DNA of 64,000 nucleotides, from assembly GCA_047495785.1 (NCBI GenBank), contig JBLDXI010000012.1:744001-808000 (forward strand), given 5' to 3'. How positions within the stretch are numbered: position 1 is the stretch's first letter; each line of letters begins with the position of its first letter. This stretch comes from Lepidodermella squamata (taxonomy: Eukaryota; Animalia; Gastrotricha). Positions 1-64,000 of this stretch are shown piece by piece. Position numbers and translations under genes: made by a program. A model generated the notes under the pieces. The model searched no databases and had not been told where the DNA came from. It saw nothing but the letters and a program-made list of their open reading frames with translations.

Positions 1-1050
1 TAGAGCAGCTAAAACATGGCTACAAAAATATGGCTAATGATATGAATTTTCAAACTTCAAGATTTTATTTTGCTTCCGAATAATAAATTAAAACAAAAAA
101 CCTAACAAATCCTTTTCTGAAGGTATGCGAACCCAACCATGCGAATCCTGTTTAGAAGAACGTCTTGCCGTGTATCGAGTATTCATAGAAAGAGGCGTGT
201 TAGATGCTAAAGCAATTAGGTTATTTAAGCGTCCCATTTCGTTCATTATTGTTCATTATTTTAAATGCAAAATTTCAGGATTTACCGATTATGAAAGACA
301 CAGCTGTGAGCTGCGGATGAGATCTGAGATAATGCACTAATGTTTTCCAGGCGTCAGCGGCATAATCAAGCTCGCTTGAGTTTTCTGCAATTCGCATAAA
401 TCTCATAATGTCTCATAACCAGAATATCCAGATAATAGCCGTATCGTGTAGTAGTTTACCTTTAATGCTGCTGTGATTTGATATGGGCAGGTCCCGGGTT
501 ACCGGGGACTGCTGTTAGTCGGCAGACCCCCTCCCCGTTTTTCTCTGTTTGTCCTTGACGCCCGCGGCAAATGCCGTTCGTTTCATTTACATTCTTCAAA
601 ATTTGTTAAACGTTAGTTGAGTAATATAAAAATTGAATAAAAATTTAAAGTGACCTTGACAATTTTATTTTCAATTTTTTGGCGCGTGACTTCAGGTTTC
701 CCGTCAGGCTATACCGACCTGTCGAATTAATGCGTGAAAATTTGTCAGGATTCAGTTGACGATTCAGGATTAGTGAATATCGAAAAACTAGCATGATATT
801 GCATTCAGAAATGGAACAGTTACATTAATAAGTTGATACTATTTTGCTTTGCGGAGCAACCCAGCTGCGTACAAATGTCTGCCTAATTTCGGAAGTGCGC
901 CAAAATATCGGTATCGGTGTAGTGCGCGCACTTGCGCGATAATTAGCAGACCATCAGACGCACACGCAGAATGGTCGTAATGATCGTGTGGCAAATGGAA
1001 GTGCGTAAGTAAGAAGTGTGTAGGATTGATTGATGGACAATTTTAGTCAG

Positions 1051-2362
1051 ACGTTATTCTTCGCTGCCAATGACCGCAACATTGGGTGAACAGAATTATT
1101 CCGCAACCATAAGCTTGACACCTCGCTGGAAAAATCAGTCAGATGTTGCCTTCCAATTGGAGAGTTCAAATATTAGCAGAAAATCGATTAACATTGGTAC
1201 ATTGATTGAAACATTGGTTGTTGATGGTTTATAGTCATGTTTAAGAAAAACACATTTGCTTTACGCGCACTTGCTTCGCAGTGCGACGTAATGGGCAGGT
1301 CCCAATTATTTTCCCTTCTGGTATCTGGGATCCTGAACTGGTGATCATTTGAACCTATGGTGATCATTTGAACAGTGGGACTGTTTACATGCTCGCTTTC
1401 GCTCGCATATGTAAACAGTCCCAAAGCTTCTCCATATGATGAACATTTATCAGTCTTATTTTCTGTCATTTTTACCATCCACTTTCCCCCTCGCATTAGC
1501 AGTGTCGCCTATAATCTTCATAGTCGTTTATCGTTTATCGTATGATCGTTTCCATCTTTTATATCCCCTGTTTTCCTAACAAAAGTAATAATGATAGTTT
1601 TTCAAGAGTTAAAGAAAATCGGCTTAGCCACAGCCGAGTCGAGATACCTCAGAATAACGCAAAATTCCTTACCAACCGTAGATATAAACGATGGCCATAT
1701 CCCATATCGTGCCTTTACTATTTTTTGCTCTTCATTTTGTTTTAAAATAATATGCGACGATATACAAACGTTTACATGGGCAGTAAGTCATTTGAAAGGG
1801 CATGATAACCGCGCTCGTATAGCTCCGCTATTCCCGCATAGACATAATTTAAGATAGACTGACTACCCCTTTCATTCCCTTCATACACCAATGTAAATCC
1901 CATGTACAGATTGCAATGCTTCTTACCGACTCGTTTGAACGAATCTGCATGAAGAATGAAAATAACAAAATTTTCTTAATCTTCGCGTTATATTAGCATT
2001 GATTTTTTGATACAAGCCTCCAGTCAACAGATTGCGTATAGCTTGAAGTTAAAGTTGGTCTTGCAGAGAATTCCCGATAAAATAGTGATTGTGCCATCTG
2101 AGCAGTAAAACATTGCTTGACTTTCTAACAGAATCAACCACACTGTTAAATTATACAAAGATAATCTGTCACCACAACGTTTTTATTCGCTGCCGATGAT
2201 AGTAACATTAGGTAAACAATAATTATTCCGCAACCATTTACGTCTTACACCTTGCAACTCGCTATAGAAAATAATAGAGTGTCACCTGTTGCCTTTCTAA
2301 CTGAAGAATTCGAATGTTAGCCGACAGAAAATCGATCAATAAAATAGAAACATTGTTGAAAC
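1051..2362 (+). repeat. Two diverged direct copies of a ~170-bp dispersed repeat (~1051-1215 and ~2178-2362)
   Basis: Shared blocks in the same order: ttcgctgcc(a/g)atga...aacatt(g/a)ggt(g/a)aaca, aattattccgcaaccat, tgttgcctt, cagaaaatcgat, ttgaaacatt. Confidence 0.6.
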
Positions 2363-3223
2363 ATTACTTTTTGAGAGTTCTGTATATTTGTCGTATCGTA
2401 TAACGCAATTTCTCCCAATAGCCGACTGAGATATCCCAATGAGCAATCCGAATTGTTCCCAACGTCATTTTCAGCTATTTTAAACAGTTTTTTTTTAATT
2501 TGGAAACCAAGCAAGATTGCAGAATAGCCCTTCGCCTATCTAGCAGAGCCCATTTTCCCTAATAACTTGTTCCGTAACTGCGTGTTCTATGAGTTATTAA
2601 AAAGCTAGCATATTTTCACTGTAACATTCTTCTGGCCTTCTAGGTCCATTTAAACTCTTTATTAATCAATTTGCAGACCAATCGATAGGGCTTTTCGGGC
2701 TCTTTAATATGATGTGATACATTATAATTCAATAACCTGAAGGCTGATGAAAACAATAGGCAAAAAGCAACTTTCGGATTGCTCATTGAGACATCTCTAT
2801 TGCCAATACAATATACAATACTACATATTAATTATTACGAAACACATGCGAACTTGTCCAATGCATTACAATGATGAAACATTTATCAGCCTCAATTCTA
2901 CCATTCACTTACTAAAATTTGGTCACATTTTGACATATTCTGTTATTCGTAAGGTTGAGCCATTTACCACCAAATTTTTGAAAGTAATATCCTATCAAAG
3001 TCGTTCCCAGAGACTTTGAGTCCCAGACCTTACGACAGACCTTGGGAAGAAGACTGCTTAGGAAGATTCTTGATTTCGTTTCGAAATGTAAAATCGATGC
3101 GCTTGGTCCAGGTTCGGACGAAATGATATGTTCGAATGATCGCCAGTTCAGGATCCCATTTCCAGGAGGAAAAATAATTGGGACCTGCCCATTACGTCGC
3201 ACTGCGAAGCAAGTGCGCGTAAG
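1261..3223. repeat. Diverged ~95-bp inverted repeat pair (~1261-1358 and ~3128-3223), possible MITE/DNA-transposon relic
   Basis: ttacgcgcacttgcttcgcagtgcgacgtaatgggcaggtcccaattatttt at 1261 is the reverse complement of aaaataattgggacctgcccattacgtcgcactgcgaagcaagtgcgcgtaa ending ~3222. The core atgggcaggtccc recurs at ~483. Confidence 0.6.
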
Positions 3224-4507
3224 ACAATTTCGACGAGGCTTGAGCGAGTTCGGACGGCATTGCAGCCTGGCACCCACGGTCTTATCTTAAAATTGAAGAT
3301 TTGACGGCACCAAAGAATCCACGGCCCGCAATGGTTGAAAATCTTCTAAAATCACGTGAACCCAATACCGGGGCAAGCATTCCAGGGCCCCAGGGAACAC
3401 GCAGGGCGCCAGGGCGCATCAGGGCGGGGTACGCCACGCATGGTGAAATGCACTGCGACAAAACCCAGGCACTTGATTCCGCACCAAAGCATTAAAAAAT
3501 GTTAAAATATATTATAAATAATTTTTGATAATACGTTTGATTAAAATTTTGAGGAACATTTTGATCAGCTGATGTCCTTCACCAACCCGCATAAAGAAGC
3601 TATGCGAAAGTTGGGACTTGGCCCGAGGTTGTTGGGTGCTCGAAAGCGGTAACCTGGCCGGCTTCGACTGGTGGTCACGAGTGTCACGCGTCGTGTGAAT
3701 TTTAGCATTTGCTAGAAATAAAGTTTTTTCGTGACTTCGAAACAACGTGAGACTTGCGATAGCTCAAATTACTTACTTACTATGAAATCAGATTCAGGGT
3801 TCAGCTCATAAGCATTATAGACATTCCCAGTGTTGTAGGCGGACAAGTGAAATGACTTTGTACTCTAGTTTTATCCGAGTTTATCTGTACTGTGGATTTA
3901 TCCTGTGTGCAATTCAGCTAGTTATTTTCGCCTCGTCTAGGTAGACCAACATCTAGAATTGCACTTTGCGATGAATCCTGCAGTCGCACACATATATCTT
4001 TGAAATATCTCCTCTAGATATCCTAACCCTTTAGTCGTTGAGATTTAGGATTACATCTATGAACGATAAAACTCCAGCTATCCATCGCCAAATGCTCCTA
4101 GAATGTACTTGAGAAACTCCTATCCACCTTTATAGTTGAAGTTCTCGTTCGCAGTCGCTTTTGGCTGATTTCCATTTTTCCCTCCGGCGCTTGGACGGTG
4201 CAATTTTTTACCCAATATTCTCCTTGAAATTGAATTTCATCGTTTATAATCTTTATTTATTGATCTTGCTATATTTTTATAAGCTGCAATCACGAGCGCC
4301 CTACTTATTATATTCATCCATTTTTCATCTGAGAAAGGAGCTAAACGTGTGGTTGAGGATTGAGGATTAGATGAAAGTGTTAGAGACAATGCGACATTGT
4401 TGAGATTTCTTGCTTTTCCGAAAAGAAATGCATAATCGATTTTTTCAAGTTTAGAATCGGTTATTATGATTTGATGTGCTCTCAAAAGTAGTAAAATGAG
4501 CAAAGAC

Positions 4508-6165
4508 ATGACTGCGATAAAGGATGCAGTTTTCTCACATGGCGATTTGATTGCCAGATCTGCTAGCGTTCCTATGGTTAATGAAGAAAAGTCCGCTCCG
4601 ACAGCTATACCCGCTACAGAAGTACCAATGATTGATCAGTAAGTTAACATTATGCCAATTTCTGGTTATCACATCGGGTTACAGTTTAAATAGCATCAAA
4701 CCACTGGATATTTGTAATTCGAGGATACGCCGCTTCTCTTCAGGCAGCATGATAATGTCTGTTTCATCGCCTAAGGTAAAAAAGCTCAAATTATTGATAA
4801 TTTTAGTTTCTTATTGTCTTTTTTTATTTATTCCAGCTCTCGCGCCTGTCGCCTGCTCGGTTAGAGCAGATAAAATACGAAGAGCTAGATGCATTTGTGA
4901 TGCAAGAAATAGCCCACGAGCGCGCTACATGTTCTAACTTGGCTACTTGTTCGAATCTAGCTCAGTTGATGTCAAAAGATTGGTCGATGGTAAGTTATGC
5001 ATTTTCCCTGTAGTCACTAAACATTCGAGGCACGCAACTCCGTTGTGTGGTGTGTTAAAAAGTAGCAAAATAAGAAATAAGCCGGCATGACGTGAGCTGG
5101 TTTTTCCCCACATAATTATATTACCCACTCCTTACAGGGTGACGTCGAAACTTCTAGCGATGCATCGTCTTCTACTGAGTCTTCATCTGTAGCGGCCGCA
5201 TCAAGTCTCTCATCAGGCATTCAAACGAGCGGCGGCGTTTCTCCAACTGTCGCTAAGGTACGTATATATACATTTGCCTGTTCACACTCTTATATAGTAG
5301 TACTTCGTATTACAATATGCGTGTGTGTGTATGTGTGCGCACCTACGAAAATAAAATTATGTGTATTTTTCCTCATTTTCAATGCTTTAGCAATTTCCAT
5401 CGCCATTATCAGTGCTATCACCTAGTCCGCCGCCATACTCATATGCGGCCTCGTCGGTGCCCAGGTTAGTTATACATCGTTTATAATTTCGAGTCATCGT
5501 CAAATTACCGGTGCTTTTGAAACAGCCGGATCCGTGCGGCTAACCGCTGCCACAAGCGTTCTCACAGTCCAAAAGTCGCGCCTGCTTTCACATTTTCGTC
5601 CGCTAATGCGTCGCCTGCCAGCAGCACGGCGAGCGGCGGGACGAATTCTCCGACCACGCTAACTCCTCATCACTCTGGGGCTTTCCCTTCTCTCATCCGG
5701 CCATCTTCTCTGCGAGGATCTGCTACGAAACGGAGGTTCGATGGTCCGTCGCTTTTCTATCACCACACAACTCCTTCGGCGTCAATCGGCCGGAGCGATC
5801 CAGACTCGCCATCGCCTTTCCGTAAAAGCAATTTATTAGTCACGGCGATAGCTGCGTCTAATAACAACGCAACAGAAGCGAATGCTCAGCAAGTCAATAA
5901 GGCAAGCGATATCGAAGCCGATTGCCAGCCGGCGAAAATCAAGCGGCCTAGCTCATTTGTATCTGACGCATGCAGTAGCAGGTTAGTTGCAGCTTCGCTC
6001 AGTAGATTGGACTGATTAAAGATGTTGTTTTCTAGCATGTCCGAAACCGAGTCGCCATGCAGCACGCCGGCAAGCTCAACGCCGCAAAGTCAAACATCGC
6101 TTTTGAACAGCAAAGATGTTATGAATGAGCCTGCAACCACGAACCCGGCAACAAGTGATGCGTGA
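4508..6165 (+). CDS. FAM122/PABIR family protein (PP2A-B55 inhibitor-like), multi-exon
   Basis: Manual splicing gives LIARSASVPMV (cf. FAM122A LRRSNSAPLI), RLEQIKYEELDAFVMQEIAHERA (cf. RLHQIKQEEGMDLINRETVHERE) and LIRPSSLRGSATKRR (cf. CIRPSVLGPLKRK). ATG at 4508, TGA at 6163-6165, GT-AG introns. Not captured by the ORF track. Confidence 0.75.
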
Positions 6166-9100
6166 CTCGAACTTTCCCCTCAACGTTCTCTTTCTCTCTT
6201 GCGCCCCTCGAATACGAATTCTCTTTCTCTCTTGTACTAACAGCTACATTATTTTCTCTTGTTCGACGACAGTGAACTGACTGAAAGCCTTTCCTTTGCG
6301 ATAATTACAATAATATTAATAATATTTCCATATATTACAACGTTGTAATTTGCTCTACTATAATCTATTCTGTTTACCTTACCAAATTATTGTGTAATTC
6401 GCGTAATCTTTCTCGTGTTTTATTTTTGCTCGAGTATATTGAGAAGCAAAAAACAGTTGGGTGTGTGTGTTTGTGTGTGCATATGTGTGGGCTAGTATTG
6501 CGCGTGTATCGGCTCAACGAAGGAAAAAACCGGCTCCGATCGATGAAAAGAGCTGGCTTTATATTATAAGTGATGCACGGCTAACACAATAATAATAGCA
6601 ATCTATCATCATTTCACGTGAATCAAGGTGAAATGCCAGATCAGAATTCATCCTCGGCGTCGTCATCTTGCTACAGTCGCGCTTTCGAAGCAGCATAGTA
6701 AAAAAAAGAAATTTCAGTTTGTGGTTACGGATTACTCGAAACTTCTATCTGTTTGAGTTGAAAGCACATCTCAAAATGAGAAATTTTGCATTCACAATGC
6801 AACCAAGTCTGGGTGCCGTTTAATTTGCTTTCCGTTTCTGTTACGCCGTTTTTTATCAAAATGTTGTAAAAAAAATGTATTCTATGTACCAATATTATCA
6901 CATCGGGTCAGCGAGTTCGACACGTTTAATACTAAAAAAAAGTAATATAATTTTGTGTGTAAATCATCGATATCTTTTTTCGAGCTGTCAGTTCTAGCAC
7001 CGGCGAGATAAATTGTGCCCAGTCATAATTCGATTCAGATTGACTGCAAGACTGAAGATGGATTGATTTACGAAACTGCACTTCCCTTCCTGGACAGCTA
7101 GCTACCAGTTCCTTTCATTTTTACTCGAATGTAGCGAGAAATGTAGCTTATTACTGTTGTCAAAATTGCAGAAGTTGGCTGTGGGACCGCGTCGATAATT
7201 TGTGTGTGTCTGAATTCTTTCAACTCATCAAATCGGCATGACGATCTCTAGCTGAAAGATGGATGAAATATTGCTCTTTTCTTTAAGTCCTGATGATCAC
7301 CATTCTTCGAAGTGCTAAAAATAAACTTCTATTTCTAACAAGGTCTTATTTTAGAACTTCACGTTGATGATAATTATATATAAATATATTGAATATATAT
7401 ATTTAATATTCGTTATTGGTTTATGATAAGTTTTGTTGGCCGCCCCACTTCGACGATCCTTTTATTTTGTTGTATGATTTCTATCTCGCAAGGATCTGTT
7501 CACCCACGAATTCAGCGATGCGTCGGACATCTTGCTTACCGAAATTCTACACCAAGTTGAGAGTCAACAGCGCCCATTTTTATCGCATTGTTTTTGTATG
7601 TCTTTAAAATGGGCCTGCGTTGATGCTATGCGCCGCGTTTTTATATATTTACGGTAGCGTTTATTGTAACAAAAAGCCACCTGAAATACGAATATCACTT
7701 GAAATCTTTCTTCCGCGGACGCTTTTATTAAAACTTAAATTTTGTTTGTGTTCTTCTCTCCTATAAAAATTGTATTATAATATTTGAAAAATGCAACTAC
7801 TAAATTTCGAATGAAATGATGATAACTTTATTCGAACTCTATCGACAGTGATAATGTTTACCTGTTGATATTGATTATTATGTTAATATCGGTGTGGGAA
7901 GAGCCAGGGAAACAGTAAAAAATGGTGGTTTCTCAGCAAATGCGACTTTTTTCATTTCCATATGCTATATTTTCCGAGTTTTTCAGGATTATGAAGTAAA
8001 TTGAGTGAGCAAGAAGCTTCTAATCGTTTTAGCTTAGGAAAAGGAAGAGGAAAACCTGGTGAAAATGGTGGTGACAAGTGGCAGCGAGGTGAGTGGCCTT
8101 GAGTGACGCTCTGGCGCGTTTTTTTCGTCCTCGGCACTTCTTAACTTGTGTACGCCCCTCGTTGAAGTAATTAGTGCGCGTGTATTGTGGCTGCGTGCGA
8201 TGACAGACGCGCAATAAAGCGCACTCGCAAACACGGCGACGATCAGATGGCTGCTTTTTTCAAATAACCATGATATTTGTTATTTTGCGCGGTAATATTA
8301 CTAGAAATGATTATAATAACAGCGTCTGCGTGGAACGGCAGCGGCGCTATCATGGGCCGTGGCACCTTTTTGCGGCTGAAAGCTATATACCTGCTTGCTA
8401 CCTGGGCCATGTAATAGAGGAAGGCCGGCCCTCTGTATTTATCGTCCGACCGCAGTTGTAATAATGTGTATTGCAGGCTTCAGTAACATTAGGCCGAATT
8501 TTATTGTAGGTATTTAGTTGTAGGCGAGCGCGGGGACAATGTCGTTTATATACTATATATATCCACTAGAAAATTGGGGTGGTCACGTCTGTCTGTTTGA
8601 CAGATACGCCCAACTTGCATTGCATTCATATGTGAGAGCGTTCTTTTTCGTCGCCGGCGTGAGCTTTGCTTAGCCGGCGGCCGAAAGAAGGCCCTCTCCT
8701 GCCTCATGATCGGCCAACGAGAGGCAGGTGGCGGATTTCTACTATCCCGCAACACTGCCGCAACTACTAAAACACGCGGAAATGCGCTCACATAATCATA
8801 TACCTGCTGCATGTATAAATAAATTATGCAAAAATTAGGATTTACTTGTTTTACAAACAAAGTGCACAAGTCGTCGTTTTCTTTTCTCTCACCCGGGCGG
8901 CAACTGGTACGAAGGTCAGCCGGCGTTGGCCATTTTCGCCATTAAAATTAATCAGCCTATTTTCCGCCCCTACAACCTGTGTTTATTTATTTACCTGCAC
9001 AGATCGTGTTCAAGACGCGCGTTTCGCAAGCAAACTTTTTCTCATATATTCTATATGTACATTTGCTAGTTCTTCTTAAAAACAAACCTGAAATACGCAA

Positions 9101-12100
9101 TGTTTCCTGTAGCGTATTTGTGACCGTGTGTATTTTTGACGGTAATTATTACCTACTGCTATTGACCAACGGCCAGCGATGAGTTTACCTTCTCTCGATT
9201 AATGACAAATTTTTGCGCGCGAGTCACGACATTTTTCGCGTGTTGCTAATTAGCCGCGCTAGGTATTTACGCCCGGTGGGAGGCTGCGATGCTAGCTTTG
9301 TTGCAAGTTTCGGCCGCCAAACTGCTCCCATTCGGATTTAGCCAGGCGTGCGATGTATTACTATATTATTATTATTTTTGTATTTTTCATTTTCTAGTTA
9401 TATAAACAGAATTTTATTAAGTGGTCGCCTTATTTGTCCCCGTTTCGCATTATTTTATTACGCCGAGACGCCCGAGCGCCGCGCCCGGTGTGTTGTCGAT
9501 CACTTGTCGTCGTGAAAAGCGCCTTTTTAGCCGCAATAACAAAGAGAGGGCCAGCAGTCGCGAGAAAAACAGATAAGATAGTTGTAAAAGTACAGCAGTA
9601 AATGCTGCAAATACTCAGCAGCATCATCACCGGCGTGCTGATGCTTGTTGTAGTAAACCACAAATAACGCCGTATTAGTTTATTGGTGTACGCATAATCT
9701 CAACATCATCCAAGAGTCATCCTCCTTTGACAAATGGCCTCACACATTCATGTCATCGTGTATGGGCGACGCTGACAAGGGTCCCTGGACGAGCCCACTG
9801 CGGTCCATTTTTCTCCCGCCAACTGCCTTAATAAACATTAACGCACTAGAGTATTTTTATTCAGCCCGCATTCTCGCTTACTTCTTACCTGTCAACAGTC
9901 GGATCCGAATAATTTTTTGGCCCCATTAATTATCATTCTAGATTTACACCCGACCACCATATTATGTGCTTGTTTATTAAAATTGTTCTCGTGTTTTTTT
10001 CCGAGGCTAATTATAAGTTATCTTCGTGCAAAACTCGTGTGAAATCTTGTACTGACTGCTTGTGAAGTTTTCAGCTCTCAGCTTTCATCTGGATGACATG
10101 GCCTTGGTACAAGAGCGGGAAAATCATATTAGGATTAGATTTCCAATTCTTACCGTTAAGAAAGTTCTTTCGAGTAGCATCTGTATTACCGAGCACTGTT
10201 TGTTTTTCAATGATTAACGATTGAGCATCGGTAAAAGCTATCATTTACAGAAAAGTAGTTTACTCCATTAGCTTAGGTTATTATTTATATTTAAAGTGTT
10301 AATTTGCCAATGTTTAGAATTCCGTAAAACGGTGTTTTAGCCGTGTTTATAGTGTTTTGTTTACAGTTTCGATTACTCATGTTTTCGCGTTGCACAAAAA
10401 TCGCGCATGCCTTTCATCTGAATAGCCCCATCATACACAAAAACTGTCTGTGTAATTTTTCATCCGAGGAAGAAGTTCTTGTAAACACGACGGTTAACCG
10501 GCAAAACTTGATGCTGTTTGTATAATGTGATGCGAGATGTATATTCACCTTACTGACTCGTATTTTGCGTTTTGTTTATTTCTTTTAATTTAATTGCGCT
10601 TAGAATATATCTCTTTTTAGCCACGTTCGATCGCGTTCATATACTACTCGCCGCTGAGAAAGAGAGAGAGCACGGCGCCAGCATGCCGGAGAAAACAACA
10701 ACACACAAGTCGTGCCGAGGCCTAAAATGCTGTTGTAGCGGAAAGCCGGGGCGGATGCTTGTTGAAAAGTTATTTTTGGTGCGTTTTTACACCGCGCAAT
10801 TAGCGTTCATGATATCGTATGCGCGCGTGGATGTGTGTTGTAGGGATTCTACAACAGCGTCTAGGTAAGCCGTTGTTCGCAACGTACTACACAAGCGATC
10901 CAAGGCCGATCAAAACTAGTTAGCTGTTTTGTAGCTATAATATCGGCGAGAAAGAGCGTGTATTGTGCGATAGCGATGACGGAACTCTTCAGCTTGTTCT
11001 TTTCACCGATACAGTCGGGTTTTTGCGGCCGCAGCCAACGGCCCGCGAAACAATAATAACACGGCCGCGCGGCCTTCACACGCGCCGATATATTCGATGA
11101 AATTATTATAAATAAGCGTAAGTATACATCATAAACTGTGTGCCATTCACGATGTTCGATTACTTGGACGGCGCATCGAACGCGCTTCTGCTATACCGGT
11201 CGGTATCACACCACCGCAGTAGTGTTCCGCGCCGGTTCATCGCCCTTCACTTTAGCCGCGCGATCGCCGCTCTATTAATATTAGGCGCGCCGGCGATTTC
11301 GCGCGTCACATTTTTAGCCACGGTTAATATTGAAAAGATAATAAAAAGCCATATCTACTCGCGGAGTATAATCATCGAATCATCATCATCAAGATCAGCA
11401 TCATCATCATCGTTGCCAACACTAGCCCTGCTTGTAAGATAGATTATCGCTATAATACAGAGCCGCGTGTACTACTATCATCGTCTGCGGTTGCCCTTTG
11501 TTGTTTCAGTATATATTGTTCTCTTGAAAGATAGGGAAATACTTTTTCCAACGCATACATAACTGCCATCATCGTTTTATTTTCATCGTATTATCAATAC
11601 ACAACGCTCATCTCAGCGAAATAAAGTGTATCGGCGAGCGATTTTTGCCGCGTCTCAACAGGCATTATTTATCTGCTCTTCAAAGTGCCCTTGCCAGCAT
11701 ACTTTCCACTGGTGCGAAAAATCGCTGCCGAATTGTGAATATTAATTTTTTATCCGATACAGTACATGGTTTTTTGGATCGCATTATTTACCCGGCCACA
11801 TATGGCTTTCCAATCGGCGAGGCTTTTATTATTTTATTGTTTATTCTAATTTTTTACGATTTGTTGTAGCTAGATAAGTCTGATTAGTTCTCGTAACCCA
11901 AAGTAAACACCAGAATTTTTTCATATTTTCATAGAATTTTCGTATAAAAATATCAAGTGCGTCGTTTCTACGCGAAAAGCCAAAAGAGATCGGCGCTGTA
12001 TCAAATAGTCTAATATTTGTACCTGATGCAGGGATCAAGTTTACTATTGCCCTACATTTTATTGTGGACTAGCTGGGATGAACCATTTGAGAGCAATGCT

Positions 12101-13625
12101 GGCGAATTTAGGCGTGATAATGCGCTCGTAATTACATTTCGCCGCGTATTTTTTCTGGTCTCATTTTTCCGCGAGTTTTCGCGCCTTGTCACACGATGTC
12201 GAAATAATGACGTTACATTTCGGCAGCCGGCGAGCGGCCCCGAACAATTACTTTGTCGGCATGATTTCACTGCAGAAAATGGCGTAAACTAATATTGCAT
12301 GTAAGCTCCGACTGACCCGTGTTACCCATCCCGTGAGATTTTTTCGCAACTCATTTTTATGTGTTGTATTATTATTTACTCTTAATATTTTCACACGATA
12401 TTATTTTAGCCTTAAGTAAAAATTTAATAACCGCTGTTGTTTGCGCGAGTTCATTCCGCCTTAAAACTGATCATTTTTATTTTTGCGCCATGTGAAAATT
12501 TGATTTTTATTAATGAATATTACAACCATAGTCGCTTTTTTCTTGCTGCTGTGACTGGCCACAAGTCATTCGGGGAAATCGATTAGAGCCGGCCGTGATT
12601 TTGTTGTCTAAACAAAACTGGTGAGAAAAGCCGTGTGTCACGAGCTATTATGCAAATTATATCACGGCGTCGTAGCATCACCTAATCTTTTACCTGTCCA
12701 CAATAATCAGCGCGATTTTTCGTCTTGCCACATATAAACATTTAATGCGCTACGAGTGTTTACATCGATAATCGACGCCAAAAACAATAAGAGTTTACAT
12801 ACCAGTATTTTAAATCGGCTGTTAAACCACTGCACACTGCTGTCAAGAGGCGGGACATAATCGACATCAATTTGGATGCGCGCGCGCGCGCTGGCGTCAA
12901 GATGGCCAGCAGTAAATCGCGCAATTTTGAAATGGAGCGCGTGATTACTTTGACACGCGGCGATTTATCCATCGGCTTCCGAAGAGGTCACGGCCCAAAT
13001 TATCCGCGCAGCCGCTCGGATTTGGCCGACTTACTTAGCCGCGACTGAGACTGCGCGCAGTTTTATTTGGCAGCACTTCGCCCCGCCGATTGACTAATTA
13101 GACGCGACACAGACTCGCACTCGGCCTTATTATCTCTGTTATTATTTACGACAATTGTTGTTTGTTATTATACTGGCCATTTCCTGCCTGCTGCTGTTGC
13201 GGCCATCATCCTGCGATGTCGCATAAAAGACGTTCTCGGCCGCGCACTTGGACCCGGCTTGTACCGCGTGTGTCGCGCCAGATCAAAATCAATTATTGCC
13301 TGAGGAATTTACGGCGCGCGCGCCCGCGATTTGTCGATGATTAAGCTTTACTTTTGCGACAAGCAACCTCTGTAACTTGCTAGAGCACGCCACGGCTCTA
13401 GAACAAATTATTGAGACACGCACGCATTCCGCGTTCTATCAAACAATATCCATGATTTCACTTGGCAAACACTTGATCTGAAAAATTTTCATCGACAAAA
13501 AAGCAAAATCTCGAACTTCCTCTCATTTATAGATGATTAGCGTTACATGAATTTGCCGATATTTTTTACGCAATTCTCTCTACCTGCTGATGCTGATGCT
13601 GTTGCTGCTATGAAAAATCGAAAAA

Positions 13626-16600
13626 ATGCGCCGCCGTCGGTCGTGGCTCGAAATAACAGCGTGTAACGGCCGTTGGCTGGTGCTCGGTTGGCTCCTACTT
13701 TTAGCAGCGCTAGTTCAAGCCGAAGTTCAAATACAGAGAATCAGCGACCGAGTCGTGCCCGTACCCGGCGGCAATGTGAAGGGTGTCATCGCGACTATCA
13801 CCGATGAAGGCCCTTTACGCGGCCGTCTCGTTGAACAGTTCTACGGCATTCAGTACGCCTCGGTGCCAGAGCGTTTTCTCCCACCCGAACGGCCGACCGA
13901 TCAGTGGCAGGGTAACCGGATTTTGTGGAACCCGGCGCCGGCTTGCCCGGGCCCGGAATACGGCGCCGGCGCGGAGGACCTGCGCCGGGTTGGCTACAAC
14001 CGGGTGGCTCGGATGCGCCTGAGTGAAGTCATTTCGGCAGCTAAAGTTTTCGATAGCGACATGTATGACTGGGAATCGACATGCCTTAAAATGAACATTT
14101 TCGTTCCATATGGTTGGTTATACTTGATTAATTCTTTTATTCAAAATATATTTAATTATTTCTATTTTTTTTCTCAAGAAAATCGGACAGCTAATCCTAA
14201 TATGAAGCCGAATCCCCGCGCGGTTATCGTGTTTATTCCAGCTGAGTCTTACGAATTCGGTTCGGCTAACGCTTATAATCCTACGCCGCTAGTTGCCCAT
14301 GGCGACATTATTGTTGTGACACTGAACATTCGACACGGTGCTCTTGGTAGGTTTTTTCACTAGTTATTTGGTATTTTCGCTATTTCAGTATAGGTGGTTA
14401 CAATTCCGCTCATGCCTTGCCAATGGGTAACGAATGTTCGGCTGAGGCCGGCCGATCCATCGCCCAGGGTGGGGTTCTCCGTTAGATCGAAGGCAATCTT
14501 GTGCGATGGGTGATTCATCGAACAGCCCTAAATAAAATCGAGAAAAATTGTAGAATTATCTAGAATTTTAGCTAAATTTCTTACTTTGAAGTTCGTAGCC
14601 ACGTTCTGTCGTCCAATTTACTGCTTGGTAATTCGACTCAATGTCGCCGGGTGTCTCCAACTGGGTCCCACCCGTTATCTTACCGGGTAGACCTGACGCA
14701 CGGAAAAAGTCGTCTAACGCCTCGGGGTCAACAGTGCTCTTGCACACCTCAAAATCAATTTTCGGATAGTAATGCATGTAATTCACACACATTTCTTCGG
14801 AAATTGCGAAACCTCCTAGAGTAACTTGCGACCTATCCTCTGTCGTGTCTTCACAGACCGTTATGAGCTCGTCGCCTGGCAAAACAACCTTCTCATCGGG
14901 TAGTAGGCGAATCTCCTGAAAATGGGGTGAATAGTGGTTATCTCGGTTAATTTCCGGTAGTTCGATCCCACTTCGAAGGTGCTTTGTGTAGACTTTTCTA
15001 CCGGTGAGATGAGTATGTAGCTGGGACGCGAATATTTTTATCCCATCCTGTGGAATCGCCGTTTGCGTGCAGTCAGCGATGCAATAGCCTTCCAAGCGGA
15101 AATTTTTCATGCGAGGTGGAATCGCCATTCTAGGGCTGTAGATCAGGCCGACTTCCAGCGTGCCAGCGTCATGTGGGCGCAAATTGCCGGTGTAAACTAT
15201 CTCAATGCCAGACGAATCGACCAGATCTGCCAACTTCTCTGGGTTGTTGTAGTGAACCTCGAGCATCACCCAGGGTGAGAAAGGCGGGTCCTTTTTACCA
15301 GCTCCGATAGGTTTGCCAGCCTCTGCCGGGAAGGTTAGCGGCGGAGCTCCCATTGCCCAGGCCGCGAGAACCTTGGCGCAGTTTTCGAGAATTCGAGGCT
15401 TTTTCCTCGACTGGCACGACCCGCTGTACAGCGGCACCTCCTGCCCGGCTGGTACAACGCAATGAAACAGCTCGATGTGATGCACAAGGGCCTCGTGGCC
15501 TTTTTGAATATGCCCGCCGAATTGAATGATATGCCGCTTTCGAAGCACCATATCATCTGGCAATCGCACAACGTGGCACCAGTATGTTGTTTCATCACTC
15601 GGAACTGCAACTTTGTTGACTGTAACCGCCAGAGTTTTAGCATCTTCCGGCATTTTCGGCAGCTGAATTTGAGGTTTCAGCAGTTGAACGCGTTGAAACC
15701 CGTTTCTAGCCGTTGGCATGCCGTCGTTAGCTATGTCGACCCCGTAAGGGGTTCCCAATGAATAGACAGCCAGGAGATGGGGTGATGAAACAAACACTAC
15801 GTTGGTAGTACCAGCGTCGATTGGGTAGTCATTGCTATCGCATGAATCGAACGGTCTTCGAAAGGTGACTTGCAACTGGTGTTGCGGCACAACGAATCGC
15901 GGCGATTGAATTATCTCGATATTTTGCCTACGGTCTTTGAACAATGTGCCATTGTTGTCGGTGTACGAGTCTTGAATCCAAATTTCTCGGCTTTCGTCTA
16001 AATCACCTTCTGCCCAGAAAATAGAGATCAAATCGGCGTTGAATAGAGTTCCAGTTTCGGAGAAGCCGACGGCGAGGTAGCTTGGCGCTGTTGTAGTCAG
16101 TTGTACGCATAGAAAATATTCAAGCTCCTCCTCTTCGTAATCAATGTTCCAGCTCAGCAAGAAATGCCCGAGTGGGTCGAGATAGAGCTGATATTGATAG
16201 TTGGTCGAAGCCTTGCAGTTGACCTGCTTTCCTTGGTTGATGAGTTCAGGATGATGGCTCGGATTAGCGTTGGCTTGGCCGGTAGCCAGAATGGCCAGCC
16301 AAACTAGAGCTGCCAGCGTCATTTTGAACGGTGATAGGATTAACCTTCTAAAAGCTGGCAGCACCTTTATAAAAAGAAATTATAGAGCACTTATTAGTAT
16401 GAAATCAAACTTGAAAAAGTCGCTGCAAGCTTGAAGGAAGTTTCCAAGTTTCTTGGTACTTGGTTTTCGATGTTGCTCAAATTTTGTTATCTTACCTCCA
16501 GTACTAAGAGAACTAAAGGCCCTTGGGATTCCGGTAATGCTTATGACCTTATTTTTGACAAAAATGACCCGATTTAACGGTAGCGAAAATGATAAATTAA

Positions 16601-19600
16601 TACCTATTTTCAATATATCCGTATGGAGAAAACACTCAGGCCGATTCCTATATAAAACTGTAGTAATGTATGCTCAAGTTGAGATAGAATTTTTATACTA
16701 AATTCTAGTTTGCTAATGAAATTTGGCAAACGATTCTAACAGCGAAAATATTCCATGAAAATTAATTTTAGGATTCCCCCTCATAAAAATTAGTAAACCA
16801 GCTGTCTTTCGGATAAACTTCCCTGTGCGTGCTTTCCCTGGCGTGATCGATCATATGTGCGTGCAATAAGATCAACTTGACACTTGAAACAATTCACAAT
16901 TGAAGTAAAATATTAATTTCCCAAAAAAAACAGGTGTTTGCCGTGGAAGAAAATCGGAATTGTGAAGGTTGAAAACAAATTAGGTTACTAGCCTCGTTGA
17001 GGATTGAAGCGCCCAAATCAAGATCCTTTAGTAAAGAAAAACAGCCTGAATTTACATGCGGCCTAGTGACATCTTTTCCATTTTGAGTTTAGTCGGAGGG
17101 TTAAATTGGGGGAATTTAGGGCGGGCGGGCGTGTGATTTTTTATGAGAATATCTGACACTTTAATCTCCTTTCGTCTAGGCTTTCTCGCTTCCGGCGATC
17201 AGTCGTCGTCAGGCGCCCCCGGCAACATGGCGCTATTCGACGTTGTCTCGGCGCTGCACTGGATCCGCGCAAACATCGCGGCGTTCGGCGGCGATCCACA
17301 CCGAATCACTCTCCTGGGCCACCAACACGCCGCCGCCCTCGTACACCTACTTATGGCCTCGCCTGTTGTCAGAGGTGTGTCATACATGAGCTTATACGTC
17401 CTACAATTTTCTATTCTCGTGTCGTATATAAACAGGAAATCGGCTGTTCCAGCGCGCCATTCTTCAAGGCGGCTCGGCCCTGTCACCCTACGCAATTCAA
17501 TCACTCACCGCCGCTCAGAATTCAATGCTATCCCTCGGTCTGGCCGCTGGTTGTTCCGAGCCTCTTCTGCGTCAAGTTCCTATCCTAATGAGGTGTCTCC
17601 GGAACAAGTAAAAAAAATTTAAAAAATCATTAAAAACCCTTATTTATTCATTATTTCTTGCTAGAACTGTCCAACATTTAGCGAATTTGAACTTGAAACC
17701 AGCCGGAACCGAGGAGGGCTTTCAACCACTTGTATCAGCGTTCGGTCCTACGATAACATCGGGCAATTTGCTCAGCATCGATTTGCAAGAATTGAACGAG
17801 CGCCGCCTGCCGTATGACGTTTTACTCGGCGCCTCAGCTCACAGCGGTGCCGATTTGGTACCGGACGAGTGCTTGTCATCTCGCGGTTGTAACTCGACAG
17901 ATCGCATGCGAATCATCAAATCGCTGGTTAAAATGGTGTTCCATGAAAGCCGGCGGCGAATTATCGACGTTTTGGCGCATCAGTACAAAGATCATAGAAG
18001 ACCGGACGCGCCGGACGCAATTGCGGCTGAGTTGACGAAACTTCTCGGCGACAGCTATGTTGTCGCTCCGCTCATCAAAACTGCGAACATCCAGGCGAAT
18101 AAGGGCCGTGGTAATTCGGTTTATTTTTACGTTCTCGACTACGGCCGGTCGCCGCTGTTCAACAACACCGGCTCTCCGGTTCCACTGCCTGCTATGCCCG
18201 TTTCGCTGCCCGGCGATGAGTTGGCCTACGTTTTCGGAGCGCCGCTGGTGTCGAATCTGCCACCGTTTTCTAACCGGAAATTTTTCCCTGAGGAGCGGTT
18301 TCTTAGCGAGTCGATGATGACGTATTGGTCGAATTTCGCCAAGACTGGCAATCCGAACTCGGCGAGTGCGAAACCGGGTGTTGCAGCGTGGTGGCGGGCG
18401 GTACAGGTGCGGGAGGACATCACGTGGCCGGCGTATACGCCGGAAAGTCGCGAGTTTCTTCGAATCGGTGCTCAGATCGAACCAGACCAGCGCTACAAAG
18501 CTGATATGATGGCGCTGTGGCTTGATCTCATTCCTCGACTTCACTCAGAAAACGGCAACAACCCGGTACGATTTTATATACCGATAAAAATGTTTATAAT
18601 TACTAATTTTATTACTAATAAAATTTAATTAATTTAATTTTAATTACTAACTAATTAATCAATTTTTTAATTTAATAACTTCAATTTAATAATTAATTTT
18701 AATTGATTTAATTTAATTTTTTTATTAAAATGTTTATAAAATATTTTTTAAGGACTCTCCTCCGCCATTATTCCCACCGCCTCCGCCGATGCCACCTCCG
18801 CCTTTGTTCATGACAGAGCCGAGTAGCACCGAGTCGCTTGCTACTCCAGCCGAGGTGGACGCGCCGCCCTCTGCAACGGATCTGGAATTTGCTTCAAAAT
18901 GGCATCGAACACCGCCTCAAATATCGACCACTGCAATTCCAGATCAAACGGTGCAAACGACGCCAGTTGTCACTTTGACGCCTCGAGGTACTATCAAACC
19001 AGGCCGACTGGCTGATGGCATGATAGTGATCAACCCCGAAGAGCTGCCCGAGTGAGTTTATCCTTGAATCCTCATGATAAAATAATATTATTGACGATTA
19101 TTTGCAGTGGGAAAAGTTCGGAAAGGCCTGCTGCAACCACTGAAATCATAATTACTCCGGATATGTTGACCCAATCAGCTAACAGCTGGGTTCCGGTCGT
19201 TATAAGTGGCTCAGATGAAGCAGGTGCTTACCAGCGCCAGCTCAGCTCTACTACGGTGACTGCAGTTCCAGCCGGCCATGGTCACGGTGGTCAGTCTACG
19301 ATAGCCGGAATGTCCCCAGCTCTTGTCGTAACTGTTGCGATCGTCTCTTCGCTACTCATCGGCAATGTCGTGATTTGCATAGTTGTTTACTGCGTTCGCA
19401 GAAAGCGCAGACAGCAGACGAGTGGGGCTGTCGGGGGCGTTGAAACCGGCCTCAAAAAAGGCAAGGGTGCTGCTGCGAAATCACGGACGCCATCTAGCAC
19501 TAAAACAGTTTCAAACGGCCACTTGACTAAGAGCAACTTGAATGGGGCGGCTATGATGGGCTCGAAAGCTAGTAGGAAACTCCCGGAAGACACGCGGCCC

Positions 19601-21291
19601 CTTCACACGGAATCACGCCGGTTCGAAATTCCACTCGAGACTCAAATCGACCTGCCGCCGTTGAACGACGAAATCATCCGGACGTCGAAAATGCAACAAC
19701 AACAGCAACATCAGCAGCAACAGGCGAAAAATGGCGCGATAGCGACGTCTGAATCGTTCGACTGGCGCCGGCAGCAACAGCAAATGAACCAGCGGCCGGC
19801 GCAACTCTCCCCCAGCATTGTGTTGAACGGCGTTGCGCGGAAAAGCCACATCGTCGTGCAAAAGTGCAACTCATCCGGCCGGCTGTCTGTTTCGCTCGAA
19901 GATTTCACGTGTTCCGTTGAGGATATGAACGCGGTCCAGAGTTATCTAGCGACTGAGCCGCTGCCCGAGCCGTCACCGCCGCCGCCTCGCAATCGAAATC
20001 GCGTGTCTAACAACGGTCAGCAGATGCATGAAGACGCGAATCGGTCTCTTTTGATTCGAAGAAATTCGCTGCCGAAACAACTGCAGCTGCAAGGCCTCGA
20101 GCGGCAGTCGCCTCAACATCAACAAAATAATCGCGTGTTGACGATTAGTAGCAACGCGCTGGATCAGCAGCAACAGCAGCATTGCTCCCAGCATTGCAAT
20201 TCAGGGACAATGCCGCGGCCGGCCCCGGCCGACCGTGAGTTGGCGCCGACGTCGGCTATCCGGCTGGTCAACCACTCGCGGCTGGTAACGCCGCCCTCGT
20301 CCTCGTCCGCGTCGGCGTCTGCGGCGAGTCCGCCGACGTCTTCGTCGTCGGCAATGTCGCCTTCGCCGGCGCCTGCGCTGCCTGGCAGCAACCCCGGTGT
20401 TCGATTATCGAATAATGTTAACAGTAACAACACGTGCAGCAAGCACAAGTCGCCGAGCCACCAGGCCGCCGACCAGGCCATCTTCCTTCCCGCTTATCGG
20501 ACGGTTAGTCAGGATACTAACACGCCGTCGCCGATATCGCTGCTCGGCTTCCAACAGCAGGATCGAGCGCTACCTCCTCCCCCGCCTCCGCCTAAGCCCC
20601 GCCAGCTCCTCGCGCGCTACAACCACTATAACCAACAGGTGTGGATGAAATTCTGATGCTTTTCTTAACTAAAACCTAAGCCACTCGAAGTTTCATAGCA
20701 CCCAACTGCAATATCTAGCGAACTAGGACAGGTACAATAAAAGAAGAGATAAATTCCATGCGAAATAATCAAAATTAATCAAAAATCCTCCCTAAAGAAA
20801 TTTTTGAATTCAAGCCTCAATACTGTAAATGAATAGTAAAATGATTGCATCAAGCTTGCTTCCCTTAGTAAATTTAAATGTTGATGGTGAAACCCCGAAA
20901 CTTCGTGTGATGCTGGTTATTTTGTTACCCTCTTATCAGCACTCGAAAAAATAACGCTTTTAATTTCGCTTTGCAAATAACGCAGGTTAAGGTCGTCAAA
21001 TTCTGCGAGGAAACCACCGAAATTCCGCACACGGATGAATCATCATGCCTAGTCGACAGCAACGGCCGCGCCCTGCCTCCCTCGCCACCAATGGAGTCAT
21101 CGCCTCCTTGCGTGCACCGAAAGCTCCCGATGAACCCGGCCGAACAGCAGCAGTTGCTACTGCAACAATCGCAGCAACAGCAACAGCGGCCTGGCGGTGC
21201 CATGACCAGCTGGTCGAAGGTCGCTGTGGAAACGAGCGCGCCGTTACCATCGTCGCCGAAAAAACCTGTCGGCCGCGTTACCGGGTTGTAG
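13626..21291 (+). CDS. Neuroligin-like cholinesterase-fold adhesion protein (catalytically inactive), multi-exon
   Basis: Signal peptide, then carboxylesterase motifs FYGIQYA, DIIVVTLNIRHGALGFL, GNMALFD, WIRANIAAFGGDPHRITLLG, GDELAYVFGAP and MTYWSNFAKTGNPN. The nucleophile site reads GHQHA (no Ser). TM helix LVVTVAIVSSLLIGNVVICIVVYC, long Q/S/P-rich tail, and a last exon 20986-21291 ending in a class I PDZ-type motif VTGL. Confidence 0.85.
14385..16322 (-). CDS. Dopamine/tyramine beta-hydroxylase (copper type II monooxygenase), nested in neuroligin intron
   Basis: DOMON domain, ETTYWC, LVHHIELFHC, AAWAMGA, LEVHYNNP, DSSG, ASQLHTHLTG, RDNHYSPHFQE and EEMCVNY. First ATG (MTLAALVW) at 16322. 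A single intron 14584-14528 leads to a short last exon (RLFDESPIAQDC...NHLY*) ending at 14385. Confidence 0.92.
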
Positions 21292-21888
21292 CGCACTGTC
21301 AGTCATCCATATATTTATAGTCATGAATCTTTTTGTTTCTTTTCGAGAATCTCGTGTTGTTGATCATATTGTTATTATTATTACTGAATTGTTATAATAT
21401 GCAGTTTGAGACGAAAATTATTCTATCATTGCTACACTGCATCTTCTTCGAACGAATGCGTCAATTTTTTTATACAAAACGATACGAAGAATAAACGCGA
21501 AAACTCTGGCAAAGTTTTATTTTATTAACGAAATTAATTCACTTTTCCATAAAAACATATCAAGAAAGGACACGTGGTACTTTTTACACATCAATAAAAA
21601 ATGAACAACGCAATTTAAAACGCGGCAGTTGATCCGTAAAATGACGATGAGGACAAGAAAACAAATGGCCATTTTAAATTGGCTATTGCCAAACAATTAA
21701 CAAGAATTTGAGCGAATTTTTTCAGTTTCTTATAGAACAAACGCACCACATTTCACAGCTAAGACCAACCTAACAAAATTAAAATTAAATTAATTTCAGC
21801 AATAATTGTACTGTTTTACACGATGATGACTAAAAGCTGAATGGCTATTTTTCAGTGGTGTGGGTCAATTTTTCATCATTTTGCAGCG

Positions 21889-23825
21889 TTATCGTGGTAT
21901 TATAAAATCAGTAAAATCAAGTTCTTGTCGCAGACACGCGGTCAGCACGAATTCAACAGAGTAGATCGGCACATGAGGCGCGTAGAGATCACGAAACCAC
22001 GGCGAGTCCATCGGGTTGGCTATTACAACGCTCTTCGGTTTTGCCAAAGTTTCTGGTTCATCATGAGATTTCATCGTCACATCTGAGTTCGAGGCTTGTT
22101 CCTTCGGTATCAACAACGCTTCACTCGGTGGGGGCTTGGTCAAGGTCGTTCCGCCGTTGGTCACGATCAGCATGCGAATAACTGATGGTCGCGGTTGAAT
22201 TGCTGGCGAGATGAAGAAGCTGAGTCCGTCAAACAACTTCCGTTTCGCCGCTTTTTCATGGGCCAGCAAGAGATTGCAACCATATAGCCGCTCATTGACA
22301 GGGTCTCGCAATTGAAATCCACTTTCGGGAAGGAAACCATTATTTAGATAACTCGCTTCGATCCACTCAGGCGCAACGACATATCGACAACAAGTAAACG
22401 CAGCCAGAAATTTCGCGGTAAAAATGATTGAAGGAGCAACAAGGTGAGTACAGTCGTCGGAAATCGAATCAAGCACGTGGCCACCTATAGACCGCACTTT
22501 CATCGTTAAGTCGTAAGCGGCTTTCGCACTGAAGCCGGTAATCATAACATGAGGTTGGTTCGATCCAAGTAAACTATGACTCGTATTCATTGACGTTTTC
22601 AAGGCGTCAGCGGTTGAATGTAGTGATTCCATGCCGGAAATATGCCGGTTGCGGTCTTCTTGTGACTGGGGCTCGCCTAGTCTTCGTTTTAAAGCATCGC
22701 GCGGAACCTATTTCAATACTTAGATGTGCAAAATGACTCGGCAAAATATGAAATTAAACCTTGAGATAATGCTTCCACGGTGAGAATAAATGTCCTATAT
22801 TAACAAGATCTGATTGCTGGAGCCTCAAGTGGCCAGATTCGTCAGCACTGTTCGGCTGCCTCACGACATATTGCTGTGCGACAGGCAGTTTCAATGCTGC
22901 TAAATTTCCGAAATAAATCTGAAAAATCGTAATTTAGGCAGCAATACTTAAAAATAGACAATCTTACGTCTTTCAACCATGACGCATTGACAACTGGAAT
23001 ATTCCACTTGATCGCATTTTCATACTTCGCTCCGCTTGGCTTGGCTGCAATTAGTACGGTATGTCTTGGAGTTAAATGGGTCGTATATATCGCTCCGACA
23101 GCAGCAAGCAATAATCGAGCATCCATGCGGTCAACGCCGGTAAATCCCGTCACTGCAACCAGTAGGTTGGATAGTGGATATGCGGGTGGCATGAACGGAC
23201 AAGGCAAATGTAAAGCTCTAGTTGGCGGGTCCATTCGCTTTGATTTTATGGCATCAGCGAGCCAGTATGCGGTAACCACTCGCCTTACATCGACGATCGC
23301 TGCTCGCGCAGCATCGAGAAACTGACTGGAGCACAATACGTGAGATATTTGGGTAGAATAGGTTTGATCCACCTATAAATGAGAGGAATTTCGAGAATTT
23401 TACATCGTAACCAAAATCCACCATCAAGTATTTATTACCTGGCCTCCTAATTTTCTTATCGAGGAACACCATGTTTCGATCTCACTAGGAGCAATACTCT
23501 GCAGATAATCAGCAGCGATAAAGAATGTGCATCCTAGCATGCAGTGATCAGGAGGGATGTGATCAGCTGGATCGTGGCCCACTGCCTGGGCGAGGAAATT
23601 CCCGGAAGATGTGCCACTTGAACCCGGTAAAGGTGCGGGTGAACTGCGGGCCTCGGAGTGACAAGTGCTGGCTGCTTTACGCGAAGAATTTTGTTCAACT
23701 TGACGAGCGACGTCGGCCAAAATTTGCTTTACTCGCTCATCGCCCGAAGCTCCTGTAGTCCAGGTGTTCTCTGTTGGAGGGTGATATCCCCCAAGATTGT
23801 AACTGAGCATCATATCATAATATGC
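21889..23825 (-). CDS. PAXIP1: PAXIP1/PTIP-like tandem BRCT protein (BRCT3-6 region); 5' end uncertain, possible extra exons to ~25310
   Basis: GHDPADHIPPDHCMLGCTFFIAADY matches the PTIP GHDP..FLLGCVFAIADY motif. Also RVVTAYWL...PPTRALHLP, AKYENAIKWNIPVVNASWL, CTHLVA..FTAKFLAAFTC..VVAPEWI and IYSVEFVLTACLRQELDF. Confidence 0.8.
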
Positions 23826-24229
23826 CTATGAAGTCGAAAAATACTTATCAAATTGTATTAAACTAAAGGGTCTGGCTCTGAGATTTTAGCGATTGAGTAA
23901 TCAATCGAATAATAACTTCTAATGACTTTAGTCATTATCCAGTCATTATAAACATAAATTTCGACTGAGGACAAGGCCTCTGAAGCCATTAGTCTTGGAA
24001 CAATGAACTAAGACGGTCTTTAGCCAAGGTCGCATTTGCTAGTTAGATAAGTATTAAGCATCTAAGAAAACTGTACGGTCTGCGAAGTGCGAAGTCTTTC
24101 TCCTCCTGAAGGCTATCAACTTGCTGACTGCAAATACTATATACGTGAATTTCGCGAGAGAAAATGACCCTCGCGAAAATTGTATTCGCGAAATTTTTAC
24201 GTATTTTAGGGCCGTGTTGTAGCGAGAGG

Positions 24230-24870
24230 TTGGTCCTTCAAATATGTGAGAGTTACCATCACGTTTAACTTCCGCTGGAATAGAGCCGTGACTACGAGGT
24301 CACGCGTGGCCCAAGTCTCAGCTATCGTGAGAAGAAAAGTCTGCATTGGGGAGCTGAAAAGGGAACTGGACACATTAATCATAAATCAACGTGAAAATCT
24401 ATGATATGATCTCTGTAAGATGCTCAACTTAGGACTGAGGGGTGCCTTCGCAGATCCGAAGATCGATAGGCCGTTGCTGAGATCGCATAAATTGGCCTGG
24501 GAGCTGAATTCGTGCAATTCAAAGACGTATTCAAACTTCCTGCAAACTTGAGTCAAAATAGAAATCGATCCAAGCTGAAATGATGAGTCGAACACGACGC
24601 ACAGCGGTGCATCGTAGGCATTACTCGACGAGAACAATTCGAAAAAAGAATCGGCATGCCCGCTTTGTATTCACAAACGGGAATCGTCCCTTTAAAATTA
24701 AGTTTCAAGCAGTTAACGACGAAATTCCTTCGACGCAGTATGGCCATGGTGCCGTCAGTTGCGAGGCTTGTCGTGAGCACCGAACCAGTCCAGCTGTGGG
24801 TGGATCGCCTCTCGGAAAAGTTGTTGCGGACCTCCCCTTGCCAAAAACTGGCAGGCAAGATGATTTAAGG
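24230..24870 (+). mobile_element. Degenerate non-LTR retrotransposon (RT C-terminal/thumb) fragment
   Basis: Broken frames give SFKYVRVTITFNFRWN (cf. FKYLGVTI..L.W) and VEHDAQRCIVGITRRE...ALYSQTGIVPL (cf. LRRILGI...LY..aGi.PL), with in-frame stops. Confidence 0.45.
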
Positions 24871-26698
24871 CAATATATAGTGATTGTTATCAACTGCTAA
24901 TGATAAATATGCGCTGATAGAATAATGACAACGAGTTGTAAAGCCTGATTGCTACACGACGGGCTATTAGTTTTTACTTTGTAATTTTAGAGTTGCAAAT
25001 ATCAGATGAGTGCCCGCTATTTTACAATAAAACCAGAAAATGTTCAAACAAATGATGAGTCTTACATTTTTCAATGATCTCGGTAAGAGTCGTAACGATC
25101 TACGTATCAAAAGCAGCTTTCCTCGGACCTCGGACTGCGGCAACGACTAAAAATGCAATATTTTTCTAAAACTAACCGAGCTTGTGAAATCACATATCTG
25201 GGAAAGATTTTGCCACACAAGGCGGCTGTCATGGTAGAAAAGCTTGGAATAATTGTCTCGGGTTACAAGCACATCATTGGTCCGAGCGTCTCGTTTGATA
25301 AATTGATACATACAAATCTTTCCTTCTAAGAGATCGAATTCGAGAACTGATCCAAGTCAGAACAGGCTCTGCGGTCAAGGCTTTCTAATTTCTCTCGGCG
25401 TGGATCTCTCATAGCGATTAGATGTGTTGAATGCGGCGAACAGGCATCGATTTCGATGGTAACAGGTCATCTAACGTAAGACTGCACAGGCTGTACGATT
25501 CCAGATATCTTCAGAACGATGCATCAGCCAGATGTCAACTTCTGGGACCTCACAAATGCTGCAGAACGACATCAGAAGAGAACTTCCGAGTTCCGCGGCA
25601 ACCGAAAGAGTGGGCAGTTAATTCAAGGCACCGCAAACAGGATAATTGCCGGCGAATAGCCGGTGATAATTTTCATTTATTTTTCGCTTTATTTGAGTAA
25701 TATTTATGGCAAATGATTTTTTAGACGATCCTGATATCCAAATATGCCTTATTTTTAACTTTTTCGAAAAAAAATAATTTTCTGTTACTGGGGTTGGGCG
25801 TCTGTCTCAAGTCCCGGCCCTTTTTGCTGGCATCGCTTGGGTAGGCTGCGTTAAGTGTTTGACTTTCGACCAAAAACGCCTTTTTTTCTTCGATTTTCTT
25901 CTGGGATGTGAGACGGCAAGATTCTAGCCCAGAAGCAGGAAGCAGAAGCAGGTGATGCGGTTACCCGTATTAAAGTTTTCAGTGCCTTAAGCCTTAAGGC
26001 GACAACGTCTTCGCCATTCCCATTGATTTGAAAACTCTTGATGCTTGCAGGCGGCTGTTCATTGCAACAAGAGCAAGATTTTGTATCACATACTGTTAAC
26101 CGGCCCCGGAATGACGACGGTGGCCAAGATATCAGATATCACCGAGAAAGCCTTTTGAGCAAAGCCCAAGAAAGAGGCCGAGAAGTCCGGGTGTTGGGTG
26201 TTGATCTGAATGCCAACGAAGTGGGGCGCAATAGCGGTTTGTTATCGCAGGGTGTCGACGACCGTAAAAATGTGAAACGATTGAGCGGATTCGGGCCTTG
26301 GTTTCCCAGCTGCTGTTGTCAGCGGCGTAGTATGATTTTGAAAAATTTTTGCTTTCTGCCTTCCCCGGGCAGTGGCCGAGTCTTTGTTGTATTGTTTGCT
26401 GTTGGAGTCGAGTCGTTTGTGTATGGAACGCATAATACCCATGTAGATGATATTTTCTGAATGTCTATTCGATATTTGGTGTATTTAGAGCGATGTAGGG
26501 GCAAATTGGATGTATAGAAAGATGGCTTGATATCTCACTAAGTTGATACTACAATTAATCTTGATGACTCATGACGCCTCTGGTTGTCCCTAGTTTCATA
26601 AATGATTGGAAATTTTCCATTTAATTTAGAATTTTAAGTACAGTTCTGTAAAAATACAGCTTATGTACGCATGCGACAGCTATTAGCTAATATTTAAA

Positions 26699-28126
26699 AT
26701 GGTGAGAATTTCGAATTAATCAGTAACAATTCTTTTATTGCTTAATCGTTTAGGGAGGCAATACATCAAAAGACGGCGGCAGTCACGGTAGTCATATCGA
26801 CGCCCATGGTATAAACGGTCAGGCGGGAGTAAACATTGATGGAGAGAAAGGTTCCAACGCGCAATTATCATCACCATCTAGCTACTGTGGATTGGTGAAT
26901 TTCGGAAATACATGTTACAGCAATTCAGTATTGCAGGTTACCAACGCTAAATTTGATTGAATATTTTTTATATATGTTTACGTCCACTCAGGCTCTGTAT
27001 TTCTGCCGACCGTTCCGCCAGGCAATATTAAATTACAAGGCGCCGCCTCTACCGGCGAAATCGCCGAATCCTGCAGGCGCTTCTCTGCTCGCATGTCTTA
27101 CTGAGCTCTACCAGCAGCTTTCTCACAGAAGGCGTAGGGGGAGTGCCGTTGCTCCTAAAAAGTTCATTCAGCGGTTGAAGAAGGAGAACGAGCAGTTCGA
27201 CAACTTCTTGCAACACGATGCTCATGAATTTTTCATATATCTGCTAAATCGCATCGTCGATATCCTAAATGGTTAGTAAAAAGTTCATATTTTGTTAGTT
27301 TTTATCGATCGTATCTCTCGCAGAGGAAAAGCGGTTGGCATCTGGCGATACCAGCGTTCAAATAAATCCTGGTCTTTCTAGCGGCAACACTTGGGTACAC
27401 GACTTGTTTCAGGGATATCTTACCAACGAAACGCGGTGTCTAAACTGTGATACGATCTCAGCAAAAGACGAAGCATTTTTGGATCTTAGTGTTGACATCG
27501 AACACAACACAAGTTTGAGCCATTGTCTTGTTCATTCCTTTTCCGGCCTCGAAATGCTCTGCGGTGATCATAAGTACCACTGTGAAGTCTGCCTTTCAAA
27601 ACAAGAAGCTCAAAAATGCATGCGCGTGAAGCGACTCCCTCGAATCCTAGTGTTACATCTCAAAAGATTCAAGGTAATTATTTCCCACTAATTAATCTGT
27701 GCGTCAATTCTGGTTTTTTCATAGTATGTTGAGAACCTCCAGCGCCATGCAAAGCTCAGTTGTAGAGTGCTATTTCCGTTGGAACTCCGCCTTTTCAACA
27801 CTTCAACTGACGCGACAGACGCCGATCGAATGTACGAGCTAGTCTCTGTTGTCGTGCACTGCGGCGTCGGGCCGAATCGCGGTCATTACGTAACAGTCGT
27901 GAGAACCGAACCTGGGCCTTGCTCATCCTGGTTGCTTTTCGATGATGATGTCGTTGAAAAGTTGGACTTGAGTCAGTTTGAAGAGTTCTACGGCCTTGCC
28001 GATAAACAAACATCGACACCCGGCGCACCCCCAAGCGGATTTTCCGATCATGTATCCAACCTGCAGTCGCAGCAACGCAGCTCAGATTCTGGCTACATTT
28101 TGTTTTATGAAGCAATCGAGCATTGA
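26699..28126 (+). CDS. Ubiquitin-specific protease USP12/USP46 family, multi-exon
   Basis: ATG ends an upstream exon at 26699-26701 and splices to GGNTSK. Cys box [16 protein letters not shown]|[43 protein letters not shown], His box [23 protein letters not shown] and GYILFY. Confidence 0.92.
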
Positions 28127-30902
28127 TGCATTAATTCCCCTCCCGCCTCGCGGAAATTGAACAGCCGCTTTAACCGGCTTGAAGTTATATTATTTATTGC
28201 GTATTTTCTTGATTCAAGGGTAATCGAGCTTCGTATCATCTCTGTTTTACTGACTCTGTGCTATGATACCGCAAAGATGATGATTGTTTTCTGGTCTTGT
28301 GAAATTGCAAATTTTGAGTGAGCAAAGCTTCATTCTTGTTCTCTGTGTTTTCTTTACTATTTTTTATTGCGAGGAACTGCGCCTTAAATATTTGAAAAGA
28401 GGTGAAATCGCATTGTACCAAAAATGGCTAATAACCTTAAGGCGAATCAAAGAAAATGAATAAACACGCATGATGTCAGAGTATTGCTAAATTGCGTTTG
28501 TTGTATTACACTTACATTAATTACGAGTTATATAGGTTAGCAGTGCCACCAACGCAACTGCAAATTTCAGGCGGTGAAGTGCCATTAGGTGTAGTAGAGC
28601 CTGCAATCTGCGGAAAACACGATGAAATCGTTACTTCAACATTATTTTCAGCAAACAAAAACACCCAACATCGGTACGAATACACGGGCTGAAAATTAGG
28701 TAGAGCCTTTGTTTACAGACATTGTGAACAGTCCGCGGAACTGGTCATGCGCAGTTACTGCAGGTAGTGTGTGGGGCTAAAAAAACAACACCTATTCCGA
28801 ATAGGACCATAGTCTTTTCGCGGTTCTTTCATGCTATGTATATATGCATTTTGGCAAAATATTATTACACCCATCTATAAAAATGTATATATTGCCTGTA
28901 ATTTGGCGAGTAACGTTTCAGTGTCGAGTGGGTGTCGAGTCGGTACAGCGTACAGCGACCGCCCTGAAGGGTCCATATTATAAGGATGAGAAGCGGGCGG
29001 AATAAAATACCGCTGCAGTGTCACAATGTCGTGCAATTAGTATAAACAGTGTCATTATACAGCCATCCTTGTCAATGATAACATACTCATTCGCTTCAAC
29101 TCGTGATTTTATAGCTGTTTTACATATTAGGCAAAATGTATTAGAGGACAACCACCGGCAATGGACGCCGGCAAATCGCACCTGTGCACCGAAGGGAAGG
29201 GAAGGCATGTGCCTAGTATAATTCAGGCAGCATACCAAGTCGCGTGCATATTTTTAGCTCGATGGCGTTACAAGTCAAGTGAAACCTTCCCGTCGCGTGC
29301 CTCATCTCACCATCTGCGCCTTTTTTGCCCAAAACTAAAAGAAACACGTGTTTGCGCTTGTATTGCCGCTTATGCGAAGACCCGGATGCGTTTTGACACC
29401 GTGTCTTTTCAAGAGATGATGTGGTAACTCTTTCAGTATGCACTTTTATCAGACGCTCAAAAATGCCGCATCTAAAAAAGTTGCCCTATTATTACTTTTA
29501 TTTTTGTTTTTGTTTGCTGCGGCGGCGCCAAAAAGTTTGCGGCTCTGTGTTTGCTACGACTCCACTTGCGATGTTACTTTTTACCCTAACAATAATGCGT
29601 TTTACATCAACTTTGTAGAAACTGTGATACGAGTTGACATCATATGAGAAGCTTACAGATAATTATACATCTTTTTATGTATAGCGAAATCGTTTATCAC
29701 TCCATGACAACTTCATTTCTTCTTTTATTTTTCATAATAATATTATTATTTTGTAAAAATGTTCCTTGCTAATATACTGTTAGTTCAGGCGTCAGTCGTT
29801 AAGCAAACTTGCAAAATGCGGAAAATCAAGCTTAGCGGAAAAATGTTGCATAATTATATAACATTTACACTGTTTCACGCGCTAGGACTAACTGCTAATA
29901 TAACAGCTTCCGTATAATATAAAATTATTCGTTAACATTCAGATGCTAAGCATCACGGCCTAATGCCGCGAACATTCTTAAATCTGTCATTTTCTTATTG
30001 AGCTTGCGCTTATAAACTTGAGGCCATCATGATGAGCCAAAAACATCGGGGCTATTAATAGCCTGTCTTTTATTAGGAGCCACCGTTGAAACTTTTATTT
30101 AAAACAATTAATATCTAGCACACTTGCACCGCAGTGGAAGATGGCCTCGTTGAACATGTTTATCATCATTTACAATCTTCCAAGTGTTGGTTTCTGTTGA
30201 TGGCGTTAGCGTTTCCTTTATTTATTTCATGCCTATATTTCACCACGTAATTTTCATCCGTAGCTTACGCAATTTATTACCTGATAATAACGGCATAATT
30301 TCGTTATTATAATGACCCAATGCGGTTGTTTTATTATTTATAAATTTACTGCCTGCCCATTCTGCGTCTCTGCTGTTTCTGTCACCGCCATATCTCACGC
30401 GCTCCAAGTCTGTAAAAAAGATGTTGGCGGTTCCGTAATAATTTTTACCACTTATTATATCGCAGTTTTACGTTTTCACCTCTGCGGATTAGCGCTCACA
30501 ACACACGGGCGCAGAAAACAAACACAAAAGTTTCATGGAGCGCGTGTGACCAGAAAACATTACCTACCTGCCTAAAAGCATCGTGTTTATTTGCTATAGA
30601 AGCGCACTTTTACCGCCAAAAACTGCCCTGTCTCTCATCAATTTTTACATAACTATGAAATATTGTGACAACAAATGCTCCCAGGGCCATTCTATTTTCC
30701 TCGAAATGTAGAATATTCCTCGTCTACTCGGAAATCACACCGATTTGTCGTGCCTAATGCACCGGAGCTTATGTTTTGATAAATTTCCGTTCTAATGCCA
30801 TGTGCCTAATTTTGTAGGTAGATTTCCCGTGCATATTTCCACGCGTCTGGCTGGCCGCAATAACATGCGAAAAAATGTTGTTATTTTTACCTCAACGTTA
30901 AT

Positions 30903-31913
30903 ATGGATTTGATTTACGGATCTTTTCACAACTTGAAGAACAAGTTATCGCGATCGTCTGGCAATCTTCAGAATTCGAACAAGCGTGCTGCTGGCAAGAT
31001 CAAAACAGCAAAAGATGATCAGCGGCAGTTATTGCTCAGCCCAAAGGCCGACTCTGTAAAATCACGATCTCGTATTCAACAGTTCAACCAAGCAATCAAA
31101 CAAATTTCTGGGAATAGATCGCTTAGCGCTTCTGCAATCGCTTCACCGTTTAACTCAAGAAGGAAAAACAAAGTGACAAATGACAGCGGAATTAATAGTA
31201 GTAACGATGGAGACGCGGTTGTCGGAGCACCTCTAGCGATATTTGGCCAGGAATGTGCTGATATTGTTAAATTTAATTCATCGGAAGATTTGACCCAGTC
31301 GCAAAGCCGTACCCTTGACGACGAGGTTTTGACACTTGCGGCTCAGGCTCGAGTGCGCGCTCGTTTTTTACCGGCTTGGCGTCGCGGCAGTCTACCCGGC
31401 GCCGCTTGCAGTGACAGCGAGGAGAGCAGCCACGCGGATGAGCCGAACAGTGCCGGCCACTTTGGCGCACGGCTGAGCTCGACGAGATCAACGCCTGCTC
31501 TACTTCAGTCTGATGACGAAGATTGTGACAGCAAACAACACATCAATGCGTCGTCTCCATCTTTATGTTCTGACTCTTGCCCTATTCAAAATCCTCAAAA
31601 GTTGCCGCAGCAGAATGATGAAGCAAAGCCACAAGAGCACGATATTTACCGCCACTGCCAGACTTTTACCTCAAAATGGGAGAGAGATCCGATATCTATG
31701 GAACTGCGATCATGCTCGAATACGGTTGAAGAAAGTGTTGAACGGGGCCCGAAGACGATTAAAATTGAAGAGTGCGAAAACTTTGATGAGTTCTTCGTAT
31801 CGCGTGCTACTGTCATTTTTTCGCCATCAATGGCTGATGATGCTGGCTCAAAAAAGGTGCAGATATTGAGCGGATTTTCACAACGTATTCGGCGTCCCAA
31901 GCAGAAAGTCGAG
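30903..31913 (+). CDS. Long disordered first coding exon of an unidentified gene (continues by splicing)
   Basis: 337-codon ATG-initiated ORF ending at the phase-0 donor GAG|GTTAGT. Contains an RRGSLP PKA-type site. No recognisable domain. Confidence 0.55.
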
Positions 31914-32509
31914 GTTAGTTTTACCTTTTTGTGAATTCACGTGAAGAAACTAAAAATCCGTTCGGGTGGGAAAATGAATAATTAACGTTTTTAATATGCT
32001 TTAATTTTAGTAAGAAGTTGAATTTCAGCTCTTCTTACTGCTTCAATCAAAATTCAGCTTTCAGCTTTCTGCTGGGCTTTTTTCGCAAATGAGCGCGCAT
32101 GCCGATAGCGAGAGAGTGGCAAAAACGTGTGTTTTATCTGAAATGGGCTAATTCCCATCGGGGAAGTGGGTGGTTTACCTGGGACTGAACTTTATCTAAA
32201 TTGATAATGCAGGTATTCATAAACATCGGCAAACATAGCATGGAACATGATACGATTTAGCGAGCAAAAGCATTTTATCTCCATAACTACCTGCATCCAC
32301 TGAATAGTGCTTAGCGCAACAGTGTCGCAAAACATGTTTTACTGCCCGGGACTTGCAATGCATGGTTTATAAAACACCAATAAAAATAACAAAACACACA
32401 ATTGAATTGCCGTTTTTGTTATCGCGTGTATTTTAGCGAGGGCCCTAAAATTTGCATAATTTCATTATTGTCGGTCATCGTTTTTCGGCCTTGCTGGAAA
32501 CAAAAAAAA

Positions 32510-35297
32510 TACAAATGCTGTGCTTTGTTTGTCTCCCACATGTCGCATCTTGTAACCGACGACAGCAGCAGCAGAGTCAACAACACGAACCGGGCAATCT
32601 TGGCAGCAACAGCCGCCACTCGACCGGGTCATCATTATCGTCATCGCCAAGCAATTACCATCGTCACCATCACGGCTGTGTTGGTGACAGTTGCAAAGCA
32701 TCGCTGGTGGTGTTAGCCGCCGCCACGCCCCATCATCAGTCGCGTGGTGCTGGCGATTCGGTGACAGGCATCAACAGCCGATCGGCAAATAACAGCAGTA
32801 CGAACAATAATAACGGCCCCTGGAAGTCGATTTCGATGCACAATTTGGCTAATCGAGCGCGCATGAAACAATCGAGTAAACAACGTGGAGAGCCGGGCGC
32901 CGCCGATGAATTACCAAATGAGGGTGTTGATGTTAGCAGCATTCAAACATCGAAGCTAACGGCGGCAGCAAGTAGCAGGGATAACAAACCGAGCGAAGTG
33001 GCGCTTAATAAAATAAACGGCCCGTCGACTCATTTCGACGCCAATCTGCTGCTACATCAACAACAGCAGCAACTCCAACCGAGGCGATCTTCTTGGTCTT
33101 CGCTGGTCGATGACGTCGATGGATGCATATCGCCAAAGTTACCGGTTGTGAATAACGGTAAGTATTGTAACCGTTTGTTTTTTCTTCCTCGTGAGAGTAT
33201 TTTTTCAAGGTAACAAAAATTTGCCATCATTAAGTAAGAATAGTCTATAGTGAAACCACTCTTGTATTGCCTTCTTATTGCGGCTCATTAGCCAAAAATT
33301 CCTTTTAAGCTTGAGACATCTCAACTTATTCCTGTATGCTGGCAAACAAGCGTAGTTGACTGTTACAGCGAAAACAGCTTAGTTGTTGTGTTTCATTCAC
33401 AAATAGCCTAATTAGGAAAATGAAACGGGATGCAGAGAAAACCGCTTTGTGAAGGTTTTTCAATTTCTTACCACAATTGTTTACCTATTCTCATGTTTCG
33501 CCTGGGGAACAAAAATCTCCCAATCTCTTCAGCCATCAAATATCCTTTTGTCTTTTTTAGGATGGATTGATTAATGAAAAATCGATCATTTCAGTTTAGA
33601 TTGTTCAATTTAGGCTATTATTGGCCATAACGAACGATGACATAGGACCGATAGTCTTATTATTATGTAGCTTTTGATTTTTTAAAAGCTGAGCTATCGA
33701 TTATAAGCTGAAGATTTCTCAAGGGGAACAGCAGGCTGATTGCATCTCATGATTTTCACTTACAAGTATATCTTATTTAGTGCTGAATTAAGCAAAAACC
33801 TTGAATGCTATCCATCTTTAATTTTAGAAGCAACTGAAGAATGCTCGGTAGGAAACCTATGAGAAAATTTCTATTGCATCAAAGAATTAAGGCTGGCGTC
33901 TCATTTTTCCAATCACCAATTTACTAATTTATGCTGTTATTGGTGGATCTGATGTACTTATAATTGTGAGAAAACGCGGTGCCTCAGGGTTATTTTCCTA
34001 CGTCGCCCGTATAGTATAGGCTAGCGCGCGTGGCTCAAAAACGAAGAAACAAATTGACGGCAACAATAATCGCATTTTGTTGTTATTTTGAGTTGAGGCG
34101 GACGCGCAGGCGCCGTGTATTTTAGCTTCTCCGCGCACATGGGACATGGCATCACTTGCACCGTTGTAGTTGCTGCTTGCTGAAAAACAGGCGGCCGCTG
34201 AAGGCGACGCTACGGGCATCATCGTTCGCCGCAGTTGTAAAATATACTCGCGGTTTTGGGTCTTGGCCACAACAAAAACTCGCGCGCTCTGCCTAAAACA
34301 ATTGAGCAAAATCTTGATGCTGCGCCGAAAAGGCGTCTTGGGCGCTTTTAGGTCTATCATGTCGCGACATTCCGCTCGGCTCGGTCCGCGCGTGAAAAAG
34401 GCGTCGCGAACAAAGCGCGCGCGCCTAGCCATTATTTGTTCGCGACCTTGTACTCATCATGTTTATTTTATGATTGTTAGCAGAAAAGTCTCTTAAAGCT
34501 TATAGGTATTAGGTAGAGCAATCATTTTATACGTATGCCTACTATGTTATTACTGTTGCTGTTATTATTATTATTGTTTGTTTCTTTCGCCGCGCTCATC
34601 ATCATCTTCTACAGAGGGTTGTTAATTTTTCTTTTTGATAGAAGCGTCGCTTGTGCCTACTATCGCTAACAACAACAGTCGAAGCGCTCCAAGTCGGGTT
34701 CTCGCGACAAGCAGCGGCCAAGACAACGTCACGAATAGACCAACGTCATCAATAATAACCGACTCTTTCCTTGTTCATTCGTCAGTGCTAGCGTCAAATC
34801 AAAATAGTAATAGTAAAACCCGGCCACGTGCCGAAGCGCAACCGCCCCCGTGTGCCGACAACAATATCAACAACAACAGACACCCGACAACAATGCCGGC
34901 TAGCAGCTCCGGCACTTCCGCGTCTTCCTCGCCTAACCAATACTATTACGTAACGGGTGCGCGTAAAAATGGCGCCCCGGTCGTCGGACAAAATCACGCC
35001 GGGCAAAATCGATGCACTTGTAACAGTAATAGCAGCAGTAATAACAGCCGATACTTACTACCTTACGCTTCCGTTCCCCTGCCCTTGCCTACAAAGGCAA
35101 ATAGCAGCAATAAACGAGATTCGATAGCTTCGACTGAATCTTCGTCAGCTTCGTCCGAAATTTCGTCCCACTGCGATTTATCGTCCTCCTCGTCGGCATC
35201 ATCCTCGTCTTCATCGTCTTCCTCATCGTCGGGCAATACGGGTTCGTCGATAATGACACCCGATAATAGTGCAGCTCAACAGGCGCAACGCTTTCAG
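32510..35297 (+). CDS. Two S/N/Q-rich exons (~32510-33157 and 34642-35297) of an unidentified gene, likely an alternative N-terminus
   Basis: The phase-1 donor AACG|GTAAGT matches the phase-1 acceptor TTTGATAG|AA, and the second exon ends at phase-0 CAG|GTTGGT. Long open frames with RRSSW and KRDSI motifs. Start position approximate. Confidence 0.5.
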
Positions 35298-38056
35298 GTT
35301 GGTTATATTTTGTTTATATACATACATTCGAACCCGTTTTGGCCCATCGTTTCGAACGTTGCGCGCCACGCGCCGCGTTTGATCGACCGTTGCACGTGTA
35401 TTGCAATATTATTATTATTTCTGTTGTTAATTTTGGATGCGCGCAGTGGATACGGTTATTATAACCGTTATCTACTTACTTTATCGCTAGCCGATCGTTT
35501 GCAATAATCGATTCACGCCACGGATATAACACGCCAAAGTCAACAATGCATATATAACACTTGCTCATGCCAATATTGCGCTTTATTTCGGATTCGATCG
35601 CTGGAAATGCGAACACGCCCGCCGCGTCTCGAGATCATCCATGTTTTTTTGTTGACCGCGATTGTTCAGTTCGAACTCATCGGTTATATGTCGTCAAAAT
35701 ATTGTCTCCGCTTTTCATTATATATCTATCACTCGCCGCTAAGGGACTGGTTATCGCCATTATTATACTGAAGATGCCGGTGTGCCAGTCGAGTGACGCT
35801 CAATTTATGATGATGATTAAGCTGCTGAACCTAAAGCCTTGTTTTCAAGTGCTGGGGATGTTCTATTTCCTCGTGTGTTGTGTATGCCGCTTATCTTCGT
35901 ACACGTGCAATTTTATTATTTGTAGCCCTCTCGAGTTAATAATGACCAACAATAGCCTGGGATAACATGGCGCACGTTTCTACAGGTGGATGACTTCTTT
36001 AGTTGTTTTCGCTAATACCACTTGTGAGTATACCTAATGAAATATCAAAAAAATCGCGGTAAATAAGTCGAAAACACCGATGTTATCGTATTAAACCTCA
36101 CTCTTGCTAATTGATTCGATAGTGATAATGATTATCTATTTTTCAATCTCCATTTTCCCCAAGTTGGATTTCCAAAAGGTTCTATTTTTATTTTATATAA
36201 ATTTATTTAACAGTTTTAATTCCCTTCACTTCCTGATACCGGTGAAATTACACTCACACGCGTTCAAGCACATGAATTATGTATCAGTTCAACGCCCTGC
36301 TTTTATATAGCGTTGAAAAATGAACCCGGCGCGTACACGAGAGAGAGACAGTCACTCGAGCAATCGCTGCTACCTGCGTGTCCGTCGTTTATTTCCACAC
36401 GGCCCCGCGCGCGTTTCATCTGGGGCTCTGAGAAAAGCGAGCGGATAGCACGATTTCGCTGCTATGCAATATTTAAAATGCAGCATAAAATGGCGTCGTG
36501 CGTTAGATGATAATGATGATGATGATGACGATAATAAAAATGCCTCGATAACATAGCTTGCAGTAGTTGAACTATGGTCTATGGCCGCCCTGAACTTGCT
36601 CATCTTCACGTGACACTGGATCCATGGCGGTTTACGTTAACAAAATGGCCACATTATCGCACTGCTATACAGCGGAATTTTATTCGCTGGACAAGATTTT
36701 AATGTAGTGCTCTACAAAAAGAAGCTTCTGCATGTCACTCGTTCGCACCGCATACTTAATAGGCAAGTGACCTTGTGAACGCAACCCGCAGGGAACCTTT
36801 CGCGCTGTTCCGCGGCGTATTAGTAGCATCTCTCCCGGGATCGAGGGCACGCTAAATTGTCGCGGATTCTCGCATCTCGCAAGAATATTATAATAATATA
36901 CTTCGCAATGCGGGTATAATTCAATAATTTTTCAACTTCCGTCGAATTTCCTATCGTAACCACGGAAAATCGCATTATATCGACGGCGGCGCCGGGTGTA
37001 ATGAAATTTTTTCATTTCAAGAGCATATTTGGTACAAAATCAGCATTTTGCGCTGGGCGCTCGTATTTACTAACTTTTCACGACAGCAATAAACACAAAG
37101 TGGGCGAAATGGTCTCAACTTTTATGCGCTATCATATTAATTTCGACTTCGGCTCGTGTTGTTGTTGTTTGTTTCGCCTATTGGAATTTTCCTATATGCC
37201 GCTCTTTATCTATGAGAGTTGTAAAAACACCCTGAACTAAACCTTCGTGGTTTGGGCCTTTTATAAAATAATTCGTAAATTTTTTATGCGTCCATCATAA
37301 AATAGCATAGCATAGTGACCACATCATACCTATTGCTATTCTTCGCGAGAACTAATCTACTAATATACACCTGGGTCACTTCAATATTGGCACATTTTTC
37401 CACTCAAAGCCACAGGAAAAACACGGCTCTAAAAAAATGTCTCCCACACGGAAGCGTCCGAGTGTGCAACTCGCTCTTAAAATACGGCATTGTTATTATT
37501 ATTATTCTAAATCAGAAAATATCACCGTCTCGTTTTCGCGTAGCCTAGCCATAGTCCTCGGCATCCGCGCCGTGTGCGAATTGGATGCTGGAAATTCAAG
37601 CACTAAATAGCTGTTTTTTCAGCTATTTTTCCATGATTATTTAATAACGTGACCAACGGACCACACCGCGCGCGCGCATTTAAAACTTATGATGCATCAT
37701 ATCCGAAGAAAATAAAGATCATCATCGTCGTGATGATGATAATGATGATGGAAAATCTTCGCCACCGTGATGCCGAGACATTTTTCGTGCGCACAGCAGA
37801 GTGTTTACGCTCATTTTTTTGGCGATTCAGTGCGAATTTAGAGCCCGTTTCGCAACTGGAAAATACACTGCGACTGGTGCGGCTATTATTTATTTTTTAC
37901 TTGAATAAAAATTCAATTAAGTATTTCCGTCGCATATATAAAAACGCCACTATTACCGCTGATTTCGCTGTATTTTCGACGACAACAAAGCGCTCGTGGC
38001 AGCTATACTTGGCGCGGCGATATTTTTAATGCCGATTTTTGGATAAAAAATCGCGG

Positions 38057-38323
38057 ATGATGACGCTACATCGTCCGCGCCGGTTCTTCTATCGACTTGA
38101 CGATGATGACGCCGGCGATTATTATACAACGAACAGCGGTAGTTGTAGTAGTGGTGCCATTCATAATGAATTTATTTGGCGCCGGCCAAAAACAGCATCG
38201 CCTTGTCCGGCCGAATTTACAATAATCCCAATTGCCAATGCACCGCGGTTGAAAAGCGCCACCGAACGGACTTCACACCATCACTTGCAACTGATATACC
38301 GCCGGCCAGCTACCTCGGATCAG
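38057..38323 (+). CDS. Possible further alternative first exon of the same unidentified gene
   Basis: ATG-initiated frame ending at phase-0 CAG|GTTAAA (weak donor). Confidence 0.25.
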
Positions 38324-39766
38324 GTTAAATTGGACTCATTTCTGGCGATTATTTTTACAACCTAAATTCGCGCGCACCGATTGCATCAATAAGAAAAAAA
38401 CCGAGGTTTTCGCAGCCCCTCACACCTGGATGTAAGCTGAAAGCCGACAAAGAGGGCCCAATCCATATGCAATATAAACATGCCCGCTGAAATGCTGTTT
38501 ATCGGCACGCGAACTGATTTTTTAAACTGATTTCTCCTCTCGCCACCACGCCTTGTTGAGCAGGAAAAAAAGCGACTCGAGATACATTTTGTGCCGGGTC
38601 AGGAATTAACGCGGCTTAAGGGCAATGCATTATTTTATCTAATGCAATATCGTTGGCATCGGTTGAAGTGGCTAAAAAGAGCCCACTCAGACTAATAATA
38701 ACCGCGCGAACAAAACGGCTATATAATATTTTTCAATATCGCAACACGTTTTTTATTGCTAGCTTAATTGCAATTTTCTCCATCGCACATTTCCGCTTGT
38801 GTAAATACTAACAACGTTGCTTTCGAGCGTTATGATTGCTCGAATGAGTGATCATCTACCAGCAGTTTTTTAGCCACCTGTGGCCCGCCCCAGCTGCACT
38901 TAGATCGCAGCTGTTGTAAAAGCGCGCGACCTTTACGTTCGCCAATGTATAATGCGCATATAATACCGGATAGGGGAAGAAGCTCAAATGATGGATATGT
39001 ACATGTTAGAAAAATAACGGAACGATATTTGCTAACATATAAAACGTAAAGTTGAAGCCCAAACATTATTTTCTCTGGCAGATGCGCACCGTTTTTTTTT
39101 TCTCGCTTGTATGCATTGTCGCGCCGATGGAATGAAAATGTTAGGAATTTCGGCTCTTTTTCTCTTGAGATATCTGGCTAATCAAATGTATACATGCGAG
39201 ATGCGTAATTCTTGTATTTTGTTGTTTTATCTGGGCCTTTGACGCTTGTGCTAAAATGCATTTTGTCGAAAACGTGACGTTCTTATATTACCTAGATGCT
39301 ATTATTTGCTGAAACTTTTACCTAACAACCCTCGTGGCGTCTCAATTTGCAAAGTGCGATATATTTTGTGGTCACCGTGATACTGCAATGTAAAAGGATA
39401 ATATGCAAATATTGAGAGCGCTTAATTTATATAGGTTAAGAAACTACTAAAACCGGCACATTTCACTCTCTTTTTGTAGGTGTAAGTAGGCACCTGGCCT
39501 TACTTGTATAAATAAATAGGTAGTAAATAGACGCGCACGCGCGAACTTATCGGGTGTAGTCAGGAGTGCGAGTGTAAATCGCCACTGCACAAATTATGGC
39601 TGAATATTTTCGCACATCTGCGCCTACTCTTCGGCCTCGTCGCGATGATGGCCGCGAACTGAATCTTGGTTTTTTTCTTACCATATCATCTATTACGGCC
39701 CACTTTAGGGGAGTTGTGTGATCTTTTTCGCCGCTTAATAATATTAGTAGTAAGGATGGGAACTTT

Positions 39767-39950
39767 GGATCAGTAATGGCAGTACGGCGATTTTTACTAT
39801 AGCCGTTTGGTATAAATATACGCAATTTGGGATCAGTAATGGCAGTACGGCGATTTTTACTATAGCCATTTGGCATAAATATACGAGCGTTGTATCAGTA
39901 ATAGCACTACGGTCATTTTTACTATAACCGTTTCACATAAATATATAAGT
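39767..39950 (+). repeat. Subterminal tandem array, three ~63-bp units each containing (T/C)ATAAATA (mirror at ~53577-53760)
   Basis: ggatcagtaatggcagtacggcgatttttactatagcc...ataaatatacg starts at 39767 and 39830, with a diverged third unit at 39892. Confidence 0.85.
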
Positions 39951-40111
39951 GCGTTTTATCCATTGCCCCATAAATGTACGCAATGTTTATGATAAAATAT
40001 ACAGCGGGCATACTTTTTTTCTAAAACTATTATGAGTCATGCTTTTGCATTCTTTCTGGGAATTAATTTGTAATATAAAAAATGCACACATGATAATTTA
40101 TTTTTAATTTT

Positions 40112-40387
40112 TCAATCTTTGTAACAGTAATTACAATTCCAATCACCACAATCTAGGCTGCATGCCTGATCTCTTGCTCGAGTTGCTATCATAAATCGTG
40201 ATGCATCATTGATCAATTGTTCAACCTCCAATTGTGTGTTCAACATTTCGTTTATAGCTGCTGTCATTGCTCGTTGCAGATGGTCAATGCTTAGCAGTGC
40301 TTGATATAAGCGTTCACGACTAAACATAACAGAATTTATTCAAGATTTTTTAAAAAAGAACCAAACTTACATGTCTTCTGCTTCCAT
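40112..40387 (-). CDS. Small spliced Polinton protein, helical with C-terminal 4-Cys cluster (left-arm copy)
   Basis: Mirror of 53139-53414. Confidence 0.55.
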
Positions 40388-40469
40388 CAATTTTCTTAGT
40401 TTCCAAAAAGATACTTGATTAGATACAGTAATCTAAGAACTCAAGCTAGCTCATCTTTTTTCCTGCTTT

Positions 40470-40722
40470 GTCCATTAGCTTATATAAATACACCTTACTT
40501 TCCATTAACCTTTTTTGTAAATAAACATTACTTTCTCCTATCAATCCCCCTTAACTTTAATCTAAAATATAATAAATATTTTTTACTTTGGCCATTAGCA
40601 TTTATAAATACTCCTTTCTTTCCTGATATGTCCATTAACTTGTTTTGTAAATAAACTTTACTTTCTCCTATCAATCCAACTTAACTGTAATCTAAAAAAT
40701 ATAAGAAACATTTTTTTACTCA
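40470..40722. promoter_or_regulatory. Duplicated ~120-130-bp AT-rich unit with TATAAATA boxes between divergent ORFs, candidate bidirectional promoter (mirror ~52804-53056)
   Basis: ccattagc.ttataaatac / ccattaac..ttttgtaaataaac.ttactttctcctatcaatcc..cttaact.taatctaaaa occurs twice. TATAAATA at 40483 and 40603. Confidence 0.55.
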
Positions 40723-41110
40723 AGGAAAATCGAATAAAAGCAAAGATTAAGGTAGGGATAGCAAGGTCAAATAAGTTGCTATGATTATTGGCTATGATGA
40801 ATCTTATGAAGCGATTTTCTACCGAGAAGATTTACTTTTTCCTCCGAAATCATTAAATATATCACTAAATACCCTCTCTGGACGCATTACATTCGCTGAA
40901 GTCGCCATATTCGATTTGATTGCCAACTCGAAAGGCCAACATATTACTATCGATCATGTTTATCTCGGCTACAAAAGAGCCGTTGCTCGTCTCTTCCCAT
41001 CAACCCACGATGGCACGAATTTTCAACATTTTGCCGAATATAATTTAGCTACCTGTGCTTCCATCGTTGGGCATGATTTATGGAAGAGCATCCTAAATGA
41101 TACTACCACG

Positions 41111-41127
41111 ACACATCTCGTGAGAGT
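41111..41127 (+). other. PacBio barcoded adapter remnant (bc1003 + T overhang)
   Basis: ACACATCTCGTGAGAGT sits exactly at a chimeric junction and is absent from the mirror arm. Identified from memory of the PacBio barcode set. Confidence 0.85.
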
Positions 41128-41493
41128 CCTTAATCTTTGCTTTTATTCGATTTTCCTTGAGTAAAAAAATGTTTCTTATATTTTTAGATTACAGTTAAGT
41201 TGGATTGATAGGAGAAAGTAAAGTTTATTTACAAAACAAGTTAATGGACATATCAGGAAAGAAAGGAGTATTTATAAATGCTAATGGCCAAAGTAAAAAA
41301 TATTTATTATATTTTAGATTAAAGTTAAGGGGATTGATAGGAGAAAGTAATGTTTATTTACAAAAAAGGTTAATGGAAAGTAAGGTGTATTTATATAAGC
41401 TAATGGACAAAGCAGGAAAAAAGATGAGCTTGAGTTCTTAGATTACTGTATCTAATCAAGTATCTTTTTGGAAACTAAGAAAATTGATGGAAG
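41128..41493 (-). repeat. Inverted copy of 40381-40752
   Basis: Reverse complement of the promoter-repeat region with small indels. Rejoins the arm at a GGAAG microhomology. Confidence 0.9.
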
Positions 41494-41756
41494 GTGCGAA
41501 TAGTAAATGGCCGGGCATCATGCAACGCTCCATCGCACTACAACCTGTCGCTACCGTCTTACCTTTCAACAACAGCTCTTCGACCTAATTTGGTCAGTTT
41601 ATTTTATTTATATAATGCCTTTGTTATTTATTCATTCCTAATCAGAAGGTTCTGGGGCTCAGCAACTCCAACCAATCACCGCGGCCGGCTTCCGTCATTC
41701 GATCATTTTTCATTTCAAACGCAAGAACTTTGAATATTATTCTTCTTACTGAATTT

Positions 41757-42185
41757 ATGGAAGCTTTCTTCAATTCATCTCCGGCTTCTCCATTGTTTTT
41801 TTCTAACAATGATTTCGTACCAATAAACCTGAATGAACCGAATACGAGTACGTTTACCAAGGAACCTGTTGAACAAACATCAGCCTCTAGATTAGCAAAA
41901 ACTGCGGTTCGTAATCAACCGAAACGCAATGCTAAACATAAAATTCAGAAAAAAGTCATAGGTACTGAGAAGAAATCAGTTGCTAAATCGGCGAAAACGC
42001 CATGCAAGGCGAAAAATAAACCAGCTGTTCCAATTACCAATCATGAGTCACGAAAGCAAGATTCTGTCGCCTCTTTTTTGGTCATGATTTGCCCTCAACC
42101 TATCGCAAAGTTCAAACAGAAACAGCTGAAATCAAGTATGTTACAAGCCTTCAATCAGCCGCATCACAGTCGACCACGATCATAA
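41757..42185 (+). CDS. Lys-rich basic Polinton protein (left copy)
   Basis: 142-aa ATG ORF with KRNAKHKIQKK...AKSAKTPCKAKNKP. Confidence 0.5.
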   Translation: MEAFFNSSPASPLFFSNNDFVPINLNEPNTSTFTKEPVEQTSASRLAKTAVRNQPKRNAKHKIQKKVIGTEKKSVAKSAKTPCKAKNKPAVPITNHESRKQDSVASFLVMICPQPIAKFKQKQLKSSMLQAFNQPHHSRPRS

Positions 42186-42268
42186 ATTTGACTATATCCT
42201 ATCCTGTTGATTTAAAGCTACAATCTAGCACTGAACCTTTTTTTCTATTGAAATCCCCACCATTAAAT

Positions 42269-42867
42269 ATGGAAGTAAATAATATACAATATGATATTGA
42301 TTACTCTATTTCAAATATTATGGCTAAATCAAGGTCAAATTTTCTATTTAATTTAGATAGTCTAGCCCTAATTTTACCTTGTGCAAAATATACCCAAAAA
42401 AAATGTCGAGTGCTTTGTTCTATAAAGTACCTGCTTTTAACGCGACGTTTTTATTATTTTCATCCGGAGCTATAATTTGTAGTGGTACCAAAACAGCCTC
42501 GAATTGTGTTACTGCTTTTGGAGTTCTTCAAGCTACACTCAGAAAAATTGTTAATCGACGGTTGATAATCCGTGACCCAATAATTACTAATATAGTATTG
42601 TTCTACGATTTACATAAAACTGTCAATCTTAGCCTGCTAGCTTTTCAATTTCCTAAAATATGCGTTTACCAACCAGAATTTTTTCCTGGGTTGCGTATAC
42701 GTGTTTTCTCCAAAGTCAGCACTAATGAAAATGAACCAAAGTTAAATGTATCTGCCACACTGTTTCACACTGGAAAAATGATTATGAGCGGCTGTTTTTC
42801 GTTATCTCTTATAAAAATAGCATTTGTTAAATTGGCGCCTTTTTTTCTGTATATCAAACAACAATAA
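42269..42867 (+). pseudogene. TBP-like gene, left-arm copy with a 1-bp deletion at ~42392 (possibly a consensus error)
   Basis: tatacccaaa here versus tataacccaaa in the mirror arm, which splits the ORF in two. Confidence 0.75.
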
Positions 42868-43031
42868 AATGATTTAATGAATGAGGGAAGATTAATCGCG
42901 TGCCGTCTTTTTTTAAGCTAAAATCATTATTTCTACTTTCATCATTATCTATCAATTTTCAAAATTCGCAGCAGAAATAAAAATATGGCTATCGGTAAAT
43001 TTCCCCGTTTTTAAAGTCTTCGTAATTTATT

Positions 43032-43301
43032 ATGCATCAAACAACAGATATTCCGCGTGCTGTTTTACCGATCCTATTGCTGCTATCCCTGGTTACCATT
43101 TTAATCAGCTTTTTCGCTGTTATGGAAGTTCGCAATACTCAAGCCGAACTCCTTCACCTGCGGCAACTTGTCGAGTCTACTGAGCGGATGTTATATAATA
43201 TAAATGATTTATTATTCCACTTAAACGGTGATTTATTTAGCCACATGGCTAATTGTTCGGTTGTCCCTACTTGCCGTAAATTAGCTATAAAGAAGAATTA
43301 G
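43032..43301 (+). CDS. Small membrane-anchored coiled-coil protein (left copy)
   Basis: Hydrophobic AVLPILLLLSLVTILISFFAVM followed by a heptad-like helix. Ends 3 bp before the integrase ATG. Confidence 0.55.
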   Translation: MHQTTDIPRAVLPILLLLSLVTILISFFAVMEVRNTQAELLHLRQLVESTERMLYNINDLLFHLNGDLFSHMANCSVVPTCRKLAIKKN

Positions 43302-43304
43302 GTC

Positions 43305-44516
43305 ATGCCACGTAATAAACACAATGCGAGACGTCTAGCTGAAGGAGATGCTAAAATAAACCACAGGTCAGACTTGAAATCGTTTGTTTTGAGCTTCTAT
43401 AATGATCCGAAACATGTTGGATCATTTCAAGGCCTGCGCAGATTATACTCAACACTTAAAGCTACATTACCCTTAGAGCTGAGAAATTCCCTTACTCATA
43501 AAAAACTAGCTGAGATTATGAGCCATGATCGAACATATTCATTATATAAACCACTAAGTGTAAGAAACCGGAAGCAATTCATGCAATATGAAGTTTATGC
43601 TAGAAGTGACCTCTTTCTAGGTGATCTTCTTGAAGTTCAAGATTCAAGCCAAGATAATGATGGAACCCGCTATTTACTTACAATCAAAGACTGTTTTACG
43701 CGTTATGCTTTCTGTATTCCCTTACTTAACAAAGAAGGAAATTACACTGCTGAGAAGATCAGTAATTTTTTGAGCAGCCTAACACCTGATTTGCGTTGCC
43801 GCTCTTTCACTACAGATTCTGGCGGAGAATTTATCAACAAAGAAGCTAAAAAAATATTTAAAAAATTCAATGTTTATTATTACACTACAACCTCCATGTT
43901 CAAGTGTTCACCCATAGAAATTTTCAACCGTTGGCTTCGTAGAACTATTTCGAGGCATCAAATTGCAAATCATACGCTGCGTTACATCGATTACTTACCT
44001 TTTTTCTTAGCGTCTTACAATCAAATGAAAAATCGCAGCACTAGGGTTGCCCCGTTAGAATTATGGCTAGCTTCCCCAGAAGATCCTATAAATTTGGTTG
44101 CTTACAATAATGTTTTTGGAAAAAGAGATCAATTGATGCTTGAAAAGCGCAAGAATTTACTATACAAACCGACTTTTTCTGTCGGTGATTGTGTTAGAAT
44201 TAGTCGTGTAAAGGATTTATTTCACAAAGAAGGAGATTTCATTTTTACTGAAGAATATTTTTTTATCGACCGCATAGATACTTGTACCATCCCCGACAAG
44301 TATTATCTCCGTGATACTCTGAATAAGCGTATTCAAGGTAGTTTTTACGATTGGCAGCTTCAGATAGCACATCCGCAAGAAACATATTTAATAGAAAAAG
44401 TTCTGAAGCATCGCACTATAAATGGCAAGAAACAGGCTCTTGTGAAATGGCAAAACTGGCCGATTGAAGCCGCTAGTTGGATTGATGCAAACGAGATCAA
44501 AACCTTGGCCTCATGA
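43305..44516 (+). CDS. Polinton retroviral-type (rve) integrase with C-terminal chromodomain (left copy)
   Basis: DDE triad in FLGDLL, FTTDSGGEF and SPIEIFNR. Also YLLTIKDCFTRYA, FSVGDCVRIS and chromodomain YLIEKVLKHR...LVKWQNWP...SWI. Confidence 0.95.
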   Translation: MPRNKHNARRLAEGDAKINHRSDLKSFVLSFYNDPKHVGSFQGLRRLYSTLKATLPLELRNSLTHKKLAEIMSHDRTYSLYKPLSVRNRKQFMQYEVYARSDLFLGDLLEVQDSSQDNDGTRYLLTIKDCFTRYAFCIPLLNKEGNYTAEKISNFLSSLTPDLRCRSFTTDSGGEFINKEAKKIFKKFNVYYYTTTSMFKCSPIEIFNRWLRRTISRHQIANHTLRYIDYLPFFLASYNQMKNRSTRVAPLELWLASPEDPINLVAYNNVFGKRDQLMLEKRKNLLYKPTFSVGDCVRISRVKDLFHKEGDFIFTEEYFFIDRIDTCTIPDKYYLRDTLNKRIQGSFYDWQLQIAHPQETYLIEKVLKHRTINGKKQALVKWQNWPIEAASWIDANEIKTLAS

Positions 44517-44716
44517 ATAGAGTTCCTACGACTCCACTCTTAGCTTTCCTACAAAAGCCATCTGTGCGTGTAGGGGCCTACATTTTTTTCCTTCTAATAA
44601 CCGTTTGGCTTATAGAAATTTCAAACTATTTATTCAAAACTAAGCTCCCCCCTTTTGGCAACAGCGCAATCCTTACTTTAGAAAAGATAGATAAGGATAA
44701 CATAACAAATGCTTAG
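44513..44716 (+). CDS. Small single-TM protein (left copy)
   Basis: VGAYIFFLLITVWLIEI. Overlaps the integrase stop (ATGA) and the penton start. Confidence 0.5.
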   Translation: MNRVPTTPLLAFLQKPSVRVGAYIFFLLITVWLIEISNYLFKTKLPPFGNSAILTLEKIDKDNITNA

Positions 44717-45929
44717 CATCCAGGAGGACTTCTTTATTTATTTACCCTCGAATGCCTCATATTCTCAACATCCGGCGAATACTCCGTCGGATTATCAAGT
44801 TGCTCTCCCTGTCCCAATTTGCGTACCCGATTGCCGTGCTTATGAAGTAGCCCTACTTGAGGCTACAATTCCTGTTAGGTGGAGTAGCATTGATCGTCAT
44901 ACAGTCTATGTGCTTGATTGTAACTGGCTGAAATCTTTTAAAAACGACATTATTGCTAATTATTTAACAAATCCTGGCTCTTTGCCACATCGGATGAAAA
45001 GTTTCAACAATCCATGGGAAACTGGCTTTATTAACAAAGTAAATTTCGGAGGTGAATATTTTGCGAATATAACCAAACTAATCGATCACTTTAATGAAAA
45101 AATATCCATCTCAAGTAGTAATGGCTCTATTTTTGCTCATTATGATTCAGTCAACAAAAAAACTAAAATTACCTGTAAATGGCCATATTCTATGTTTATA
45201 CCTTCAGATTCTGCTGGCCTCTTAGGTTTTGTGTCTCCAATAGAACAGAATACACCGTCTGGAGTTTTCATTTTTCCCAAGGCCCCAAAAAATGACGAGC
45301 CAGAATTTAATGAAGTTTCCACTTTTGATATAAAGTCAACGTATGCCTTGGCATATGCGTGGAATATGAGCCACCAAATTCGTGAAAATCCACACATTTT
45401 ATTCAACTCAGTTGGGATTGTTAGGCTTTCTAGCAGACCAAAACTTAAGGAGGATGCAAATAATGAGACAGCGGCGGTAGAAAATCAAGAAGGCGTAAAT
45501 TCAGCACAGCACTTTGATTTTTCTGAGCAAACAGTAATCACCAAAGATAATGATTTACCGCCTGCCTTTATTTATGCATGCTATGAAGAAAGTGCTACAG
45601 CTCAATACAACATTCAGTTGAATTATGGCAATAACTCACTGTTCATTTACTGCTCAGTTGCAGCGGATGTTTTTGTTGGAGATTGCCAAGCTAGCCTCCT
45701 TCGAATGATAACCTATTCTACGATGGCTTCTGCTACGGCAAATTCAGACTTGTCATCACATTTTACAGTGATTTATAACTCGGGCCTATATTTACCTTTA
45801 AAAGCCAATTTTATAGATTCAATTCAAGTTCAAATCCGCCGCGATAACGGGGCATTGATCGATTTTGTGGATGGTAGCAAAGTTGTATTGCTACTTCATA
45901 TTCGCCGAAAAACCGGAGCCTTATATTAA
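44709..45929 (+). CDS. Polinton minor capsid protein/penton (left copy)
   Basis: N-terminal FFIYLPSNAS..HPANTPSDYQVALP...YEVAL and C-terminal LFIYCSV...VGD...LLR...YLPL...IDSIQVQIRRDNG.LIDF...VLLLHIR, typical of Polinton single jelly-roll mCP. Confidence 0.85.
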   Translation: MLSIQEDFFIYLPSNASYSQHPANTPSDYQVALPVPICVPDCRAYEVALLEATIPVRWSSIDRHTVYVLDCNWLKSFKNDIIANYLTNPGSLPHRMKSFNNPWETGFINKVNFGGEYFANITKLIDHFNEKISISSSNGSIFAHYDSVNKKTKITCKWPYSMFIPSDSAGLLGFVSPIEQNTPSGVFIFPKAPKNDEPEFNEVSTFDIKSTYALAYAWNMSHQIRENPHILFNSVGIVRLSSRPKLKEDANNETAAVENQEGVNSAQHFDFSEQTVITKDNDLPPAFIYACYEESATAQYNIQLNYGNNSLFIYCSVAADVFVGDCQASLLRMITYSTMASATANSDLSSHFTVIYNSGLYLPLKANFIDSIQVQIRRDNGALIDFVDGSKVVLLLHIRRKTGALY

Positions 45930-45967
45930 TATAAGTGGCTGAGTTCTAATTATTAATATTACCGAAG

Positions 45968-46510
45968 ATGCCCCTAGCTTATTCTAACCAAAACGTTGAC
46001 AAGTACCAGCAGTTTTTTCTCCGCCAACACTCCTCCCCGCTGATAGCAGGCTATGGAGCTGGAGCGGGTGCTAACCTGGACCATTTCCGTGGGGCAACAA
46101 TTCAATTTCCATATCATTATAGGGGTCAGGGAATAGGAAATATATTAGGTGCCTTTTTCAGAAATTTCTTCCCAGTAATTGCTCCGTCTATTTTTCAACA
46201 AGCATTATCTACTGGCCAAAAAATATTAGGTGATATGCAACAACCTGAGGGCGCTAGACCTAGTTTTACCGAATCCCTTAAGCGTCATGGCACTTCAGGC
46301 GCCTTAAACATGGCTAAGGATATTGCTGAAACGGCTTTGAAGCAACATCAAGGCGGTGGAGGTGGCCGTAAAAGGCGCCGTCGTCGTGGCCCTAGTAAAA
46401 CTAGTAGTGTGACTGCAAAACGTAGGCGCCGTGCTTCTACTACAAAAAGAAAGGCTTATAAAAGGAAAAGACGCGCAACAACTAAATCAGTGCTATTTGA
46501 AGCGTCTTGA
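45968..46510 (+). CDS. Polinton pre-core/membrane-lytic-like protein with Arg/Lys-rich tail (left copy)
   Basis: RGQGIGNILGAFFRNFFP amphipathic motif, Gly-rich putative adenain cleavage sites and an RKRRRRR...KRRRR tail. Lies just upstream of the MCP. Confidence 0.7.
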   Translation: MPLAYSNQNVDKYQQFFLRQHSSPLIAGYGAGAGANLDHFRGATIQFPYHYRGQGIGNILGAFFRNFFPVIAPSIFQQALSTGQKILGDMQQPEGARPSFTESLKRHGTSGALNMAKDIAETALKQHQGGGGGRKRRRRRGPSKTSSVTAKRRRRASTTKRKAYKRKRRATTKSVLFEAS

Positions 46511-46543
46511 GCCCATTGCTGCGTTTGATTCTTCAAATTTGTA

Positions 46544-46993
46544 ATGGAAGGCTTTGGAGATAATTTTGTTCACCCAGCCTCAGCCTCTTCAATAGTATTA
46601 TCTTCAGATTTAGATTTATTTACTGTACCGCCTTCACAGCTTGCTGAAGAAAACCAAATAAGTATAGATGTTTACCCAATTGCCCCTCTTAATAGTTCAC
46701 CGAACCTGATTGAGTTTCAAATCGGCCCGTACAATGATTATTTGTGTCTGTCACGCATGCAACTGATGCTCAAGTGGAAAGTAGTTAGAACCCCTTCTGA
46801 AGCTCGGAAGAAAAATGCTGGCGAAGCTGACGATGCATACAACGAGTATAAGGCTAGTCTTTCGGCTACAAATTTACAAAAAGCCCCGCTTTGTTTAGCC
46901 CACCACACAATGTTCAAAACATGCGAGATTTCACTAAATGGGCAACTTTTAAGTGAACAAAATTATCTCCAAAGCCTTCCATTACAAATTTGA
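46544..46993 (+). pseudogene. Major capsid protein (double jelly-roll) N-terminus, truncated at the fold-back (~46953-46966)
   Basis: SDLDLFTVPPSQ...YPIAPL...IEFQI...YLCLS...HTMFKTCEISLNGQLLS, typical Polinton MCP N-terminal motifs. It then reads into the reverse complement of its own start. Confidence 0.85.
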
Positions 46994-47015
46994 AGAATCA
47001 AACGCAGCAATGGGC

Positions 47016-47558
47016 TCAAGACGCTTCAAATAGCACTGATTTAGTTGTTGCGCGTCTTTTCCTTTTATAAGCCTTTCTTTTTGTAGTAGAAGCACGGCGC
47101 CTACGTTTTGCAGTCACACTACTAGTTTTACTAGGGCCACGACGACGGCGCCTTTTACGGCCACCTCCACCGCCTTGATGTTGCTTCAAAGCCGTTTCAG
47201 CAATATCCTTAGCCATGTTTAAGGCGCCTGAAGTGCCATGACGCTTAAGGGATTCGGTAAAACTAGGTCTAGCGCCCTCAGGTTGTTGCATATCACCTAA
47301 TATTTTTTGGCCAGTAGATAATGCTTGTTGAAAAATAGACGGAGCAATTACTGGGAAGAAATTTCTGAAAAAGGCACCTAATATATTTCCTATTCCCTGA
47401 CCCCTATAATGATATGGAAATTGAATTGTTGCCCCACGGAAATGGTCCAGGTTAGCACCCGCTCCAGCTCCATAGCCTGCTATCAGCGGGGAGGAGTGTT
47501 GGCGGAGAAAAAACTGCTGGTACTTGTCAACGTTTTGGTTAGAATAAGCTAGGGGCAT
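47016..47558 (-). CDS. Pre-core/basic protein (right copy)
   Basis: Identical translation to 45968-46510. Confidence 0.7.
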   Translation of the reverse strand: MPLAYSNQNVDKYQQFFLRQHSSPLIAGYGAGAGANLDHFRGATIQFPYHYRGQGIGNILGAFFRNFFPVIAPSIFQQALSTGQKILGDMQQPEGARPSFTESLKRHGTSGALNMAKDIAETALKQHQGGGGGRKRRRRRGPSKTSSVTAKRRRRASTTKRKAYKRKRRATTKSVLFEAS

Positions 47559-47596
47559 CTTCGGTAATATTAATAATTAGAACTCAGCCACTTATA

Positions 47597-48817
47597 TTAA
47601 TATAAGGCTCCGGTTTTTCGGCGAATATGAAGTAGCAATACAACTTTGCTACCATCCACAAAATCGATCAATGCCCCGTTATCGCGGCGGATTTGAACTT
47701 GAATTGAATCTATAAAATTGGCTTTTAAAGGTAAATATAGGCCCGAGTTATAAATCACTGTAAAATGTGATGACAAGTCTGAATTTGCCGTAGCAGAAGC
47801 CATCGTAGAATAGGTTATCATTCGAAGGAGGCTAGCTTGGCAATCTCCAACAAAAACATCCGCTGCAACTGAGCAGTAAATGAACAGTGAGTTATTGCCA
47901 TAATTCAACTGAATGTTGTATTGAGCTGTAGCACTTTCTTCATAGCATGCATAAATAAAGGCAGGCGGTAAATCATTATCTTTGGTGATTACTGTTTGCT
48001 CAGAAAAATCAAAGTGCTGTGCTGAATTTACGCCTTCTTGATTTTCTACCGCCGCTGTCTCATTATTTGCATCCTCCTTAAGTTTTGGTCTGCTAGAAAG
48101 CCTAACAATCCCAACTGAGTTGAATAAAATGTGTGGATTTTCACGAATTTGGTGGCTCATATTCCACGCATATGCCAAGGCATACGTTGACTTTATATCA
48201 AAAGTGGAAACTTCATTAAATTCTGGCTCGTCATTTTTTGGGGCCTTGGGAAAAATGAAAACTCCAGACGGTGTATTCTGTTCTATTGGAGACACAAAAC
48301 CTAAGAGGCCAGCAGAATCTGAAGGTATAAACATAGAATATGGCCATTTACAGGTAATTTTAGTTTTTTTGTTGACTGAATCATAATGAGCAAAAATAGA
48401 GCCATTACTACTTGAGATGGATATTTTTTCATTAAAGTGATCGATTAGTTTGGTTATATTCGCAAAATATTCACCTCCGAAATTTACTTTGTTAATAAAG
48501 CCAGTTTCCCATGGATTGTTGAAACTTTTCATCCGATGTGGCAAAGAGCCAGGATTTGTTAAATAATTAGCAATAATGTCGTTTTTAAAAGATTTCAGCC
48601 AGTTACAATCAAGCACATAGACTGTATGACGATCAATGCTACTCCACCTAACAGGAATTGTAGCCTCAAGTAGGGCTACTTCATAAGCACGGCAATCGGG
48701 TACGCAAATTGGGACAGGGAGAGCAACTTGATAATCCGACGGAGTATTCGCCGGATGTTGAGAATATGAGGCATTCGAGGGTAAATAAATAAAGAAGTCC
48801 TCCTGGATGCTAAGCAT
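47597..48817 (-). CDS. Minor capsid/penton (right copy)
   Basis: Identical translation to 44709-45929. Confidence 0.85.
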   Translation of the reverse strand: MLSIQEDFFIYLPSNASYSQHPANTPSDYQVALPVPICVPDCRAYEVALLEATIPVRWSSIDRHTVYVLDCNWLKSFKNDIIANYLTNPGSLPHRMKSFNNPWETGFINKVNFGGEYFANITKLIDHFNEKISISSSNGSIFAHYDSVNKKTKITCKWPYSMFIPSDSAGLLGFVSPIEQNTPSGVFIFPKAPKNDEPEFNEVSTFDIKSTYALAYAWNMSHQIRENPHILFNSVGIVRLSSRPKLKEDANNETAAVENQEGVNSAQHFDFSEQTVITKDNDLPPAFIYACYEESATAQYNIQLNYGNNSLFIYCSVAADVFVGDCQASLLRMITYSTMASATANSDLSSHFTVIYNSGLYLPLKANFIDSIQVQIRRDNGALIDFVDGSKVVLLLHIRRKTGALY

Positions 48818-49013
48818 TTGTTATGTTATCCTTATCTATCTTTTCTAAAGTAAGGATTGCGCTGTTGCCAAAAGGGGGGAGCTTAGTTTTGAATAAATAG
48901 TTTGAAATTTCTATAAGCCAAACGGTTATTAGAAGGAAAAAAATGTAGGCCCCTACACGCACAGATGGCTTTTGTAGGAAAGCTAAGAGTGGAGTCGTAG
49001 GAACTCTATTCAT
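48810..49013 (-). CDS. Small single-TM protein (right copy)
   Basis: Identical translation to 44513-44716. Confidence 0.5.
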   Translation of the reverse strand: MNRVPTTPLLAFLQKPSVRVGAYIFFLLITVWLIEISNYLFKTKLPPFGNSAILTLEKIDKDNITNA

Positions 49014-50221
49014 GAGGCCAAGGTTTTGATCTCGTTTGCATCAATCCAACTAGCGGCTTCAATCGGCCAGTTTTGCCATTTCACAAGAGCCTGTTTCTTG
49101 CCATTTATAGTGCGATGCTTCAGAACTTTTTCTATTAAATATGTTTCTTGCGGATGTGCTATCTGAAGCTGCCAATCGTAAAAACTACCTTGAATACGCT
49201 TATTCAGAGTATCACGGAGATAATACTTGTCGGGGATGGTACAAGTATCTATGCGGTCGATAAAAAAATATTCTTCAGTAAAAATGAAATCTCCTTCTTT
49301 GTGAAATAAATCCTTTACACGACTAATTCTAACACAATCACCGACAGAAAAAGTCGGTTTGTATAGTAAATTCTTGCGCTTTTCAAGCATCAATTGATCT
49401 CTTTTTCCAAAAACATTATTGTAAGCAACCAAATTTATAGGATCTTCTGGGGAAGCTAGCCATAATTCTAACGGGGCAACCCTAGTGCTGCGATTTTTCA
49501 TTTGATTGTAAGACGCTAAGAAAAAAGGTAAGTAATCGATGTAACGCAGCGTATGATTTGCAATTTGATGCCTCGAAATAGTTCTACGAAGCCAACGGTT
49601 GAAAATTTCTATGGGTGAACACTTGAACATGGAGGTTGTAGTGTAATAATAAACATTGAATTTTTTAAATATTTTTTTAGCTTCTTTGTTGATAAATTCT
49701 CCGCCAGAATCTGTAGTGAAAGAGCGGCAACGCAAATCAGGTGTTAGGCTGCTCAAAAAATTACTGATCTTCTCAGCAGTGTAATTTCCTTCTTTGTTAA
49801 GTAAGGGAATACAGAAAGCATAACGCGTAAAACAGTCTTTGATTGTAAGTAAATAGCGGGTTCCATCATTATCTTGGCTTGAATCTTGAACTTCAAGAAG
49901 ATCACCTAGAAAGAGGTCACTTCTAGCATAAACTTCATATTGCATGAATTGCTTCCGGTTTCTTACACTTAGTGGTTTATATAATGAATATGTTCGATCA
50001 TGGCTCATAATCTCAGCTAGTTTTTTATGAGTAAGGGAATTTCTCAGCTCTAAGGGTAATGTAGCTTTAAGTGTTGAGTATAATCTGCGCAGGCCTTGAA
50101 ATGATCCAACATGTTTCGGATCATTATAGAAGCTCAAAACAAACGATTTCAAGTCTGACCTGTGGTTTATTTTAGCATCTCCTTCAGCTAGACGTCTCGC
50201 ATTGTGTTTATTACGTGGCAT
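49010..50221 (-). CDS. Integrase-chromodomain (right copy)
   Basis: Identical translation to 43305-44516. Confidence 0.95.
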   Translation of the reverse strand: MPRNKHNARRLAEGDAKINHRSDLKSFVLSFYNDPKHVGSFQGLRRLYSTLKATLPLELRNSLTHKKLAEIMSHDRTYSLYKPLSVRNRKQFMQYEVYARSDLFLGDLLEVQDSSQDNDGTRYLLTIKDCFTRYAFCIPLLNKEGNYTAEKISNFLSSLTPDLRCRSFTTDSGGEFINKEAKKIFKKFNVYYYTTTSMFKCSPIEIFNRWLRRTISRHQIANHTLRYIDYLPFFLASYNQMKNRSTRVAPLELWLASPEDPINLVAYNNVFGKRDQLMLEKRKNLLYKPTFSVGDCVRISRVKDLFHKEGDFIFTEEYFFIDRIDTCTIPDKYYLRDTLNKRIQGSFYDWQLQIAHPQETYLIEKVLKHRTINGKKQALVKWQNWPIEAASWIDANEIKTLAS

Positions 50222-50224
50222 GAC

Positions 50225-50494
50225 CTAATTCTTCTTTATAGCTAATTTACGGCAAGTAGGGACAACCGAACAATTAGCCATGTGGCTAAATAAATCACCG
50301 TTTAAGTGGAATAATAAATCATTTATATTATATAACATCCGCTCAGTAGACTCGACAAGTTGCCGCAGGTGAAGGAGTTCGGCTTGAGTATTGCGAACTT
50401 CCATAACAGCGAAAAAGCTGATTAAAATGGTAACCAGGGATAGCAGCAATAGGATCGGTAAAACAGCACGCGGAATATCTGTTGTTTGATGCAT
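50225..50494 (-). CDS. Small membrane-anchored protein (right copy)
   Basis: Identical translation to 43032-43301. Confidence 0.55.
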   Translation of the reverse strand: MHQTTDIPRAVLPILLLLSLVTILISFFAVMEVRNTQAELLHLRQLVESTERMLYNINDLLFHLNGDLFSHMANCSVVPTCRKLAIKKN

Positions 50495-50658
50495 AATAAA
50501 TTACGAAGACTTTAAAAACGGGGAAATTTACCGATAGCCATATTTTTATTTCTGCTGCGAATTTTGAAAATTGATAGATAATGATGAAAGTAGAAATAAT
50601 GATTTTAGCTTAAAAAAAGACGGCACGCGATTAATCTTCCCTCATTCATTAAATCATT

Positions 50659-51258
50659 TTATTGTTGTTTGATATACAGAAAAAAAGGCGCCAATTTAAC
50701 AAATGCTATTTTTATAAGAGATAACGAAAAACAGCCGCTCATAATCATTTTTCCAGTGTGAAACAGTGTGGCAGATACATTTAACTTTGGTTCATTTTCA
50801 TTAGTGCTGACTTTGGAGAAAACACGTATACGCAACCCAGGAAAAAATTCTGGTTGGTAAACGCATATTTTAGGAAATTGAAAAGCTAGCAGGCTAAGAT
50901 TGACAGTTTTATGTAAATCGTAGAACAATACTATATTAGTAATTATTGGGTCACGGATTATCAACCGTCGATTAACAATTTTTCTGAGTGTAGCTTGAAG
51001 AACTCCAAAAGCAGTAACACAATTCGAGGCTGTTTTGGTACCACTACAAATTATAGCTCCGGATGAAAATAATAAAAACGTCGCGTTAAAAGCAGGTACT
51101 TTATAGAACAAAGCACTCGACATTTTTTTTGGGTTATATTTTGCACAAGGTAAAATTAGGGCTAGACTATCTAAATTAAATAGAAAATTTGACCTTGATT
51201 TAGCCATAATATTTGAAATAGAGTAATCAATATCATATTGTATATTATTTACTTCCAT
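50659..51258 (-). CDS. Polinton-encoded TATA-binding protein (TBP) homolog, 199 aa from the first ATG, intact and intronless
   Basis: Two TBP repeats: ISNIMA...FNLDSLA...AKYNPKKM...TFLLFSSGAIICSGTK and ITNIV...VNLSLLA...YQPEFFPGL...ATLFHTGKMIMSG (cf. TBP NIVS/YNPKRF/LIFSSGKMVCTGAK and NMVG/YEPELFPGL/LIFVSGKVVLTG). Confidence 0.92.
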   Translation of the reverse strand: MEVNNIQYDIDYSISNIMAKSRSNFLFNLDSLALILPCAKYNPKKMSSALFYKVPAFNATFLLFSSGAIICSGTKTASNCVTAFGVLQATLRKIVNRRLIIRDPIITNIVLFYDLHKTVNLSLLAFQFPKICVYQPEFFPGLRIRVFSKVSTNENEPKLNVSATLFHTGKMIMSGCFSLSLIKIAFVKLAPFFLYIKQQ

Positions 51259-51341
51259 ATTTAATGGTGGGGATTTCAATAGAAAAAAAGGTTCAGTGCT
51301 AGATTGTAGCTTTAAATCAACAGGATAGGATATAGTCAAAT

Positions 51342-51770
51342 TTATGATCGTGGTCGACTGTGATGCGGCTGATTGAAGGCTTGTAACATACTTGATTTCA
51401 GCTGTTTCTGTTTGAACTTTGCGATAGGTTGAGGGCAAATCATGACCAAAAAAGAGGCGACAGAATCTTGCTTTCGTGACTCATGATTGGTAATTGGAAC
51501 AGCTGGTTTATTTTTCGCCTTGCATGGCGTTTTCGCCGATTTAGCAACTGATTTCTTCTCAGTACCTATGACTTTTTTCTGAATTTTATGTTTAGCATTG
51601 CGTTTCGGTTGATTACGAACCGCAGTTTTTGCTAATCTAGAGGCTGATGTTTGTTCAACAGGTTCCTTGGTAAACGTACTCGTATTCGGTTCATTCAGGT
51701 TTATTGGTACGAAATCATTGTTAGAAAAAAACAATGGAGAAGCCGGAGATGAATTGAAGAAAGCTTCCAT
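51342..51770 (-). CDS. Lys-rich basic protein (right copy)
   Basis: Mirror of 41757-42185. Confidence 0.5.
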   Translation of the reverse strand: MEAFFNSSPASPLFFSNNDFVPINLNEPNTSTFTKEPVEQTSASRLAKTAVRNQPKRNAKHKIQKKVIGTEKKSVAKSAKTPCKAKNKPAVPITNHESRKQDSVASFLVMICPQPIAKFKQKQLKSSMLQAFNQPHHSRPRS

Positions 51771-51938
51771 AAATTCAGTAAGAAGAATAATATTCAAAGT
51801 TCTTGCGTTTGAAATGAAAAATGATCGAATGACGGAAGCCGGCCGCGGTGATTGGTTGGAGTTGCTGAGCCCCAGAACCTTCTGATTAGGAATGAATAAA
51901 TAACAAAGGCATTATATAAATAAAATAAACTGACCAAA

Positions 51939-52745
51939 TTAGGTCGAAGAGCTGTTGTTGAAAGGTAAGACGGTAGCGACAGGTTGTAGTGCGATGGAGC
52001 GTTGCATGATGCCCGGCCATTTACTATTCGCACCTTCCTGCTGACCATTAAGAACATCGATGACTGATGCCCATGGAATTTTCTGAGCGTGTTGATAGGG
52101 TGGAGGTACGACGTTCTGCATTTCTACTGAGACCCTACGACCTGCCCGAAGTAAAAGGTAGAATATGTGCCGCAGGTTTACGCTGACACCATTAAAGTTT
52201 TTTAACAAATCGTAAAATAAATGTTGGATGTAGATATATCGGCCTTCGGTGTAGGTAGGGTGTGCCGTTAGGCCATACCAGAAACTTTCTTCCAGGCCAG
52301 ACACAATAATAGGGTTAGGGCTATCGTCGAGGCAATCATCCAAAAGGTAATCACTTTCAGTAAAAATAATTGAGTGACAAATGGACGACCATAAATCATC
52401 CTGGCGAACAAGGAGCGTGGTAGTATCATTTAGGATGCTCTTCCATAAATCATGCCCAACGATGGAAGCACAGGTAGCTAAATTATATTCGGCAAAATGT
52501 TGAAAATTCGTGCCATCGTGGGTTGATGGGAAGAGACGAGCAACGGCTCTTTTGTAGCCGAGATAAACATGATCGATAGTAATATGTTGGCCTTTCGAGT
52601 TGGCAATCAAATCGAATATGGCGACTTCAGCGAATGTAATGCGTCCAGAGAGGGTATTTAGTGATATATTTAATGATTTCGGAGGAAAAAGTAAATCTTC
52701 TCGGTAGAAAATCGCTTCATAAGATTCATCATAGCCAATAATCAT
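51939..52745 (-). CDS. Uncharacterised 268-aa Polinton accessory protein (intact copy)
   Basis: Long ATG ORF in AT-rich DNA, downstream of the TATA-containing repeat. Globular composition, no motif recognised. Confidence 0.65.
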   Translation of the reverse strand: MIIGYDESYEAIFYREDLLFPPKSLNISLNTLSGRITFAEVAIFDLIANSKGQHITIDHVYLGYKRAVARLFPSTHDGTNFQHFAEYNLATCASIVGHDLWKSILNDTTTLLVRQDDLWSSICHSIIFTESDYLLDDCLDDSPNPIIVSGLEESFWYGLTAHPTYTEGRYIYIQHLFYDLLKNFNGVSVNLRHIFYLLLRAGRRVSVEMQNVVPPPYQHAQKIPWASVIDVLNGQQEGANSKWPGIMQRSIALQPVATVLPFNNSSST

Positions 52746-53138
52746 AGCAACTTATTTGACCTTGCTATCCCTACCTTAATCTTTGCTTTTATTCGATTTT
52801 CCTTGAGTAAAAAAATGTTTCTTATATTTTTTAGATTACAGTTAAGTTGGATTGATAGGAGAAAGTAAAGTTTATTTACAAAACAAGTTAATGGACATAT
52901 CAGGAAAGAAAGGAGTATTTATAAATGCTAATGGCCAAAGTAAAAAATATTTATTATATTTTAGATTAAAGTTAAGGGGGATTGATAGGAGAAAGTAATG
53001 TTTATTTACAAAAAAGGTTAATGGAAAGTAAGGTGTATTTATATAAGCTAATGGACAAAGCAGGAAAAAAGATGAGCTAGCTTGAGTTCTTAGATTACTG
53101 TATCTAATCAAGTATCTTTTTGGAAACTAAGAAAATTG

Positions 53139-53414
53139 ATGGAAGCAGAAGACATGTAAGTTTGGTTCTTTTTTAAAAAATCTTGAATAAATTCTGTTAT
53201 GTTTAGTCGTGAACGCTTATATCAAGCACTGCTAAGCATTGACCATCTGCAACGAGCAATGACAGCAGCTATAAACGAAATGTTGAACACACAATTGGAG
53301 GTTGAACAATTGATCAATGATGCATCACGATTTATGATAGCAACTCGAGCAAGAGATCAGGCATGCAGCCTAGATTGTGGTGATTGGAATTGTAATTACT
53401 GTTACAAAGATTGA
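53139..53414 (+). CDS. Small spliced Polinton protein MEAEDI|RERLY...CSLDCGDWNCNYC
   Basis: ATG at 53139. A 51-bp intron 53156-53206 (GTAAGT...TTTAG) joins in frame to the 71-aa ORF. Confidence 0.6.
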
Positions 53415-53782
53415 AAAATTAAAAATAAATTATCATGTGTGCATTTTTTATATTACAAATTAATTCCCAGAAAGAATGCAAAAGCATGACTCATAATAGT
53501 TTTAGAAAAAAAGTATGCCCGCTGTATATTTTATCATAAACATTGCGTACATTTATGGGGCAATGGATAAAACGCACTTATATATTTATGTGAAACGGTT
53601 ATAGTAAAAATGACCGTAGTGCTATTACTGATACAACGCTCGTATATTTATGCCAAATGGCTATAGTAAAAATCGCCGTACTGCCATTACTGATCCCAAA
53701 TTGCGTATATTTATACCAAACGGCTATAGTAAAAATCGCCGTACTGCCATTACTGATCCAAAGTTCCCATCCTTACTACTAA

Positions 53783-54497
53783 TGAGTTGGCTATATTCTC
53801 ACCTTTCCATAAATCCCACGGATTGAAATTCGCCGAGCAGAGTCATGTTTGCTGTACAAACCTTGTTTACATTTCGTATTAAACCCAATCAAAGCTGATA
53901 TGTGTTAAGCCTTACCTGTAAATCAAACGGGAAAGAGCGCAGTATTAGGTTGCATGTCAGGTCCCAAGTTGAGTACAACCACATGATTGCCTCGCCATTG
54001 GAAACGATTGAAACCGGCGACTTTTCCATCAAATCCCTCAAATCATCCATATTAATCATGTTCTTAACCGCAATTTTCGGGGTCCAAGTTCCCGCCTGTC
54101 CTTTATTCAGTGTTATCGACGTTATGTTGCAGTAATCGCCGGGGTCCCAGGTATAACCCAGGGGTGCGGCATTCCAAGTCAAACTGAACCCCCCAGTGAC
54201 TGAATTAGAAAATAATTTAAAAAAATTAGAAATTCAATCAAACAAACGTGAAATCGAATTTTCCTGCTCGTTGATGCCTTGAAGGGAGACGAGGAAAAAT
54301 GTTGAAATTAGTGTTACCATTCTTCCATCAGGACTGATTGGAGGAACGTTTATGTTCGACATGGTTGAGTCCTTCAAGTCATCCATTAATTTTCTTCTCA
54401 CATACAAATTAGCCAATCCTCTGCTTGAACAATTAAGGCCGTCAGCCCTGACCCCGGTAAGTATCACAGCTAGTGTCAGAATTCGGACTAAAATCAT
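53783..54497 (-). pseudogene. Cys-loop LGIC gene A (type I), cut off after the Cys-loop by the Polinton end in an intron
   Basis: Signal peptide MILVRIL, VPP, WTPKIAV and Cys-loop CNLILRSFPFDLQ|VC. Donor GGAAAG|GTGAG lies ~22 bp before the element. No TM exons on the other flank. Confidence 0.8.
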
Positions 54498-54571
54498 GTT
54501 AGTTTCTGGAAAAATAACAAAACTGAAAGCTGAAATCATGTTTTTATTCTCTCTTTTCTTTAATTTCCGCG

Positions 54572-56427
54572 TCAACATTGCCAGAATTTGTAATTCGGCG
54601 GGTGATATTGCGTTCCGTTGATCGTGAATGTTCCATCGTCAATTCCTGTCGGCGCCGGAATCAGCTTCGAGTTATAAGATACGTAAAGGCCAATAACAAC
54701 CAGCCAAACAAGCGCAACCGCTAGCCCGTAGGCAATAATTCCAACATCGTTGACGAAATCAATTCTGCGCCGCAGTTTGATGTAATTTTCCAGCTTTTTC
54801 GCGCCTTCCGCCACCTCCGAGTCAACAGTATGCGCAGCTAGGGCTTTCAGCTGTTTTGACGCCGATCTGCCATAGTTGCTGTATACCGAAGTTCGAAATT
54901 CACTCGCTGATATTATCGATGTTTTGCTGTTGACTTCAGATGGACTTGTTTTATTGCTTTTCAAATTCGAGTTCTCTTTTATCTTGAATAAAGAACAGAA
55001 CTTCATTAGGTTTACCATGAAAACGAGCAAATAATCACCTCTTCCAATATCCATTTGAAGTCAAACTTCTTCTCGGTGTCTTTTACGTAGTCGGCGAGTC
55101 GTAATAAAATTGCGGCAAAAATCTGAAGAAATAATAATACGATTTAGAAAGAATTAGGGTGGAAATCGCAACTCACGCAAGCCAATGTTGTAACAATAAA
55201 CAGCATGAAAACAAGCTTGAGTAAATAAATTTTTCAGAAAATAGAGATACCTCAATAAGAATCGCCATACCCAATAAAACAAAGGTAAATCTTTTAATTC
55301 GGCAATTGGAGGCATGGACGAGGAGACACTTGCGAAAATGACTAAATTCAATTGTTAAGATGGATCAAATAGCTTTTCCCGAGTTAAGGAATTACCGAAA
55401 AAAGATAGCAGAACTGTGCAGGCGATGTTCATTTTTTCCTCGGAATCAGTTGGGTAGATGAAAATTGCGAAACCAGAAACAGTTAGGAGCAAAGTTGGGA
55501 CGATGATTCCTATCAAATGGAAGGAACTTCGGCGTTTAAATGCGAATTCAACAACAGCGAGATCGCCTAGACTATCGTCGTAGCTGCCAAAGTATCGCGT
55601 TCCTAAGAATTCCCATTGTGGATTGTCAGTGATTGTGTTCTAAGGTGGAATGTAATTGAAATTGAGGCATGAAAATTCAAAGAAAAAGCAGACCACAGAA
55701 CAAGAAGAACCACTATCCGGTGGGACAAATTTGATGAGATCCCACTCAGCTAAACAAGCAAAGCCGATGTAACAGATCTACACAAGGGACGGAATATTAT
55801 TTCCATACAGTGCAATGGGGTTTCTGAGTACCTGAGTATCAAACGGGTAGTTGTACATTCTCAGCCTAGCGAATGGAATCCTTGAAAAATGTGATGGAGT
55901 GATTTCGAAGAATTTACGCGCAAATTGCGTCGAAGGAATTGTAAAGACGCCAATGAGCCAGGCCGTATTCTATGCTAACTGTGGTCTTATCTTGAATGTC
56001 ATTCCAACCTTTTTAAGGGCGATGAATCATCTTTCAGCTATCATCGAAACAACTTACTAGCCAAGTTCTGAACGTTGTAGGGAACCAATTTAGGCACCCA
56101 CATTGAATCTTGCGGCTTGAAAATTGAGAAGGACATTTGTTTCAAGGTGGACGCATGATTACCAAGCAAAACTTCTGGCACGTTCCATTTAAGAGTCACG
56201 CCCAGCGTAAGCGAAACCAAGCTGCTTCTTTCCTCGACGTAGCCGATTGAAACGAAAAGAACAGATGTACTGACGTTAATAACTGCTTGATTGTCAGTCG
56301 GCGGGACGTTCGTATGCATGGACAGGCCAGTTAGAGCTGCAATGTAGTTTGGAACAGTGAAATTCTGTCCAGACACACGGAAATCAGACCAAAAACAGGC
56401 AGAGACAAGCAAAAACCTTCCGATCAT
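54572..56427 (-). CDS. Cys-loop LGIC gene B (type II), multi-exon
   Basis: VPPTD, WVPKLVP, YPFDTQ|IC, NPQWEFLG, AFKRR, M1 IVPTLLL, EEKMNIACTVLLSFF, M4 and C-terminal YHPPNYKFWQC. Confidence 0.85.
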
Positions 56428-56616
56428 TTTTCTTGATTTTATAAAAATTTCCTAAAATTTTTGAAAATTTGAAAATTGGTTGAAATTTTTGAAATTTTTT
56501 AATCTTTAAAAGTTCACAATGAATTTTATAAGAAATTTTAAAAAGTTTCATAATTGTTTGTGAAAATTTATTACAATTTTAAAAAATTATTTGAAAAATT
56601 CAAAAATGCAATATTA

Positions 56617-58375
56617 TCAGATTTCCTGTGCTGTAATTGTGCAATTCGCGGGTACAGCCGGTATATCACTGGATCTATCAAGACTGCATTGGTAAGAGCA
56701 ACTGTCATAGTTGGCAATTGGCTGAAAGAAGACTTTGTTCCTCATCATTATCAGTCCAGCCTGTCTATCGCCAGTCAAGGCCGTTGGTCTATCCGACTTC
56801 GAAGCAGTTAGGATCAGTGCGAAAAATACCAGCGAAATTAATAGGGCTGAGGATAGGTATAAAATTAGGCCGATGTTATTGACAGCGTTCAGGTATTTTG
56901 AGATTTTCTTCGCTTTCTTCTCGAGGGCAGCGACAACGTCGGGATCGGAGCCTTTTTTCGATTCACCCTCTGCAGCTTCAGTGTATTCCCTAACTCGACC
57001 GGTGAAGTGCAAAATCAGGGCAGAAAACATCGTTCCAAAAATTGTAGCGACAAAGAGACTCATCAAGTACTAATTTCGAAATTAAAATAAAAAAAAATCG
57101 AGAAAATGATGGAAAAACCCACGTAGTAAAGTAGAGGAATATCGGTAGCATTCGGTGGCAAAGAACTGATAACAGTTGAAAAAATGAAGAAAAAGGTCAG
57201 CAGAACCACAAAGCAGACTCCCATCTTCTCGCCACTACAATAAGGAATTGGATACAAATTTGATCAACAACTTTCGAAGTGACCTCTCAGGTGGAATTAT
57301 GAACATTGCAGCCCCGGAGAAAGCCAAAAGAACAGTTGGAATAACCAGGCTGAAAGGGAAATTCAAGAATAAATCGGAATCGATCACAAGAATTACCTAA
57401 GAAGATGAAATGTTGACCTTCTCTCCAAGATTAGTTGAATTCTAGAAAAAAAATTGAATTTTTTAAAAACAATAAGTATTTTTTTTTATAATTACGAGTA
57501 TATTCCTACGGAATATCCTTCGGTTGTCTCGCGGAGTAAATCACGTTCTGCAGCGGCCCTAGATCCGAGAAATCTCCACTGTGGATGGGGGATGTAGTTC
57601 GAAGCACAAATCGTCCTGATTTTTCTAAAATTCCGAATGAAGCAAAAAATTCCTCACAATTTGAATCTTCAGGCATACTTTTCGTTGAACTGGACGAACT
57701 CGTGTTCCGAAAGCAATGTAAAATTCGCCGCGCAAATCTGTTTTTGTCAAAAGAGGTCAAATTGAGGTCAAATCATTATTGCTCATAATACTTGGTAATC
57801 GAGAGGGAATGCGCGAAGTCTGAAGCTGCAGGCTAATTGGAAAGTATTGTAGAGTAGCATCTCAGCCCGGCCATCTGGGGTAACTTGAATCGGAGCTTTT
57901 TCAAGCATGTCTCGCCAGTCGTTGAGATTGATCATATTCAGCACCTGTAAATTCAATTTTTTTAATTTTTTTTTCAAAATTTGAATTATTTAATTACTGT
58001 AATTTTTGGGGTCCATACAGCGGCTTGGGCTTTATTCAACGTATAAATATTGGCGTTGCAATAATCCGAACTCGACCATGTGTAATTCAAAACCGTCACA
58101 TCCCAAATCAGAGACAATGCCCCAGAAATTGTTATCGTATTGCGTTGCTCGTCAACATTTTGGAAAGCAATCAGGTAAAACATCAAATCAACCGTTATTT
58201 CAGGAGACCCTCCATCGCCCATCACCACTGGAGGGATATTAGGAGAGTTGACAACATTGCTGCCGGTCAGAGTGTCTTTCAACGCTAGATAAGCGTTGAC
58301 ATTCGCCTTATTATTCGGGCAAGTTAACTGAGCCGAAATCAGCGGCAAAAATGTAACGAAAAACCAAATTAACAT
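56617..58375 (-). CDS. Cys-loop LGIC gene C (type I), multi-exon
   Basis: NIPP, VDEQRN, DYCN, WTPKITV, CSFRLRAFPLDYQ, HPQWRFLG, GEKMGVCFVVLLTFF, PPNATDIPLL, M4 and Cys-rich tail. Confidence 0.85.
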
Positions 58376-58736
58376 GGCTTCAATCCACTTGTTACAGAAA
58401 TTTTTATCAACAGATTGCGAATGGAATCATAAGTAATGCAAAGGAGCATCGATTTTATTGATCGGTAAAAAACATCTTGAACAAACGTATGATAGTCGCT
58501 ATTCATGCATTGTTAATTAAGAACCATTGTTCGACTCTTATTTGCGAGTTAGGCTGTCGTTAAGCTGGCTGTGATCGATTGTACACACTCTCCAAGCACA
58601 ATCCTAAAAATAATACCAACTCAGTTGAAGGTTCGTTCTTTCAACCTTCATATCTATGGTTCATTCGATTATTTTGTCAATTTATGCAATCAGCTTTGAA
58701 TAACAGATTGATCGAAAAATGTTCAGATTTTTATTC

Positions 58737-60344
58737 TTAGCATAGCCAAAATTGAAAGTTGGGTTTATGAAAAAGTTCGCCGTCAATCAAAAACTTTGAA
58801 TCATTTCGCTTTAGGTAGACTGGAGTCACCCTTTGCTCAGTTTTCGTATACAATCCGAAAATGACGGCACATATTGTCGTGGTTAAAATTCCATAAATTA
58901 TGATTGCGGCAAAATTAAGAACTGTCGAAGGTCGAATTCGCCTCGTTTCCTGTATTTTTCAGATGTTCAACTCAATTATAGATATTTTTGTAATTACGCT
59001 CATTGACGTTGCCTCTTGGAAGGCAAGACGTAAAGTAAACGCCGCCAAAACCTGAAATCGATGTAATCAAAATTATACCAAAAATTATATTTCGAAGTTA
59101 CCGTAGCTACGACTGTGGTAACAAAAAGACTGAATAAAAGCTGAAAAAAATGAAAAAAAAATTAAGGAGGATTTTTTCGAATCTTCAATTTTACCCAATA
59201 AAGCAGAGGCATTTCAGTTGGCGTAGATATAGCTGGCATAGATTCCGAAACTCCAGCGAAAACAACTGAAAAATTGGCGCTAATTAATCCGAAAGCATCA
59301 TTATTCCAGAAATTTACCGAAAAATGATAAAAGTACAGTGCATGAAATGTTCATTTTCTCCTCAGAATCGCTTGGGGTCACAAAAATTGCGAAACCCGAA
59401 ACAGCGAGAAGTATCGTTGGCAGAACAACGCTGACGAGATGAAAGGTTCCTCTTCTTCGAATGACGAAGCTTATTCTCGCTCGTTCGTAGCCACCAACAA
59501 TTGAAATGCGATAGTTGGAACCGAGAAATTCCCACTGCGGATGATCCAGAGCGGGTTCCTAAAGGTCCAGGAATTTTTCGGATGAAAGATGATTTTATTG
59601 CGCTTTTAACTCACAACTGCGCAAGACGCGTTTGAGTAAGGGTATTTAAAACGGACAATGTCCAAATCGGCAATGGCAGTCATCTCGATATAGCAAATCT
59701 GCATAATTAATTCAAAAATTGGTTTATTAGCAAAGACTCCAAGTACTCATACCTGGGTATCAAATGGGTAGTTGGCTAATTGCAACCTGAAAAAATGAGA
59801 ATTGAAACCTGAGCGAACAAGGGATCTTATGACTTTGCGCTCTCACCTGCATGAAAGTTGAAATGGCGAAAATAATCTCCACTCAGCAATTCTATCTAAA
59901 TCAACGTTAATTGGAGCCTTGTCCATGCAATCGCGCCAATCTTCAAATTTCGAATATTTTTGAGAAATTGTAGCTGAAACTATAGCCTCAACTATTACCG
60001 TGAAGATTCAGAGAATTTACCGGGACAATTTTAGGCGTCCAAATGGTGTCTTGTGGCTTGGCGACCGCAAATCCCAGAGTAGATGGCCGCCCATTGAACA
60101 TAGTCGAAGGTAGTTTCCATTTCAAAGAAACCGATGCTGAAATTGATATTGTGTTGCTCTTCTCATCGACGTCTCCAAAGGCCGTGAAAATGATACCAAA
60201 GGTCACTTCGATCTCGTTATTCGAGTCAACCGGCGGAACGTCGATGTCCATTTCTTTAATTGAATTAATGTCCCGAGATTGAGACGCGAACATCTCGTTA
60301 TTGCCAGAAACCATTTGAAAATATAATAGTAATAAAGGCAACAT
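58737..60344 (-). CDS. Cys-loop LGIC gene D (type II), multi-exon
   Basis: DVPP, VDEKSN, WTPKIVP, YPFDTQ|IC, HPQWEFLG, IRRR, EEKMNISCTVLLSFF and tail FHKPNFQFWLC*. Confidence 0.85.
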
Positions 60345-60374
60345 CTAATAATTTTTAATTTTAATAATTTGTGG

Positions 60375-62230
60375 TTAATACAACGGGCAAAGTTCGCTAA
60401 CAATTCGCTCAGTTTTCCGATCTATATAACAATTTATACAGTCAACAAAATCTGGAATGTGGGAGAAAAAAGTTAAACCCCGCATCTTGAAAAGTCCCTT
60501 ATGAGGTCCATCAATTGTTGTAGGAGAATTTTTCGAAGCATCATCGACAATGAAGCAGACGATGATGATCGTTAGTCCGGTAACGATAATTAGGTAAGCG
60601 TATAAGGCCGCGTTATTTGCAAAGTTCAGGCGTTTCTCGAGTTGATACGCTTTTTCCGTCAAGTTTTCGAAATGTTCGCCCTTTAGGCTGGAGCGACGTC
60701 GATAAATCCGAACTTCGAGCTGCTCGTGAATTCCGGCGAGGTGAAGGATAGATGCAGCAGCTAATGTTCCGATAATTGTTGTGGCAAATAAACTGAATAA
60801 ATACTGATTAAAAAAATTTAAATAGATTTTAAAATTCTATAAAATTCATTTTACGTAGTACAGCATCGGAATATCGGTTGAATTTGGTGGGAATGAACTG
60901 ATGACCGTTGAAAAAATGAAGAAGAAGGTCAGTAGAACAACAAAGCAAACTCCCATTTTTTCGCCACTGTATAGAAAACAATAAATCGCAGCCATTTCCC
61001 TTAGTTAGAATACCTACCTGTTTGCTGTTAGGAAAAAATTGTAAATTTCCATCGAAATTTCAATTTCAAAGCTTACCAGGAATGATGAACATGGCGGATC
61101 CGGAATAAGCCAAAAGAAGCGTCGGAATTATCAGGCTATAATTTCCCAATAAAATTCAACAATTTTCTATTTTTCTGAATTCCTTTACCTGACCAAATGA
61201 AATAGGGGTTTCCGCTTAAAAATCATTTGAATCCTTGAAAAATTTCCATAAATTCAAGTTGCAATGAAGTTACTGGAGCATTACGAAAGGATGTTGACCC
61301 TTGTCAGCGTATGGGGATCGAATAGATAGTCGTATTCAGCTGCACTTCTCGAGCCTACGAATTCCCATTGTGGGTTAGGAACGGGACTCATTGAACACAT
61401 GGGAACAAGCGAGCTGAGGTATGGGAATAATATTTATTTCATCAATAAATTATGCAAAAAAATGTGACTCACGCTTTCGCGAATTCGACGTAAGGAAACT
61501 CAGCCACAAGGGACATGTTAACAGCGCAAACCTGTTGGACGTAAAAAAGTAGGTCATCCCGCTTTTTATAGGTCAATTTGCCTTACTTGATAGTCTAAAG
61601 GGAAGGAACGGAGTCGCAGATTGCAAGCCAGTTCGAATGTTGAATACAATATCATTTGCGCTTGCCCTCGCGTCACATCAATTTCAAGCGTCGTTTTCTC
61701 CAACATATCACGCCAATCGTCCAAATTTAACATATTCGGAATCTATAGCATGCCCTATTACAATTTGAGACCGTATTTTTCACGAAATTACCGTAATTTT
61801 TGGCATCCAAGTCCTTGATTGAGCTTTGCTCAGCGTAAAGATCGTAACATTGCAGAAATCATTCGGCTCCCAGGTATAGTTTAATGCTTTAACGTCCCAT
61901 AACATTGAAAGAGCTCCAGAAACTGATAAATTCGAATTAAATCGAAAATTAGAAAATTGAAAATAAATTACTAGTGATTGTGTTTCTTCGCTCATCGATG
62001 CTTTGGATTGAAATCAAAATTAAAACGGTGTATAGGCTAATCATTTTAAACGGCTCGGCGTTTGGTTCAATGGGTGGTACATTCGCATCGCTAACGGCGG
62101 TTTTCTCCAGATGATTTTTCAACGCTTCGAACACGTCCGCGCCAGATTGGCGACATTTCGATTCGGAAATGGCAGCTGAGACTGATTTTAAGCTAACAAT
62201 TGAGATAATTAGGAAATCGCAAAACTTCAT
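60375..62230 (-). CDS. Cys-loop LGIC gene E (type I), multi-exon
   Basis: NVPP, IDERRN, DFCN, WMPKITV, CNLRLRSFPLDYQ|VC, NPQWEFVG, GEKMGVCFVVLLTFF and Cys-rich tail. Confidence 0.85.
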
Positions 62231-62402
62231 CCTTGAGAGCTTGAAAAAATATCGAGTTCAAGTTCTGGTTTGATACATTTTATTCACGCAGGAAACTAGT
62301 CATATTCCCTGTAGATTCCGGGTTGCTAGCATTAATTGCTTGCTAGGAACAAACACCATTTTTCGAATTGCGTCAAATCAAACAAGTTTATTTTTTTATT
62401 AA

Positions 62403-63713
62403 TCAGCATTGCGTGAACTTGAAATTCGGAGGATAGAAAAGTTCTCCGGCAATTGTGAAGTTGCCATCCGGCAAAATAACTTGCGCTCGCTCGTAATGAC
62501 CTTTGACATAAAGCGAGAAAATGATAACACCAATAACTAGCACAATCAGTCCATAAAGCCCGATTCCAACCAGGTTGGCGGTATTTATCCGTTGTTTCAT
62601 TTTTTCGAACTTGAGATCAATTTCATCATCCGCCGATGATGGGTTATCTTTCTTCAAGTTTGTGTCACTGATTTTTCTTTCGTGGTGTGGTAAAATCTGA
62701 AATTTAGGAAAATTTAGGAAAATCAAGGTGAAAAGGCGAAAAGATAATTTCCTTACCGAAGATATTGAATTAAATATTGTCATCGTTTTCCCTTTCATTT
62801 CGGCGTAATACCACAGGTGAAGCAGAACTGCAGCGTATATCTTTCAAAAAAGTAATAAAAATAACTATTTTATTACATCAATTTTATTTACCGAAGCTAG
62901 AACCACTGTCGTGAAAAGGGCGAAAAGTAGCTGTAAATTAATAAATTATTAAAATTGCCTATAAGCCCTTGATCTTTCCTACCCAATAAATTAAAGGCAT
63001 CTCTGACGTCATTGAAATCGCTGGCATAGAGCTGGTGACACTGCTAAAAATCACTAACAAATTACAAAAAAATTCTGAAATTGTTTTAAATTAATAGAAA
63101 AATACCGAAAAATGATAGCTCGACTGTGAAAGCTATGTTCATTTTTTCCTCGGAATTACTCGGTGTAAGGAAAATCGCGAAGCCTGATAACGCGAGAAGT
63201 ACGATAGGTGTGATGATGCTAAATTCGTAGAAAGACACCCGCCGTTTCATTGCGAATCGAATGATAACCGATGGTACATCATCGCGATCGATGATGTAGT
63301 TGGTACCGAGAAATTCCCACTGTGGGTTTTGCAAAATGTAGCGCTAAAAAAATTGGATAGGTTTATTGCAATTATTGATATTAGGATAAAAATAATTACC
63401 AAGGTACACGATGCGTTATTGGGAGGGTAGCGAAAATTGATGAAATCATTTTCGACAAGGGATGCAAGTTCGATGTGGCAAATCTGAAGAAAAGGATACT
63501 AGGAACCCAAAACGAAAATTGCAAATCATTTACCTGGGTGTCGTAAGGGTAAAGATAAAGAGCTGTCCTAAATTAACAAAAATAGTGAAATTGAAATTTT
63601 GAAATTGAAATTTACTCACTTGCAAGAGAGGTCAAACGGATTATAAAGTCGCCATTGAGCTGTTCCGTGATTATCCACCTCAACAGCAACTTTGTCCTGA
63701 TTATCTCGCCAAT
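62403..63713 (-). CDS. Cys-loop LGIC gene F (type II), 5' part beyond the window or beyond the transposon
   Basis: DWRDNQDK...FDLSC, YPYDTQ|IC, NPQWEFLG, AMKRR, EEKMNIAFTVELSFF and tail FYPPNFKFTQC*. Confidence 0.8.
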
Positions 63714-63911
63714 CTGTTCAAACCAAAAAAATGGCTCACCACCACAGCGTAACAGAAATAACCAAAGTGCAACACAAAATTTAATATTTTGCAGCACACA
63801 TTTTTGCAACACACGACCTTGTTTTTGGCATTAGTGAAACAAGTAAAATTCAGGCATACCAATAGATGTTATAGCGGGCGCGGAATACGACCGTGGTAAT
63901 TGTTTGAATGT

Positions 63912-64000
63912 CAGGGACGTTGGTACCGGGTAAACCGGGTAAAAACCGGGTAAAACCGGGTAAAACCGGGTACTACCCGGGTAAAAATTGAAAATCGTCC
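63912..64000 (+). mobile_element. Probable terminus of a hAT-like DNA transposon/MITE with subterminal (TAAAACCGGG)n repeats
   Basis: CAGGG start followed by about six accgggt(a)n units. The other end lies outside the window. Confidence 0.45.

Follow-up and report, generated by a model that had tools for sequence, protein, structure and literature searches.

An intact open reading frame (ORF) of 199 codons, running from ATG to TAA on the minus strand at 50659-51258 of the 64-kb window (the whole stretch of DNA that was analysed), is, judged from its sequence, a genuine two-repeat gene belonging to the TATA-binding protein (TBP) family in which most DNA-contact columns are retained. The gene has no introns and lies within an integrase-bearing, virus-like element that is Maverick/Polinton-like. 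It may well be a working, highly divergent TBP paralogue carried as an accessory gene of this element and serving it as a private basal transcription factor, a reading that we favour tentatively and would stop a little short of calling probable. Polintons and Mavericks are thought to depend wholly on host transcription. An element-borne TBP with its DNA-binding face kept, and with one kinking residue and the stirrup changed, would provide a testable handle on how the genes of such elements are activated. A rearranged element fragment with its own divergent TBP also hints that such elements may themselves supply some of the machinery that starts transcription, and, if this is true, the range of virus-encoded TBPs reaches beyond the giant viruses to small animal elements that bear an integrase.

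The main evidence for the identity of the gene is its profile score. The Pfam TBP model (PF00352) matches both repeats of the 199-codon ORF at 86.5 bits (E 1.1e-24, cut-off 22.9), and a sequence search of the PDB with the same ORF returned 35 distinct TBP sequences and no other kind of match, the top matches being Pyrococcus TBPs at about 2e-19, with eukaryotic TBPs at 1e-13 to 1e-9. AlphaFold, supplied with an alignment of the window TBP and its best database relatives (alignment A1, 77 sequences), produced a model of two alpha/beta repeats with a pLDDT of 93.9 and a pTM of 0.85. When this model was compared with the PDB by Foldseek, 44 TBP chains, including DNA-bound TBPs, ranked at the top, with TM scores of 0.80-0.91, an rmsd of about 2.2-2.5 A and 24-28% identity. 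Since a TBP alignment went into the model, the predicted saddle fold is confirmation and not independent proof. The original prediction had described an intact two-repeat TBP and proposed that its fold be checked by HMM and by structure; both checks were run, and both agree with it. The open frame of 199 codons is by itself not rare enough to serve as evidence, with about 0.3 chance ORFs expected per window at this length and 0.005 at 259 codons. Upstream of the ATG the frame is still open for 60 further codons, to 51438. The encoded protein is basic, with a pI of 9.7 and 22 Lys and Arg residues against nine Asp and Glu.

All three invariant columns of the alignment and all 13 near-invariant ones are retained in the window TBP. 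The roles of these columns in DNA kinking and TFIIB contact are presumably those seen in the known TBP-DNA and TBP-TFIIB crystal structures, from which they were assigned. The two DNA-contacting Asn residues, one per repeat (Asn16 and Asn108), and three of the four conserved, intercalating Phe residues (Phe64, Phe139, and Phe166) were correctly recognized from the letters alone, and all fall in columns that are invariant or at least 90% conserved; the fourth Phe column is occupied by Met46. The Tyr-x-Pro-Glu-x-Phe-Pro stretch of repeat 2, made up of near-invariant columns, is likewise retained. Among the 36 columns conserved at 70% or more, 26 are kept and 10 depart from the consensus, the departures including Met46 (Phe in 88% of relatives), Met18 (Val in 83%), Phe57 (Pro in 86%), Ala68 (Lys in 79%), Gln135 (Glu in 83%), and Thr164 (Leu in 83%). 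Also real are the changed stirrup and the insertion that had been noticed in repeat 2. Within the stirrup Glu137 is retained and the change lies at Gln135, while the insertion comprises 10 residues (positions 150-159), has no counterpart in most relatives, and in the AlphaFold model falls between two strands of the repeat. The residues retained, together with the pI, suggest that the window TBP would bind TATA sites sequence-specifically and bend DNA. Classical binding of TATA and TFIIB may be weakened by the loss of one conserved Phe and one stirrup Glu. Divergent TBP paralogues of the TRF2/TLF type have lost most of the key Phe residues. The Giardia TBP, in which the key Phe residues are missing, is reported to bind DNA unconventionally (PMC12209930). 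These proteins resemble the window TBP in being two-repeat saddles that consist wholly or mainly of the core and whose DNA-kinking residues are altered, but most of their key Phe residues are gone, whereas the window TBP keeps three of the four and both Asn. The window TBP is no nearer to TRF2/TLF or to Giardia TBP than to any other TBP.

Sequence comparison places the window TBP neither among recent copies of a host TBP or TBP-related factor (TRF) nor within a known group of viral TBPs. A word-indexed search of 5.8 billion proteins returned a single weak match (P0001, 30% identity). HMMER, run over 1.84 billion representative proteins, found 1196 TBPs at E <=0.001 and none at E <=1e-30, the best score being 92 bits. 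No close relative is present among these representatives, which means that the gene did not arise by recent copying of a host TBP; near-identity to a host TBP or TRF, which together with neutral evolution had been named in advance as fatal to the idea, was looked for, and the best 150 of the 1196 matches reach only 25-40% identity over the matched stretches, with 37% given as the ceiling for these 150. In an all-against-all comparison of 152 TBPs the window protein ranks fourth in isolation, and none of the animal TBP, TRF2, and TRF3 representatives is closer than about 37% identity, a comparison to which the host's own TBP set is external. As an orphan, the protein extends the TBP family by a deep branch that had not been sampled. 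The ten top HMMER matches are archaeal TBPs and unnamed metagenome proteins, and one of the ten, labelled as plant, scores as archaeal. An archaeal origin, hinted at by the top PDB matches, was considered and rejected, as the archaeal TBP models NCBIfam NF001592-NF001601 give 50-70 bits, far under their cut-offs of 181-347 bits. The nearer BLASTP neighbours include a Blastocystis protein (P0056); the notion that this might be the "TBP" of a published Blastocystis virus was likewise discarded, the protein being an ordinary cellular Blastocystis TBP encoded among housekeeping genes.

The TBP gene sits in one arm of a large palindrome found by self-comparison. In the whole block (39743-53783), which lies between unrelated host flanks, each of the two arms measures 6831 nt and the loop that separates them 379 nt. 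The left arm (39743-46573, plus strand) has its genes reading from the terminus toward the centre, the unique loop (46574-46952, plus strand) carries most of a cut ORF at the major capsid protein (MCP) position, and the right arm (46953-53783, minus strand) has eight of its eight ORFs open. This inverted duplication of about 14 kb, overlooked in the original prediction, shows zero substitutions between its arms; what distinguishes them is a length change of a single base and one stretch of about 370-380 nt, which in the left arm is an inverted copy of nearby sequence. The genes that are broken are the left-arm twin of the TBP (42269-42867, plus strand), by one frameshift, the left-arm twin of a 268-codon ORF (40781-41588, plus strand), by the one rearrangement, which replaces a stretch with the inverted copy, and the MCP-like gene, by one truncation. 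At the outer ends both arms stop at the identical base, where the flanks differ, and no target-site duplication was found, the flanks at 39742/39743 and 53783/53784 having no direct repeat in the registers tried. The flanks are ordinary animal host genes, with a DBH-like monooxygenase, a carboxylesterase, and BRCT and USP-type genes on the left and, on the right, Cys-loop receptor genes that form a tandem family. Scans of the block for tRNAs and Rfam families found nothing.

From its outer end inward, each arm presents tandem repeats, a 268-codon ORF, a 151-codon ORF, the TBP, an 89-codon ORF, the integrase, a small overlapping ORF, a 406-aa ORF, and a 180-aa ORF. The genes are tightly packed; in the right arm co-oriented ORFs cover 92% of 46953-52745, with gaps of -8 to 164 nt. 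Three tandem repeats of 62-63 nt lie 18 nt inside the outer end of the arm (53579-53765, mirror copy 39761-39947), an array with the look of a terminal repeat. Going inward from the terminus, the gene that comes first encodes the 268-aa protein (51939-52745, minus strand). Closely upstream of the TBP lies the Lys-rich 151-codon ORF (51342-51797, minus strand; identical twin 41730-42185, plus strand), which uses a different frame where it runs across the open 5' extension of the TBP frame. On the other side, the co-orientation of the TBP with the integrase, about 440 bp downstream, was accurately foreseen. The interval measures 437 nt and is mostly filled by the 89-codon ORF (50225-50494, minus strand; identical twin 43032-43301, plus strand), whose product has one hydrophobic segment. 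The integrase itself is a stand-alone protein of 403 aa with an rve core and a C-terminal chromodomain (49010-50221, minus strand; identical twin 43305-44516, plus strand). The Pfam chromodomain match is above its cut-off (29.6 bits) and the rve match below its own (25.5 bits, cut-off 32.6). Five stand-alone integrase relatives (P0152-P0156) with 26-32% identity were recovered, in all five of which PF00665 is found, and in three of which a chromodomain is present; the D,D,E triad (D107, D171, and E205) is invariant across them.

The remaining genes of the arm are more obscure. The names penton, core protein, and MCP that had been given to three of them find no backing in any sequence, family, or structure search. 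The would-be penton, the 406-aa ORF (47597-48817, minus strand; identical twin 44709-45929, plus strand), had no matches in word-indexed protein, Pfam, PHROGs, or PDB sequence searches, and its single-sequence AlphaFold model (pLDDT 30.6) is unusable. The 180-aa ORF (47016-47558, minus strand; identical twin 45968-46510, plus strand) has an Arg/Lys-rich C-terminal third and is core-protein-like by eye, with no family match. The MCP-like ORF (46544-46952, plus strand) is present in a single copy that starts in the arm, runs through the loop, and is cut there by the fold-back, and the 136 codons left before that point gave no sequence or family match. The 406-aa ORF at its ends, and the MCP-like ORF at its start, may resemble Polinton capsid proteins, a likeness of use as a lead only. 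Taken together, the 406-, 180-, 149/136-, 268-, 151-, 89-, and 67-codon ORFs gave nothing usable against Pfam (also at E <=1), PHROGs, or the PDB.

Several features connect the element with the Polintons and Mavericks of animals (polintoviruses, adintoviruses). As in these, a stand-alone rve integrase with a chromodomain is accompanied by packed, intronless, co-oriented genes and by what look like terminal repeats. A characteristic arrangement of the PX and MCP genes has been described for Polintons (PMC4028283), and the window element likewise has a large ORF at a distance of one gene from the ORF in the major-capsid place; gene order alone fits here, as there is no sequence, family, or structure match for a double jelly-roll MCP or a penton. 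Mavericks also share with the element an accessory-gene slot between terminus and integrase. As to terminal inverted repeats, the two ends are identical because the whole arm is mirrored, with the 62-63-nt tandem repeats at both, and, unlike in Polintons, both ends of this copy are one and the same end. In further contrast to Polintons, the copy lacks a protein-primed polymerase, a packaging ATPase, a protease, and a 6-bp target-site duplication, its MCP-like gene is a stump, and the TBP lies outside the described core set. No PF03175 (pPolB) match was found in the ORFs scanned from the block or from the rest of the window, and neither an FtsK-type packaging ATPase nor an adenain-type protease was found in the block. 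The parent element cannot be judged on pPolB because the copy ends inside the capsid-side genes. Of the assignment to Polinton/Maverick in the original prediction, the kind of integrase thus stands, while pPolB, ATPase, protease, and target-site duplication are missing from this copy. The element is Maverick/Polinton-like, and this copy is not filed as a Polinton member. The copy is an incomplete element, read here as one end of the element folded back on itself and broken off within the putative capsid gene, and represents either a fold-back fragment or an assembly chimera.

Codon usage links the TBP to the integrase-bearing unit. Third-position GC content (GC3) is 0.24 in the TBP, the lowest of the block, 0.32-0.42 in the other element ORFs, and 0.42-0.61 in twelve flanking host ORFs. 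Relative synonymous codon usage (RSCU) of the TBP correlates at 0.69 with the pooled other element genes, as against -0.17 and 0.27 with the two flanks, and the integrase follows the same pattern (0.67 with element genes; -0.04 and 0.27 with the flanks). The codon usage of the TBP thus matches that of the integrase and the neighbouring ORFs and is unlike that of all twelve flanking host ORFs. These comparisons support the view that the TBP belongs compositionally to the integrase-bearing unit, and the placement of the gene inside the element, part of the initial description, is supported with it. It occupies part of the 3.6-kb interval that separates the terminal repeats from the integrase, and its co-oriented neighbours are 83 and 164 nt away. 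In nematode Mavericks a cargo slot occurs between the element end and the integrase, and the published cargo there is GC-rich and intron-bearing. The low GC3 and absence of introns in the window TBP, unlike that cargo, suggest long residence in the element.

A private function, in which the protein would redirect Pol II to the element or compete with the host TBP, is what we infer from this combination of fold, residues, and setting. In such a scheme the window TBP would enter the nucleus and grip AT-rich core-promoter DNA through its concave sheet, a TATA variant probably being preferred, since one of the two kinking Phe residues in the first repeat has been exchanged. On the compact, co-oriented gene array of the element it would then nucleate pre-initiation complexes for host RNA polymerase II (or III). 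The changed stirrup residue and the 10-residue insertion of repeat 2 would affect how the protein pairs with TFIIB-type factors and host TBP regulators, which would free transcription of the element in part from control by the host TBP. Several points count against this reading. The sole twin of the TBP gene is identical but for one frameshift, so that no diverged second copy is present, and upstream of nine element ORFs there is neither a consistent placement of TATA-like hexamers nor a shared 7-8-mer pattern. The lost Phe and stirrup Glu weigh on the same side, as do the putative status of the capsid genes, the absence of pPolB, ATPase and protease from this copy, and the chance that the block is an assembly chimera.

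The lack of an element-wide promoter motif before these nine ORFs speaks for the first alternative, that the TBP was captured long ago into the cargo slot as a passenger or decoy with no part in the element's own promoters, which we judge unlikely but deserving of serious weight. Such a gene might be carried neutrally, or its product might soak up TFIIA, TFIIB, NC2, and Mot1-type partners or occupy host TATA boxes. Maverick cargo genes need not serve the element. The position of the TBP is that of the Maverick cargo slot, the altered stirrup and the insertion lie on what the model suggests is the partner-binding side, and host-derived accessory genes are described as numerous in Polinton-like viruses (PMC8502044). 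The known nematode cargo is GC-rich with introns, however, and the window TBP is intronless, with the lowest GC3 and the codon pattern of the element. Neutral carriage in particular is difficult to reconcile with the retention of every near-invariant TBP column.

A second alternative concerns not the gene but the locus, since the perfect palindrome calls for caution on the locus as assembled. The block may be an assembly artefact, produced by a fold-back or chimeric long read or by the collapse of several copies, a possibility that we rate as distinctly unlikely. In that event the order terminus-TBP-integrase may hold while the palindrome, the host junctions, and the integrated state would be wrong, and even free viral or foreign DNA would be possible. 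The absence of substitutions over 6.8 kb, with length differences and one inverted stretch that are typical of long-read consensus error, is in keeping with an artefact, as is the absence of a target-site duplication. Independent support is lacking as well, in that an exact look-up of ten window proteins in a collection of 15 billion proteins found none of the ten. The 379-nt unique loop, however, is unlike a strand-to-strand read chimera, the 64-kb window contains no N and has ordinary host genes on either side of the block, and an artefact would leave the TBP gene and its linkage to the integrase untouched, as both lie on one uninterrupted stretch.

Three readings of the origin of the palindrome remain: snap-back of a truncated linear genome that later became part of the chromosome, a pair of inverted insertions fused by a deletion, and an assembly chimera. 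Zero substitutions, with length differences only, lean toward a very recent event or an artefact, and the loop tells somewhat against a simple strand-to-strand read chimera. Incomplete adenovirus genomes are known from the older literature in which large inverted duplications of one end surround a short unique loop. The block is alike in having one end duplicated as a long inverted repeat with a short unique loop, and by this analogy such a layout would be the expected product of snap-back of a truncated linear, protein-primed genome. The adenovirus forms are free defective genomes in particles, whereas the block has host genes on both sides and might have been produced by the assembly.

The weakest alternative, that the TBP is a lineage-specific host TBP-related factor that merely lay beside an insertion bearing an integrase and shared in its duplication, is very improbable: divergent TBP paralogues do arise in animals (reviews of the TRF family provide examples), and the membership of the block in a mobile element is in part inferred, but the codon usage of the gene is unlike that of the twelve flanking host ORFs, it is intronless where a host gene nearby falls into ORF pieces with about 60-75 nt between them, its co-oriented neighbours lie as close as 83 and 164 nt within a unit ending in terminal repeats, and no animal TBP, TRF2, or TRF3 representative exceeds about 37% identity to it.

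The preferred reading, of an accessory TBP that works for its element, has parallels among viruses. Herpesvirus TBP mimics steer host Pol II to late viral promoters (PMC12529657, PMC7498053). The likeness to the TBP mimic of beta- and gamma-herpesviruses (the KSHV ORF24 family) is a functional analogy only, that of a virus-supplied TATA-type recognition factor. The KSHV ORF24 family differs in working within a six-protein viral complex and in contacting Pol II directly, and no sequence or fold match between it and the window TBP appeared in any search run. By extension of this analogy, animal polintoviruses might carry a private promoter-recognition system (the TBP, perhaps with its 151- and 268-codon neighbours) comparable to the herpesvirus late-gene complex, and the palindrome might be the footprint of very recent linear-genome replication in an animal and no assembly error; we regard this combined proposal as improbable.

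A virus-encoded TBP fold is shared with the TBP-like proteins of the Nucleocytoviricota, including the putative TBP of Heterosigma akashiwo virus, EsV-1-53, the mimivirus-type "TFIID", and the asfarvirus B263R homologues, which are the best matches of the window model in a viral structure library (TM 0.4-0.75). These proteins differ in having 7-21% identity to the window TBP, in being, many of them, longer fusions, and in coming from viruses with an RNA polymerase of their own. The window TBP is nearer to cellular TBPs (24-28% identity, TM 0.80-0.91) than to these, and its element has no polymerase subunit.

The TBP had been put forward as a gene not known to be described in Polintons. In the literature searched this holds for animals, no paper having been found that lists a TBP in an animal Polinton or Maverick. 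For polinton-related viruses more broadly it does not, as the figure legends of Starrett et al., 2021 (PMC8502044; preprint 10.1101/697771) list TBP in such viruses from non-animal datasets, the sole source found in the literature searched that links the two. The novelty of an element-borne TBP is lower than was first assumed. The mid-size linear dsDNA (MELD) viruses with adintovirus-like PolB (PMC8502044, legend of Fig. 5) are, like the window element, polinton-related with a protein annotated as TBP-similar, the likeness being one of annotation; they differ in coming from datasets of non-animal eukaryotes, and the paper proposes no function for the protein. Elsewhere, a TBP is said to be carried sporadically by a mirusvirus-like algal element (PMC10675990). 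Finally, a metagenome contig (L001) encodes a divergent TBP adjoining a protein-primed PolB and, by tblastn, has the TBP alone in common with the window element.

The open 5' extension of the frame of the gene for TATA-binding protein (TBP), the divergent 199-codon gene on the minus strand of the right arm of the palindromic block (window 50659-51258), overlaps a 151-codon lysine-rich ORF across window 51342-51438, the two lying in different frames. The ORF and the TBP might constitute a single gene, with a basic N-terminal part preceding the TBP core, provided that the overlap contains either a splice or an error in base calling.

Elsewhere in the block, the left-arm twin of a 268-codon ORF (window 40781-41588) has had approximately 370 nt exchanged for an inverted copy of nearby sequence. 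The left arm contains a second, small inverted duplication within this interval, a miniature of the large fold-back and an event of the same type. At its outermost ends (window 39743-39760 and 53766-53783), the block starts with several copies of a short trinucleotide. Protein-primed linear genomes show reiteration of this kind at their termini, and the resemblance to those ends is suggestive only.

Two further TBPs lie outside the window. In an ENA metagenome contig of 7578 nt (L001), the interval L001:374-3603 holds a divergent core-only TBP (Pfam, 115 bits) and, adjoining it, an ORF for a protein-primed family-B polymerase (PF03175, 122 bits); the TBP is all that this contig and the Maverick/Polinton-like window element have in common. 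A database relative of the window TBP, P0002 (NCBI KAK4492228.1, 376 aa), is labelled Penstemon davidsonii; it matches an archaeal TBP model twice over its full extent, at 366 bits. It probably represents archaeal contamination of, or transfer into, the Penstemon davidsonii assembly.

Several host genes flank the block. To the right, window 53889-64000 is occupied by a tandem array that repeats approximately every 3.8 kb, its units being 72-85% identical to one another, and that contains minus-strand genes. Because exons of these genes match the neurotransmitter-gated ion-channel ligand-binding domain, Cys-loop receptor genes appear to have expanded locally here. To the left, a DBH-like monooxygenase (window 14568-16364, minus strand) forms a single unbroken 598-codon frame containing a DOMON domain and both copper monooxygenase domains. 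It is bracketed by plus-strand ORFs for the N- and C-terminal portions of a carboxylesterase (window 13626-18628), and therefore appears to be nested in an intron of another gene. A USP-type ubiquitin hydrolase (window 26953-28126) is divided into three ORF pieces spaced approximately 60-75 nt apart; host introns are therefore very short.
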